This document shows, one piece after another, positions 1-52,487 of a stretch of DNA of 52,487 nt (the stretch's first letter is position 1; every line of letters begins with the position of its first letter). This DNA is from a virus (taxonomy: Duplodnaviria > Caudoviricetes). The notes beneath the pieces were generated by a model. The model made no database searches. It was not told the origin of the DNA and saw only the letters and a program-made list of their open reading frames with translations. The translations under genes and the position numbers were made by a program. The stretch lies in IMG/VR virus record IMGVR_UViG_3300035670_000291, positions 1 through 52,487 of that record, one strand, 5' to 3'.

Positions 1-3000
1 AACTAATTGCCAATGCTTGTCCATCGGTTTTTTCTCTAACTACTCCCAATTCACCATTTAGTGCTTTTACAATAATATCTTTTAATTCACCAAATGTCAA
101 TTGCATATCATCAAATGGATGTGACATATGACCATATGCACCACCTTCTGATAATAATTTTTTAGTCTCTAATTTATTTTCTTTTATAAATTTAGTAGGT
201 GTAAACGCAACTCTTGGTAAATTATCTATTGTATATTTAATAGTTCTTTCATCCGCATCCTCATCTCCAAATATAGTATCTGCTTTTGGAAAATCGGTTT
301 GAGTGTATCCACCATTTTTATACCAATCTTCACCTTTATATGTGTTCAATTTTCTCTTTTTACCTTTTGGTACAAATGCTCCATCTGGAATATCTGCTGT
401 ATTAGATATTGTTACTGTACTAACTTCGTTTAATCCAAATAGTTCATTTAAGAAATTATCAACTTCATCTACTATTCCAAATACTTTTATAAAAACAGGA
501 GGATTTTCATCTTTATATTCTGCACTTCTAACTAATTTCATTTTGTTAGAACCCATTGATGTAAATTCTTTTTCAAATTTTTGAGCATCTTTTTTATCAT
601 TAAAAATAAATGTATAACTTTTTTTTGATGTTTCAAAATTTATATCACTTAAACTTTTATATTTCTTTACAAATGTATCAAATACTTTTTTAATTTTTGA
701 ATTATTTGATTTATTATAATTCAATTCTTGCAAATACTTATTCGGAAGATTTAATTCTTTTTCCAATTTAGTTATTTCTTGATAATCCATATTTCTTAAT
801 CTTCTTGCAACTTCATCTGCTTTATTACCATTTGGATTATCAAAAAGATATACGTTTATTCTTTTTTTGAATTTTTGATTTCTATAAAGTTCAATAACAT
901 TTTTGAAATGAATATCTCTATTACCCATTTCATTCATAGTTCTAAATGTAGTTGCTTGTTTGCCGTTTATGGTTGGCATTCCGTGAGAATCCTTTCCAAT
1001 ATCCTTTACATCAACTTTTTTGTTTTTGAATTTACCCATTAAAACAGTATCACCTTTATCAACTTTTACATTTATATCTTCTTTTACAGGCTCATATCCT
1101 TTATTTTCGGTATCCTTTGTATTTGATTGATGTCCTGGTTCTCTTTCTCTATCATCATCAAAATCAATGGTATCCAATTCTGCTTCGTATCCTATTTCAG
1201 AAGCATGATTTTGTGTAAAATCTTTATCTGCTTTACTAACAGGTTCATGATTTTTTACAGTATGTGCTTCTTGATATATTTGCTTATCTACTCTACCATA
1301 CTCTCTCATCAATATACCTGCTACTGCATGTGCTTGGTTTTCTATTGGTGAACCATCGGCACCATCTTTTTCTGGATTTCTAACCAAACCCAATTCATCT
1401 TGCTTTCTATGAACCATTTCATGTGCAAGTGTTCTCAATATATCTGCGGTTAATCTACCTTCCGTTGCAACATATATTTCTTTTGTTACCGGGTCAAATC
1501 CACCTAAACTTGTTTTAGTTTCTGCAAACTCTCTACCACCAACCAATGTTACTTTTGGAGTTTCTTTTAATTTTAATCTTTTGGTTGCATATTCTACAAA
1601 CCTTTTAATAGATTGTTGTTTTGTTTCCGAAAGATTTTCTTTTAATAAATCTTGTGCATCATTTTTTGGTTCTTCTTTTTTATATCTTTCTATTGTTTTC
1701 AATAATTGTTCATCGGATAGTTTATATGTTTTCATTGTTTTCAATGTCTTTTTAATTAAATTAGACATGAATTTTTTACTATCTATATTATCATCAATTC
1801 CTTCAAATATACCAGTTGCACCCATTGCAATACCACCACTAGATGCTGTTGCGGTATTTGCACCCAATGCTTCAAATGCGGAATGTTTAATTATATCTTT
1901 CACCACATATTCACCCAAATGCCCACCTGCTAATTTATATCCTGCCTTTGCAGCTGCACCTTTAGCAATTCCCGTTGCACCTGCACCTTTAGCAGCTGCA
2001 CCAACTCCACCAATTATCCCACCTGTAACTGCGATTGAACCAATTATTACCGCAGTTTCAGTTGCCAAACCTTTTAATGCTTTTGTTTGTTTTTTATATT
2101 CACCCCAAGATTGGTCAAATAATTCTTTTTCTTCATCCGTTGCATATTCTGAAACTTTTGGTTTTTTCTCAATTTTCTTTTTACCAGTTGAATGTCCGTG
2201 ACTATCCAATACATCTACTTCATTTTCTTCCCATTCACTATCCCCACCTCTACCAACACTTGTAAATTCACTCCAATGTCTATCGTTACCATCTTTATCT
2301 TTTACACTTCCAACATTTCCAGTAGTTGCCAATGATTTTACTGCTTTCATTGAACCACCCACCATTTCTTTTTTATGGTCAATAACGTGTTTTACACCTT
2401 TAGCAACATATTCATATGCTTCTTTATATCCATCTATTATATCATCAAAAAAAGAACTTCTTTCTTCTGAATTAGGATCATTTAATTTATCAATTGTTTC
2501 ATTTTCTTCCGATGATAACTCTTTCCTAGCATTATCCAAAGTTTCTTTTATCTTATCTTGCTTTCTATCTTTTTCACCACGTTCTGCATCTGATTTAAAC
2601 TCATCTCCACTTAATTTTTGTGGTTCTTGTTCAGGTTGTTCTTGATTTTTAGTATCAGTTTCTTTTGGTTTTTCTTGTTTATCAGACGGTAATCCTTTTT
2701 CTTTTTTTTCCTTATCGGTATCAGATAATGGTGTATTATCATCTGGGACTAATTTTTTAGCCGCAACGTGTGCTGGATGTTCTTTCGGTAATCTTAATGC
2801 ATCTCTTGCTTTTATTTTTGCTTTCTGTCCTTTTGTATTTGTATATTCAATATCCTTATCCAATTGTGGATTTGGTTCTTCTTGCAAATAAGAATTCAAC
2901 CAATCTTCAAATAAATCATCTGTAATTGTATTTGCAATTATTTCTTTTATTGGATCATATAAAAATTCTTTATCCGTATCTAATTTATTTCTCAACTCTT

Positions 3001-3625
3001 TATTTTTCTTTTCAATATCCAATACTTGCTCTTTTGATGGATATCCTCTATATAAGTTTTCACTAATAAGTTTTCCTGTAATTAAATCAAATATATTTTT
3101 GTCAAATTTAGGATAAGCTGTTAAGAAGAATTTCTTTGCTTTCTTATCATCACCACTTCCTAAATTATTTCTAACATCCGTTCCACTAATAGGATTTGGT
3201 TCTGCTGGTACTGCATATACATAACCAATTTCATCATACCCGTATCCTTGCTTTCCTTTGTATGCTTTAAAGTATTTACCTTGTAATCTATCTGCATCTT
3301 TCTCACCAACTGCTGCAATATATTGAGTAGTTTGTCCATCAAATTTAGAAAGTATTTCAACTGGTTTATATGGATTTTTAATTTGGACAAACCTGTTAGA
3401 AGGTATTCCAAACATTGTAGTTGCTATCTTCTTTTTTTCTTTGAAATTAAAAGGTGATTTTGGTCCTGATGTATCATTAGATGTTCCTATAAAAACATTA
3501 TCCGCTCCAAATTTTGAAACTAATTTTTGATAAGATGCATAATGTCCTTTATGGAATGGTTGAAATCTACCAGAATATACAACTACAGTTTTGGTCACCT
3601 TTGGTTTATCTACTTCATTAATCAT
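1..3625 (-). CDS. Large multidomain protein (>1208 aa, runs off the left edge): NadM/cytidyltransferase-like domain, Gly/Ala hydrophobic segment, HExxH zincin domain, KxDG nucleotidyltransferase/ligase-like domain
   Basis: ATG at 3625 (MINEVDKPKVTKTVVVYSGRFQPFHKGH), frame open to the window edge, so absent from the track. Motifs: GRFQPFHKGH and ISGTDVR; LAHEMVH...PIENQA (HEMVH at 1409-1423); GGAYGHMSHPFDD...REKTDGQALAIS (2-145). Confidence 0.85.
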   Translation of the reverse strand, partial: MINEVDKPKVTKTVVVYSGRFQPFHKGHYASYQKLVSKFGADNVFIGTSNDTSGPKSPFNFKEKKKIATTMFGIPSNRFVQIKNPYKPVEILSKFDGQTTQYIAAVGEKDADRLQGKYFKAYKGKQGYGYDEIGYVYAVPAEPNPISGTDVRNNLGSGDDKKAKKFFLTAYPKFDKNIFDLITGKLISENLYRGYPSKEQVLDIEKKNKELRNKLDTDKEFLYDPIKEIIANTITDDLFEDWLNSYLQEEPNPQLDKDIEYTNTKGQKAKIKARDALRLPKEHPAHVAAKKLVPDDNTPLSDTDKEKKEKGLPSDKQEKPKETDTKNQEQPEQEPQKLSGDEFKSDAERGEKDRKQDKIKETLDNARKELSSEENETIDKLNDPNSEERSSFFDDIIDGYKEAYEYVAKGVKHVIDHKKEMVGGSMKAVKSLATTGNVGSVKDKDGNDRHWSEFTSVGRGGDSEWEENEVDVLDSHGHSTGKKKIEKKPKVSEYATDEEKELFDQSWGEYKKQTKALKGLATETAVIIGSIAVTGGIIGGVGAAAKGAGATGIAKGAAAKAGYKLAGGHLGEYVVKDIIKHSAFEALGANTATASSGGIAMGATGIFEGIDDNIDSKKFMSNLIKKTLKTMKTYKLSDEQLLKTIERYKKEEPKNDAQDLLKENLSETKQQSIKRFVEYATKRLKLKETPKVTLVGGREFAETKTSLGGFDPVTKEIYVATEGRLTADILRTLAHEMVHRKQDELGLVRNPEKDGADGSPIENQAHAVAGILMREYGRVDKQIYQEAHTVKNHEPVSKADKDFTQNHASEIGYEAELDTIDFDDDREREPGHQSNTKDTENKGYEPVKEDINVKVDKGDTVLMGKFKNKKVDVKDIGKDSHGMPTINGKQATTFRTMNEMGNRDIHFKNVIELYRNQKFKKRINVYLFDNPNGNKADEVARRLRNMDYQEITKLEKELNLPNKYLQELNYNKSNNSKIKKVFDTFVKKYKSLSDINFETSKKSYTFIFNDKKDAQKFEKEFTSMGSNKMKLVRSAEYKDENPPVFIKVFGIVDEVDNFLNELFGLNEVSTVTISNTADIPDGAFVPKGKKRKLNTYKGEDWYKNGGYTQTDFPKADTIFGDEDADERTIKYTIDNLPRVAFTPTKFIKENKLETKKLLSEGGAYGHMSHPFDDMQLTFGELKDIIVKALNGELGVVREKTDGQALAIS

Positions 3626-3649
3626 TTGAATTCTTTAACTTTAGTCAGT

Positions 3650-3657
3650 ATAAATAT
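3650..3657 (-). promoter_or_regulatory. ATATTTAT motif, putative late promoter
   Basis: 24 nt upstream of ATG 3625; the same octamer precedes about ten other genes on their coding strand. Confidence 0.6.
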
Positions 3658-3733
3658 CTTTTTTTCTTTTCTTTTTATTTTTTATTTATACTTTTAATTT
3701 TTATAGTGCTGATCAGTGCTGTCTTTTTTTATT

Positions 3734-3765
3734 CAAACATACAAAAAATTTTTTAGTTTACCAAA
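3734..3765 (-). promoter_or_regulatory. Bacteroidetes sigmaA-type promoter
   Basis: TTTG-N20-TATGTTTG matches the -33/-7 consensus. Confidence 0.65.
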
Positions 3766-3772
3766 TTATGTA

Positions 3773-4318
3773 TTAGCCAAAGCAAACTATATTACATGAA
3801 TTTGCACCAAGCGGAACTGCAGTTTCATCAAAATCTTCCGTTGCAAATGTAGTTCCTGTTAAGAAGAATACGTTACCAAACCCATCACCATAATAACTAT
3901 ATGTTGGTGTTCCGAAGAACTTAATAACAACACTACCCAATGGTGTACTTAGTGCAGGACAATCGCTACAACTATATTGAGTTGCAGTATAATTTACAAC
4001 AAGTACAGATGGAGATGGTGTTACAGTAATGCTTGGCGTCATTGTTGGAGTAGGTGTTATGGTTACACTTGGTGTTCTGGATGGTGTCATAGTTACAGTA
4101 GGGGTTACGGTTCTAGTAGGTGTTATAGATGGTGTAACGGGCTTACCATAGAAATCGGAAAAAGATATTGGATTTATTCCAACCTTTCCTGCCAATACTC
4201 TAACATCATTATCATTCATACTAATTGTAGCATCTATTGCTTTTCCTAATTCTAAATTTATTGATTGTCCTATTGAACCACTTCCTAGTGCAATAGGTCC
4301 GGAACTATTTATTCCCAT
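3773..4318 (-). CDS. Tail-fibre-associated virion protein with a Thr/Pro linker and Cys-rich C-terminus
   Basis: N-terminal domain ending ISFSDFYGK, a motif typical of small genes after S74 tail fibres; (TP)n repeats; start overlaps the tail fibre stop. Confidence 0.6.
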   Translation of the reverse strand: MGINSSGPIALGSGSIGQSINLELGKAIDATISMNDNDVRVLAGKVGINPISFSDFYGKPVTPSITPTRTVTPTVTMTPSRTPSVTITPTPTMTPSITVTPSPSVLVVNYTATQYSCSDCPALSTPLGSVVIKFFGTPTYSYYGDGFGNVFFLTGTTFATEDFDETAVPLGANSCNIVCFG

Positions 4319-7300
4319 TATTTATTCTTTTTTAATTCTTCAATTTCGTTTTTAAGTTCTTTAATTGCTTCAATCAAAAGAGGTACAATTTTTTCATATC
4401 TAACTGCTTTAAAACCATCATCTCTAGTAGCAACTGCTTCTGGTAAAATTTTTTCTATTTCTTGTGCAATTACACCAACATCGTGTTTTCTTATAAAATA
4501 CCCATCTTCACCACCTTTTGATTCAATCAAATCAGTTATCCAATCAAATTCAACACCATTTATTTTATTTATTTTTGAAACCGCAGAATCTATTTGTTTT
4601 ATATTTTCTTTTAATCTTTCATCCGATGTATAGTATGCCGTTATATTTCCGGTTGCGGTTATATCACCACCAACTTGTAACATTGTTGCATCCGTTGAAG
4701 ATATCCTCTGAATTTTAACGTACCTATCTGCACTTCTTATAGATTGAAATCCAAAATCTGTTAATTCTGTATATGCAGTAGTTTTACTTAATGTAAATGA
4801 AGGAAAATTATGAGATATTGTATTCCAACTTGCACTAGGATTATCAGGACCAAATGCAAATCTTTTCCAATATGATCGTATGTAATATGTTCCCGTAGAA
4901 TTAAATGTCAGTTCAATCTGTTTTGCTGCAACTGCCGGTATAACCGCTTGTACACCAACCGTAGTTGATGTTATTGATGAAACTCCGGAATCATACACAA
5001 CATTTGCAAATAGATTATCCGATGCTATTTGCATTGATAAACTATACCCATAATATCCAGATGAAAGTGGAGTAAATGCATTTGCTGATGATAACGTTAT
5101 TGTGCCCGTATATAAGCCCGTAGTACTAACTGTAAAAGATGATGCTAAATTATATTTTGTTTCATTTACTTCATCGGTAGTAGTACCAGCGGTAAAGCCG
5201 GATTTATCTGCGTTCCAAGTAACATTTATAGATGCCGCACCAACTGCAGTATCTAATAATTGTCCTGTTTTAATAACGACTGCAGGCGCACCAGCTACAT
5301 CGGTTAGTGTAAATTGTGGATTTGCGTAGTTTGGTTCAAGTTTCATTTTTATTATATTATTTGAACCCGAACCTGATGAATATAATCTATCACTATCAAT
5401 TAACCAACCACCAATTTCACCCGATGTTGCGGTTATTTTGCCTGTAAAATCTCCGGATGAACCCGATATTATAGGTGCATAAAAAGTTTTTCCATCAAAA
5501 AACGAACCAGAACCCTTACCATCGGCTAAACTTTGAGCTTTATCTAATAACCTATTTAAATCAGGTTCAGTTCCATCTACCTCAAAAACTGCCGGACCAA
5601 ACATTTGTTGATAAAGTGTTGTTCCATTACCTGCTGTATTATAGAAATGATAACATCTATGCAATGCTTTTGCAATTGGATTCACTCCATCAGTTTTCCA
5701 TTTAAAATCATAACATTCAAAAACTTTTCTTCCACTTTCTACATCATAAACACCACCCATATTTGTTGTTCCGGTATAATCTTTACCATGAACATATCCA
5801 ACCATCAAATACCATCTATTTGTAAATGGTATAGGATTTACTCCTGATGGATTTTGTGAGAAAAAGAAGTAAGTATTATCTGATACCGTATTATTTAAAA
5901 AAGAAGAACTAACCAGTGCACCTGTTGTACTTATTGAATAAAAACCAAAATATAAATCGCCATCCGCATTATTGTTTATTTTTGCATAAGTTATAAACTT
6001 ATAAGTTTTGTTGTTATCAATTTCAGTTGGAGTCGAATTCCATCCACCATCTGCATTACCATCTCCTGATGGATAACATTCCCATAATAAAGATTGTTTA
6101 CCAAAAGGATCAGTTCCATAATTTATGGCATTTTCCGCAGCTGTACCATTTATAGTTAAATTTTCATAACTACTTGCTAAAATTCCTGATGAAGGTTTTG
6201 GATCATATCGCCAAACTAACGGCATGATGTTTACACCAGAACCTCTAACACCATATGCCAATTTACCTGCAAAACTTACATCACCACTACTACTTATAAA
6301 GAATTTTTCAGATGATATCCAACCATCTTTATTTAAAATTATACCACTATTTGTGAATGAACCATCCCCACCACCGGATGTTCCGGCGCTTGATATATTG
6401 TTAGTATTTATACTCCACCCACCAATCGTACCACCACTAAGTGTTGCATTTGTAGCCGTTAATGCACCACCTGGAGTAACTCTGAACGGTGCAGAAGCAA
6501 ATGTTCCATTTCCTAAGTATATACCATTTAAGTCCGCTTTGAAAACACTAGGCGCCGTTCCTATTGTTATATCACCACCATATATTGAACCACTAATTCT
6601 AACATTTCCATTACTTGCTAAATAAAAATTTGGAGCAGAAATCCACCCAACAGCGCTTATTCTCATACCTGTTGTAGTATGTGATGAATCACCTCCTCCA
6701 ACGGTATTTGATGATGAGATTTCATTAGTTCCTATTCCCCATCCACCAATTGAACCACTTCTGGCTATTATATTACCATCAACGGATAATGTATTTCTTG
6801 TTGCATTCCAAACAAATCCATGGGTTGAAGATCCGGATAAATAAAAATCACCAGATGAACTCAAAAATGAAGTCCATCCCGATCCTGCTTTAAAATATCC
6901 CAAATACTGTTGACCTGTATATAAACCACTTGTACTAGGATTTGGTAACTTATCTATTAAACCATTCGCATTTGTAAAAATAGATTGATCTGTAACGTAT
7001 ATTGATTGGCTTATTGATGCACTTGCATTTATTAAACTTTGAGATATGGATGATGTAAATGATTGAATCGATGCAGTAAATTGTAATAATTGAGTTGGTG
7101 TTATTAATTGACCACCATTTGCTCTCAAACTACCACTAAAGCTACTTTGTCCTGTTGTTGTTATAAAAAATCCAGGAGCACTTATGTAACCCGCAGATCC
7201 AATGGTTATCATACTTGCACTATTGAATTGATTGTAACTACTATTTCTTTTTGTACCCACATAAATAGAATCCGTATCTACAACCCAACTACCTATTGCA

Positions 7301-10300
7301 CCCGCAGTTGCACTGACCGTTCCCGTCATAGAAACATTGCCCGTAGATGATACTGTAAAATTTTTAGTAGATATCCAACCATCTTTAGATAAAATTACAC
7401 CACTTGTAGTTCCCACACCATCACTACCACCAACTACATTTGCGGTAGATATTGAACTTGCACCGATTACCCATCCACCAATGAAACCAGAATTAGCAGC
7501 TATACTACCACTCAATACTACATTACCTGCAGATGAAATTGAAAAGTTTTTAGCGGATATATATCCGGTTCCACCAATTCTCATACCGGTAGTAGTAAAT
7601 ACACCATCACTACCACCAACTGTACCTGAACTACTTATTTCGGATGTTCCGATTCCCCATCCACCTATCAATCCCGTTCTTGCAACCACCCTACCATCTA
7701 TTGATAATGTATTAGCAGTAGAGTTCCAAACCAACCCTTGCGTTCCTGATCCAGATAGATAAAAATCACCAGATGAACTTAAAAATGAAGTCCAACCCGA
7801 ACCTACTTTGAAATATCCAAGATATTCTTTTCCAGTATATAATCCACTTGTGGATGCATTTGGTAGTTTATCAATTAAACCATTTGAATTTGTAAAAATT
7901 GCATCATCTAATGTAGCAATAGATACACTTATAGAAGAACTTATATTTATTAAACTACTTGATACGGATGATGTAAATGAATGCATTGATGCGGTAAATA
8001 ATAATAGATTGGTGGTTGTTAAAACCGTTCCACCATTTGCTTGTAAACTACCACTAAATACACCTTGACCAGTAGTTGATATGTAAAATCCAGGAGCACT
8101 TATATAACCGGCAGATCCAATAGTTATCATACTTGCACTATTGAATTGGTTATAAGAACTGGCTCTTTTTGTTCCAGAAAATATAGAATCGGAATCAATT
8201 GTCCATCCACCCAAAGAACCTGTATTTGCTCTCAAAGTACCACTAATGTTTAAATGCTCACCTATTGGATCCCAACTTAATTTATCTTCCAATGAGAAGT
8301 GTCCACTTCTACTTATAAAAAATCCAGTATTTTTATTATTCCAAAGACCAACACCCGTATATATTGCTGCATTGGACATTGTAATTCCACCAATTGATCC
8401 AGTTGTAGCAGTTATAGTCCCACTTATGTTTAAATTTTCAGTTATTGGATTCCAGTTCAATTTATCTTCCAATGAAAAGTGTCCCGAAGAACTGATAAAG
8501 AATCCAGTTGCTTTATCATTCCAAAGACCTGCTCCTGCGTAGATTGAAGCATTGGACATTGTAATTCCACCAATTGATCCTGTTGTTGCAGTTATAGTTC
8601 CACTAACATTCAAATAATTGTTTACTGGATCCCAACTCAATTTATCTTCTAATGAAAAGTGTCCCGAAGAACTTAAAAAGAACCCGGTATTATTATTTGC
8701 ATACGTTCCTGTTCCGGTGTATATAGAATTTCCTGCTATTATTACTCCACCAATAGAACCCGTTTGTGCTTTTATTGTACCACTAACTGTTAGATTTGTA
8801 CCATCCCAAGATACAACAGATGAACCGGTATCACCAAATCTAAATGTACCATCATAATTAAAATAATAACCCTTACCAGCAGTTAAAGAGGTTGCATTTG
8901 CACTTCTAATAAATCCACTAAATCCATCCAATGTTCCCATGACCAACCCTCTGGTTATAGTTGCATCCGCAGTTAATAATACGTTGGTAGCGACTGCATC
9001 AAACGTAGCACCAAATGCAGTCCAATCCGTTGGTGGTGTTCCCCACGTTGTTAATCCACTTTTTGCTGTATTATTTGCCAAATAGTATTGACCAGAATAT
9101 ACCACTATATCCCTTCTAATATCTGTGTGAAAGTATGTAGTTCCTGCTACATATGTTCCTCTATAAACTACACCAGGACCTTGTCCACCATCATTTCCTT
9201 CCAATGCAACACCAACACTATAACTAACAGAAGATGTTAATATAGTACCTTCTGAATTTATATATGTAATCAAAGATGATGCATTTACACCCAAAGATGT
9301 ATTGGGTGTATTTGGGGTTATTATTCCCGTCAATGTATCAATTGTAGCATTTGTTACTGATGCGCTAAAAGTATTTATTGTTGAACCTAATGTTGATGTG
9401 TATGTATATGGTGTACCCCCTACTTCTTGTAAAGTTAATGTTACATTTTGAGGTGTTCCATATCCAATACTAGATGATGTTACCGTTTGGGTTTGTGGGG
9501 TTACTGAAATTGCAGTAAGTGGTGCAGCTGAACGAACTCTTGTAACACTTGCTACTATTGTTTTTAATCCTGTATTTCCTTCACCATCCGTATAGTTTAT
9601 TGGAATAAAAACAGAACCACTATCTCTTAACATAGAAGTTGCATTCGAACTAAAGTTTATAGTGTTTCCAGTTGCAGTTCCGGCTAATCCATTTGTAAAT
9701 GATAAAGTTCCTATACTTGTAAATCTATCAGTTCCACCTTCTGCTGCAGTTACAGTAATGGGTTGTGGTGTTACAGAACCACTTCCTCTTGAATTTGCTA
9801 AAATAGTTTGCGCAACGGGTACTAATGATACTTCAACATTTGGAACCGCATTTCTTGCTTTTGCTAATGAAATGTTTCCATCCAATGCTCTTATAACATT
9901 TTCCGAATCTAAAACTTCCAGAGAAATACTAAGTTGTTCAAAATCGGTACTCAATGTTCTAAGCGCTATAGTTTGATTTACTGAATTATAAAAATAATTA
10001 CTATACCCATATAACGTAGTTATTGTAGGCGTTCCATATATAGATTTGGCGGTTGTTACACCATCATATGTTTCTAAAATTTCAATACTAGCAGATGCAA
10101 ATTCGGATAATTGTACTCCGGTTGATTTTGCATTTACAGTTTGATTATTATTTGTTATGTTTATAGCAAGTACCGGCGCAGCTTTTTTTGCTTTTGAATA
10201 TGTAATAATTTTTGGAAAATTAGTAATAACTCCCGTTGCATCTTGATATGATACATTCAAAGTAACACTTCCTGTATCATTTGTTAATTGTCCTATACTA

Positions 10301-13251
10301 TATACACCATCTACAATCGTTGGATTTGAAACACCCGTTGATTGTGAAATACTTGCACTAAATCTATTTGTTGTTAACGTTGGTGCATATGATGCTGTTT
10401 CATTTCCAACGGTAACAATTATTGATCCTGTTGTTGATAAAAATGATGCAGATGGTACGAACCCAGTAGAGTATGCCGTTAACGTTGTATTTTCATTAGA
10501 AGCTAATACACCTATTTGTGATTTTACAATTAACGCATCTAATGTAACCTCATCAATATATTCTATATCATTGGAATCTGATCCTGTAAAATAATATGTG
10601 GTAGACCCGGCCGAATATGGGTATTCTATAGTTGAAATACTATATTGCGCAACTCCGTTTCCTATATTATTACTTATCAATGTTAATGCAGGTTTTCCAC
10701 TCCCACTATTTACTGTTATAGATGATGATGGTGATGTTAAATTTAATCTTTTTACAAAAATAGTCGCTGATTGTGGATTAGGATCCGGATCAGCATTTGA
10801 CATTTTATAAAAAAATTGATTTTTATCAGAGGTAGCTATAATACCTTTTGCCGCATCTCCTTTTGGGATTGCATCTATTGTTATAGATGATGTAAATACA
10901 CCATCTATTGTATGTAATTCAAAATCATAATTTGATTGACCTATTGCAAAAGTATATCCATTCTTATTGTCAGGAGTTATATCGGAAGAAGTAGAAACAA
11001 ATAATCTGTAAATACTTGCATTACCAACACTAGATGTATAATAAAGTGGAGGTGGAGAACCGGCCTCAGATGCAGAATTAATTACAAGACCCATAGGACC
11101 ATTATCAGGTAAATTCTGCTGAACTAATCGTATATCAATGTAATCATTCTGTACTACTGATTTGTATCCAGCATCCGGATTAAATGTAAAATTATTTTTA
11201 TCGGCAGTTGCATAAAATAAATAAGCGGGTGCACCCTGTTCGGTTCTAAATACTGTAAAATAACGATTTATATCTTCACAACTTGCAGTATAACTTATTG
11301 CTCCAACGGTAACGCCTGATATAGAACCGGTGAAATTCGCAGCTGTTAATTTATATGTATTTTCATCAACAACTTCTAATGTACCTGGAAAACCAGCTTG
11401 TGGCGATATCTCATTACCAGTAGTATCTACAGCAGAAGATGCAAATAATAATGATCCTGTTAATCCACTTTTTGTAAAATCAATTGTAATAAATGATGGA
11501 ATAACGGATGATGTAGAAAAATTAAAACTATTATTTGATAAATTAAGTTCTAAGTTTCTAGTAACGGATACATCATTACCACCTACAAACAAAGATGATG
11601 TTTGTAAGGTTATTGGAACATAATTATTATTTATGTCATAAATTTCAAATTTGAAATCAAAAGTTTCATTATTAATTTTAGTTGGAACATTTACAACTAA
11701 AGAAATTTCGTTTGGTGAAAAAGAACTTTCCTGTGCAGCTTTTAAACTTACATTTGATATATGCCATGTACCCGCTTTTACCAAAAATACAAGCTTACCA
11801 TCACCATTTGCATCTGGTTGAAAATTTATAGTTTGTCTATCGTATCTTCTAAATGGTGTATTTGTTTCTAATTCACCCAAAAACTTTCCAAAGGTATTTG
11901 AACTATTACTATTTACAAATGCAGAACCGCTACCATAAATTTCCAATAAAGCATAGTTACCCAAAGATGAACTCATTAACGGAGTAAAATCCAATTGGTA
12001 TTGAGTAAATCTAGAAAAATTTATAGAACCACTTGTCATAAATTTAAACAATCCTTGTAAATTTACAGGACTATTTACATCCGTAGTTGGTTGTAATTTA
12101 ACAGAACGTATTAATAAAGAATTATCAATAGAAACAATTGGAGAAGTTGTTATATTTTCTGTTTGCCAATAAGAATCTATAACTGGTTGTGAAAAAATAC
12201 CAGTTCTTACATTTAGTACCCCATTGAATTCATCTACTTGTAAAATTTCATTACTTTCTAATAACGCATCCTCTAATAGTTGATAATCACCTAAATCATT
12301 TTTTGATGATGCATATACTTTTATTCTGGATGCATCGCCTGTAAACGTTTCTAAATCCGTAATTCTTATTTTAGCAAATGATGAATTTATATTTGAATTT
12401 GTTATAGAAACACTTTCATCATATGTTATACTAAACGGTTTGTTTGAAAAATTTCTAATTCTTTCATAGAAAGGATCGGGTGTAGATCCTGTTATATAAT
12501 ATGGTATCGATACTAATGCTTTTTTATCATTAATAACATCTGTCAATAGTGGTGAATACGAAGAAGATAATCCAGAAACATTTATATTGAATCCTTCCAT
12601 TGATTGTGAAAAAAAACTGGATGTTGTTGATAATTCGTAAGAAATAGGTCCTCTATATGTTCTATAATCCGTATCTTGAATTGGTAATATGGATGTTCCA
12701 TTTATACTTCCTGAAAGTGTAACGCTTGTTACATTTCTATTATATATTGGTAAAACCGATTCTGTTATTTCTACTTGTGGCCTCCTATAAAAACGAATTG
12801 GTGTTATGTTTTTCTTAAATGGATTTACATTTATTGTTCTTTGCCACTTTACATTATATTTACCCACCCAATCTAATGGAACGGGTACATTTATTCCATC
12901 AACTGTGTAACTACTTAATTCACCTAAAATAGTTATAGTACAAGGTCCAAATGCGGTATCTGGATAAATATGAACGGATACAACTTTAGATGTACCCTCA
13001 TAATAAGATGGAATACCTGCAGATGGTTCTGAATATATAACGTTACCCAAAGAATCCTTAATTTCAATCTTAACCAAAGTATCAGGAACTAAATTTGTAG
13101 AACCTTGCACTAAAAATGCATTCTTACCACCCGTAAATGTATCGGGCAAATCCGTAACCCTAAAATACTGACTATTTGGGTCAAAATCATTTATGAAAAC
13201 ACTTATTTGTTCTAAATTTTGTTTAAATGATGTTTTTTTGAGTATTGCCAT
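4318..13251 (-). CDS. Long tail fibre (2977 aa) with C-terminal Peptidase S74 intramolecular chaperone
   Basis: SDERLKENI...GVEFDW...VGVIAQEIEKILPEAV...YEKIVPLLIEAIKEL; many G-x-I-G-G-W beta repeats; Ser/Thr/Gly rich. Confidence 0.88.
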   Translation of the reverse strand: MAILKKTSFKQNLEQISVFINDFDPNSQYFRVTDLPDTFTGGKNAFLVQGSTNLVPDTLVKIEIKDSLGNVIYSEPSAGIPSYYEGTSKVVSVHIYPDTAFGPCTITILGELSSYTVDGINVPVPLDWVGKYNVKWQRTINVNPFKKNITPIRFYRRPQVEITESVLPIYNRNVTSVTLSGSINGTSILPIQDTDYRTYRGPISYELSTTSSFFSQSMEGFNINVSGLSSSYSPLLTDVINDKKALVSIPYYITGSTPDPFYERIRNFSNKPFSITYDESVSITNSNINSSFAKIRITDLETFTGDASRIKVYASSKNDLGDYQLLEDALLESNEILQVDEFNGVLNVRTGIFSQPVIDSYWQTENITTSPIVSIDNSLLIRSVKLQPTTDVNSPVNLQGLFKFMTSGSINFSRFTQYQLDFTPLMSSSLGNYALLEIYGSGSAFVNSNSSNTFGKFLGELETNTPFRRYDRQTINFQPDANGDGKLVFLVKAGTWHISNVSLKAAQESSFSPNEISLVVNVPTKINNETFDFKFEIYDINNNYVPITLQTSSLFVGGNDVSVTRNLELNLSNNSFNFSTSSVIPSFITIDFTKSGLTGSLLFASSAVDTTGNEISPQAGFPGTLEVVDENTYKLTAANFTGSISGVTVGAISYTASCEDINRYFTVFRTEQGAPAYLFYATADKNNFTFNPDAGYKSVVQNDYIDIRLVQQNLPDNGPMGLVINSASEAGSPPPLYYTSSVGNASIYRLFVSTSSDITPDNKNGYTFAIGQSNYDFELHTIDGVFTSSITIDAIPKGDAAKGIIATSDKNQFFYKMSNADPDPNPQSATIFVKRLNLTSPSSSITVNSGSGKPALTLISNNIGNGVAQYSISTIEYPYSAGSTTYYFTGSDSNDIEYIDEVTLDALIVKSQIGVLASNENTTLTAYSTGFVPSASFLSTTGSIIVTVGNETASYAPTLTTNRFSASISQSTGVSNPTIVDGVYSIGQLTNDTGSVTLNVSYQDATGVITNFPKIITYSKAKKAAPVLAINITNNNQTVNAKSTGVQLSEFASASIEILETYDGVTTAKSIYGTPTITTLYGYSNYFYNSVNQTIALRTLSTDFEQLSISLEVLDSENVIRALDGNISLAKARNAVPNVEVSLVPVAQTILANSRGSGSVTPQPITVTAAEGGTDRFTSIGTLSFTNGLAGTATGNTINFSSNATSMLRDSGSVFIPINYTDGEGNTGLKTIVASVTRVRSAAPLTAISVTPQTQTVTSSSIGYGTPQNVTLTLQEVGGTPYTYTSTLGSTINTFSASVTNATIDTLTGIITPNTPNTSLGVNASSLITYINSEGTILTSSVSYSVGVALEGNDGGQGPGVVYRGTYVAGTTYFHTDIRRDIVVYSGQYYLANNTAKSGLTTWGTPPTDWTAFGATFDAVATNVLLTADATITRGLVMGTLDGFSGFIRSANATSLTAGKGYYFNYDGTFRFGDTGSSVVSWDGTNLTVSGTIKAQTGSIGGVIIAGNSIYTGTGTYANNNTGFFLSSSGHFSLEDKLSWDPVNNYLNVSGTITATTGSIGGITMSNASIYAGAGLWNDKATGFFISSSGHFSLEDKLNWNPITENLNISGTITATTGSIGGITMSNAAIYTGVGLWNNKNTGFFISRSGHFSLEDKLSWDPIGEHLNISGTLRANTGSLGGWTIDSDSIFSGTKRASSYNQFNSASMITIGSAGYISAPGFYISTTGQGVFSGSLQANGGTVLTTTNLLLFTASMHSFTSSVSSSLINISSSISVSIATLDDAIFTNSNGLIDKLPNASTSGLYTGKEYLGYFKVGSGWTSFLSSSGDFYLSGSGTQGLVWNSTANTLSIDGRVVARTGLIGGWGIGTSEISSSGTVGGSDGVFTTTGMRIGGTGYISAKNFSISSAGNVVLSGSIAANSGFIGGWVIGASSISTANVVGGSDGVGTTSGVILSKDGWISTKNFTVSSTGNVSMTGTVSATAGAIGSWVVDTDSIYVGTKRNSSYNQFNSASMITIGSAGYISAPGFFITTTGQSSFSGSLRANGGQLITPTQLLQFTASIQSFTSSISQSLINASASISQSIYVTDQSIFTNANGLIDKLPNPSTSGLYTGQQYLGYFKAGSGWTSFLSSSGDFYLSGSSTHGFVWNATRNTLSVDGNIIARSGSIGGWGIGTNEISSSNTVGGGDSSHTTTGMRISAVGWISAPNFYLASNGNVRISGSIYGGDITIGTAPSVFKADLNGIYLGNGTFASAPFRVTPGGALTATNATLSGGTIGGWSINTNNISSAGTSGGGDGSFTNSGIILNKDGWISSEKFFISSSGDVSFAGKLAYGVRGSGVNIMPLVWRYDPKPSSGILASSYENLTINGTAAENAINYGTDPFGKQSLLWECYPSGDGNADGGWNSTPTEIDNNKTYKFITYAKINNNADGDLYFGFYSISTTGALVSSSFLNNTVSDNTYFFFSQNPSGVNPIPFTNRWYLMVGYVHGKDYTGTTNMGGVYDVESGRKVFECYDFKWKTDGVNPIAKALHRCYHFYNTAGNGTTLYQQMFGPAVFEVDGTEPDLNRLLDKAQSLADGKGSGSFFDGKTFYAPIISGSSGDFTGKITATSGEIGGWLIDSDRLYSSGSGSNNIIKMKLEPNYANPQFTLTDVAGAPAVVIKTGQLLDTAVGAASINVTWNADKSGFTAGTTTDEVNETKYNLASSFTVSTTGLYTGTITLSSANAFTPLSSGYYGYSLSMQIASDNLFANVVYDSGVSSITSTTVGVQAVIPAVAAKQIELTFNSTGTYYIRSYWKRFAFGPDNPSASWNTISHNFPSFTLSKTTAYTELTDFGFQSIRSADRYVKIQRISSTDATMLQVGGDITATGNITAYYTSDERLKENIKQIDSAVSKINKINGVEFDWITDLIESKGGEDGYFIRKHDVGVIAQEIEKILPEAVATRDDGFKAVRYEKIVPLLIEAIKELKNEIEELKKNK
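6640..8210. repeat. Internal duplication in the tail fibre with a 918-nt (306-aa) offset; boundaries approximate
   Basis: ataaaaatcaccagatgaac at 6841 and 7759; gcagatccaat at 7193 and 8111. Confidence 0.85.
8245..8785. repeat. Three tandem 180-nt (60-aa) repeats in the tail fibre
   Basis: tttatcttc(c/t)aatga(g/a)aagtgtcc at 8281, 8461 and 8641 (SGHFSLEDKL three times). Confidence 0.9.
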
Positions 13252-13267
13252 TATTACCTTATTTTGA

Positions 13268-13303
13268 ATAAATATCCTTAAAAAATAAAGTAATCATATT
13301 TAT
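13268..13303. promoter_or_regulatory. Divergent pair of ATATTTAT motifs
   Basis: Minus copy 13268-13275 faces the tail fibre ATG; plus copy 13296-13303 faces ATG 13343. Confidence 0.6.
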
Positions 13304-13342
13304 ATATAGAAAACTAATATAAACTAAAGAAAAATAAAGATT

Positions 13343-13522
13343 ATGAAATATGCAATGTTACAGATAAAAAAAGAAACCCACGAACTTCTCAAAAACTATT
13401 GCGAAGAACATGGGTTTAAAATGGGTAGTTTGGTTGAAAACCTAATTAAAAAACATATAGGAATAATTAAAACTCAACCTACTATACTAAAAGCGGATAA
13501 GATTAAAAATCAATCTTACTAA
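13343..13522 (+). CDS. 59-aa ribbon-helix-helix-like DNA-binding protein
   Basis: MKYAMLQIKKETHELLKNYCEEHGFKMGSLVENLIKKHI...; strand-helix-G-helix pattern; A-rich leader; below the track cutoff. Confidence 0.7.
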   Translation: MKYAMLQIKKETHELLKNYCEEHGFKMGSLVENLIKKHIGIIKTQPTILKADKIKNQSY

Positions 13523-16500
13523 ATCCATTCTCTTTTTTTATTTCAATTAATCCATCTACAATATCTCTCATTTGTTCCAAATGTGAAATCATCCATATAA
13601 AATCAAATTGAGTTTTAAGATACTGCATCATCATAAACAAAGATGATAAGTTATCCGCATCCAATGTACCGAAACCTTCATCAATTACAAGGAAATTAGG
13701 ACGTGGTAAATTACATATGTTAATTAATGCAACTCTAATTGCCAATCCACTAACAAACTTCTCCATACCACTACACATCTCCAAAGGCCACTCTTGATCA
13801 TCGTAAACAATCTTTGCATTGATTGATTTACCATCCACTTCCATAACACATCCAAAATCTACAACCTGTGCAAGTATATTATTTACTTCTGTTTCGATTA
13901 CCGGTAATGCTTTTGAAATTAGTTCATAAGGTATCCCATCTCTCTTTACTGCATCTAAATAGTATGTGTATAGGCGGTTCTTTTCTTCCAAATCCTTAAC
14001 TTCATTCATCTTTTGCTTTATACCTTCTACAAATGAAGCCAGGCTTGCTATAGCACCATTGATTGTGGTTATATCCTTATTCAATTCTTTTATATCACCT
14101 TCAATTTTTGACTTACTATATTCTATCGTATTTATTTCAATTTGAAGATTTTTATTTCTTTCAATTGTATCTTCATTTTCATAATATAGTTCTATATCAT
14201 TTTCAACATTATCCAATTGAGTTTGTAATAGTTCCTCTTTTGTTTCTATACCTTTTAACTCAGCTTCTGTCTTTTCTTTGATAACAATTGCTTTTTGATA
14301 TTTAGCTTTCAAATCTACTAAAGTATCCCATTTAGAATTAACATCTGATAATGTTTGTTCATGTGTTTTTAATGTTGATATTAAAACATCAAATGTTTCC
14401 AATTGTTGTTCTTGTTCTCTAACTTTATTTTTTGTATCAATAGCATCTTTAACAAATACATTATTCATACAAAATTTACAATTAGGATCATACTCATGTG
14501 ATTCCAAATGAGATAACTTTTCTTTATTTGAAGATAATGATTGATTTATTAATTCTATTTGATGTGTTGTTTCTATAATTTGTTTTTTCAACAAATCATA
14601 TTCATTTTTAGCATCTTCAATTGGTTGTCCATTATGTGTTTTTATTTCATCAATTGATTGTGAAATTTCTAATAATTGATTTGTGTATTCTACAATTTTG
14701 GATTCTTTACTTTGTCTATCTACATCCAATAACTCAATTGATTTTTGAATTGAATCTCTTTTTGATTCTAAATTAGGTAAATCTAAATTTTTATCAATAG
14801 GTGTTAGTTGTTTATTCAATTCCACAATACTCTTTATCAAAGAATCTTTTTCTTCGTTCTTTTTATCTAAATTAGATTGTAATACTTTTAGTTTATCTTT
14901 TTTATCTTTTATTTCAACTCCTTTATCTGCAAGTTCTGATGTGAAATTTGTTTTTTTGAAGTTCTTAATTAAAACGGAAACTTCTTTAATGTCCTCACTT
15001 GCGGTTTCGTATAATTTATCAAATACATTAAGTCCCATAAACTGTGCCAACAAATCCTTTCTTTCCGATTGAGATTTATCAATAAACAAAGCATTGTTAC
15101 CTTGTAGAGATAATGCGGTTAATACAAAATCTTCGTACTTACCGACATATTGTTCAATTATTTGATTTGTATCACGTCTTTCCGTTCCGTTTAATGATAT
15201 AGATTGACCATCTTCTATTTTTGAAAATTGAACATCTACTTTTACATTCTTTCCTTTATTGATGGTTTTTGCTTCTCTACGAATGATATAATCTTCACCG
15301 TTTATTTGAAAATGTAATTCACACCAAAAATCGTTTTTACGATTATTCATTATATTTTGAGCCTTAAATGCTCTACTACACTTATCATATAAACAAAAAG
15401 ATATTGCATCAAAAATTGATGATTTACCACTTGCATTTGCTGCAAACAACCCCATCAATCCACCTAACTTTGTAAAATCAATTTTATTATCTTCACCATA
15501 TGAAAACATATTTGAAAATTTGAATTTTATTGGTTTCCAAAATATGTTTCTTTGAATATCTTCTTGATGTATTCTACTATTTACATCTCTATTTATTAAT
15601 TCCAATCCATCCAAATCTTCAGAAGTTGCAAATGGCATCATTCTTTCTACATATTCTTTTATCAAAGAATTTTGATAATTGATATCACTAACATCTTCAA
15701 AATCTAATTTGTTTACTCTATTACCACTTTTTAATTTAGAAAGAGAATCGGTTCTAATAATTGTAAAATCATCAATACCATATCTCAATTTAATTTCCGT
15801 CATTACCTTCTTCGTATCTGCGGTATCGGTATTTGATAAACGAACACGAAGTCTTGGAAACTTTGGCATATCATTAACGATTGGAACAATTCCTTTATCA
15901 ACATCCAATGTATAATATCCATAATCGTTTTTAATATCTATTTCTTCATACGTTAAGGTTTCTAAATCCCAAACTAATAAACCATGTTTATTCAAAGATT
16001 CTCCAAAGTTTTGTTGAATCAATGAACCCGCATATACTACTTTACATCCTTTCGGACTAATCATTTCTTGTCTTTTGTGAATATCACCCAATAGAGCCAA
16101 ATCGTATCCATCAAATATATCGGTTGTAAAATGTCTACTACTTACAACATAACCAACATCCGTTTGAGAATTATCAACTGGTCCGTGAAATAGTGCAATT
16201 TTTCTTTTAGCATCTTGCAATTGCCAATTATCTGCTAATGGCCAATTATCTTTATTATCAAAAATACTAAATACTGAAAATGCAACATCTCTATAATTCC
16301 AAACTTGCGTATCTCTTAAATAATAGAAGTTATCTAAATTCAATGCCTGAACGATTGGTGTCAATACATCAACCCTATCCGAATTGTTCATATTACAATC
16401 GTGATTTCCGGCAATAAGAATTGTAGGACATAATTTTGAACATTCTCTAAATAACCAAACAATTTCTTGAATTAATTCGGGAGACATTTCCAATTTAGCA

Positions 16501-16658
16501 TGTGCAATATCACCTGCCAAATAAATGATTGAATCTTCTGTTCCTCTTTTACGGATTTCATCAAACATTTTTATAAACACTTCTCTATACTCTTTGTGTC
16601 TTTTAACATTACGAATATGTACGTCCGCAATATGGTAAATCTTTTTTAGATTACTCAT
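13503..16658 (-). CDS. Fused SbcD(Mre11/gp47)-SbcC(Rad50/gp46) nuclease-ATPase
   Basis: Phosphoesterase motifs ADVH, AGD, GNHD, FHG, LGDIH; Walker A ANASGKSS; coiled coil with CKFC zinc hook; CSGME signature; Walker B/D-loop VIDEGFGTLD; ISH. Confidence 0.93.
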   Translation of the reverse strand: MSNLKKIYHIADVHIRNVKRHKEYREVFIKMFDEIRKRGTEDSIIYLAGDIAHAKLEMSPELIQEIVWLFRECSKLCPTILIAGNHDCNMNNSDRVDVLTPIVQALNLDNFYYLRDTQVWNYRDVAFSVFSIFDNKDNWPLADNWQLQDAKRKIALFHGPVDNSQTDVGYVVSSRHFTTDIFDGYDLALLGDIHKRQEMISPKGCKVVYAGSLIQQNFGESLNKHGLLVWDLETLTYEEIDIKNDYGYYTLDVDKGIVPIVNDMPKFPRLRVRLSNTDTADTKKVMTEIKLRYGIDDFTIIRTDSLSKLKSGNRVNKLDFEDVSDINYQNSLIKEYVERMMPFATSEDLDGLELINRDVNSRIHQEDIQRNIFWKPIKFKFSNMFSYGEDNKIDFTKLGGLMGLFAANASGKSSIFDAISFCLYDKCSRAFKAQNIMNNRKNDFWCELHFQINGEDYIIRREAKTINKGKNVKVDVQFSKIEDGQSISLNGTERRDTNQIIEQYVGKYEDFVLTALSLQGNNALFIDKSQSERKDLLAQFMGLNVFDKLYETASEDIKEVSVLIKNFKKTNFTSELADKGVEIKDKKDKLKVLQSNLDKKNEEKDSLIKSIVELNKQLTPIDKNLDLPNLESKRDSIQKSIELLDVDRQSKESKIVEYTNQLLEISQSIDEIKTHNGQPIEDAKNEYDLLKKQIIETTHQIELINQSLSSNKEKLSHLESHEYDPNCKFCMNNVFVKDAIDTKNKVREQEQQLETFDVLISTLKTHEQTLSDVNSKWDTLVDLKAKYQKAIVIKEKTEAELKGIETKEELLQTQLDNVENDIELYYENEDTIERNKNLQIEINTIEYSKSKIEGDIKELNKDITTINGAIASLASFVEGIKQKMNEVKDLEEKNRLYTYYLDAVKRDGIPYELISKALPVIETEVNNILAQVVDFGCVMEVDGKSINAKIVYDDQEWPLEMCSGMEKFVSGLAIRVALINICNLPRPNFLVIDEGFGTLDADNLSSLFMMMQYLKTQFDFIWMISHLEQMRDIVDGLIEIKKENGFSKIDF

Positions 16659-17596
16659 AAACTATTTATTTTATTTAATAACAATTCTTCCGAAGTAAAC
16701 TCTTTTGTTTTTGTTAGTTCTTCGTAGAATTTTGTATAACCAATTTCGGATGCATCCTTATCTTTCAAATACATCATCTTTACATTTATTCCATTCTTTC
16801 TAAAATACTCTGCAGCTTTCATTGCTTCGTTTATTGCATCGTTATCTAAAGAAATGATTATATTATTTACACCACTCATAAAGATTTTTTCAACCAATTG
16901 TTTGGATGGAAATTTTCCTAAAAGTGGTATTACATTTCTTTTTATTGTTATTGCATCAAACACACCTTCACATAATATAATTGGTTGTTTCCAATTAACT
17001 TGCGATTCAAAACAAATTATATTTTTACTTATTGGTGGATTCTTATATTTCATCTTTTCATCCTGATAATAAGAACGAGATACAAAGTAGTTTAATAATC
17101 CATTTGAATCATATGATGGTATAATCACTCTCCTTGCATATAATCCATTTTCACAATAACCTATATTATACTTTATAATTTCCTTTTGAGTTATTCCCCT
17201 TTGTCTTAGATAGTTCATCGCCTGTTTATATTCGGGATTAAAACCCTTTGGTTGTTCATTTAAGGACTTAAATTCTTTTGGTAACGAAATGTATATTTTG
17301 GTTTCGGAATCGTCCTGTTGAGGATTATAATTGCTATCACCATATATTTCACGGATGATTGATATAGAATTTTTATCAACATCAAGTTTACGAAGTAAGG
17401 ATGTTAATTTCTTACCACCACTATTACAAGTCCAACAATGCCACTTTTGTGTTTCCGTATTAACTTGTAGTTTTTGTTTATGGTGATTGCAGAAAGGACA
17501 ATAGAAAGCCAGTTCATTTCCTCTCAATGTAGAATGACTACCCAAAGTATTGGATAGTATAGAAGTAACTTTATTTTTATCATTTAGACTTAACAC
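16655..17596 (-). CDS. DNA primase (zinc finger plus TOPRIM)
   Basis: CPFC...HCWTC; CEGVFD; LDND; KDASE; GTG start. Confidence 0.9.
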   Translation of the reverse strand: MLSLNDKNKVTSILSNTLGSHSTLRGNELAFYCPFCNHHKQKLQVNTETQKWHCWTCNSGGKKLTSLLRKLDVDKNSISIIREIYGDSNYNPQQDDSETKIYISLPKEFKSLNEQPKGFNPEYKQAMNYLRQRGITQKEIIKYNIGYCENGLYARRVIIPSYDSNGLLNYFVSRSYYQDEKMKYKNPPISKNIICFESQVNWKQPIILCEGVFDAITIKRNVIPLLGKFPSKQLVEKIFMSGVNNIIISLDNDAINEAMKAAEYFRKNGINVKMMYLKDKDASEIGYTKFYEELTKTKEFTSEELLLNKINSL

Positions 17597-17600
17597 AAGT

Positions 17601-17632
17601 CAAATATACAAAAATAATTTTAATTTATCAAA
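17601..17632 (-). promoter_or_regulatory. Bacteroidetes sigmaA-type promoter
   Basis: TTTG-N20-TATATTTG ending 4 nt before the primase GTG. Confidence 0.75.
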
Positions 17633-17634
17633 TC

Positions 17635-18012
17635 TTATATTAGATTGTTTTTATATAGATTGAATTCATCATCAAATTGATTATAACTTACTAGTATTTC
17701 TTCATCTTTTTGAATATCTTTGGATGTAATCATTTCATCCGGTCCATATGGAACTGAATTTGGTTCATAACTATGATTTTGAAATATAGAATGATCACAT
17801 GATGAATAATAATAATCTCCTTCTTTCCAAAAGTATTTATTAATAAAATCTTTTTGAATATCCGTTAGTTCATTTAATCTATCTACATGAACTTTTATAT
17901 CAAACCCATCCATAAATCTCCAAATGATAGTTCCCTTTGGAACAAAGTTTTTTGCAAATGTTCCAAATCCCTTATCATTTGATTCTTTTATATATGTTTC
18001 TATTAAAAACAA
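17635..18012 (-). CDS. SET-domain protein (putative lysine methyltransferase)
   Basis: KGFGTFAKNFVPKGTII, NHSYEPN, DIQKDEEILVSY match SET motifs GxG, NHSxxPN and EELxxxY; TTG start uncertain. Confidence 0.85.
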   Translation of the reverse strand: MFLIETYIKESNDKGFGTFAKNFVPKGTIIWRFMDGFDIKVHVDRLNELTDIQKDFINKYFWKEGDYYYSSCDHSIFQNHSYEPNSVPYGPDEMITSKDIQKDEEILVSYNQFDDEFNLYKNNLI

Positions 18013-18030
18013 ATAAATATATTTTATTAT

Positions 18031-18441
18031 TTATAAAAACCAATCATCTGGTATAAACTTATCGGCATACTTAAATCCATTCTTTTCACACCAATCGGCA
18101 TAAGTTGTTTTTGATTTCTTATTGATTTTATTTTTTGAATTTGTAAAAACAAAACGAATATCCAGATTAGGATGCTGCTGTTTTACTAGTAAGTGCTTTT
18201 TCCTGTCTGCAAGTAAAAATCTACCTTTGGTTTCTACAAAGATTCCATTCGGTAACTTAAAATCAGGATGGTAAGTATGTTGAGAAGCAGGTACAACATA
18301 ATCCACAGTTTCGGATTCATATTGTACCTGTACTCCTTTACTATTAATTTGCGTTGATATATTTTCTTCAAGACCTGATCTAAAACCATACTTCTTTCCT
18401 ACCCACTTGGAGGATTTTTTTGATGTAACCTGTTTTCCCAT
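18031..18441 (-). CDS. T7 endonuclease I-like Holliday junction resolvase
   Basis: FRSGLE, YHPDFKLPNGIFVETKGRF, DIRFVF, TTYADWCEKNGF. Confidence 0.92.
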   Translation of the reverse strand: MGKQVTSKKSSKWVGKKYGFRSGLEENISTQINSKGVQVQYESETVDYVVPASQHTYHPDFKLPNGIFVETKGRFLLADRKKHLLVKQQHPNLDIRFVFTNSKNKINKKSKTTYADWCEKNGFKYADKFIPDDWFL

Positions 18442-18444
18442 TAA

Positions 18445-18744
18445 TTATTGTGGGTTTGATTCTCCGTATTTTTTAGTATCAGACCATCCATTTGGTAAAT
18501 AGGTTGTTCCTGCACCAATTGCTGCACCTTGAAATCCGTATCTATTTCCAGGAGAAACTACTGAAAATTCAGCCGCACCATCAATTGCACCAACATCAGG
18601 AGCTTTACCACCATTTATATTTTCACCTGCAGAATATGGTATTTGATCTATTGCTAAGTTTGCATCTACTTTAGATGCATCTGGTCCACCTTGATTGAAA
18701 GGTAAATCTTTTTTTGCGTTGTATAAATCTTGCATCGTTGCCAT
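18445..18744 (-). CDS. Hypothetical protein, likely virion
   Basis: 99-aa Gly/Ala-rich ORF; ATATTTAT at 18763-18770. Confidence 0.6.
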   Translation of the reverse strand: MATMQDLYNAKKDLPFNQGGPDASKVDANLAIDQIPYSAGENINGGKAPDVGAIDGAAEFSVVSPGNRYGFQGAAIGAGTTYLPNGWSDTKKYGESNPQ

Positions 18745-18782
18745 AATAGTTATATTTTTTATATAAATATAAAATTTTTAGA

Positions 18783-19988
18783 TTAAGTATCAATTCTTAT
18801 TATAAAATTAATATCAATGTTTGGTAATGATTTCATTGGTTGTGGTAGTTTAGCGACCGCTATTAATTGACAATCATCATCGTATAATCCAATAGTTGTT
18901 ATAAATGGTGTTAAAAATGATCCAGTAATATCGGTTGAACCACTAATATCAATTTGTTCAAACCCACCATATACACTTGAATTTACTTTTGATTGGTATC
19001 TATAATCTATACTCTGTCCAAATTCATTCTTACCTAATTTTTTTATGTATTTAACGCCAGGCGTTGATTGGACTTTTATTGTATATGGTTTAAAATTTTG
19101 ATTACTACCATCGGAAGTTAACCAATCTATTTCGGTTTTTCCAACTTCTACAAAAGATGATGGATTTGTTGAAACATTAAATTCATCTTGCCCTACAACC
19201 AATAAGTACTCATGTTCGTATATAGTTTCTGTAGATCTAAATTTAAGTTCCCAATCCATTAATAGCATCGTTCCTACATTTTTTGTAAAAACAATTAAAC
19301 CTTGTTCATAAAATACATTTCCAGTTTGTGAACCCGTTCCATATGAACTAACAAATGGAATCATAAGTGCCGTTGCTTCTCCACTTTGCAAATCCACACC
19401 AGCTATATCTATTTGATATTCGGTACCATCATACTGTAAAGTTAAAATATCAGTATTTAAATCTATTGTATAAGAATCTATACTTGCACTATAAACATTT
19501 GATAATGAATCGGTAAAACTTAAAGAGCCAGATTGTAAATTATATTCAGATATGTATATTACCAAACCACTACTCCTAAATAGATTACCATATCCATCAT
19601 CAATATATTCTACACCACGTTCATTCAATAAAACTGATCTTTTTTTAATTCCCTCACCAATATATCTTTGAGGTATAGATATTACCTTTGCTTCATTATT
19701 TAAATACCTTTCCCAATTTTCAAATTCTTCAACGTATTGATTTGTCTTTGAACCAAATCTTGTAAATGGATTATCACCACTATCTTTATAAAATTGCGCC
19801 CTTAATTGTCCATATAGTGAAACTTTATTAAATGTTAAGTTGTTTCCTGAAGATGCTTCAGTAGAAAAAACATCTAAATGTTCGGCATCCAATACATCCA
19901 ATTCAATAGATGAATTATTAAATTCCCATTCTTTGTAAACCTTGAATGGTCGAACACTAATATCAGATTTAGGTATCTTTTTTAACAT
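18783..19988 (-). CDS. Baseplate/tail-collar structural protein
   Basis: C-terminal ITTIGLYDDDCQLIAVAKLPQPMK shared with the neighbouring gene. Confidence 0.6.
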   Translation of the reverse strand: MLKKIPKSDISVRPFKVYKEWEFNNSSIELDVLDAEHLDVFSTEASSGNNLTFNKVSLYGQLRAQFYKDSGDNPFTRFGSKTNQYVEEFENWERYLNNEAKVISIPQRYIGEGIKKRSVLLNERGVEYIDDGYGNLFRSSGLVIYISEYNLQSGSLSFTDSLSNVYSASIDSYTIDLNTDILTLQYDGTEYQIDIAGVDLQSGEATALMIPFVSSYGTGSQTGNVFYEQGLIVFTKNVGTMLLMDWELKFRSTETIYEHEYLLVVGQDEFNVSTNPSSFVEVGKTEIDWLTSDGSNQNFKPYTIKVQSTPGVKYIKKLGKNEFGQSIDYRYQSKVNSSVYGGFEQIDISGSTDITGSFLTPFITTIGLYDDDCQLIAVAKLPQPMKSLPNIDINFIIRIDT

Positions 19989-20007
19989 ACAAATATAAAT
20001 ATCTTAT

Positions 20008-20064
20008 TAAAAGAAAACCCAACTTTTTAAGGTTGGGTTCGGTCTATGAATACCTATTCATAGA
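20008..20064 (-). terminator. Intrinsic terminator with a second upstream hairpin
   Basis: AACCCAAC/GTTGGGTT stem (20016-20039) followed by TTCTTTT on minus; TCTATGAATA/TATTCATAGA inverted repeat at 20043-20064. Confidence 0.65.
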
Positions 20065-20080
20065 GGGGTTAGTTATTCTC

Positions 20081-21313
20081 TTAAAAATCTAATTTAACTT
20101 TAATTAAGATTTCTTTATCAAATGTTTTTTCAATTGGTTTACTTATCTTTGCAACTGCCAATAATTCATTTGCATCATCATATAAACCAACCGATGTAAC
20201 ATACACATGTGGATCAGTTTCAAATAAAGTTTGAACAAATTGACCAGTAGAACCTGTTACGAATGTTGGATTGTTTGAATAGTTGAATTCTCTATTATTT
20301 ACTCTTACGAAGAAATGCGAAGTAGAAACATTTTCTGTTCTTCTTGCTTGGAACGATGCTCCCGATTTTAATCCTTCATATAAATTTTCTATATTTGTTT
20401 TGTTAGAATAAGTACCTGCAACGGATGCGCTTTCAAAAGTTATACCAACCGATGAACTAATTGCTGCGGGATTTAATAAGAAAATTCCTAAATCTGGATA
20501 AAATAATCCATATCCTTGCTGGGTATAGTTATCAACGTATTGTGCAATTGTTCCTTCGTTTGAAGTTCCTATATTCAATGCACCACTAACTAAATTGAAA
20601 ATTCTACCACTAGCACCTATTGAATTTGTTTGTCCAGAATCATCTATCAAAGTAATAGTACCGTTTGTACCGGATAGAGTTATTTCTATATTTCCTGGAT
20701 CTAATTTTTCTCTACTTCTTGCTCTATTCACGTTTAGTGCGTAGAAATGATCTAAATTATAACCATTATTAACCAATCCAGAACTACCACTTGCATATAC
20801 GGTAAAAAATGTATCCGTAGGACCTAACAATACGTTTCTGAATTGACCGTAAATTGCTTTAGTTTGTAGTAAGGAATCATCATTTTGTGATAGAGTTGGA
20901 ACCGCACCGCCACTAATGTGACCGTAGGTTACCGAAAATTGTACCTCCGCAGCATCAGATGTAGTTGGATCATAATTGTAAACATCTAAATAGTATTTAC
21001 CACTATCACTTGCCTTTTGAACAGATGATGTGTATATACTATCCAAAGAACCAGTATCACCACTCCATATTCCGGAAGTAACTACTTCGGTTCTATTTAC
21101 TATCTTATCTATTTCATTAAATCTTTTGTAAATTCCAGTTACAGTTGTATTTGTATTGGAACTTACGGACTCTTCTGTAGCCAAAAACTGATTAAGTATA
21201 TTTACAACTTCGTTTGTATCAACAGGAGTTCCTGCTGTGTTAGCAACGTTGGCTAAATACTGTGATAAGTTTCCTGCTAAAAGGGCTCCTCTATTGTTTC
21301 TAATTATTGCCAT
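20081..21313 (-). CDS. Baseplate/tail-collar structural protein
   Basis: EFNYSNNPTF...VTSVGLYDDANELLAVAKISKPIEK; paralogous C-terminus to 18783-19988. Confidence 0.6.
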   Translation of the reverse strand: MAIIRNNRGALLAGNLSQYLANVANTAGTPVDTNEVVNILNQFLATEESVSSNTNTTVTGIYKRFNEIDKIVNRTEVVTSGIWSGDTGSLDSIYTSSVQKASDSGKYYLDVYNYDPTTSDAAEVQFSVTYGHISGGAVPTLSQNDDSLLQTKAIYGQFRNVLLGPTDTFFTVYASGSSGLVNNGYNLDHFYALNVNRARSREKLDPGNIEITLSGTNGTITLIDDSGQTNSIGASGRIFNLVSGALNIGTSNEGTIAQYVDNYTQQGYGLFYPDLGIFLLNPAAISSSVGITFESASVAGTYSNKTNIENLYEGLKSGASFQARRTENVSTSHFFVRVNNREFNYSNNPTFVTGSTGQFVQTLFETDPHVYVTSVGLYDDANELLAVAKISKPIEKTFDKEILIKVKLDF

Positions 21314-21320
21314 ATTCTAA

Positions 21321-21944
21321 TTATATTACATAATTTACTGTTACTGGTATAGTTTGAGAACCACCCGTTTCGTTTCCATAAACAGTTATTGTTGTTTTAA
21401 CTGTAGATGTTAATGATGGGTTTGGAATAAACTTGAATGTCAATCCTTTTGCAATCGCTGCGGTTGCCGATACATCCGCTCCTATGAAAACAGGAACACT
21501 ACCAACTGCGGTTGTTAATCCTTCACCAATTATATCACCTGCATTTTTATTTGCTAGTACAATGGTGTAACCATTACTTCTATTACCCGCTGGAGACGTA
21601 GTTGGTGATAAAGCGACTTCACCACTTTTTTGATTTACATTTATATTAGGAACACCAAATTCAACAACAGGAATTCTTGTAGTAGATTTTGGAAGACTTA
21701 CTAATTTGTATTTCATAACCTGTGTTTCATCTGGATACGCTTCTAATACCGGCATATTTTTAATTGCTGCATCATAATAAGCAGAACCTAAAGGATGTGC
21801 AGGCTCATATAATGAATAATCAATTTCATCATCCGCCAAAGCAAATTGTGTAATGTTCAATCCTAATCCTGATGCTAATTTTTCTCTACCCTTTTTTGTT
21901 AGGATTGCATCAACTGTAAGTTCATTGTTACTTAAATATCCCAT
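21321..21944 (-). CDS. Virion structural protein resembling the N-terminus of tail-collar fibre (DUF3751-type) proteins
   Basis: LTKKGREKLASGLGLNITQFALADD; ATATTTAT at 21971-21978. Confidence 0.55.
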   Translation of the reverse strand: MGYLSNNELTVDAILTKKGREKLASGLGLNITQFALADDEIDYSLYEPAHPLGSAYYDAAIKNMPVLEAYPDETQVMKYKLVSLPKSTTRIPVVEFGVPNINVNQKSGEVALSPTTSPAGNRSNGYTIVLANKNAGDIIGEGLTTAVGSVPVFIGADVSATAAIAKGLTFKFIPNPSLTSTVKTTITVYGNETGGSQTIPVTVNYVI

Positions 21945-21992
21945 AATGTATATATATTATTCGTTTAATAATAAATATCGTTTTCTAAAAAA

Positions 21993-24900
21993 TTATGATC
22001 CAACTTCCAAAATTGGTTCAGAAGAACTTCTACCTGCTTTGTTAACAACCAATGTATTAGGATTAGTTGCAAAAATCTCAACAGGAGAACTACCATCTAT
22101 TGTAGTTGATGTTGTATTTTTACTTCCTTTGAAGAACGAATTATCCAATCCTCTCGTAGTATCCCTTGTATATCTATGATGTACTCTTAAATATCCTCTA
22201 ACAGGAGTTACATCTACCACAGACCCCGTTACCAAAGGTAGTTCGGAAGGTAATCCAGTTGAACCCGTAAATGGTTGTATGTTTAGTTTTGTTTCTATTA
22301 TTATCGATGAAGTAAGTTCTGTACCGCCTCTTGGATCACCCGTACCATCCGGAAGTAATACTTTGAATTTTGAAGTTGTAATTATCTTTTTTTCTTTTAC
22401 AACACATGCTCTAACTCTTCTCTTTTTTATTACATTATCCGTATCAAAATAAGTTTGAACTGCAAATCCACCACTTGCTGCATATAAACCAAATCCAAAT
22501 TTTTCATAATCATCTAAACCGACTATAGTAGTAAATGTTTCGGGTTTTTCTAGTAATGTTCTTTTACTAACTCCTGTTCCTATTGTGGCAGTTATTCCCA
22601 AATTTTCGGAAGTTACTAAAATATCATCTTGTGTATTTATTACAGTATCATATCCCAAATTTTGAGAACTTGCTGAAATTGGATTTGCTTCTAATACCGA
22701 TTCATATACCAAATTTTCACCAATAAGACTAGTTTCATCGCCGGCAATTAACGCATCGTATGTGGAGTATTCATTATCAAAACTTATATCATATTCTATT
22801 TCACCTGTGTAATCGTTAAAATCACCAGTTGGTTTTCTTTGCTTTACTTTACTTCTTTCTAAAAAATGGGGTTCAATCAAAATACCTGTTGTGGTTTTTG
22901 ATCTACCTGGCATTATTTTTTTAAGATTATCAAATAAACTATTTTCATATAAAGCAACTATATTCAGATATTGGTAAACATCCTTTTTTTGAACTCTATC
23001 AAAATAATAATTTCTTAAAGATTTTAAGGATTTATAATCATCAGAATATCTATCGGAAGGATCTCCTATGTAGTTTGATAAATTAAATCCACCAAAAGAT
23101 TTTGCAATATCTAAATTTAATTCTTTTGTAGGTGAAAAGAACGCACCCATTCTGGTAGAATCGGTTGGAGCAGTTTCTATTGATTTTTCAGTTGCACGAT
23201 ATTTTGATGATAAATCAGAAACCAATTGTTTCTCTTCAAAACGAATTTTATCATTAACATATCTTGAACCTATGCCATCTGGAATTGAAACTATTATGGT
23301 TCTATCTATTGGTTCAAAATTATATGGATAATCATTTATTGAGTTAAATTCATAAGCAGAAGCACTAAATGATGCCGATGGGTTTGTTGATGTAAATGCA
23401 GTATATATTGTACTATCTTCATAGTTATTTCTGGTAAGTGATCCAGATAATTTTATATTAGCCGCTACATTTATTAATCTTGTAGGATTTGAATCTCCTA
23501 AATTTTTTGGATATTCAAAATCAAGTCTAAACATCAAGTCGGAGGTAGAAGAGGAATAAGTATTTCCATGTATCATTTCAGGAAATAAAATGTGTTCTTT
23601 GAATATAGATGCACTTAAAGGTGTAGACCATAATCTAAATTCATCTATTGAACCAGTGTAATTACTTCCTATTTTTATTGTTGATCCACTATTCCAATTT
23701 GAACTTGTAAGTATATAATCCACCGAAGATGAAAATATAAAATTTCCCTTCTCAACTTGTCCTAAATATAAATTATATTTTGATGAGGTTGGTGAATTTA
23801 TTTCTCTAGAAACTTTAAAACCAAATAATTTACCATTAAAAATAGGAACTTCTGATGAAGTTATTTCTACATTTGTTCCATTTTGTAATAGATTTAATTT
23901 TGCTTTACCGTATTTAGAATTTTGAGAACCACTAATCTCTACATTCCATCCACTTCCTGATATGATTGTGTATTGATTACTATATGCAGGTTTTAGAAAA
24001 ATTTCTATTGTATCTGGCTTTCTATTTTTATTAGTATTAACCCAATTGGTTTGAATATACGAACCACTATTCATTTTTAAATAGTATGTTGTATTTTCCA
24101 TTTCTAACTTACCCGTACTTATGGATGATGTTGTTTCCGAACTAGGCCCACCGAATTCAAATACCGATAAATTTGATGCGGGTATTCCATAACAAGATAG
24201 TAATGCGTTTATTCCTCTTTTTGTACCTTTATGTTTAAGTAAGTAGGGTAGATTATTTATCAATCTTCTCCAAACTTCATAAGTTCTTTTTTTAGCAGGA
24301 TTATCTTCAACAACTTGACCACTATCATCATATCCAAAAGCGTATTTCCAAAGTTTTGAATCAACGGATAAATGTTTTGGATCAAATCCAAATGAAATTA
24401 AATAATCATATATTAACTTATTTGCTAATTCACCACTATCTTTGTATCCTAATTGACGTGAGTTTTCTATTGCCTTTGTATAATAATAAAAAGTATCAAA
24501 ATACTGACCAATCATTGAAAAGAATAATAACAAATGTTCATTCTCACCACTATTCTTTATATACTGTGGTATATTGTTATGAATAAAATTGTTATTATTT
24601 TTATCATACGTGTCTGCTAATTCTATTATATTGTTATACCAAGGTAAAACCGAAATAGTATCGGTAGATGATAATCTAACCGATCCACTATATGGCCATG
24701 TGATAGAATTAGAACCAGATGTTGTGTATTTAGATGATGGTGTGTATAAAAACGATTCAAAACCATCAAAATCTTGAATTAATTTTTGCTTTTTATCTCT
24801 ATTTCTTTGAACCTCTTGTTGAGAAGCTAGAGATGCGGTAAATGCTGATGGGTTTCCCGATGAGTTTGCAACATCGGTTGATGAACTTACTATTAAACTT

Positions 24901-27236
24901 TCGTAGTTTTCAATCAATTGTAACTTATATACAAAATTATCAACACGTTCCTTTGCCGATGAAAAGTGTACAAAATTTTCCCATATATAATTAGAACCAC
25001 TTACATATTCAATGTTTATATCATCAAAATCAATCTTTGATGAACTTAAATACGTTGTAATAAGCTGTTCGGATGTGGAGGAACTTAAAATTAATGTATC
25101 TAATGATTCAAAATCTGTTGATTTTCCTGTAACATAATCTATCTCAACATTAAAATTTGGTCCCTTTATAGGTGGACAATTTAACCCAACTTCATCTGTC
25201 AATACTACGGTTTCTACTATGGAATTTACTATAAGTTTTGTAATCCAAAGTGTAGTATTGTCATCAAATTCGTTTGGTAATGGTTCATATAATTTTAAAA
25301 TCAAAGATTTTATCTCCGATGTTATTATTTCATTACCCTGTACATCTTCTCCTTTTTCCGATAAAGTGTAATTATCATTTTCCCAAGATGAAATTAGTAT
25401 CTGTTCATCATTTCCAAAATTGGCAAGATGAGTTAAATACTTACTCTCTTTTTCTGGTTCTTCTAAAATTAATTTATCTAAATAAGATTCAAATCCATCA
25501 TATAGTGTTTTTCTTATTGAATCTTCATCTAAATTTAATGTTGGAAAATTTAATTTTGTTATTATTTCATATTCATTACCAATCAACTCCTTACTACCGG
25601 ATCTATTGTATGGTTTAAATATAATTGATACGGTATCCCTACCATTCCATGTAGGATAAGTTTCTGCTAATTTTTTTAAATTAATAGAAATTTTACCAGT
25701 AGGTGGTAAATTGGAAAAAAGTTGTAGTTTTGAACCATCCTTTGCTATCAAAAATGCATCAACACTAGTAGCAGCAAACGATGCATAATCTACATCATAA
25801 TCAATTTGCAAATCCGAAAAAGAAGGGATTTCTATAAAATCAGGAAATCTTATTTGAGTTATAGCAGGAAAATCATTTACTGCTAAAAATTTAAGTATTA
25901 CTTCTTTATTAGGACCTGTACCAGCTGCCTCACTTACAGGTTGAAATATGATTTTTTTAGAACCATATTCACCTTTAAAATCTTGAATAAAATATAAATC
26001 TACAAATCCTACATTGATATCTACTTTTACAAATTTATTTGGTGCAAGATATACATTTACATAATCTGCATTTTTTGTTGTAAAAGGTATTTTTATATTC
26101 TTATCGGTATCCGATTCCTTTATTTCTATATCATAATAATCATTAGGAATAGTAATAGAAGGTAATGGAATTATTTCTTCTTTTTTATAAATTATTGCAA
26201 TGACAGGACTTGATGATAATGAACTATTTGGTAAAGAAAATATAGTTCTTGTTGAATTCCATTTTGTGAAATCGTTTGGATAAGATTGTGCAATTGTTTT
26301 TGATGTATTATTTACAGAAACAATCGTATATTCTTTTGGAACGATTCCGTGGTTTATGTAAAAATCAGTATGACCATTCTTTGTAAAAGAATCTTTTATC
26401 TGCAATCTATCCGATATTCCATTTACTAATTTAACTACACCTTCGGATATTAGGTCATTAGTTGCACTATATGTTTTGTAACTTAATGATAAAATATCAC
26501 CTAACTCATTTTTAAAATTTGAGGTAAATGAAATACTATAATTTATTAAAACATCTTCAGCCGGTTTCGGTATTTCATCATCATCATTTTCAAATTCAAA
26601 ATCGCATCTAAAAGATCCATATGTTGAATCTAAATTTCTTTGTGAGTATTCTTTGTATTCTTTTGTTACTCTATCTAAACGATATTCTACTATCTTAACG
26701 TTTTCTTTATAAAGAATATCATTTTGAGTTGTTGCTTCTCCCCTAACTCTAGCCGTATCGGTAAAAGAATAATTAAAATCCAACAAAGAATTGGTTTGTT
26801 CTCTAACTCTAAAATTTTGCTGGTCTACTATTCCCGAATTTACATTTACATCATTTGTAGTTTGATAGGTTTTTTCTATTACTACTTCAAAATAATTTAT
26901 AGGTCTAAATCCTGTTCTTTTTGCTTTATAGGTTTTTTTATTACCAAATTTTAAAGAAGGAGCATATTTTTTACTTATAGCTGAACCAATACCCAATACT
27001 ACATCATCTTCATAAAATTCAGAAGAATCGGTTGATGCTAAATTTACTTTTAAATCTAATAAATCCGAACTTGAGTAAGATGGTAATACAAAAAATGGAT
27101 TAGTTATTGTTGGTGGAGTGTAAACACTTCCTGATGATGTATTTCCTGTGAATGGAATATACTCCCCAACTCCGTTATAAGGTGTAGTAGATACAACGCT
27201 CTCTCTTACTCTATTATTTGTTATTTCTTGTGCCAT
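21993..27236 (-). CDS. Large baseplate wedge protein (P2 gpI-like segment plus LamG-like domain)
   Basis: YLLKHKGTKRGINALLSCYG; IGSNYTGSIDEFRLWSTPLS; position in the baseplate cluster. Confidence 0.65.
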   Translation of the reverse strand: MAQEITNNRVRESVVSTTPYNGVGEYIPFTGNTSSGSVYTPPTITNPFFVLPSYSSSDLLDLKVNLASTDSSEFYEDDVVLGIGSAISKKYAPSLKFGNKKTYKAKRTGFRPINYFEVVIEKTYQTTNDVNVNSGIVDQQNFRVREQTNSLLDFNYSFTDTARVRGEATTQNDILYKENVKIVEYRLDRVTKEYKEYSQRNLDSTYGSFRCDFEFENDDDEIPKPAEDVLINYSISFTSNFKNELGDILSLSYKTYSATNDLISEGVVKLVNGISDRLQIKDSFTKNGHTDFYINHGIVPKEYTIVSVNNTSKTIAQSYPNDFTKWNSTRTIFSLPNSSLSSSPVIAIIYKKEEIIPLPSITIPNDYYDIEIKESDTDKNIKIPFTTKNADYVNVYLAPNKFVKVDINVGFVDLYFIQDFKGEYGSKKIIFQPVSEAAGTGPNKEVILKFLAVNDFPAITQIRFPDFIEIPSFSDLQIDYDVDYASFAATSVDAFLIAKDGSKLQLFSNLPPTGKISINLKKLAETYPTWNGRDTVSIIFKPYNRSGSKELIGNEYEIITKLNFPTLNLDEDSIRKTLYDGFESYLDKLILEEPEKESKYLTHLANFGNDEQILISSWENDNYTLSEKGEDVQGNEIITSEIKSLILKLYEPLPNEFDDNTTLWITKLIVNSIVETVVLTDEVGLNCPPIKGPNFNVEIDYVTGKSTDFESLDTLILSSSTSEQLITTYLSSSKIDFDDINIEYVSGSNYIWENFVHFSSAKERVDNFVYKLQLIENYESLIVSSSTDVANSSGNPSAFTASLASQQEVQRNRDKKQKLIQDFDGFESFLYTPSSKYTTSGSNSITWPYSGSVRLSSTDTISVLPWYNNIIELADTYDKNNNNFIHNNIPQYIKNSGENEHLLLFFSMIGQYFDTFYYYTKAIENSRQLGYKDSGELANKLIYDYLISFGFDPKHLSVDSKLWKYAFGYDDSGQVVEDNPAKKRTYEVWRRLINNLPYLLKHKGTKRGINALLSCYGIPASNLSVFEFGGPSSETTSSISTGKLEMENTTYYLKMNSGSYIQTNWVNTNKNRKPDTIEIFLKPAYSNQYTIISGSGWNVEISGSQNSKYGKAKLNLLQNGTNVEITSSEVPIFNGKLFGFKVSREINSPTSSKYNLYLGQVEKGNFIFSSSVDYILTSSNWNSGSTIKIGSNYTGSIDEFRLWSTPLSASIFKEHILFPEMIHGNTYSSSTSDLMFRLDFEYPKNLGDSNPTRLINVAANIKLSGSLTRNNYEDSTIYTAFTSTNPSASFSASAYEFNSINDYPYNFEPIDRTIIVSIPDGIGSRYVNDKIRFEEKQLVSDLSSKYRATEKSIETAPTDSTRMGAFFSPTKELNLDIAKSFGGFNLSNYIGDPSDRYSDDYKSLKSLRNYYFDRVQKKDVYQYLNIVALYENSLFDNLKKIMPGRSKTTTGILIEPHFLERSKVKQRKPTGDFNDYTGEIEYDISFDNEYSTYDALIAGDETSLIGENLVYESVLEANPISASSQNLGYDTVINTQDDILVTSENLGITATIGTGVSKRTLLEKPETFTTIVGLDDYEKFGFGLYAASGGFAVQTYFDTDNVIKKRRVRACVVKEKKIITTSKFKVLLPDGTGDPRGGTELTSSIIIETKLNIQPFTGSTGLPSELPLVTGSVVDVTPVRGYLRVHHRYTRDTTRGLDNSFFKGSKNTTSTTIDGSSPVEIFATNPNTLVVNKAGRSSSEPILEVGS

Positions 27237-27266
27237 CCGGATTTTGTATAAATATAAAACTGAAAA

Positions 27267-28652
27267 TTATATTCCTCTAGTTCTTGAAGTTCTTTTTGGT
27301 TGTTGTACCTTTACGATTGTTTCATTCAATTCTTTTTCTATTTCTTTTATATTTCTAACTTTTTTATATTTTTTCTCATCACTATCATCATTACCATCAA
27401 CTCTTATAGGAGGTGTAACGGGTTCTGTGGCCTGCGGCTTTGTATCTAATACAACATCTGTATAATCATCAACAGGTACAATTGGTTGAATAACCTCAAT
27501 AGGTTCTATTCTAGTTCTAGGAGTTGGTGTTGGTGTTGGTTTTGGAACCTCTTCCGGTTTAATTTCAATTATAGGTTTTACTATTGGAGGTGAATCATTT
27601 TTTTCATCGTAATTATAATCGTTTGATTCTTCTCTATATGGTATATCAACCCTATCAGGCTGATAAATTATTCTTTTTTCATGTTTATCTACTTCAAATG
27701 AATCCAAATTATCTTTTACATCTTTTCTTAACTGTGGTATTGCAAAATCTTTTGTAATTTTAGTTACTGTTATATTTCTCTTTTTCAAAAAAGTAGTATC
27801 GTATAAAATACAATCAAATAATATGATTTTTATTTCAGAAAGTATTTTTGAAAAATCATAACTTTCACAATCTTCAAATCGAGTTGGTGATGGTTTTCCA
27901 TAATTAGTTTCACCTATATGATAGTATTTATTAGTTAAATAGTAATCAACGGATATTTTAAAATCTTGATAAATTTTGTTTTTTAAGTCATCAAATTTAC
28001 TCAATCCAAAATCTTTTTGTAAAGTAGAAATATAATCTTTACCATAAACACTTTGAATAAATGTGGTAACTTCATTTAGAAATTCTTGCTCTTTGCTTGA
28101 TAAAAATTTTAATATACTATTTTTATAGTTTTTAAATTCTTTACTTAAATTTAATATATTATCAAATTCATTTTTTGTTTGTAAATTTGTTGTGGCATTA
28201 TCCGTTACCAATGGCAAGATACGAATTTCCTCTCTAGATGGTGAAACTTCATGTATCCAAACTCTTGTAAATTGATTATCGCTTCCAATTTTATTTTTTA
28301 CAAAATGTAAATTGACTTTGTATATTCCATTTAAAAATCCAATATCATTCATTAATTTTTCAATATCAATTGCCAATTCTTTTTTACCGGTTGGTTTGGT
28401 TACACTATATACATAATTTTTAATATCTGGCATTTTTAAATAAGAAACATTATTACCATTTTTTTGAGGTAATAAATTATTATTTATATCATAAACGGCG
28501 ACTTCCAAAACATCGTATTTACAATTCCCAAATTCAACATCTTCTTTTTGATTTTGAGAAAAAATAAATAAATCCTTTTCTTGAATACGTTTTCCTTCGT
28601 TTTCAATGTTTGTGTTTATATTTTCAAAATTAGTATATCTTTGGATACTCAT
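27267..28652 (-). CDS. Hypothetical structural protein with Pro-rich C-terminus
   Basis: 461 aa; HEVSPSREEIRI; in the baseplate operon. Confidence 0.55.
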   Translation of the reverse strand: MSIQRYTNFENINTNIENEGKRIQEKDLFIFSQNQKEDVEFGNCKYDVLEVAVYDINNNLLPQKNGNNVSYLKMPDIKNYVYSVTKPTGKKELAIDIEKLMNDIGFLNGIYKVNLHFVKNKIGSDNQFTRVWIHEVSPSREEIRILPLVTDNATTNLQTKNEFDNILNLSKEFKNYKNSILKFLSSKEQEFLNEVTTFIQSVYGKDYISTLQKDFGLSKFDDLKNKIYQDFKISVDYYLTNKYYHIGETNYGKPSPTRFEDCESYDFSKILSEIKIILFDCILYDTTFLKKRNITVTKITKDFAIPQLRKDVKDNLDSFEVDKHEKRIIYQPDRVDIPYREESNDYNYDEKNDSPPIVKPIIEIKPEEVPKPTPTPTPRTRIEPIEVIQPIVPVDDYTDVVLDTKPQATEPVTPPIRVDGNDDSDEKKYKKVRNIKEIEKELNETIVKVQQPKRTSRTRGI

Positions 28653-28662
28653 AATTCAATGT

Positions 28663-29769
28663 TTAATAGGAATCTGGATGCATTATGTTTATTTTAGTTT
28701 CTATATTCTTAGCCTTTTCAGTTCCATCTCTTCTTTTTACCGATATTCTTAAATTGCTTAAAAATGTTTTACTAAAATCACCAGCAGTGTAGGTACATGC
28801 ACCAGGAGTAAATATAAGTAATAATTCTTCTGCAACACCTGGAGTTAATTCTAAAACATTTTTTGGTGTACTCAACCAATTTTGTCCTAATGGATTGAAT
28901 ACCGTTATAGTTACGGTTACGGGATTTAAATCATTATTTGTTACAAATAGTGTTTGGCCCCACTCCCATCTAAATTCCCCTGTTAGATTGTTTATTCTGC
29001 CAACAATAGGTGATTCTGGAGGTGCAGCCGTTGGTTCTGCTTTTGCAATTACAACTTCGTTTATAATATCACCACCCGCTACAAGTGCTATATTTTGTGA
29101 TGCCTGTGTTATCGCCTGTTGTTGTTGTATTGATCCTAATTGCGATTGTAATCCTTCTATTATAGAATTTAATGTATCTATTTGTTTTATTAACGCTTCT
29201 ATTTGTGCTTTATATCCCATATTTTGGGATTGTAAAGATGCTCTTAATACACTTTCTTCAATAGATTTTTGAACCGCATTTTGAACTTGTGTGGATATAC
29301 CATCAACTGTTTTGGATAATGTATCTATCTGATTTGCCAAAGCATCGTTGGTTTGTCCAACTCCCAAAATTTCATTATCTTTGGCGGAACTATCCGCCGA
29401 TATATTCCCTATTTCCGATTCTAAATCCGAAATAGATTGTGATAAATCTGCTATTTGATTTGATAAATCATCATTTATAATAAATTGTTCATCTAGTAAA
29501 CTTCTAGGAACTAAATCCTCAGGAGAAGGTTCAGGGATAACTGGTTTAAGTTCTATAATTTCCGTATTTACAGATTTTAATAACTCCTCTTGATTTATTT
29601 TATTTTTTGTAAGAGATTTAAATAACAAAGATGATGCAACGTTTTCTTTATTTGGAATTATTGCATTTTGATTTTGTCTATTATAATCGTAATTTGATCC
29701 GGAACTAATTAGAATTTTTTCTAACTGAGCTTTTCTTAATTGTTCCTCTAAAGGTGTTCTAGTTATCAT
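28663..29769 (-). CDS. Coiled-coil structural protein with beta-rich C-terminal domain
   Basis: Heptad-rich central region; 368 aa. Confidence 0.55.
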   Translation of the reverse strand: MITRTPLEEQLRKAQLEKILISSGSNYDYNRQNQNAIIPNKENVASSLLFKSLTKNKINQEELLKSVNTEIIELKPVIPEPSPEDLVPRSLLDEQFIINDDLSNQIADLSQSISDLESEIGNISADSSAKDNEILGVGQTNDALANQIDTLSKTVDGISTQVQNAVQKSIEESVLRASLQSQNMGYKAQIEALIKQIDTLNSIIEGLQSQLGSIQQQQAITQASQNIALVAGGDIINEVVIAKAEPTAAPPESPIVGRINNLTGEFRWEWGQTLFVTNNDLNPVTVTITVFNPLGQNWLSTPKNVLELTPGVAEELLLIFTPGACTYTAGDFSKTFLSNLRISVKRRDGTEKAKNIETKINIMHPDSY

Positions 29770-29777
29770 TTATTAAA

Positions 29778-30863
29778 TTATACTATTTCAAAAATGTACT
29801 TTTCATCAATTATAGTAGAAATTCCACTTTCAACTACTTTTAGTTTCAATTTATATGTTCTATTAATAGGAAGTGTTGATAAATCCATTTTAAAATAATT
29901 ACCACTAGAATCGCAACTTAATTTTGTATAATCATCAAATGGAAATACAATATCACCAGTAACATAATCTTCTAATTGGTAATATGATGATGTAGGTAAA
30001 TACTTAACTTGATCGTATTCAAATGTTGTTCCAAATGATTTTAATGGATACGAATCTCTACCTTTTAATCTAATTTTTACAATAGTATCTTTTGGATATT
30101 TTGATTTCAAATTTGTAAAAATAATTTTATAATCATCATCCGACAAATATCCAGATACAGGAGATAAACTTGCAGTAACAAACGATACATCATCCCAAAC
30201 TATTTCTAATTTTGGTTCGAATATCGTATTAGTTTCTTTTGAGAAAAACTTTAAAACACCATAATCCGTAGTATTTTCTTCATTACTTAAACTATGGTGA
30301 ATTATAAATCCATTGTTGGGTATAGAACCACTTAACCACAATGATACTATTTCGGTAACATCCATTCTAACATCATCAGGTTCATAATTGTATGATTGAG
30401 ATGCTTCGGATGCGGTGTACCAAGTACCACCAGCCGCAGTATATGATCCAGTAGTACCTACTGCAAATGTTGCACCAGATCCACTAACCACATCTTGCCA
30501 TTTTGAAATTCCATCTCTATAATTCCAACTTACACCATCGGATGTTATTTTATCAAATTTTGTACCAGTTCCCATAGACCAACTTTGAGAAACGGCATTT
30601 GCGTATATAGTATATTCTATTGGTATTTCCTCTGATTGGAACGATTTTAAATTCAAATATGCTTTCCAATTCTGAGATATACCATTTTGTGAAAAAGATT
30701 CGGAAACATCTGATAAATTAAATTTTATTAATGCTCTATAAATATCTTTTATACTACCATAGTAAAGTTTTCCAACTTCAATTACTTCATCCCTTCCCGT
30801 ATTTTGATCAGGTTGCTGTAGATATACACTTGCATCGTATATTGATGTAAAAAATTTATGCAT
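29778..30863 (-). CDS. Virion protein with a DNRLRE-type beta-sandwich domain
   Basis: DASVY..QPDQNTG, RALIKFNLS, MDVTEIVSLWLSGSIPNNGFII, FFSKE...PKLEI. Confidence 0.65.
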   Translation of the reverse strand: MHKFFTSIYDASVYLQQPDQNTGRDEVIEVGKLYYGSIKDIYRALIKFNLSDVSESFSQNGISQNWKAYLNLKSFQSEEIPIEYTIYANAVSQSWSMGTGTKFDKITSDGVSWNYRDGISKWQDVVSGSGATFAVGTTGSYTAAGGTWYTASEASQSYNYEPDDVRMDVTEIVSLWLSGSIPNNGFIIHHSLSNEENTTDYGVLKFFSKETNTIFEPKLEIVWDDVSFVTASLSPVSGYLSDDDYKIIFTNLKSKYPKDTIVKIRLKGRDSYPLKSFGTTFEYDQVKYLPTSSYYQLEDYVTGDIVFPFDDYTKLSCDSSGNYFKMDLSTLPINRTYKLKLKVVESGISTIIDEKYIFEIV

Positions 30864-32881
30864 TATAATGCCCTCCCTTTAATATCTTTGTTAGGAAATT
30901 TAACTTCAAAAACACATGGATCTAATGATGGATAAACTATTTTACCCTTCGTTGCTTCATCTACATTGTAACGATTTGTTGAATATGGTTCACCACATAA
31001 ATTATAAACTTTAACCATTGGAACACTTACAACACCTTCTACATTTGCCAAAACTAACTCAATTTCGGATATGTTTATGGTTTTATTGAAAGTCCATCTA
31101 TCTATATTGAAATAGTCTTGAAGTTCAGTAACACATGCGGTCAATACTTCTCTTTTATTATAGTTTGAATAACATATTATTTCAAAATCAATTCCTATAT
31201 TAACTATATAACCATTTAATATATTGACAGTATCAGTAAGTACTCTATATTCTGCTAAATATGTTTTTAAATTTTGCTTAACTGCCTGATTTAAATTTGT
31301 TAATTTTTTATTTGAATCAAATCCCAAAACATACATATTAACTGCACCAGGATTGTTTACTTCACTTACATCATTAGTATTTAAATTTAAATACCTCCTT
31401 AATTCGGTTTGTATTTCTACATTTGATTTATTTTTTAAACCCTGAACTAAATTTGTAAATTCTGTTAATTTTTTAGGATTTGATAAAATTGATGATGGTG
31501 AATTAGTATCCGCCTCACCATCTGGAGAAACCCAAACCTTTGCTATACTACCATATTTTTCAGGCATACTCAATGCACGAACCATATAGTCTTGTCTGGT
31601 TACCGCTCTATTTTGTGAACCAAAAATACCTAAAGCATTTTGTCTTATTTCTTCAATACTTTCGGCACCTCTACCACCCGTTGCTGCTTCTATATTTTCT
31701 ATTGCTACGGTTGATTTGGTATCATCATATATTGGTAATAAATCATCGGTTAAAGAAAGTAAATCTTCATTATATTCTACATTTATTATAGTAGTTAAAT
31801 CGCCTGTATTTACATTCGATTCTATACCACCACCTACCAGATATTTGATATTCAATGTTTTTGAAACAGGTGCTACTCCAAATGTATTAGTTTTTAAAAA
31901 ATTAGAAGGATCTATTCCTGTATTTAATCTTGATATTGAATTAGATAATCCAAGTCCTATATTTTTTGAATTTGGTAATATAATTTCATCATTTAAATTA
32001 GTATCTCCTGGTCCAAACTGAATAGTGTGAGTGTTATCAGAATTCACTCTAACAGAAAATCTTCTTGGAACTTTTCTAACTTCCAAAATATATGGTACCG
32101 AATCAACAAATTGATTTAGTCCTGTGTTAACTTCCGTATTTGGAACTTCTGAAAATATGGTTTCTTGTGCTAAATAAGGAACTTCATACCATGTATTATT
32201 ATCTTCATCTGTTATGGAAGATATTGAAATTATATTTGTATCACCTAAAATGGCAGTTGGGTAATCCGTAGATGTATCAAATGAAATGGAAGTTTCTAAT
32301 TCTGTAGCAGATATTCCTTTTACATATTTGGTTATTAAATACCTACTGGGTTCTCCTGTTATAGCATCTCTTTCATAAACTTCTATTTCCCTATCGGTAG
32401 AATTACTAAAGTCAACCTCATCCAAAGTTCTAAAAATAATATCAGAATTTGAAGTCGACTGTATTTCCATACCATCTTTTATTCTTAAATAAAATCTAGA
32501 ATCAGGCCTGTTATTTGATCCCGTTCCTATTGCAGGTACCAATTGATAAACTTTAAAAGTTGTAACAGCAGGAGCGGATACTTTTGGTTTATATCCCATC
32601 GTCTGTGCAATTGCTATGACATTTTTTCTCTCCGTTGCATAATACAACATTGATTCTTTAAGTTGTGTATCTTGATAAAAGGATAATAAGTCACCCAATA
32701 CCGCTGCCTGTTCTATAAAAACCATACCAGGCGAAGCTTCATTAAAGTCCGAATAGGTTGATGGAAAATATGTTTTGGTAAAATCAATAAGAGCCTCTTT
32801 TAAAGAAGCAAAATCTTTATTTAAATAATTAAAATTTTTATTATCATTTCCCCAAACTTTATTTATAGGTCTTATAGCCAT
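30863..32881 (-). CDS. Baseplate wedge subunit (T4 gp6 / baseplate J-like)
   Basis: DFASLKEALI, ATERKNV...MGYKP, ATGGRGAESIEEIR, QNRAVTRQDY. Confidence 0.88.
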   Translation of the reverse strand: MAIRPINKVWGNDNKNFNYLNKDFASLKEALIDFTKTYFPSTYSDFNEASPGMVFIEQAAVLGDLLSFYQDTQLKESMLYYATERKNVIAIAQTMGYKPKVSAPAVTTFKVYQLVPAIGTGSNNRPDSRFYLRIKDGMEIQSTSNSDIIFRTLDEVDFSNSTDREIEVYERDAITGEPSRYLITKYVKGISATELETSISFDTSTDYPTAILGDTNIISISSITDEDNNTWYEVPYLAQETIFSEVPNTEVNTGLNQFVDSVPYILEVRKVPRRFSVRVNSDNTHTIQFGPGDTNLNDEIILPNSKNIGLGLSNSISRLNTGIDPSNFLKTNTFGVAPVSKTLNIKYLVGGGIESNVNTGDLTTIINVEYNEDLLSLTDDLLPIYDDTKSTVAIENIEAATGGRGAESIEEIRQNALGIFGSQNRAVTRQDYMVRALSMPEKYGSIAKVWVSPDGEADTNSPSSILSNPKKLTEFTNLVQGLKNKSNVEIQTELRRYLNLNTNDVSEVNNPGAVNMYVLGFDSNKKLTNLNQAVKQNLKTYLAEYRVLTDTVNILNGYIVNIGIDFEIICYSNYNKREVLTACVTELQDYFNIDRWTFNKTINISEIELVLANVEGVVSVPMVKVYNLCGEPYSTNRYNVDEATKGKIVYPSLDPCVFEVKFPNKDIKGRAL

Positions 32882-32896
32882 TTATAAATTTTATTT

Positions 32897-33334
32897 TTAT
32901 TGTTCTATTAAAATAGTAACTGAATCTCCAAAATTTGAATTTATTTTTAAAGAAAATACAATTTGTAAAAATATACTATGGTTATCTATATCGGTTTCAT
33001 CATAATCAAATAGAATTTGATCTATGTTTAAATATGGCAACCATATGTTTACTGCTTCAACTATTGTTCTTTCTATATCCAATTCTAATGTATCGGTGGT
33101 GATTTGTTCAAAAATTAACCTCCATATATCACATCCAAATTCGGGTTGCATTGTTCGTTCCCCCTTTCTGGTCATTATTAGATTTACAAGATTATCTTTT
33201 GCTTGCGATAAGGTAGTGTAGTTTACAGAAAAAATACCATTAGAATCGGATTGTTTATTTATTCCAATTCCTAAAACTTTATCTTTATTAACAGATAAAT
33301 CTTGCGTATTAAATCTACCTAATTCGTATGCCAT
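32897..33334 (-). CDS. Baseplate wedge / sheath initiator (gp25/GPW family)
   Basis: NLVNLIMTRKGERTMQPEFGCDIWRLIFE...IWLPY. Confidence 0.9.
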   Translation of the reverse strand: MAYELGRFNTQDLSVNKDKVLGIGINKQSDSNGIFSVNYTTLSQAKDNLVNLIMTRKGERTMQPEFGCDIWRLIFEQITTDTLELDIERTIVEAVNIWLPYLNIDQILFDYDETDIDNHSIFLQIVFSLKINSNFGDSVTILIEQ

Positions 33335-33335
33335 T

Positions 33336-33839
33336 TTATCTTAACCCCTTTTCTTTTTCTTGTTTTGTAAATACTTTTGTTAAAGAACTATAATCTCTAG
33401 TCAATGCTTTATTTAGTGCATCTAAACCTGCATTTCCTGTTGATGGAATACTTTCTTGTACTGATTGATTTCTATAATCCATTGTATCCCACTCATCTTC
33501 TTGATATCTCTGCGGTTGAATAGCATCTAAAATACTACCCTCATTTACCATTCCACCTTCAACCCTTTCCGAAGCACTAAATGGTTTGGTCATATTCAAA
33601 ATCTCATTTATCATTGGGTCTTTTGAAAATTCTTTTTGTTGTGTTTTTACTACCGATTGTTTTTTAGAAGCATTACTATTTACTTCTGTTAATTTTACCA
33701 AAGATGGTGTAGTTTTCTTTTGTGAGTTTAATGTAACTGCACCAGATTTTACAAGTTTAATTAATTCTTCTTTAACTTGTTGTTTTACTTCATTTTTGAC
33801 AATCTCCTTAATAAGAGATACTATCACATCCGATTTCAT
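33336..33839 (-). CDS. Hypothetical late protein rich in I/V/L-x-E motifs
   Basis: IKEIVKNEVKQQVKEE, LTE, INE, VNE; ATATTTAT at 33853-33860. Confidence 0.6.
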   Translation of the reverse strand: MKSDVIVSLIKEIVKNEVKQQVKEELIKLVKSGAVTLNSQKKTTPSLVKLTEVNSNASKKQSVVKTQQKEFSKDPMINEILNMTKPFSASERVEGGMVNEGSILDAIQPQRYQEDEWDTMDYRNQSVQESIPSTGNAGLDALNKALTRDYSSLTKVFTKQEKEKGLR

Positions 33840-33880
33840 AAAATTCTTTTTAATAAATATCTAAAGAAAAAATTTACTAT

Positions 33881-34423
33881 TTATACTTTATATCCAACCC
33901 ATGGAACAACTCCTGGACCAGGAGTATTTGGTGGATATATTGCGGTAACAAAAAATTGACCGGATACGGTCATCAAATGTGCCATCGCCGCAGCTTTAAA
34001 TGCTTTTATAAATATCTTACTATCCGTATTAGGTTTGACAGGTATGGGTGACCATGTTCCTGGATTTGTAACCAAACCCTGTGTTGTTATTAAATTTTTG
34101 ACAGCACCTGGAGCAGGTATTTTTGGTGGAGGAACCAATTGCATTGTAGCACCTGTCCAATACATTATTATAGCAGGTCCTATTGTATCCAATAATGTAG
34201 TTGCGGTTGAAGGTTGTACAGATTTTAATTTAGCCTTCAACACATTCTCCATACCAGCTTTATTCGGTTTTAAAACTTTAATACCACTTATTAAATCTCC
34301 ACCCGATAATATAGCAAAATGATAATTGTTTGTAAATTGTTTTGCCCAACCATCCATATCCTTACCATATGAGTGATTTGACATCAACTGTTCCATTGTA
34401 GATTCAAATGAATTCCAAGGCAT
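33881..34423 (-). CDS. Hypothetical baseplate-associated protein
   Basis: Pro/Gly-rich 180 aa directly after the spike gene. Confidence 0.55.
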   Translation of the reverse strand: MPWNSFESTMEQLMSNHSYGKDMDGWAKQFTNNYHFAILSGGDLISGIKVLKPNKAGMENVLKAKLKSVQPSTATTLLDTIGPAIIMYWTGATMQLVPPPKIPAPGAVKNLITTQGLVTNPGTWSPIPVKPNTDSKIFIKAFKAAAMAHLMTVSGQFFVTAIYPPNTPGPGVVPWVGYKV

Positions 34424-34424
34424 T

Positions 34425-35651
34425 TTATTTCTTTTTACTTAAAAAGTTAGATTCTGCTAAAATAACTTTAAGTTTATTTTTAATTGCTATAAATTTAGGT
34501 TTATTTAGTGGACCTGCATCGGTAGGGGTGGGTCCAGATGGAGTTGGATACCATTGTTTGTTTATTTCATCTATTAAATCTGAAAGTATTTTAACCAATT
34601 CACCACCCAATACCATTGGTTGAACTGGATCACCATCTTTACCTGGTTTATCATTTTTTCCTAAATAAACTTCACCACCATCTGATTTTAAAAATATCTG
34701 TTTACCCTTTCCACCACAGTGTAAAATTACATTACTTTTATTAGCGAATACATAAACATCGTTCATTGCATCTACCGAAAATCTACCACCACTAAATACA
34801 CTAACCTGTTTCTGTCCAAATACTAAAAATTCATTCACCCTTGCTGATAATAATATCCTATCGGAATTTACATACAATTGATTACCGTTTAAATCAGAAT
34901 CTTTTGGATAGTCTATCTTCTTTTTACCTTTCTCATCCAAACTATATGCTTTCTTTTCATTAAAAGCTTTTTTTAAATTTGAATTTTGTTGTGTTATGTT
35001 GTATGGTATTTTTACTTTATTTGAAGTAATATAAATAGATGTACCATCTTTATTAAAATCTTCATCAATTAGTGTAGATATCGGTTTACTATCTTGCTCT
35101 TTATTTTGTAAGGTTCGTATGAATATAGAAGGAGAAGATGTTTTATTATCATCTGTTAGAAAAATATCCGAAAATCTTATAGTATTTCCATTTCTACCGG
35201 ATATTAATGTATCCCCCTGCCTAGGTTTTAAGAATTTTATTTTTTCGTTTACTTTATATTCACCTTTTGTTGGACTGGGTGCTTCAACGCCTGTGCCCGA
35301 TATTTTTGATTGATCAAAAACTATCGCACTTCTTCTGTAATTTGGATACGGAGTAGCGGAATATGGTAACCAATATGTATTGTTTTCTATTTTTAGAATT
35401 ACTACCGTTTCACCCTTTATAGGAAATGTTATGTTGTTTTTATCAAATGGAAATGCGTAATCATCGATTGGTATTCCTGATTCAAATTTATAAGTAATAG
35501 CGCCATAAAATCTACCATCAGCTGATGAAAATGCTTTATTACTATTATATACTGCAGTTCTATCCGCAGCTACATTTCTTGCCAACATGGTATCTTTGGA
35601 TCCAAATACTTTATCTACAGTTGCATAAAATGCTTGCACTAAATTGGCCAT
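34425..35651 (-). CDS. Baseplate hub / central spike (gp5/gpV-like)
   Basis: FPIKGETV, GDTLISGRNGNTIRF, beta-repeat region, QPMVLG...PTPSGPT C-terminus. Confidence 0.65.
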   Translation of the reverse strand: MANLVQAFYATVDKVFGSKDTMLARNVAADRTAVYNSNKAFSSADGRFYGAITYKFESGIPIDDYAFPFDKNNITFPIKGETVVILKIENNTYWLPYSATPYPNYRRSAIVFDQSKISGTGVEAPSPTKGEYKVNEKIKFLKPRQGDTLISGRNGNTIRFSDIFLTDDNKTSSPSIFIRTLQNKEQDSKPISTLIDEDFNKDGTSIYITSNKVKIPYNITQQNSNLKKAFNEKKAYSLDEKGKKKIDYPKDSDLNGNQLYVNSDRILLSARVNEFLVFGQKQVSVFSGGRFSVDAMNDVYVFANKSNVILHCGGKGKQIFLKSDGGEVYLGKNDKPGKDGDPVQPMVLGGELVKILSDLIDEINKQWYPTPSGPTPTDAGPLNKPKFIAIKNKLKVILAESNFLSKKK

Positions 35652-36055
35652 TACAATTTATTTTTTATATCTTCAATATCCAACTGAATATCAACAAGCT
35701 TCTCTTTGTTTTTTTCTTCAACCTGCGTTATGGTATCTTCCATCTCCTGAAGCAATTGGGCCTTCTCCTGTTCACTTAACCAACCATCTTCACCAATACC
35801 TTTAGCTTCCGCAGATGCTAACCTCTGCGCAATCGTAGCAAGTTTGATGAGATGATCATCGTTCTTAACAGAAACCTCAATAAGGTCTTTTATAATGGGA
35901 GCGATGACGGTAGCTTCACCGACATTCTTAATTAGTTTACGCAACGATTCAATTAAATCCGAAATGTTTTTCTTTTTATTTAATTGATTTTCGTATATAT
36001 CTTTGAAAAGGGATGATAAGTTTTTACCATCAAATAACTTAAATTCTGCACTCAT
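35651..36055 (-). CDS. Hypothetical helical protein
   Basis: 134 aa; stop overlaps the next start. Confidence 0.65.
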   Translation of the reverse strand: MSAEFKLFDGKNLSSLFKDIYENQLNKKKNISDLIESLRKLIKNVGEATVIAPIIKDLIEVSVKNDDHLIKLATIAQRLASAEAKGIGEDGWLSEQEKAQLLQEMEDTITQVEEKNKEKLVDIQLDIEDIKNKL

Positions 36056-36098
36056 AAATTATAATTTAGATACTAATAATTATTGAGTATAAAAATAA

Positions 36099-36788
36099 TT
36101 ATATTTTAATATCACCTGTATCCATAAATTCGTTATAAAGTTCCATTTGTTTTCCTTTCATTTTGTTTAGAACCTTTGTTATATAATGAGTTGGATGTCC
36201 TGTCATTTCTCTAATGAGTAAGTATAGAGATTTTTTATTAAAACTTTCTATAAATTCTGCTCTTCTAAATAATTCCAAAACGGCATCTGCAATTTGCATA
36301 TCTCTACGTTTTGGAAAATAATTTTCAAGATGAATATCCCAATAGCACAACATTCTTTTGTTAAATGTTTTATATTCATCATTAAACGTTTCTTCTTTGA
36401 AGTTATTTTCCGTATCCCAATTTTCGGGCATATTGGACATTACATCCGTATCTTTATATCTTTTGTAATTTGAATTATTATTGAGTATTAAATAATTCCT
36501 TGCAACAATAGTAAAGTAAGAAAATGCTTTGCCTTTACCTTCTTGATACATATGAATTTTCTCAATCATAAATGTTACAACTTCCGCCATTACATCTTGT
36601 GGGTCATCATCAAAATAAGTAAACTTCCATTTGTTATAAACTATTTCTGCTAGTTTTTCAAATGATTTTTGAATATGATCTTTATAAATCTTATCTCTAA
36701 CTAATTTGTTTTCCGTTTTGTTATATAGGATTATAGCATCCTCTGTTTCTTTTGTAAAATACTGTCTATTTGATTTTTTTCTCGGCAT
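36099..36788 (-). CDS. Phage sigma factor (T4 gp55-like, probably late)
   Basis: QYFTKETEDAIILYN and GKAFSYFTIVARNYLI resemble sigma region 2 of the gp55 family; probable start MPRKK at 36788. Confidence 0.65.
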   Translation of the reverse strand: MPRKKSNRQYFTKETEDAIILYNKTENKLVRDKIYKDHIQKSFEKLAEIVYNKWKFTYFDDDPQDVMAEVVTFMIEKIHMYQEGKGKAFSYFTIVARNYLILNNNSNYKRYKDTDVMSNMPENWDTENNFKEETFNDEYKTFNKRMLCYWDIHLENYFPKRRDMQIADAVLELFRRAEFIESFNKKSLYLLIREMTGHPTHYITKVLNKMKGKQMELYNEFMDTGDIKI

Positions 36789-37053
36789 ATTCTTTGAATT
36801 GTTTGAAACGTTCAATAGTTTCTTTTATTTGATAAAATATAGAACCTACATCATCGTCCTTCTCAAACATTTGGCGATTATCTATCTGCCTTAATGCCTC
36901 CAGTAATGATTGATTTTTTAATTCTTCTTGTTCTAAGAAGTTTTCATATTCTTCATTTGCATCTACAACTTTTTCTAATTTAATTAATAAGTTAATAGTT
37001 GCAAATAAAGAAATGAAAAGTAAAATTGATAAAGATATTATTATTGTAATCAT
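36766..37053 (-). CDS. Small membrane-anchored coiled-coil protein
   Basis: N-terminal hydrophobic helix of ~22 aa followed by a charged helix. Confidence 0.65.
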   Translation of the reverse strand: MITIIISLSILLFISLFATINLLIKLEKVVDANEEYENFLEQEELKNQSLLEALRQIDNRQMFEKDDDVGSIFYQIKETIERFKQFKEYAEKKIK

Positions 37054-37055
37054 AA

Positions 37056-37685
37056 TTAAACTAATTCGTATCCTTTTAAATAGTATTCGTTTGCTTTTTT
37101 GTATTTAACTTCTACAAATTCACCATCTGGAGATTTCATAATAACTTTTTCATTTCTTCCAAAAGTTCTTTCTTTTTCAATAGTAGTAGAATAAACTCTA
37201 TCCAAAATAGTAATACCATCCAAATGATCAATCTCATGCTGAACTATAACGGTCATCATAGTTTCGGTAGATACCTGTTCTTTATCTCCATCCGAATTTA
37301 TTTCAAAAGTTAGTTCACCCAAATTATCGGTTTCAATTACAACTTTGCAAGGTCTAATTGTTTTTACAAAACTATCAATTGATTTTGGAATTGACAAACA
37401 TGCTTCATAAAATATAAACCCTTCTTTAGATTTTTCTTTTACCTTTGGGTTTAATAAAAATAATTCTCTATCTCTAAATTTAATTAGACATGCTCTTTTT
37501 TTAATTCCTAATTGAGTTGCAGAAATACCCAATCCAGGATATTCTAACATTCCTTGTTCTAAGGTTTTTCTCAATTCATCTGCTTCTTCTTGTGTAAATT
37601 CGCATCTTTCAACGGGAGTTTTAAGATATTCAAAAAACTCATTGTTGTCTAATCCGTTTGCTTTTTTGTTTTTAATTAATTTCAT
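37056..37685 (-). CDS. def: Peptide deformylase
   Basis: GLGISATQLG, EACLS, QHEIDHLDG. Confidence 0.93.
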   Translation of the reverse strand: MKLIKNKKANGLDNNEFFEYLKTPVERCEFTQEEADELRKTLEQGMLEYPGLGISATQLGIKKRACLIKFRDRELFLLNPKVKEKSKEGFIFYEACLSIPKSIDSFVKTIRPCKVVIETDNLGELTFEINSDGDKEQVSTETMMTVIVQHEIDHLDGITILDRVYSTTIEKERTFGRNEKVIMKSPDGEFVEVKYKKANEYYLKGYELV

Positions 37686-38623
37686 ATTTCGTAAGATTTA
37701 ACAGAAGGTAACCCACTATATTCACAGGTAACTTCTTTTATAAAAGGTATTATTGCTTTTTCTTTTGCTTTTGCTTCAACCATAACATATAAATCCAATT
37801 CGTATGTGTTGGGAAGGTTGTTAATATAATCGGAGTGTGCTTGGGGTTTTTCTTTTTTATTGTTTTCATGCAATGCTTTTGATTCCGAATAATGAACAAC
37901 CGGCACAATTCCTTTAGGCCAAGTTGTTACTGCTAATTTAACTGCCTGTTCTTCTGATAAATCACCTGTACAAAATTGATGGTGGTGATAATCAAAAACG
38001 ATTGGAATGCCAATTTTATTGTGTATATACATTAAATCTCTAACAGAGTACATAGATGCCTTATCATCATTTTCAACCGTAAGCCTCTTTTTAACCGATT
38101 CTGTCAACCTTTCAAAATTTGTACAGAATCTATCCATAGCTGCTATTTTATCCCCATATACCCCATTACAATGGATATTAATCTTATTGTATGGTGTTTG
38201 TGATAATCCCATAGCATCCATAATTCTACCATGAACCTCTAAATCTTTAATAGTATTTTCTACAACCGAATCTTTTGGAGAAACCAATACATTAAATGGT
38301 CCTGGATGGAAAGTTAATCGTTGATTATAGAATGTAGCCTTATCACCACATTTTTGTAAGATTTTATGAATTTCTTTCCAATCTTTTAATTGTTCAAATT
38401 CGTATTCGGTTGCCCACGGAAACATGTCCGAAGACATACGATAAAAATTAATACCATTTTGGTGATTCCAATCTATAATACGTTCTAAATCCGAAACATT
38501 TAGTAAAACCAAATCTGAAACATAATTTAGACCTTTTTGAGTAAAAGTTTTCTTAACCATACTTCTATTGGTTGTAACTTTTTTGCCCATACTCATATTA
38601 ATGCAAGCGTAACCTATATTCAT
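37682..38623 (-). CDS. uvsE: UV damage endonuclease UvsE/UvdE
   Basis: IGYACIN, FYRMSSDMFP, RLTFHPG, LTVENDD, FDYHHH, AHSDYI, MVEAKAKE. Confidence 0.95.
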   Translation of the reverse strand: MNIGYACINMSMGKKVTTNRSMVKKTFTQKGLNYVSDLVLLNVSDLERIIDWNHQNGINFYRMSSDMFPWATEYEFEQLKDWKEIHKILQKCGDKATFYNQRLTFHPGPFNVLVSPKDSVVENTIKDLEVHGRIMDAMGLSQTPYNKINIHCNGVYGDKIAAMDRFCTNFERLTESVKKRLTVENDDKASMYSVRDLMYIHNKIGIPIVFDYHHHQFCTGDLSEEQAVKLAVTTWPKGIVPVVHYSESKALHENNKKEKPQAHSDYINNLPNTYELDLYVMVEAKAKEKAIIPFIKEVTCEYSGLPSVKSYEI

Positions 38624-38627
38624 ATAT

Positions 38628-38659
38628 CAAATATAGTAAAAATAATTGTAAATACCAAA
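38628..38659 (-). promoter_or_regulatory. Bacteroidetes sigmaA-type promoter
   Basis: TTTG-N20-TATATTTG ending 4 nt before the uvsE ATG. Confidence 0.75.
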
Positions 38660-38661
38660 AA

Positions 38662-39900
38662 TTAGTAGGTTTTTACTAAATCGTTATTATTTTTATCTTG
38701 ATTTCCCTTTTTATAACGCAACCAATAATTAACGGCGTTCTGGTCATTTATCCATTTTGATTTATCAGACCAATCAAAATCAGGATTTGCGTAGTAAGGA
38801 ACTCTATTGCGTATTTCTCTAGCTCTTGCAGCTGATTTTGGTGCAAATTCATCAATCATACCATCACCATCCGTATCGTATCCATCTATATTACCATCAC
38901 CATCCAAATCTATTGGTATTCTAACATTTTCTTTAATAGGAGAGGCAACCGGTTCAATACTATCAACAGGAACTTCTATTGAAACGGGCACATCTATTCC
39001 CGATACAGGTATTTCAATAATTTCTTCAATTATTTCTTCTTCTTTTGGAATTTCTCCATAAACTTCATACGTTTTTGGAGATTTTCTAATAAATTTTGAA
39101 AAAAATGTTGATTTTTTTGGTTTTTTTTCAATGATTTCTTCTTCTTTCTTTTTCCCAATACCAATCAATCCATTGAAAGCTATAATTAATGCAACTGCCA
39201 ATGGATCAAACACAATTACTATCAAAAGTATGAAAAATTTAACTACCGTATTCAATTCAAACCCAAATGCTTCTGCTACAAAACGGAATCCACCAACTTC
39301 TTTTTCTAATTCTATATTATTGTTTTTAATTGCATTGATTGAATCTAAAGCAACGTTGTTTTCTTTAGATAATTCATCAATTCTTTGGGATATAGTTGCT
39401 ATTTCCTTATCTGCATTACGAATCATTTGCGATACTCTTGCGGTAGATTTATCTTTATCAATTTGTTTAGATAAATTTGCTTCCTGAGAGTTACGAATTT
39501 GTTGTAAATTGTTAATTTGTGTAGTAAAACGTGTAATTTCGTTCTCATTTTTGGTAATTCTTGTTTGATATACTGCAATATCTCTATCTACCTTTTGTAA
39601 TTCTAAATTTTGTTGCTGGAATGCATTTGACAAATATCCAAAAATACCAGCAGAGGTAATTAACATCAATACAATAACTGCGGATGTTAAATACCATTTG
39701 TTAAATCCTTTAATTTCATCCCATTTTTGTTTCAAATAAGTAGCAGCCACTAATTTAGCTAGTTCCAAAGAACTCGCCATTACCATAACCGCAACAGATG
39801 AACCACTAAACAAAACACCCAATCCTGTTACAGAGAAAAACGCAGCACAACCTGCGATAATAATTGCGGAAAATCCGACAAGAAATTTAAGCCAATTCAT
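38662..39900 (-). CDS. Multi-pass membrane protein with a long coiled coil and DxDxDG motifs
   Basis: Three N-terminal hydrophobic helices, ~110-aa coiled coil, a fourth helix (IVFDPLAVALII), then DLDGDGNIDGYDTDGDGMID. Confidence 0.75.
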   Translation of the reverse strand: MNWLKFLVGFSAIIIAGCAAFFSVTGLGVLFSGSSVAVMVMASSLELAKLVAATYLKQKWDEIKGFNKWYLTSAVIVLMLITSAGIFGYLSNAFQQQNLELQKVDRDIAVYQTRITKNENEITRFTTQINNLQQIRNSQEANLSKQIDKDKSTARVSQMIRNADKEIATISQRIDELSKENNVALDSINAIKNNNIELEKEVGGFRFVAEAFGFELNTVVKFFILLIVIVFDPLAVALIIAFNGLIGIGKKKEEEIIEKKPKKSTFFSKFIRKSPKTYEVYGEIPKEEEIIEEIIEIPVSGIDVPVSIEVPVDSIEPVASPIKENVRIPIDLDGDGNIDGYDTDGDGMIDEFAPKSAARAREIRNRVPYYANPDFDWSDKSKWINDQNAVNYWLRYKKGNQDKNNNDLVKTY

Positions 39901-39904
39901 ATTA

Positions 39905-40081
39905 TTAGTGATTTACGCTAACCAAATCCTCAATTCTTTCTACAATTTTTTTAGAATCATTAATTGTATTAACTATATCTCCATGAGATAGGATTTGGGA
40001 TCCGTTAGCTGCATTATCTAAAATGCGTAACTTTCCTTTGAGAGTATCTAATAATGTTAGTATTTTATCATTGTACATCAT
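39905..40081 (-). CDS. 58-aa hypothetical helical protein
   Basis: MMYNDKILTLLDTLKGKLRILDN...; fills the gap; ATATTTAT at 40089-40096. Confidence 0.65.
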   Translation of the reverse strand: MMYNDKILTLLDTLKGKLRILDNAANGSQILSHGDIVNTINDSKKIVERIEDLVSVNH

Positions 40082-40106
40082 AGTAGTAATAAATATATTT
40101 TTTATA

Positions 40107-40140
40107 AATAAAAAGGGGAGTAGTTTTTTTCTACTCCCCT
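40107..40140 (-). terminator. Intrinsic terminator after hsp20
   Basis: AGGGGAGTAG/CTACTCCCCT 10-bp stem (40114-40140) followed by a T-rich tract on minus. Confidence 0.85.
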
Positions 40141-40161
40141 AATTTACTAAAAATAACTGAA

Positions 40162-40542
40162 TTAACCAAGCTTTAAGGTTAATTTTTTGGGTTTGGCTTC
40201 CTCTCTTTTTTCCAAAGTAATTAGAAGAATACCATTTTTGATTTCGGCTTTTGCTTTTGTTCCATCAAAAACTTTACTGACTCGGATCGTTTCATCTATA
40301 TCAGCGACAATTTTATTAAAAGTTTCGTTTCCTTCTTCTTTCTTTGCTTTTACATGAATTTTATCCTCATAACAACTAATATCAATGTTTTTAGGGTCAT
40401 GTCCTAAAACGGATAAAGCAATTGTTGCAAGGTCATCTTTTACATCTACTGCAAATTTTGAAGGGACAAATGTAGTTGAATGATTTTCCCAAGTTGTGTT
40501 TGTTTCATTGAACAATTCATCAAATAATTTTGAATAATACAT
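40162..40542 (-). CDS. Small heat-shock protein (Hsp20/alpha-crystallin)
   Basis: VLGHDPKNIDI...AKAEIKNGILLITLEK...KKLTL. Confidence 0.88.
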   Translation of the reverse strand: MYYSKLFDELFNETNTTWENHSTTFVPSKFAVDVKDDLATIALSVLGHDPKNIDISCYEDKIHVKAKKEEGNETFNKIVADIDETIRVSKVFDGTKAKAEIKNGILLITLEKREEAKPKKLTLKLG

Positions 40543-40628
40543 GATTTTAAATTTTTTTAGTTAATAAATTTAGTTATATAGTTCAATTTCAATACCAACT
40601 ATTAAAATCGGAAAAAATGTCATTAAAA

Positions 40629-41279
40629 TTATAGATTTATGTTATTTTGTCTTTCAATTATAGTAGACATGTGGTCTGCCCAATGCATAATAAACTGTAA
40701 TTTATATTTCAATTGCTTTTTAATATCATGCCCCTTCAGATACTTTTGATTATCTTCATCGTACATACCATCGGTAAGTTTTATTGCAAAGTATTCTTTT
40801 TCATTATATTGAATACCATAGTGGTTTAATGTATAAAAAGTTCTATCGGTAAGAGTCATATATGATATTTCTTCATTTCTTTTAAACAAATGACCACCGT
40901 TTTTAATTTGCCAATCATTATCATTTGGAATGTAATGTATCTGACCTTTGATACCTAACTTTCCTAAATCGTGATGGAAACAACTGAATATAAGTTCTTC
41001 ATCGGAAAAATCTATTTCACCACCTTGTGAAATAAATAACTCTTTCATTTTTAATGCAGACTTTGTTACATTCAATATGTGGTCTATATATCCACCAATA
41101 TATGCATTATGGTAATGTTTGGAACCAGATGCTGGTGATAGGGTTAAATTAATACCCAATTCTTCTTCAGAGTACATATGTAGTAACTTTTCCAATCTAT
41201 CGCCTGTAAAGGATTTCTTTATGAAGGTGATAAACCTATCATAGTTTTGTTTTAATTCTTGTTCTGTTTTTTGTTTCAT
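40629..41279 (-). CDS. HD-domain phosphohydrolase (YhaM-like HD motif layout)
   Basis: PAS...HNAYIGGYIDH, HHDLGKLG, HWADH. Confidence 0.85.
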   Translation of the reverse strand: MKQKTEQELKQNYDRFITFIKKSFTGDRLEKLLHMYSEEELGINLTLSPASGSKHYHNAYIGGYIDHILNVTKSALKMKELFISQGGEIDFSDEELIFSCFHHDLGKLGIKGQIHYIPNDNDWQIKNGGHLFKRNEEISYMTLTDRTFYTLNHYGIQYNEKEYFAIKLTDGMYDEDNQKYLKGHDIKKQLKYKLQFIMHWADHMSTIIERQNNINL

Positions 41280-41282
41280 GTT

Positions 41283-41603
41283 TTAATGTTTAAGTAATAA
41301 ATCTTTTTTAGTAATTATTTTATATAAAATTTCAACTTCTTCTTCACTCATCAATTCTGGCAAATCTTCCTCAAACAATCTCAATGTATAAACCACTTCA
41401 CCATTTTCATCCTGAAATTCATCTGATTCTGAACTAAATAATGCAGGAACGGATTCTACATCATTCAATTCATCTTCCGATATTTCAATCAAAGGAATCA
41501 TATAATAATGATATGAACCATCTTCATCCGATGCATCTACTCTATGCGCTTTCCATTTTTGAAAACTTGCTTCTGTTATTGGTGTTTCAGGAACTATTAT
41601 CAT
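41283..41603 (-). CDS. Acidic hypothetical protein
   Basis: 106 aa in the operon. Confidence 0.65.
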   Translation of the reverse strand: MIIVPETPITEASFQKWKAHRVDASDEDGSYHYYMIPLIEISEDELNDVESVPALFSSESDEFQDENGEVVYTLRLFEEDLPELMSEEEVEILYKIITKKDLLLKH

Positions 41604-41863
41604 TATAATGTATCTTTTAAAATATCTCTATAATTTTTATCAGATTCTTCCCACTTCTTCAATGGGCAAGAATTGTATATGGGTGAAAATATCTTTTTAT
41701 TAATTGGACATCCGCAATTACCACAAACAATTACATTTATAACATTTGTTTTAATGTGTTCGCACCCATTACATATTTCCAATCTATTCAATGCTATTTC
41801 TTTCTCTTTTTCTGATCCTGTAAACGAACTAAACCAGGCTCTTACTATTTCTTTTACATTCAT
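41603..41863 (-). CDS. Small Cys-rich metal-binding protein
   Basis: RLEICNGC...CGNCGC...CPLKKW. Confidence 0.7.
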   Translation of the reverse strand: MNVKEIVRAWFSSFTGSEKEKEIALNRLEICNGCEHIKTNVINVIVCGNCGCPINKKIFSPIYNSCPLKKWEESDKNYRDILKDTL

Positions 41864-42162
41864 AATTTACTTTTTATTTCTTCGATATACTTACATCTTT
41901 CATATAATTCTAAATTAATAAATTTACCTTCAATGAAATCCAATAACTCCGCATATTCTTCCCTACGGATTGTTACATAAAACGGAAAATTCTTATATTT
42001 GAAAATGATTATCTCTTTAGCAGATTTATTCTTTTTGAAATTATTGATTATATCAACAATCTCATCCATAATATCTACGGATAAATTCATAGTGTGGATT
42101 ACATCTGACCAATGATACTTAACATATCCTTTTTCAATCTTACTCAACACTTTTACATTCAT
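41860..42162 (-). CDS. Hypothetical protein with UVR-like C-terminal helix pair
   Basis: LELYERCKYI; probable start ATG 42162. Confidence 0.6.
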   Translation of the reverse strand: MNVKVLSKIEKGYVKYHWSDVIHTMNLSVDIMDEIVDIINNFKKNKSAKEIIIFKYKNFPFYVTIRREEYAELLDFIEGKFINLELYERCKYIEEIKSKL

Positions 42163-42165
42163 AAC

Positions 42166-42196
42166 CAAATATACAACTATTTTTTCACTTTACAAA
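42166..42196 (-). promoter_or_regulatory. Bacteroidetes sigmaA-type promoter
   Basis: TTTG-N19-TATATTTG; 25 nt (42168-42192) identical to 47748-47772. Confidence 0.7.
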
Positions 42197-42280
42197 ATAG
42201 AAATAAAGGGGCGGGGGTTGGGGGGAAAGTCGGATTTTTACAAATTTTTCCAGAAATCCAAGAAATTTCCAAAAATAGTA

Positions 42281-43090
42281 TTAAACTACAGTTGAACCAG
42301 TTACCGGTGGTAATTGTAATCCAATGGTATCATAACTCTTAAACAATACAGTATGCGTCGAATCTTCCTCTGCCGATGCTACTCTCGATATAGTTGTAGT
42401 TCCGTTATTAGGTGGTAGGGTTGCGTTAAAGAACACATACTTAATAGAATTGAAATCTTCCCTTAACAGTTTTAATCTTTGAGATACACCACCCAAAAAC
42501 TCCGTTAGTTTTGCTCTATCCAAATAGTTATCCTTTTGTTTAGTAGCAGTTACAAGAACATCAATAGAATAATCGCCGGCAAATTTCCAATTCCAAAGAG
42601 TAAACACATCCGCCGGTGGGATATCTCTATTTTCATTCAAAAAATAATTTACTTGCTCCAAAACACTTTTTGGTATTCCACTCACCAATTCACCTTCGTA
42701 TAGATAATCAACGGAATCAACGCCGGCATTACGATTCTTTATATCTCTTTCTTCTCCTTTTATAGCAAGACCGGTAGTGGTAATTTTGATTATCGGTATT
42801 CCTCCACCCAACATTACTCCATTTACAGGCCCTACCTTTAAGGGTGAGTAATGCAAGTTTCCAGATACTTCTGCTTCTCCTATATCAGTTAGGGTTTGGG
42901 GGGAACAAACATTCACTCCATCTATATTCACAATAATTCCATCTACTTCTAATAAGGGTAGAGGGGCTGGGGTAAGGGGAGGAGCAAACGGTATGTTTAG
43001 AGGGGGTACTCCACTACCGGCCGAAATTACCCAACCATTAGTTCCTTTACTATATCTTTGTGGATTACTATTTAATATCGGTGCTGCCAT
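42281..43090 (-). CDS. Hypothetical protein
   Basis: 269-aa ORF. Confidence 0.65.
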   Translation of the reverse strand: MAAPILNSNPQRYSKGTNGWVISAGSGVPPLNIPFAPPLTPAPLPLLEVDGIIVNIDGVNVCSPQTLTDIGEAEVSGNLHYSPLKVGPVNGVMLGGGIPIIKITTTGLAIKGEERDIKNRNAGVDSVDYLYEGELVSGIPKSVLEQVNYFLNENRDIPPADVFTLWNWKFAGDYSIDVLVTATKQKDNYLDRAKLTEFLGGVSQRLKLLREDFNSIKYVFFNATLPPNNGTTTISRVASAEEDSTHTVLFKSYDTIGLQLPPVTGSTVV

Positions 43091-43343
43091 TTAATATCTT
43101 TTTATAGAACGTACTTTCTTTCTCTCTTTTATCTCTTCCTTTTTCCATCTTCAAAACCTTTCTTCTAAATTCTTTGTATTCTCCGTTAACGATTGCTTTT
43201 GCTATAACCTTATTCACATTTATATCATCCATCTTTATTCCTCTTCCGATTCTTTTATCCGATGGAGGTGCCATATACGATGCTACACCCGTTGAGCATC
43301 CAAAGGTTCTTGCTACGTTGATATATGTTTCTTCTCGTAACAC
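43068..43343 (-). CDS. Basic hypothetical protein
   Basis: 91 aa, GTG start. Confidence 0.55.
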   Translation of the reverse strand: MLREETYINVARTFGCSTGVASYMAPPSDKRIGRGIKMDDINVNKVIAKAIVNGEYKEFRRKVLKMEKGRDKREKESTFYKKILNGSTDIK

Positions 43344-43344
43344 C

Positions 43345-43488
43345 TTATCCTTTTGATTGGGTTAATGGGGTTATCATACTTAACGCAATCGCATTCAATA
43401 CTTTTTGATTATCCTCTACTAACTTCTTCCACTTTAATCCGTTCTTTCTACTTTTCATTGGTCTGGGTTTGGGTTGCTTCTTTGCCAT
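43345..43488 (-). CDS. 47-aa basic peptide
   Basis: MAKKQPKPRPMKSRKNGLKWKK...; fits between its neighbours with 1-2 nt gaps. Confidence 0.6.
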   Translation of the reverse strand: MAKKQPKPRPMKSRKNGLKWKKLVEDNQKVLNAIALSMITPLTQSKG

Positions 43489-43490
43489 AC

Positions 43491-44315
43491 TTATTTAGTT
43501 TTCTTTTTACTGAATGTTAGAATTTTACCTCTTGCATCTGGTTTCCATTGGTTTACTGTTATTACTTCTCCGGATACCATGCTCTTCAATTTTTCTTCTA
43601 TCTTTTTAATTTCCTTTTCCTTTGATGTCTTTGCTGTTGGTGCGTAATCACTTATATAGGATGTATCCCATATAACATCTATCAATTGGATTTCGTTCAC
43701 CAAAAATTCGTTCCAATCTGCGTAAGTATTATCCATATCTGCGAAATAACTCAATATATCCTTTTTATGGGTTTTAGCGAATTTAGTTGCTACATCTATA
43801 TAATCCTTTAAGAATTTACGGATTTCTTTATTTTGTTCATCACCAAATGTTTCCATATGTGATATCTCTCTTCCTCTTTGTTTGAATTTGTTTTTACTAA
43901 ATTCACTGGCCCATAATGTATAAATGTTACTATGAGTTTCATCACGAAAATTAAGCCATCTTCTTCCTTCGTTATCTGGTTTAGACATAATATCATCCAA
44001 TCCTTTCACCAACAAAGTTCCTTCTAAATAAAACAATACACCATCTTCCCATATTCCCATTAATCCATTACTGATTGTACTATTTGGTACTTTGGTTGTT
44101 GTACTTATAGTCTTTTTAGTTCCCTGTAATCCGTTTAGTTGATCTAATCTTTTTATAGATGTTATATGAAATGTTCTAACACGTTTACCTTTATTCAACA
44201 TCTTTCCTATTTCAGGTGTTATTGGAAATGCCTCATTCATCCAAGCCAATTCAAATGCGTGCTTCACCCATTGTGCGTCTACACCTTCCAATAATAAATC
44301 CTTTAACTTTATCAT
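43491..44315 (-). CDS. Hypothetical protein with MIKLK-x-LL-x-E leader (candidate internal head protein)
   Basis: Begins MIKLKDLLLE; RTFHIT...ISTTT...WNEFLV. Confidence 0.65.
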   Translation of the reverse strand: MIKLKDLLLEGVDAQWVKHAFELAWMNEAFPITPEIGKMLNKGKRVRTFHITSIKRLDQLNGLQGTKKTISTTTKVPNSTISNGLMGIWEDGVLFYLEGTLLVKGLDDIMSKPDNEGRRWLNFRDETHSNIYTLWASEFSKNKFKQRGREISHMETFGDEQNKEIRKFLKDYIDVATKFAKTHKKDILSYFADMDNTYADWNEFLVNEIQLIDVIWDTSYISDYAPTAKTSKEKEIKKIEEKLKSMVSGEVITVNQWKPDARGKILTFSKKKTK

Positions 44316-44668
44316 TACTTCTGTTTGTGTTTAATTATTAGTTCACCTAATACTTCTATTAGTCCAACTAATTTCTGAAATTCAATTTGTTCGAAACCAT
44401 CTGCTTCCGTTATACCACAAAGGGTATTCAAATAATTAGTATATTCAGTTTCTGCCATTTTACAATCAAACATACCATCAACTGCGTTTTGGTAGTATGG
44501 TAGTTTAACTACAAAGTGGTTATAAGTTAAAAGTGCGGGTCCACCTTTCTCTTTTGCGTTCTCTGCTATCTTCGTTGCTCCCTCTAATCTTTTTTTACAA
44601 AATTCTATGAACTCTTTGTTATCTACTTTAACTTCTTCTTGTTCTAACAATGATTTTAACTTAATCAT
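44315..44668 (-). CDS. Hypothetical protein with MIKLKSLLE leader
   Basis: Leader shared with the neighbour, body unrelated. Confidence 0.65.
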   Translation of the reverse strand: MIKLKSLLEQEEVKVDNKEFIEFCKKRLEGATKIAENAKEKGGPALLTYNHFVVKLPYYQNAVDGMFDCKMAETEYTNYLNTLCGITEADGFEQIEFQKLVGLIEVLGELIIKHKQK

Positions 44669-44673
44669 ATTAA

Positions 44674-44892
44674 TTATATTTTACCCTTAACATCTTTTAA
44701 TGAACTATTAACTCTGTCTACAATTTTGGATAAATCATTTATCATAGATTTATCAATCCTATCCATCTTCATTTTATTCATTACATTAATTACACTTTCT
44801 AATGTTTTCAACTCATGCATTAATGGATATAGGAGTATTTCTTTCTCTAACTTTTGTTTTTGTTTTTCCTTTTCTTTAATTGATTCTGCCAT
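44674..44892 (-). CDS. Helical hypothetical protein
   Basis: 72 aa; ATATTTAT at 44907-44914. Confidence 0.6.
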   Translation of the reverse strand: MAESIKEKEKQKQKLEKEILLYPLMHELKTLESVINVMNKMKMDRIDKSMINDLSKIVDRVNSSLKDVKGKI

Positions 44893-44989
44893 CTTAAACG
44901 TTTCATATAAATATCCCTTACAAAAATAAATCCTCTTAAATCACCTTATGATGTGTCAACACATATATCAAAAAAACTCATATAGGGAA

Positions 44990-45200
44990 AAAACTTGACC
45001 GGGATATATTTACGTGTCCGACCGGGGTTCACGCGAATGCGTTTCTTCCAGTTACACGTAATTCAGTGCGCGTGAGTGTGGGTAGTCCTCTGTAACGTAG
45101 ACCAGTTGTGCGTTGCCGGGATGGCACAAGAATCCCGTTGCAACCTTTCGGTCACAACGGGTTCACCCATTAGTTGGGGCTACTCTCGCACGGCATGCAA
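44990..45200 (-). other. GC-rich structured non-coding island (candidate ncRNA, terminator or packaging site)
   Basis: Minus-strand CCCGTTGTGACC-GAAA-GGTTGCAACGGG hairpin (45134-45161) plus two interleaved inverted repeats. Confidence 0.5.
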
Positions 45201-45230
45201 TGTTTTGTGTATATAGTACCTACATACAAA

Positions 45231-45452
45231 TTATTTTATTTTGTTACATAGTTTGAATGTAGCAATCCATTCATCACTATTAAATAAGTTTATCATTCTT
45301 TCCTTATTGTTTCTATGTAGTGTTTCATCTACATAGTGTGCAGATATCCTTAGTTCTTTACACCAAGTCTGGAAAGATTTTTGTTTCATTGTTTCTGTTC
45401 TCTCTTTATCTATTTGTTTTAGTCTTTCGTCTGATATAGTGTGTGAGTACAT
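45231..45452 (-). CDS. Hypothetical protein
   Basis: Probable start MYSHTIS at 45452. Confidence 0.55.
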   Translation of the reverse strand: MYSHTISDERLKQIDKERTETMKQKSFQTWCKELRISAHYVDETLHRNNKERMINLFNSDEWIATFKLCNKIK

Positions 45453-45487
45453 TTGAAGTAAATTTATTTTTATTAAGGTTGTCAAAA

Positions 45488-45655
45488 TTACTTTTCTAGA
45501 TCCTTATCACTAACCCAATTGTTTCGCCAATACTTTGAAAACTTTGTGTTAGGATATTTTTCAGTTATTCCTTCACCAATGATAATAGCAAATAGTGTAC
45601 CCATACCCAATGAATAACAAAGGATGAATAGCTGTATAAAAAAATTCATTTTCAT
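45488..45655 (-). CDS. 55-aa membrane peptide
   Basis: MKMNFFIQLFILCYSLGMGTLFAIIIGE...; not in the track. Confidence 0.6.
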   Translation of the reverse strand: MKMNFFIQLFILCYSLGMGTLFAIIIGEGITEKYPNTKFSKYWRNNWVSDKDLEK

Positions 45656-45658
45656 AAA

Positions 45659-45889
45659 TTAAGCTTTTGCCTTTGGTGGGTTATTAATAAATTGTTGAGT
45701 TAAAATTTCATCTTCATTCTCCGCCAACATTTCATCCATTTCATCATGTGTTTTTAAGATTTGAATTGCGTAACGAATTTCATTTAACTTTTCACTTGCG
45801 GCATATTTAGGTTTGCCATCCTTCATTGCTTTTATCTTTTTCATCATTACAACTTCACTATGTTGTAAAATTTCAATTGCTTCTTGCAT
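45659..45889 (-). CDS. Hypothetical protein
   Basis: 76 aa, A-rich leader. Confidence 0.65.
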   Translation of the reverse strand: MQEAIEILQHSEVVMMKKIKAMKDGKPKYAASEKLNEIRYAIQILKTHDEMDEMLAENEDEILTQQFINNPPKAKA

Positions 45890-45900
45890 ATCTTATTTGT

Positions 45901-46074
45901 TTAATTGTTATTGAAATATAGTAACTCAACTACTTCGGCGTGATCGTAATAACCCATATCCTCAAACAGGGAGTAAGCTCCATCTGCATCTGAAGCGGAT
46001 ACTACTTCCATTACTTCACTTACAACGTTATCGCCATAATTACTAATTGCTTCAGCTATTAATTGTTTTGTCAT
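45901..46074 (-). CDS. 57-aa acidic protein
   Basis: MTKQLIAEAISNYGDNVVSEVME...; fills the gap; not in the track. Confidence 0.6.
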   Translation of the reverse strand: MTKQLIAEAISNYGDNVVSEVMEVVSASDADGAYSLFEDMGYYDHAEVVELLYFNNN

Positions 46075-46077
46075 TGT

Positions 46078-46287
46078 TTATTTATTTTTATTTATCATTT
46101 CCCAAATTTCTGCAACGGATTCGGCAACATAATTAGTTGATACCATTGCACCTCTGCTTTCTATCTTTGTACAACTATATTGTTCACCTGTGTGGACCTT
46201 CAGTATAAATGGATTCATTTCAATAACACTTTCAGTTCCTATTAGGACCGGTGCATCGGTTCGGACGTTTGTTAATTTTAATATCAT
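46078..46287 (-). CDS. Small beta-rich hypothetical protein
   Basis: MILKLT...YVAESVAEIWEMI. Confidence 0.65.
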   Translation of the reverse strand: MILKLTNVRTDAPVLIGTESVIEMNPFILKVHTGEQYSCTKIESRGAMVSTNYVAESVAEIWEMINKNK

Positions 46288-46694
46288 TTCACTTTGTTTA
46301 TTTTATTTTTTAATTCATTCCAACATACTGGCGTCCATTTCATTTCAGCATATCTTGCTTGCCTTTCATATGGGTTGCGAGAATAACTGCCGGGAAACTT
46401 ATGATACTTTGTAAGTATTGGTTGATTCTGATGAGTCCATTCATGAATACATGTTGATATTAATTCCTCAACATCTTCACAATTATTCCAAAAGATATAC
46501 ACTTCATTGTCGGTTGCGTCATACTCACCACATGTGCCATCTTCATCCCATCCCTTTCGTACATACCAAATCGGTTCCCATTTTTTTCTACCATTCACTC
46601 CTAAATTTTTCTTGCACCATCGCAAAGCCATATTAGCAATTCTAACCGACTGCACACGACCTAATGATTCTATCTGCGTATTAAGCTCAATCAT
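46284..46694 (-). CDS. Zincin-like metallopeptidase
   Basis: GEYD...VYI...CIHEWTH...NPYERQA. Confidence 0.8.
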   Translation of the reverse strand: MIELNTQIESLGRVQSVRIANMALRWCKKNLGVNGRKKWEPIWYVRKGWDEDGTCGEYDATDNEVYIFWNNCEDVEELISTCIHEWTHQNQPILTKYHKFPGSYSRNPYERQARYAEMKWTPVCWNELKNKINKVK

Positions 46695-46710
46695 TCCACA
46701 TTGTTTTAAT

Positions 46711-46746
46711 TAAAAAAGAAAGGTAGCGTTCTCGTACGCTACCTTT
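46711..46746 (-). terminator. Intrinsic terminator
   Basis: AAAGGTAGCGT/ACGCTACCTTT 11-bp stem followed by CTTTTTT on minus. Confidence 0.85.
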
Positions 46747-46823
46747 GAAATTGGTAAAGCTTTATTTTGTAAAGTAAAAGAGAATAACCATTAAATAATC
46801 GAGATGCGTTACCATTAGTTTAG

Positions 46824-46894
46824 AGCGACGGGTAGGAATTGAACCCCTCCTTCCGGCTGGAATGCCAGATGTGCAACCATTACACTTCCATCGC
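46824..46894 (-). tRNA. Atypical tRNA-Gly (TCC-like) with an 8-nt anticodon loop
   Basis: Acceptor GCGATGG/CCGTCGC, U73, D-arm GTGT/GCAC, anticodon stem TCTGG/CCGGA with loop CATTCCAG, T-loop TTCAATT; no encoded CCA. Confidence 0.75.
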
Positions 46895-46899
46895 TTGTT

Positions 46900-46941
46900 G
46901 TGGGTTGGCCGGCTGAATACTAAGCCGGCCAATACTCCCAC
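46900..46941. other. Strong hairpin immediately 5' of the tRNA
   Basis: TTGGCCGGCT/AGCCGGCCAA (46905-46932) extended by GTGGG/CCCAC. Confidence 0.7.
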
Positions 46942-46945
46942 TAAA

Positions 46946-47308
46946 TTACTTAATCGGTTGTAATGATTGATTATCACCAGAGCCACCGCCAACTGGTTCA
47001 ACAACTGAATCAGATGTACTTGCAACTGAATCAACTACAACGGTATCAACCAATACGTCAGATGCTACTGAATCTTGTGTTGCTTGTTCACCTGAACCTG
47101 CACACGCCATAAAGCTCATTGAAAGTACAAGTGCCATTGCACCAATCTTTGCTTTGCTTACGAAAGTACTCAAACGTTTTGCGTTATACAATGCACGGGT
47201 AGTAAAGAAATCTCTCTTTTGTTCACTCGTTGCAGTTGCTGCTTCGTTTAGGTTGTTCACTAATTCTGTTACCTGATAATCTACTTTTGACTTAATTGTC
47301 TTAGCCAT
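46946..47308 (-). CDS. Putative lipoprotein with clustered D-S/T-V motifs
   Basis: KAKIGAMALVLSMSFMA-C lipobox-like segment followed by DSV, DTV, DSV, DSV. Confidence 0.7.
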   Translation of the reverse strand: MAKTIKSKVDYQVTELVNNLNEAATATSEQKRDFFTTRALYNAKRLSTFVSKAKIGAMALVLSMSFMACAGSGEQATQDSVASDVLVDTVVVDSVASTSDSVVEPVGGGSGDNQSLQPIK

Positions 47309-47391
47309 AAAAATTGTTTTTGGTCCACTCGTTTATTTAATCTTCAAACTCCATATTGACGGGACCGTTATCAATACTTCATTTGTTATTT

Positions 47392-47423
47392 GTAATATAG
47401 GTAAATTTATTTAGTTTACCAAA
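47392..47423 (-). promoter_or_regulatory. Variant sigmaA-type promoter
   Basis: TTTG-N20-TATATTAC; TTTGGTAAA shared with other promoters here. Confidence 0.55.
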
Positions 47424-47720
47424 TTATTTTCTTGGTTTCTTTGGTTCGGTTTTTAGTTCTTTCAAAACTTCCTGAACATCTGCGGTTATATTAATCGGCA
47501 TGTTTGTAATTTGCGAAGGAATTTCTACAATTGGATTAACTTCTTCAATTCTAACAACTGCGGTACAGCTAGCTGGATACAAAGCAATCTGTGCCCATTG
47601 GTCATCTTTATTCTTTACCCAAAAAATAACCATTCCATTTTCAATAGTATGCGCTTCTGCTTCTACTGTTTCGGTATGTAATTGGTTCAACCCAAATACC
47701 TGTAATTTAAATCTTTTCAT
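47424..47720 (-). CDS. Hypothetical protein
   Basis: Probable start MKRFKL at 47720 after AAATAAAGTT. Confidence 0.6.
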   Translation of the reverse strand: MKRFKLQVFGLNQLHTETVEAEAHTIENGMVIFWVKNKDDQWAQIALYPASCTAVVRIEEVNPIVEIPSQITNMPINITADVQEVLKELKTEPKKPRK

Positions 47721-47745
47721 AACTTTATTTCTTATTTGATTAACA

Positions 47746-47777
47746 CTAATATACAACTATTTTTTCACTTTACCAAA
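47746..47777 (-). promoter_or_regulatory. Variant sigmaA-type promoter
   Basis: TTTG-N20-TATATTAG. Confidence 0.6.
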
Positions 47778-47781
47778 TTTA

Positions 47782-48138
47782 TTATAGAACATTGGTATCA
47801 AACCAATTGCGGATTGCATCTTCTACAATATCTTCAACAGAACTAGTATCTATATCAACGGCGGCCAGGTCAATCCTATCTCCTACCAATTCAAATTCAG
47901 CTGAGCCATAATCAATAAGGTTATTGTCATCCAATTTATCAGCTATTTCACTTCTAACAGAATCAATCAACTCAGCTATTTGTTCCTCTGTTATTTCTCG
48001 TGTGAAGTCATCATTATCTTCATCGCCCGCCGGCACATCAGATACATCATTCAATAATTTAATCACGTCCTCTTTTGTAAAGAAAGAAGCTGGACTATTC
48101 TTTACCAATTCAATTGTGTTTTCTAATTTACTTGTCAT
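47782..48138 (-). CDS. Very acidic hypothetical protein
   Basis: 118 aa, D/E rich. Confidence 0.7.
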   Translation of the reverse strand: MTSKLENTIELVKNSPASFFTKEDVIKLLNDVSDVPAGDEDNDDFTREITEEQIAELIDSVRSEIADKLDDNNLIDYGSAEFELVGDRIDLAAVDIDTSSVEDIVEDAIRNWFDTNVL

Positions 48139-48156
48139 ATTGTTTTGTTTTTGTTT

Positions 48157-48366
48157 TTAATTAATAGAGTCTAATTTACCATGGATGAATAATACACTAC
48201 CCAAATCAGGCACATCTATATTGTAGATGCCATCATTAGGATTTGATATATCGTCTACCTCAATCCATCCATAATCAATATCATTGTTGTCCAATAATTC
48301 GGAAAAAGCTCTTGCATCTAATTCATTGGCTAATAATTCCAAATTCAGTTTAGTTTGTGTTGACAT
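48157..48366 (-). CDS. Acidic hypothetical protein
   Basis: 69 aa, A-rich leader. Confidence 0.65.
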   Translation of the reverse strand: MSTQTKLNLELLANELDARAFSELLDNNDIDYGWIEVDDISNPNDGIYNIDVPDLGSVLFIHGKLDSIN

Positions 48367-48388
48367 AATTTTTTATTTTAATTGTTTG

Positions 48389-48495
48389 CAGTCAGGACAG
48401 GATTCGAACCTGTATGTAGTTTTCAAATTAGGCGTTCATCTCTTTCACATCAAGGCTGGGAGACGGCTTACATTGATACCATTTATCACCTGACT
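48389..48495 (-). ncRNA. tRNA-like RNA (107 nt) without a canonical anticodon arm
   Basis: Perfect acceptor AGTCAGG/CCTGACT, perfect T-arm ACAGG-TTCGAAT-CCTGT, D-like GATA-AATGG-TATC, ~60-nt non-canonical middle. Confidence 0.7.
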
Positions 48496-48500
48496 ATATT

Positions 48501-48647
48501 TCACCATCTTACATATACGCTTGCAAAAGCAAGAGCGATTGTAAGAACCATTTTTTTATTAGGGTGATATTCTGTTTTTTCAATAGAAATACCCAATTCA
48601 AACCACCAATCACCTTCCAATCTGTTTAGCATGAATTCTATAATCAT
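48501..48647 (-). CDS. Small hypothetical protein
   Basis: Probable start MIIEFML after AAAATAAAAGTT. Confidence 0.5.
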   Translation of the reverse strand: MIIEFMLNRLEGDWWFELGISIEKTEYHPNKKMVLTIALAFASVYVRW

Positions 48648-48660
48648 AACTTTTATTTTT

Positions 48661-48813
48661 TTAATAATCCATTCCGTAATAAGCCAATTGTTCAAAGGTA
48701 GTTACTGTACCAGATTCTACTAACTCAATTAGGCAATCAAATAATCTTTGGCTTTCTTCGTACACATAATCTTTTTCATGCTTATAACAATAATCCAATA
48801 ATTCTTGTTTCAT
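48661..48813 (-). CDS. Small hypothetical protein
   Basis: Probable start MKQELLDY after AAAATAAAAGTT. Confidence 0.6.
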   Translation of the reverse strand: MKQELLDYCYKHEKDYVYEESQRLFDCLIELVESGTVTTFEQLAYYGMDY

Positions 48814-48829
48814 AACTTTTATTTTTGTT

Positions 48830-49183
48830 TTAGTTATATTTACTAATCTTATTATCAATTTCAGCAATAGTATCATTAAGTAATTCACACATATCCCAAT
48901 CACTTATAGATGCGTAGAAATTACGTTCATATTCAAACTTCTCGCGTTGCAACTCCAAGTCATCTACCATTTGCTGGCGTGCTTCGGCAACTACTTCATC
49001 TACTATCTTACATTCATCGTAAAGAGCCGTTTGTACTTTCTCAACCAACTCTTCAGCGATAATCAATTGTTTGTCAAAGAATGTGGATGGATATTGCTTT
49101 GCTTCTTGCTTTGCAACATTCAATTGATTGCTAACGGCAACATACAGGGAGTTCAACTCCATAAGGTTCAATTGTAAATTCAT
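48830..49183 (-). CDS. Helical hypothetical protein
   Basis: 117 aa. Confidence 0.65.
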   Translation of the reverse strand: MNLQLNLMELNSLYVAVSNQLNVAKQEAKQYPSTFFDKQLIIAEELVEKVQTALYDECKIVDEVVAEARQQMVDDLELQREKFEYERNFYASISDWDMCELLNDTIAEIDNKISKYN

Positions 49184-49196
49184 ATAAGTATTTTAA

Positions 49197-49544
49197 TTAT
49201 TTTTCGTATCCGATAAATTTCTTTTCAACATCTACTACACCAAGCTTCAAAAAATCATTCCAGTTTGTGTGCAACCAATGATTTTGGACGTTATCCAATT
49301 CTCTACAAGCTTCATTGTGTACTTCGTCAATATCGTATTGATTGCTCATTCCATATCCACAAATACACTTACATAAAGCTGATAAGGTTTGATAATCGTC
49401 AATTGCGTATGCGGCATTGATTGCTTCGAAGATATTTTGTTTAGCTTCAATTGCAACCTTATCATTATGTTCATACATTTCCATACTCCACGGCTTGGTA
49501 ATTTCAATACCATACATTGTACCTAATACTTTCACTTTACTCAT
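49197..49544 (-). CDS. Hypothetical protein
   Basis: 115 aa. Confidence 0.65.
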   Translation of the reverse strand: MSKVKVLGTMYGIEITKPWSMEMYEHNDKVAIEAKQNIFEAINAAYAIDDYQTLSALCKCICGYGMSNQYDIDEVHNEACRELDNVQNHWLHTNWNDFLKLGVVDVEKKFIGYEK

Positions 49545-49558
49545 TCTTTATGTTTTAA

Positions 49559-49921
49559 TTATTTATCAGTATCTTCAGGCCTTACTGCGTTAGCATCCCT
49601 AAACCTAGCATCCACAATAGTTTCCAATTCAGGAACCAATTCGGATATTTCTTTTGCAGCTAACAATTCTTTCCTTTCGGATTTGGTTGAAGCTCTCTTA
49701 ACTGCTGCGGTGAATGATTTGATTAACTTCGCTTCACCTTCAATTTCATTAACAAACTTCAATACACTTTCAGTATCAACAAAGATACGAGGCTTATCCA
49801 TTTTAGGACCAGCAAGTTCATACACTTCATACCTATGGCGACCTTCACCAAAGTTATACAATTTGTTTTTCATAGTTACTTCGTAACCTGCTTTCAAGCC
49901 TTTCAATTTCATCTTTTTCAT
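49559..49921 (-). CDS. Hypothetical protein
   Basis: 120 aa; YEVYELAGP motif. Confidence 0.65.
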   Translation of the reverse strand: MKKMKLKGLKAGYEVTMKNKLYNFGEGRHRYEVYELAGPKMDKPRIFVDTESVLKFVNEIEGEAKLIKSFTAAVKRASTKSERKELLAAKEISELVPELETIVDARFRDANAVRPEDTDK

Positions 49922-49940
49922 ATCTTAATTATTTTATTTA

Positions 49941-50306
49941 TTATTTTACAATTCTACCCCAACCACCACAATTAGTATCGGTAACAAACCAACTCCAATC
50001 TTCATCATCTGAATAGAAACGGTCCCAATTCTCAGCTTTAACCAATTGCTTACCTTCGTATTTGATTACCTTAATATCTTTCAGTATCTTACGAATAGTT
50101 GAATAGTAACCATTCACTTCAATGTTTACCATACGTCTTTCACTTTCAAACATATAACGTACCACATTGGACCATGTTTTTGGTACGAACCCGGCATTGA
50201 GGTCAATTACATCACGCAATGGTTCATATATCCTAACTAGCATTTTCTTATTGTAAGAATCAAATCCTACTTTGTCTTCAAATAAATTGATATCAATTCT
50301 ATTCAT
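49941..50306 (-). CDS. Hypothetical protein
   Basis: Probable start MNRIDI at 50306. Confidence 0.65.
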   Translation of the reverse strand: MNRIDINLFEDKVGFDSYNKKMLVRIYEPLRDVIDLNAGFVPKTWSNVVRYMFESERRMVNIEVNGYYSTIRKILKDIKVIKYEGKQLVKAENWDRFYSDDEDWSWFVTDTNCGGWGRIVK

Positions 50307-50390
50307 ATATTTTGTTTTTGTTGTTGTTAAAAAAATACCCAATGTAGAAACATCGGGTCAAATTGAATGAGGATGAAAATTAAAAATATC

Positions 50391-50705
50391 TTAATGTGTA
50401 CTATTTAATTCGTATTCAAACTCTTTGAGTAATTCGGTTTCTATTTGATGTGCCAGAGCCTTACCCCTTACTACGTCTACAATGAACAAGTCATACACAT
50501 CTTCATTGTGTTCACGCATATCAATATACAATGCCCACTGTTTATTCTCACGTCTTGCTCTACTGAAATGTTTTTGTAAACGAAGTTTAGCTGAATAGTG
50601 GAAACGTCTGCCAATGGCTACAGTGATACCAATGTAAGATTTTCCATTTTCACTATTCACTATTTCATATATTACGTGGTTTCTATCTGAACGTTTCTTT
50701 CTCAT
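50391..50705 (-). CDS. Stand-alone GIY-YIG nuclease-domain protein
   Basis: VIYEIVNSENGKSYIGIT...RLQKH...IETELL...LN. Confidence 0.82.
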   Translation of the reverse strand: MRKKRSDRNHVIYEIVNSENGKSYIGITVAIGRRFHYSAKLRLQKHFSRARRENKQWALYIDMREHNEDVYDLFIVDVVRGKALAHQIETELLKEFEYELNSTH

Positions 50706-50710
50706 ACTAA

Positions 50711-50806
50711 TTACTTTTTAATAAAGGTTTGATAAAAGGCTTTAATTACTACATATCCAAACAAACTAACTGCGGATACTACAATGGCTTCAAAAATGGT
50801 TATCAT
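50711..50806 (-). CDS. 31-aa single-pass membrane peptide
   Basis: MITIFEAIVVSAVSLFGYVVIKAFYQTFIKK fills the gap between its neighbours. Confidence 0.5.
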   Translation of the reverse strand: MITIFEAIVVSAVSLFGYVVIKAFYQTFIKK

Positions 50807-50807
50807 A

Positions 50808-51035
50808 CTACTTATATTGGAATTTGAATTTATGAATTTGATTAGGGGTTAAAGTTTTATCACATTGTTTGTTGATAAAAGATTGAGCATCTTTTTTAGT
50901 GGTGAAAAACTTATTGGTATCATTAGGACCAGTTACCCTATACACAATGTATTTATAAGGTACAAAGTTTTCTTCGGCAAGTGCGAGAACCTTTGTAGTT
51001 TTTGTAATTTTGAATTTTGATTTGATAGAATTCAT
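50808..51035 (-). CDS. Basic hypothetical protein
   Basis: Probable start MNSIKSKF; YIVYRVTGP motif. Confidence 0.6.
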   Translation of the reverse strand: MNSIKSKFKITKTTKVLALAEENFVPYKYIVYRVTGPNDTNKFFTTKKDAQSFINKQCDKTLTPNQIHKFKFQYK

Positions 51036-51087
51036 ATTAATGTTGTTTGATGTTGTGAATGAATGTAGGAAATACAAAAGGCTGATA

Positions 51088-51459
51088 TTAATAACCAGCC
51101 ACTTTGTTAATGAATTCGTTTGAAAAACCTAAAGGTTTCAATTCAGAACGAAGTTCTTTCATAAACTTTTTAGGAATACGACCCATTGAAATAGGATATT
51201 CAGAAAGGATATTCTTCAAAGTAGTAGTTTCCTGTTTGAAGATAGAAAGAAACGCCATAGCTTCTTTCATTTTAGTTTTGTTAGCACATTTGATAACGTA
51301 CTTTTTACCTAAAAAATCGGTAAATTCTACTACCGTCAAAGGTTTAACTGAATTAGACATTTTAGAAGCTGAGAAATTCTTAAAAGGATTCTCAATAAGG
51401 TTACCTAAACGATTTGAAGATTTGATACCTTCGTTGAACTGAATTTGAAACTTACTCAT
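51088..51459 (-). CDS. Basic hypothetical protein, first gene of the early cluster
   Basis: 123 aa; A-rich leader; promoter upstream. Confidence 0.7.
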   Translation of the reverse strand: MSKFQIQFNEGIKSSNRLGNLIENPFKNFSASKMSNSVKPLTVVEFTDFLGKKYVIKCANKTKMKEAMAFLSIFKQETTTLKNILSEYPISMGRIPKKFMKELRSELKPLGFSNEFINKVAGY

Positions 51460-51504
51460 ATATAAAAAATTTTAATGTGTGGTTGGTTGGTGAATGAATA
51501 TATA

Positions 51505-51536
51505 CAAATATACGAAGATCCATAATACTGGCCAAA
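51505..51536 (-). promoter_or_regulatory. Bacteroidetes sigmaA-type promoter
   Basis: TTTG-N20-TATATTTG. Confidence 0.75.
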
Positions 51537-51681
51537 TTTTGAGAAAAAAAAGTTTATTGACAATCAATCACTTATACATATTTCTTTTTGTAATACCTGT
51601 AACTCGTTGATTGTCAATAAAAAATTTTTGAATATAGGGAAAACTGTAAAGGCCTGGAAATCAACGAGTTACGATTTTTCT

Positions 51682-51709
51682 ATTTAACATAATATAATAT
51701 ATCAGTAAA
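51682..51709. other. dif-like XerC/XerD site 1
   Basis: ATTTAACATAA (exact reverse complement of the E. coli dif XerD arm TTATGTTAAAT), 6-bp spacer TATAAT, then ATATCAGTAAA. Confidence 0.65.
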
Positions 51710-51755
51710 ACCACGCTTTTCCAGGCATAACTCATTGATTGTCAACCCTTTCCCT

Positions 51756-51784
51756 ATTTAACATAATAACACGTTATATACGGA
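51756..51784. other. dif-like site 2
   Basis: ATTTAACATAA, 7-bp spacer TAACACG, then TTATATACGGA. Confidence 0.55.
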
Positions 51785-52487
51785 ATGCAACTCATTGATT
51801 ATCAACGTTTTACGCATAACTAATTGATTCTTAATACTTTATGAATTAGAAAATTTTTATATCTAATCAGTATCCTTTTAGATAATTTCTATTTCACATC
51901 ACAGTCAAATTAAATTTTATCTAATGATCACCCGGAAAGTTAGACCAGGTCTACGTTTGGCAATATCATTTATTTTTCGTATCTTGCTCAAACCCTTATC
52001 AGGCTTGCGTTTGAAGGGATTAGACCGGTGAAGCAAAATAAAATTACTTGCGCAACTAATCTCCCTTATCCCCTTTACCCCTTATCGCAATGTTTTCTCT
52101 TATTGCAAAAAATTGTTTGCGCAGTGTGTTTGGGTGGGACTTTGCGATAAACGTTTCTATGCATTATACGCCATTACCGTTTATTATTCTTTTATACCCT
52201 ATCATAATTATTTTTATAGGGATTCCATTTTTATACACTCTTTCCCACTTACTTACACTTTCACCCACTTTTTTACTCTTATTGTTTATTTTGATACGTC
52301 TTTTCACTTTGATACACTATTTCACTTATTTCTTTCCATTCTTGCTCATCTATCTTATCTCCATTCAATAAATAGAAATTAGTTTGGGGTAATTCGTTTT
52401 GTATAAATAAGATATGATAATCTTTACTTATTGGTGAGTTAGATATTGTTTCAGTAAACATTCTTATCTTTTCTTGTGGAAATTGAT

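Follow-up and report, generated by a model that had tools for sequence, protein, structure and literature searches.

A GC-rich island in the genome of an uncultured tailed phage almost certainly carries an RNA structure that is under selection. The 5' third of the island, 45124-45191 on the minus strand, folds into a three-way junction in which a closing helix, P1, encloses two hairpins, H1 and H2. The window, which is the whole stretch of DNA analyzed here, is an IMG/VR record of 52,487 bases with a GC content of 31% and an estimated completeness of 28%.

Nearly all long open reading frames (ORFs) of the window are located on the minus strand. The recognizable genes encode a baseplate wedge protein, a fused SbcD-SbcC nuclease, a primase, a peptide deformylase and an HD phosphohydrolase. 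In the fused nuclease, the SbcD-like and SbcC-like parts form a single ORF of 1051 aa (13503-16658, minus strand), whose full-length identity with a protein of Microcystis phage Mel-JY01 (190 kb) is 41%. Judged by this nuclease, Mel-JY01 is the nearest cultured relative; at the sensitivity used, the RNA domain and the small protein of about 70 aa described below were both undetected in it. Parts of the window are contained in 20 sequencing runs, with no RNA run among those listed; the labels of the DNA runs read subsurface, aquatic or freshwater. Two copies of TTGACAATCAA(T/C)GAGTTA were also observed on the minus strand, at 51745 and 51617, 128 nt apart in a gene-poor stretch; these may be repeated promoters or protein-binding sites.

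The island was first described as about 210 nt rich in GC and without an ORF, and both points were confirmed. In 100-nt windows, the GC content of 45000-45199 is 0.51-0.57, against about 0.3 in the surroundings, and the longest ORF is at most 47 aa. In 80-nt windows, the stretch 44991-45224 peaks at 0.5875 GC, the maximum of the whole window (mean 0.310, 99.9th percentile 0.55). All motif positions of the original prediction were correct, including the two copies of GACCGGG at 44997 and 45020. The early/late boundary at which it had placed the island is not visible: small ORFs of the same strand flank both sides, and the closest recognizable structural gene, encoding the baseplate wedge (30863-32881), is 12 kb away. 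On the minus strand the island folds better than its shuffled versions (z -2.98, reached by 1 of 200), and on the plus strand it does not (z -1.35, 28 of 200).

Read along the minus strand, the junction consists of the 5' strand of P1 (45182-45191), supported by both the minimum free energy (MFE) fold and covariation; H1 (45166-45178), a short hairpin with a 4-bp stem and a 5-nt loop in the window; H2 (45134-45161), a long arm of 12 bp; and the 3' strand of P1 (45124-45133), which is U-rich and also forms the U-tract behind H2. Folded in isolation, the domain of the window has an MFE of -33.3 kcal/mol (z -5.8). H2 is the hairpin from which selection at the RNA level had initially been proposed. 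Its description proved accurate: the minus strand forms 12 pairs around a GAAA loop, including two G-U pairs that become A-C mismatches on the plus strand. The GAAA loop is confined to the subtype of the window, and the H2 loops of other members differ. Selection as RNA is borne out by the family, in which compensating changes keep the hairpin paired.

Relatives of the element were collected by several routes. A close relative (L002, about 90% identity) was reached through a neighboring protein. A search with the HD phosphohydrolase gave 80 related loci, in four of which nhmmer detected the 3' part of the island. A pattern derived from block C, a conserved segment of the 3' half, identified 25 viral stretches, and a relaxed form of the pattern identified 53 metagenome stretches. 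These 78 further copies and the window make 79, of which 62 are distinct. Block C was the search pattern, so its own conservation is partly circular. Since the relaxed pattern had no match in 185,579 prokaryote species genomes, the element is, judged by these sequences, not host-derived. Other searches were negative: the island in distant mode and the surrounding 10 kb in near mode had no match in a phage database, the loci searched for with the 136-aa upstream protein contained no pattern match, and the exact hairpin pattern had no match in viral contigs because the hairpin arms differ in relatives. So far, the element is known only from large, uncultured tailed phages of low GC content that form one clade and come from water samples.

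Only one copy of the element appears to be present in each genome. All 25 viral and all 53 metagenome stretches had a single pattern match per contig, five records of 33-117 kb each contained a single copy, and a repeat search revealed no second copy within the window, only short chance matches. A dispersed repeat or mobile element, such as the PeSL-type cassettes of T4-type phages, was rejected; several copies per genome would be expected, and one was found.

The main type of the junction, represented by 32 sequences aligned with MAFFT, has 99.4% of its cells paired and five pairs changed on both sides. Its covariation score is 0.164, against 0.080 in shuffled alignments (reached by 0 of 500), and partners slid out of register are 38-50% paired. 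The covariance model built from these 32 sequences located the domain of the window at the correct place, if weakly (17.5 bits, E 0.77 and 0.34), and also recovered other subtypes. In the cross-type alignment (A6; 53 rows, 40 distinct), which leans towards the structure because it was fitted to that of the model and includes one spurious reverse-strand partial row, 98.8% of cells are paired and both-side changes occur in 15 of 22 pairs, against 4.0 expected. Any of five measures was reached there by 0 of 500 shuffles, and slid controls were 41-48% paired. Folding each sequence in isolation avoids this bias; 43 of the 45 distinct domains take the same junction shape, with z values from -3.3 to -7.9, and the shape is reached by 1-15 of 100 shuffles per sequence.

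All three helices are kept while their sequences differ from subtype to subtype. In the cross-type alignment, P1 is 97.4% paired with four of nine pairs changed on both sides, H1 is 100% paired with changes of this kind in all four pairs (for instance, U-A in L150 and C-G in the window), and H2 is 99.7% paired with seven of nine. The fifth pair of H2 is A-U, C-G, C-G and U-A in the four subtypes. In L002, a G-U and an A-U pair of H2 have become A-U and G-U, a change that keeps pairing on the minus strand only. G-U pairs are frequent (UG 31, GU 37, GU 10 and UG 15 at four pairs), which fixes the strand as minus. Exceptions are few: P1 is weaker in L106, L122 and L154, where changes in its 3' strand are uncompensated, and in L120 and L150 the minimum-energy fold is not the junction.

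Covariation is thus strong for the 5' junction, including the originally noted hairpin, but not consistent for the interleaved stems from which a pseudoknot had been proposed. The complementary 8-mers (45010-45017 and 45054-45061) and 7-mers (45029-45035 and 45069-45075) are indeed present and interleaved, but they lend the pseudoknot no support: they do not exceed chance expectation, and relatives do not conserve them. The island contains 3 perfect helices of at least 7 nt; among 1000 mononucleotide shuffles the mean is 0.89, and 6.7% reach 3. An interleaved helix pair is present in 8.8% of shuffles. Across 61 distinct relatives, just 71% of the cells of the 8-bp stem are paired; at three positions the pair is broken in most relatives (55, 40 and 36 of 61). 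The predicted fold of the 3' half of the window, which includes this stem, has 67.6% paired cells, against 66.4% in shuffles, and 6 pairs changed on both sides, against 5.3 (176 of 500 shuffles reach 6). On two cell-based measures, just 2 and 3 of 500 shuffles equal this fold; relatedness alone can produce such values. In the second stem, the arm 45029-45035 has been replaced in the closest relatives L106, L122 and L154, and its partner arm stays. An H-type pseudoknot was therefore rejected.

Downstream of the junction, all on the minus strand, the element continues with a variable middle (45062-45123), whose length ranges from 23 to 92 nt across the family and which is unstructured beyond shuffles (56 distinct sequences, mean z -0.31, 5 of 56 below -2). 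It is followed by block B (45050-45061), a conserved 12-mer with the consensus UUWCRUGURRCU, which is nearly invariant though it was outside the search pattern; an A-rich spacer (45026-45049) of fixed length and varying sequence; the conserved and GC-rich block C (44997-45025), with two GGUC repeats 23 nt apart that correspond to the two plus-strand GACCGGG copies; and a U-run (44988-44993), which contains 5-8 U in the family. The U-run may mark the 3' end of an RNA. It would be a poor intrinsic terminator because no stable hairpin precedes it.

The distance from block B to the U-run is identical in 60 of 61 distinct sequences, the exception being one indel in the A-rich spacer, and the alignment of this fixed-length 3' half (A7) has 83 columns from 82-nt inputs. 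Mutual information revealed no consistent pairing of its columns, and RNAalifold returned -0.82 kcal/mol with no consensus stem. The 3' half therefore has no conserved fold, and its constant spacing and pair of direct repeats would also suit a site acting as DNA. Both halves travel together: the 5'-domain model, run against 1.03 Mb of DNA from related phages, had matches solely in contigs that also carry block C. The middle, being unstructured and 23-92 nt long, fits two elements joined by a spacer as well as one RNA.

Several readings of the conserved blocks were tried. A start-stop mini-ORF formed by RUG and URR of block B was rejected, since 5 of 61 sequences do not fit, and sigma-54, MotA-box and T7-like promoters, for which the 3' half was inspected by eye, are unconserved across members. 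When block B is read as a DNA palindrome, inspection by eye shows symmetry in just a few variants. Directly beyond the U-run is a further conserved stretch (44940-44987, minus strand), which contains TTGACA and of which the family has two related versions; the promoter of the following genes may be located here.

The element is tied to the gene upstream of it and not to any downstream gene. The upstream ORF (45234-45452, minus strand, stop codon at 45231-45233) encodes 73 aa from its first ATG and belongs to one family of about 70 aa that is present in 72 of 73 loci (alignment A8). Public data contain 739 clusters of homologues, all of about 70 aa and without a Pfam domain. No credible match was found for the protein in Pfam, PHROG or PDB sequences; a weak match to HTH_19 (E 0.027) occurred in 1 of 24 family members. 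The predicted structure consists of four helices (pLDDT 77, pTM 0.38) and has no structural or fold match, and a protein atlas returned nothing useful (best score 0.85).

Between this gene and the junction is an A/T-rich spacer of 39 nt (45192-45230, minus strand), measured from the stop codon to P1. The corresponding gap is 32-49 nt in 54 of 55 distinct loci. The spacer may hold a promoter: that of the window contains a -10-like TATATA (45210-45215), and many main-type spacers contain, by eye, TTGGTT and TTTAAT separated by 17-18 nt. A promoter scan found sites no more common than in shuffles. On the other side of the element, the first downstream ORF (44674-44892, minus strand, 72 aa) is unconserved in the family and has been replaced in L002; the 69 first downstream ORFs fall into nine clusters (30, 17, 6, 6, 5, 2, 1, 1 and 1 members). 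Farther downstream, the adjacent minus-strand ORFs 44315-44668 and 43491-44315 have near-identical starts, MIKLKSLLEQ and MIKLKDLLLEG, and in L084 the ORF downstream of the element starts with MKLKELLLK. An N-terminal tag common to small proteins that otherwise differ might direct their targeting or processing.

Two giant ORFs are also present on the minus strand of the window, 4318-13251 (2977 aa) and 21993-27236 (1747 aa). A PHROG search with the latter gave no match, and its homologues in two relatives share just 34% identity over about 70 residues. Its start codon lies in a stretch of 14 nt (27225-27238) that is perfectly complementary to 45119-45132 (blastn-short E 0.046, the best match of the repeat search), a segment covering the P1 3' strand and the next bases of the RNA. 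This complementarity is absent in two more distant relatives with homologous ORF starts, the counterpart 13-mer of the main type occurs solely in the element itself in five related records, and in a duplex-energy screen of start regions the background was as strong as the matches. Judged by these sequence comparisons, the complementarity is probably due to chance.

The expectation of an RNA outside the known families was upheld, as the hairpin belongs to a covarying, strand-specific junction to which Rfam offers no counterpart. At the gathering threshold, the only Rfam match in the window is a tRNA (46824-46894), and ten related loci gave none. With E up to 10, the island has one snoRNA match (E 6.6), and two other subtypes have best values of E 9.1 and 5.5. 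No family of Rfam 15 therefore scores at or near its gathering threshold in the element. A tRNA or tmRNA was rejected on the basis of ARAGORN, which found 0 such genes in the whole window, and of Rfam, which has no match of this kind in the island. A riboswitch aptamer was likewise rejected; neither the loops of H1 and H2 nor the residues of the junction are constant from one subtype to the next, and the genes that follow are mutually unrelated.

Among known elements, H2 can be compared with intrinsic (Rho-independent) terminators. It is a GC-rich stem-loop behind a gene, directly followed by a U-rich run, and its 12 pairs, 7 of them G-C, and 4-nt loop lie within the limits used for such stem-loops (5-20 bp, 3-8-nt loop). 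The first 8 nt of the tail contain 5 U in the window and 6-7 in the main type, enough for a U-tract, and just 4 in L106 and L120. Many transcripts may therefore end at about 45124. The original suggestion of a terminator stands to this extent, but the same U-rich run is a strand of the covarying P1, which encloses H1, and a plain terminator leaves the covariation of P1 and H1 unexplained. For this reason, the 5' domain is read as a stable RNA module. A plain terminator of the same phage provides the contrast to H2: at 46703-46745 (minus strand), behind the tRNA-like gene, a perfect GC-rich stem is followed by a long U-run in textbook form.

The C4 and CI antisense RNAs of phages P1, P7 and P4 form an Rfam family of short RNAs processed from a longer transcript. 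The element resembles them as a putative short phage RNA with a closing stem and two hairpins, but it has no Rfam match, and no complementary downstream targets varying with its loops were seen. RNAC and RNAD of phage T4 are located in the tRNA region of that phage. PMC9697503 describes them as small RNAs whose functions are still to be established. By description, the element is similar, as a putative small RNA encoded by a large tailed phage with a tRNA-Gly 1-1.6 kb upstream, but it is tied to a small ORF and not to the tRNA cluster itself. ARAGORN detected a tRNA-Gly(tcc) 1-1.2 kb upstream of the element in 2 of 20 loci scanned (L086 and L091), and the tRNA match of the window, 1.6 kb upstream on the minus strand, is borderline (29.5 bits, threshold 29) with an anticodon loop of the Gly(UCC) type. 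Directly before this tRNA-like sequence there is a GC-rich hairpin (about 46903-46930). Another observation concerns a perfect tRNA T-arm at 48397-48414 (partial Rfam match, 14 bits, E 3.9). The ends of the surrounding stretch of about 100 nt (48395-48500, minus strand) could pair much like an acceptor stem; possible interpretations are a tRNA interrupted by an insertion, an RNA resembling a tRNA, or the remnant of a tRNA gene.

No description of the element was found in the literature, which is weak evidence that none is in print. Candidate structured RNAs have been derived from IMG/VR by Fremin, Bhatt and Kyrpides (2023; PMC10690425), and the element may already be included, without a name, among the 10,006 motifs which that paper reports. 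Unless it is one of these, it represents a previously undescribed family.

The reading tentatively preferred here is that of one discrete RNA of about 204 nt, which spans both halves and in which the 3' half acts as RNA. The element would be a small ncRNA gene running from 45191 down to 44988 on the minus strand, of which the first 68 nt or so are the junction kept by selection at the RNA level. Transcription would begin at or just before P1, from a promoter in the A/T-rich spacer, or the 5' end would arise by processing of the mRNA of the small gene. The junction might serve as a stable, nuclease-resistant scaffold, and the working end would be the unstructured conserved 3' half, with block B, the A-rich spacer, block C and the U-run. 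A protein or a second nucleic acid could recognize this half, and the obvious candidate partner is the neighboring 70-aa protein.

A possible, if somewhat doubtful, alternative divides the element in two: a junction-shaped terminator and 3'-end stabilizer of the small gene, and a control site for the next unit that acts at the DNA level. Here H2 and the U-tract would end transcription, the U-rich 3' end, once released, would then pair with the 5' strand to form P1, and block B and the two GGTC repeats, at fixed spacing, would bind a protein, possibly the 70-aa protein. This account is consistent with H2 followed by ATTCTTGT, which agrees with the terminator consensus (1 site against 0.4 expected), and with the main-type tail, UUUCUUUGU; a middle part that is unstructured and free in length, a 3' half that keeps its spacing, contains two direct repeats and lacks an RNA fold, gene turnover directly after that half and a neighboring small protein that is helical in its model also suit it. 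It has to accommodate the covariation of H1 and P1, neither of which a plain terminator needs, and a 70-aa protein that lacks a recognizable DNA-binding domain, apart from the single weak HTH_19 match, and any fold match. Judged by eye, block B is also a palindrome in just a few variants, and the promoter-like sites are at the level of shuffles.

The remaining readings are less likely than these two accounts. A cis-acting leader is improbable; by analogy with HK022 put, the nascent junction would act on RNA polymerase, which would then read processively through the U-runs into the variable genes. The put RNA, made early in a phage transcript, resembles the element as a two-hairpin module of about 70 nt, and the order of a module of about 68 nt near the likely start site, U-runs and then phage-specific genes suits such a role. 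PMC9974457 cites put RNA as an antiterminator. The likeness is one of description, however, and the element differs from put in its conserved 3' tail and terminator-like arm; the loops and junction residues are unconserved across subtypes, the linkage is to the upstream gene and to no downstream gene, and the conserved 3' half is left unexplained. It is very improbable that the element is a primer or origin RNA whose GC-rich 3' part would stay hybridized beside the A/T-rich DNA and start replication. The model for such a structured primer transcript is ColE1 RNA II. A single copy per contig, even in a record of 116 kb, a GC-rich block followed by T-runs and an adjacent gene for a small helical protein would be compatible with this role, but GC skew does not change at the site, no replication genes lie beside the element, and the case is one of analogy. 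The initial alternatives, a pseudoknotted ncRNA or a terminator beside a packaging site, are barely credible in that form: the complementary 7- and 8-mers do interleave, but their stems are those of chance, with one arm replaced in the nearest relatives, nothing speaks for a packaging site, and no terminase gene is nearby.

If one discrete RNA is indeed made, a further step would be a dedicated phage ribonucleoprotein, with the 70-aa protein bound to the junction and a host factor caught by the tail. This is rather unlikely at present. Candidate host factors for the tail would be RNA polymerase, a ribonuclease or a defence sensor. To our knowledge, roles have been established for few phage ncRNAs, and hardly any of them are from the uncultured phages that abound in lakes. 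With about 80 variants, a fixed partner gene and a conserved tail, the family is a ready target for probing, protein-binding experiments and metatranscriptome searches. The junction also indicates that a hairpin resembling a terminator in an AT-rich phage can be the arm of a larger selected structure. The ribonucleoprotein, if real, would be a new kind of RNA-based device for takeover or counter-defence in abundant freshwater phages.

Follow-up and report, generated by a model that had tools for sequence, protein, structure and literature searches.

Two dif-like elements lie as direct repeats, 74 bp apart, in a long region free of open reading frames (ORFs) in a 52,487-bp fragment of a tailed phage; this whole stretch of DNA is called the window below. 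Judging from their sequence, the two elements are probably real binding sites for XerC and XerD that mimic host dif. The fuller reading, in which the pair would form an accessory set of host XerCD sites amid repeats that belong to a class of phage promoters, has in our estimate about an even chance of being right.

The phage and its probable control region

The source fragment, whose completeness is estimated at 28% (IMG/VR), has a GC content of about 30%, and all genes of at least 100 amino acids (aa) that fit its coding pattern are on the minus strand. Among its products are a baseplate wedge protein of the T4 type, a nuclease resembling SbcCD, and an endonuclease; a scan of the window for tRNAs found none. 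By the 672-aa baseplate protein, the closest isolated phages are the Microcystis phage Mel-JY01 (43% identity) and the Flavobacterium immuto phages (39%). A DNA search of the phage collection with the region gave no match, nor did the same collection contain a match to the 123-aa protein encoded next to the sites. Relatives were found by three routes: via this neighbouring protein, via the 18-bp repeat described below, and from metagenome contigs. One of them, G001, is a record of 238,219 bp, rated 100% complete, in which all genes are on one strand, no lysogeny gene is recognisable, and the GC skew is uniform, with no turning point at the locus studied here. The locus was found at differing distances from the ends in two assemblies of about 238.2 and 238.7 kb, and this placement is compatible with a circular or circularly permuted map, although it is only a hint.

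The phage is best explained as a myovirus-like phage of about 190 to 240 kb that infects Bacteroidota, and the family to which it belongs is one of freshwater, very large phages of Bacteroidota (about 240 kb). The first-pass annotation had called it virulent-looking. This agrees with the gene content of G001, which has no tyrosine recombinase and no ParB, FtsK or ParA-type genes, and the phage indeed looks virulent.

The ORF-free stretch measures about 820 bp (51460-52279) and separates a partial upstream gene from the 123-aa gene, which heads a run of small genes (Table 1). It is best explained as a long control region ahead of a small-gene operon. The 123-aa protein is kept in 25 relatives at 59 to 92% identity and matched no Pfam or PHROG family; its AlphaFold model was poor (pLDDT 66.5, pTM 0.38) and gave no fold match at E ≤ 0.001. 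The idea that it might be a Xer activator or the binder of the repeats was dropped on account of this low-confidence model, the missing fold match, and the retention of the gene in lineages that have no sites.

The promoter assigned to the 123-aa gene is of the Bacteroidota type, for which the consensus is TTTG / TAnnTTTG, and the same layout, TTTGG-N19-20-CGTATMTTTR, stands behind every repeat cluster of G001. A second promoter-like element, divergent from the first and recognised by sequence only, points away from the repeat array toward ORF-free DNA; in a pattern test its block, TTTGG...TTTTTCGTATCTT, was present in 24 of 30 loci. A scan for sigma-70-type promoters returned 15 sites compared to 8.7 expected, with a model that is uninformative for a Bacteroidota host. 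The DNA beyond the divergent element (51990-52279) may be either a non-coding transcript or a place of further protein-binding sites. An Rfam search of 50500-52487 found no family, the sole match being a chance-level miRNA (E = 0.13) located outside this last stretch.

Table 1. Features of the control region in the window, followed by the paired sites of five relatives
Feature	Position	Strand	Details
123-aa gene, function not assigned	51088..51459	-	First gene downstream of the region (ORF list)
Bacteroidota-type promoter of the 123-aa gene	51505..51536	-	TTTG 51536-51533, 20 nt, TATATTTG 51512-51505
Inverted pair of 17-bp repeats	51557-51573 and 51601-51617	.	Starts 44 bp apart; immediately upstream of the promoter
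9-bp inverted pair around site B	51652..51726	.	GCCTGGAAA (51652-51660) / TTTCCAGGC (51718-51726); exact; 0/200 flank shuffles reach 9
14-nt half copy of the repeat	51659..51672	-	100% complementary to 51599-51612
dif-like site B	51682..51709	-	XerD-type arm 51682-51692, 6-bp spacer 51693-51698, XerC-type arm 51699-51709
17-bp repeat, exact consensus copy	51729..51745	+	Between the two dif-like sites; position also occupied by a repeat in relatives
dif-like site A	51756..51784	-	Exact XerD-type arm 51756-51766; partner half degenerate
Two further 17-bp repeats	51789-51805 and 51818-51834	+	Repeat search
Divergent promoter-like element	51956..51987	+	TTTG 51956-51959, 20 nt, TATCTTGC 51980-51987; sequence only
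ORF-free stretch with conserved blocks and short repeats (ACTCAC/ACTAAC-type, CCAC-type)	51990..52279	+	No ORF of at least 100 aa; alignments with relatives
Sites of L010 and L011			Site A GTGTCCTATAT AATATA TTATGTTAAAT; site B AAAACTAATAA TTGATA TTATGTTAAAT
Sites of L009			Site A ATGTCCTATAT AATATA TTATGTTAAGT; site B ATTTCGTATAA TGGATA TTATGTTAAAT
Sites of L006			Site A GTGGAATATAT AATATA TTATGTTAAGT; site B TTTACCGATAA TTGATA TTATGTTAAAT
Sites of L008			Site A TGTTCTTATAT AAGATA TTATGTTAAAT; site B ATGCCATATAA CTTATA TTATGTTAAGT

Two dif-like sites and their match to Bacteroidota dif

The window contains exactly two copies of the 11-mer ATTTAACATAA, at 51682 and 51756; both are on the plus strand and they lie 74 bp apart, which confirms the two exact XerD arms in direct orientation reported by the first-pass annotation. 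As a bare count this is unremarkable (0.35 copies expected; two or more copies in 6 of 100 shuffles). The two copies form the core of a 20-nt direct repeat with 18 of 20 positions identical (51675-51694 and 51749-51768). Read on the gene strand, site B is TTTACTGATAT-ATTATA-TTATGTTAAAT, and site A is either CCGTATATAAC-GTGTTA-TTATGTTAAAT or, if a 7-nt spacer is allowed, has TCCGTATATAA as its partner arm. The XerD-binding arm TTATGTTAAAT is thus exact at both sites, and the partner arms are divergent in the window, as had also been claimed. The left 17 nt of site B give a modest match when ranked among the 17-mers of the genome (P = 0.0026); for the left half of site A, where the match is poor, P falls from 0.5 to 0.027 when the spacer is taken as 7 nt instead of 6 nt. 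At the inner inverted repeat, the partner arm of site B ends in GATAT in the window, and site A fits only with the 7-nt spacer.

Site B, the first site of the earlier annotation, is flanked as stated there by opposed repeats (51659-51672 and 51729-51745) and by an exact 9-bp inverted pair (Table 1). None of the 27 relatives tested had this inverted pair, not even the close relative L200, whose neighbouring protein is 92% identical.

A set of chromosomal sites for comparison was obtained by scanning one genome per prokaryotic species for ATAA-N6-TTATGTTAAAT-AG, which yielded at least 120 loci. Among the 80 titled matches listed, most belonged to Bacteroidota (Flavobacteriaceae, Sphingobacteriaceae, Chitinophagaceae, Bacteroidales and Cytophagales) and the rest mainly to Gammaproteobacteria; among the matches listed, nearly all had one site per locus. 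The 58 listed entries titled as Bacteroidota (entries with other names were dropped, and 40 loci without shown titles left out) gave the consensus TTGTCCTATAA TTTATA TTATGTTAAAT. In the dif matrix, positions 8-11 and 18-28 are fixed by the search pattern, the left halves being otherwise not forced. The dif-like site was present as a single copy in four of the five whole Bacteroidota genomes checked. In an even sample of the phylum, the exact ATAA-N6-arm pattern was found in 26 of 201 genomes, compared to 8 for a reversed-pattern control, so that the exact arm marks a subset of Bacteroidota. Kono et al. 2011 (PMC3025954) predicted dif in 19 of 19 Bacteroidetes, and for 14 of these the prediction came from a proteobacterial profile.

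Scored with this matrix, site B was the best 28-nt match of the window, at 19.3 bits; the next site reached 2.0 bits and the maximum over 20 shuffles was 14.5. The G001 sites scored 24.6 (site A) and 20.0 bits on the full matrix, and the next best match in its 238 kb only 6.0. In most relatives, the left 17 nt of the phage sites had P values of 5e-5 to 5e-3 among all G001 17-mers, and the XerC-type arm of site A matched 9 to 10 of the 11 consensus positions. The comparison with Bacteroidetes dif proposed at the outset therefore upholds the dif-like nature of the elements: the 11-mer is the XerD arm of Bacteroidota dif-like sites, and in the relatives partner arm and spacer match as well.

The likeness to the chromosomal dif of Bacteroidota extends to the 28-bp layout (11-bp arm, 6-bp spacer, 11-bp arm), the identical XerD arm, the inner ATAA/TTAT palindrome, and, in relatives, a XerC-type arm (TGTCCTATA) near-identical to the consensus. 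The phage sites differ in that they are carried by a phage rather than placed at a chromosome terminus, and in that they form two direct copies spaced by 74 or 64 bp; deviations are also seen in the spacers, in the last base of arm A, and in the outer XerC arm of site B.

Conservation and loss of the pair

In G001, TATTATGTTAAATAG (at most two mismatches) was found only twice, both times at the homologous locus. A search with a 16-mer (at most one mismatch) in more distant phages, namely the Microcystis phage Mel-JY01, the Flavobacterium phage immuto and the uncultured LR756508, gave no match. For a systematic count we combined the window with 6 loci from viral contigs and 52 from metagenomes, taking near full-length matches to the neighbouring gene; 10 that were too short were set aside, leaving the 49 loci with at least 360 nt upstream. 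A site was called when the 11-mer was present with at most one mismatch. Two sites were found in 38 loci, one site with a degenerate second in 1, and none in 10. Arms not conserved in related phages would have counted against the earlier reading; these 38 loci keep both. Two partial gene matches outside the 49 (L258 and L259) had no sites. Some loci represent one phage assembled twice, and the number of distinct contexts is 30 for site A and 31 for site B.

Paired sites were always in direct repeat, 74 bp apart in 30 loci and 64 bp apart in 10. The two distances differ by one helical turn, so both keep the sites in helical phase. In the relatives, one 18-bp repeat lies between the sites. Conservation by position was highest at the XerD-type arm, the three adjoining spacer bases and the inner four bases of the partner arm, and dropped outside the 28 bp. 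The XerD arm was near-invariant amid variable flanks, and the outer XerC arm was weakly conserved, poorly so in site B. Site A of the relatives can be written (G/A)TGTCCTATAT AATATA TTATGTTAAAT, and the inner repeat takes the form ...ATAA-N6-TTAT... in site B and ...TATAT-N6-TTAT... in site A. The spacer was constant at site A (AATATA; for L008 see Table 1) and varied at site B (TTGATA, TGGATA, CGCATA, CGGATA, ATGATA, ATTATA). Within a locus the two spacers were usually unlike; they were identical (ATGATA) in L217 and L219.

On the tree of the neighbouring protein, the loci devoid of sites are nested among two-site loci, where they occupy at least five separate positions, and they retain both promoters, including the divergent one, as well as the pair of repeats. 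This scattered distribution argues for a pair that is ancestral, dispensable, and lost as a unit. Repeated joint loss argues in turn against an essential origin or packaging site, and fits a host-specific accessory function.

These observations bear on the possibility that the match to dif is coincidental, and that the elements serve an unrelated phage or host protein, such as a terminase small subunit at a pac or cos site, or an origin initiator. Several features would suit such a role: the sites are unique in the genome and lie in a long, repeat-rich, ORF-free region, they repeat directly and in phase on either side of an IHF-like site, and the DNA nearby includes an AT-rich stretch and a divergent promoter. 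In phage lambda, cosB is likewise composed of R sites and an IHF site. However, the left halves and the 6-bp geometry also match dif, which makes chance very unlikely beyond the 11 out of 11 agreement of the arm. The GC skew, moreover, does not change at the locus, and an essential pac site or origin would not tolerate joint loss in at least five lineages with the rest of the region kept. The pac/cos reading of the pair was rejected because of this repeated loss, and we regard coincidence as a whole as improbable.

The repeats around the sites

The sequence AACTCATTGATTGTCAA (at most three mismatches) matched five times in the window, all inside 51557-51834 and one of them on the opposite strand, a number reached in none of 100 shuffles. 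Of the six 18-bp repeats counted by the first-pass annotation, five stand, as copies of 17 to 18 bp, and the sixth is reduced to a 14-nt half copy. The repeat can be written as TAACTCRTTGATTGTCAA, with an inner palindrome TTGA-N3-TCAA. Its opposed arrangement, at a spacing of 44 to 46 bp, recurs in relatives both at this locus and at several other promoters.

The complete genome of G001 gave 20 repeat matches at the same threshold, compared to 0 to 3 in five shuffles. Nineteen of the 20 were intergenic, though plus-strand ORFs cover 92.7% of the genome. They form six clusters between 58 and 108 kb (a span of 50 kb), and each cluster is followed 8 to 35 nt downstream by a promoter, TTTGG-N19-CGTATMTTTR, and then by a gene or a tRNA-like sequence. 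Several of these cassettes have the order repeat, terminator hairpin, repeat, promoter. The 17-18-bp repeats are therefore a dispersed, promoter-associated element, and putative sites of a factor serving one promoter class. Given their dispersal over at least six promoters, they are neither private Xer accessory sites nor origin iterons. The earlier view of the repeats as an array of binding sites devoted to Xer is thus not retained, and an iteron-type replication origin was rejected as well, since the six promoter-proximal clusters of G001 are not confined to an origin.

The core of the repeat, AATCAATGAGTTA, agrees with the E. coli IHF consensus, WATCAANNNNTTR, and a DNA-bending protein is on that basis a reasonable guess for the binder. 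A partial parallel exists in phage T4, where MotA boxes mark the middle promoters. Both are short phage-specific motifs that precede many host-type promoters at a set distance, and both also occur in a special non-coding control region. The present repeats differ from MotA boxes in sequence, sit further upstream, some 25-35 nt ahead of the -33 element, and are often opposed pairs flanking terminator hairpins.

Search for a recombinase and for traces of recombination

The tyrosine recombinase family PF00589 was detected in none of the five phage records searched (the window and four relatives, including the complete G001), compared to 14 of 14 control genomes. A recombinase of the phage's own, one of the options initially raised, is therefore set aside, and any recombinase acting on the sites would be that of the host. 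ParB, AAA_31 ParA, FtsK and DUF3653 (XafT-like) gave no family match in G001. The proposed look for partition genes thus returned neither a ParB nor a ParA-type match.

In the contigs of four sequencing runs, the intact tandem was bridged, and the two products suggested for inspection, the 74-bp deletion and a host junction, were both missing, bearing in mind that rare forms are invisible in contigs. A hybrid site was found in none of the 38 two-site loci, which all retained the unrecombined arrangement, and none of the 49 counted loci continued into host DNA past a hybrid site. When 401 sampled Bacteroidota genomes were searched for prophages with the 672-aa baseplate protein, no integrated relative came to light; the only matches were two weak and partial ones at 32% identity. 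Integration, plasmid-like maintenance or recombination, as envisaged by the first-pass annotation, thus gained no evidence from the contigs of the four runs, the loci or the 401 genomes.

These results weigh on a lysogeny of the IMEX type, in which the phage would integrate at host dif by means of host XerCD, the two sites being alternative attP sites with different spacers. Dif-like sites in a phage without integrase are what such elements display, many other IMG/VR contigs carry single dif-like sites, and a constant site A spacer combined with variable site B spacers could suit different host dif spacers. There is also precedent: Bacteroidota ssDNA viruses that have no integrase and carry dif-like sites at their flanks are described by Krupovic and Forterre 2011 (PMC3091885), with extra copies in some, and in the PhiCjT23 paper (PMC9719478). 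Against this stand the unrecombined state of 38 out of 38 two-site loci, the lack of host DNA past a hybrid site in the 49 loci, the lack of an integrated relative in the 401 genomes and of a junction in the contigs of the four runs, and the nature of the phage itself, whose 238-kb genome has its genes all on one strand and shows neither an XafT-like gene nor recognisable genes for lysogeny. Integration at host dif with hybrid sites was thus not found within this limited sampling, and we consider this type of lysogeny doubtful.

Compared with the attP sites of known IMEX (CTXphi, VGJphi, TLCphi, Bacteroidota microviruses and PhiCjT23-like elements), the common ground is a virus that lacks its own recombinase and bears dif-like sites, extra copies of which are described for some such elements (PMC3091885). 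Those elements differ in being small, ssDNA or filamentous, temperate, and found integrated. Here the carrier is a 238-kb tailed phage with no integrated copy found and no XafT-like gene, and its sites are direct rather than inverted.

The cer and psi sites of plasmids offer another comparison. They resemble the phage sites in that a Xer core sits on a mobile replicon, keeps its XerD arm well but its XerC arm loosely, and is flanked by sequences that bind proteins, putatively so in the phage. Each has a single core, accompanied by some 180 bp of accessory DNA to which PepA binds together with ArgR or ArcA. The phage has two core sites, and its flanking repeats are a general phage promoter element. 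As to the partition or maintenance functions that a cer/psi-type role would call for, G001 had no match to ParB, AAA_31 ParA or FtsK.

Possible roles of the pair

We favour a reading in two layers. In the first, the 17-18-bp repeats, which precede the -33 element by a few tens of bases at several promoters, would bind a factor dedicated to one class of phage promoters. In the second, two 28-bp putative mimics of dif lie among these repeats, directly oriented, separated by one 18-bp repeat and facing the same side of the helix. Host XerC and XerD would bind both sites; the host proteins are proposed as the binders because the phage lacks a recombinase of its own. The pair would be an accessory, host-specific module; some lineages have lost both sites together. 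Only some Bacteroidota share the arm, so the pair would be useless to a lineage whose new host has another dif.

What the bound proteins would do can be stated with less assurance. The likeliest role, put forward tentatively, is that host Xer acts on circular or linked phage DNA, resolving dimers or catenanes of a circular replicative or carrier-state form. In our ranking, such resolution or unlinking comes first and a capture or architectural role without recombination second; integration at dif and coincidence follow, on a par with each other. As a counter-point to the resolution role, a phage that packages concatemers has no obvious need for dimer resolution.

The use of Xer without recombination is rather unlikely, though less so than integration. 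The phased pair and a bent 18-bp repeat would together trap XerCD, and the trap might draw XerC/D away from host dif by titration, form a complex at the divergent promoters that works like a repressor or an insulator, or bring in XerD for some other activity. XerD-only sites of this last sort are found in Bacillus subtilis, where they unload SMC. The idea accounts for the invariant XerD arm next to a weakly conserved outer XerC arm, for a spacing kept in helical phase at 74 or 64 bp, for the retention or loss of both sites together, and for their location between two promoters. It also agrees with the IHF-like core of the repeat (AATCAATGAGTTA), which may be a bending site. The spacers of sites A and B usually differ, and this disfavours a productive exchange between the sites. 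On the other hand, the identical spacers of L217 and L219 (ATGATA) imply that exchange is not always excluded, and the idea is purely inferential.

In its most specific version, a virulent jumbo phage would capture host XerD/XerC without recombination, and thereby disable the resolution of host chromosome dimers, or stop or unload translocases and SMC-type extruders; we rate this version as the least probable of those discussed. The SMC-type loop extruders concerned would be the host condensin or SMC-family defence systems.

Implications

Exploitation of Xer by viruses is known for small filamentous or ssDNA phages that integrate at dif, and our literature search found no report of dif-like sites in jumbo or virulent-type tailed phages. 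Xer sites on mobile elements were already known; what is new here is that a giant phage of virulent appearance carries them as a tandem pair in helical phase. A family of freshwater Bacteroidota phages of about 240 kb conserves this unique phased pair far better than the surrounding DNA. The analysis also defines a promoter-upstream element and a promoter type for an uncultured phage group, and the sites provide a possible handle for host assignment, by comparison of arm and spacer with host dif. The pair suggests a testable case in which giant phages use, or interfere with, the chromosome-resolution machinery of their host. If true, the capture of XerD/XerC without recombination would be a new phage-host interplay built on Xer.

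Transcriptional organization

In the complete 238,219-bp genome of the relative G001, a single strand carries all ORFs of at least 100 aa consistent with the coding pattern, and GC skew is uniformly positive along the full genome, without a turning point. G001 is a giant phage in which transcription is unidirectional throughout.

In the window, a conserved Bacteroidota-type promoter-like element (TTTG, 20 nt, TATCTTGC) is oriented opposite to all genes, and its core was present in 24 of the 30 loci tested. Downstream of it lie about 300 nt devoid of ORFs, which contain the conserved blocks GGTGGGA, TGATATACTTTTAT and CCACTCTTTAACAC, together with a variable array of short repeats of the ACTCAC/ACTAAC type. 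This stretch could encode a non-coding RNA, give rise to a primer transcript, or hold further protein-binding sites that form a second set.

In intergenic cassettes of relatives, an 18-bp repeat comes first, then a terminator-like GC-rich hairpin with a T run, then another 18-bp repeat and finally the promoter. The 18-bp repeats thus lie on both sides of terminators in addition to being found ahead of promoters. In a piece of G001 (L063:3000-3400, about 59.0-59.4 kb of the genome), the DNA downstream of repeat-plus-promoter units resembles tRNA genes, with the T-arm-like motifs GGTTCGAATCC and GGTTCGACTCC.

Among the small genes of the window is a 104-aa ORF that matches homing endonuclease families only over their N-terminal GIY-YIG part, and which may represent a nuclease domain that is either truncated or stand-alone.

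Coordinates of features in the window and in loci of relatives
Feature	Location	Strand	Basis
104-aa ORF	window 50391-50705	-	GIY-YIG match, best PHROG E=1.6e-8
Promoter-like element and ORF-free stretch	window 51956-52279	+	sequence reading
Repeat/hairpin/repeat/promoter cassettes	L064:1640-1816, L064:4060-4232, L066:1365-1700		intergenic

Dif-like sites in relatives and in other viral contigs

The spacers of the two dif-like sites differ in most relatives. In two metagenome loci (L217 and L219), however, both sites carry the same spacer, ATGATA, and both are kept despite this identity.

A single Bacteroidota-type dif-like site was found on each of at least 120 IMG/VR viral contigs (L263-L382), many of them 4-15 kb long, with recurrent spacers (TTACCA, TTTGCA, CTAGTA) that differ from the host consensus. 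Among the matches listed, only L332 and L373 had the tandem 75-bp arrangement together with the 18-bp repeats. Xer-exploiting viruses may be common in Bacteroidota.
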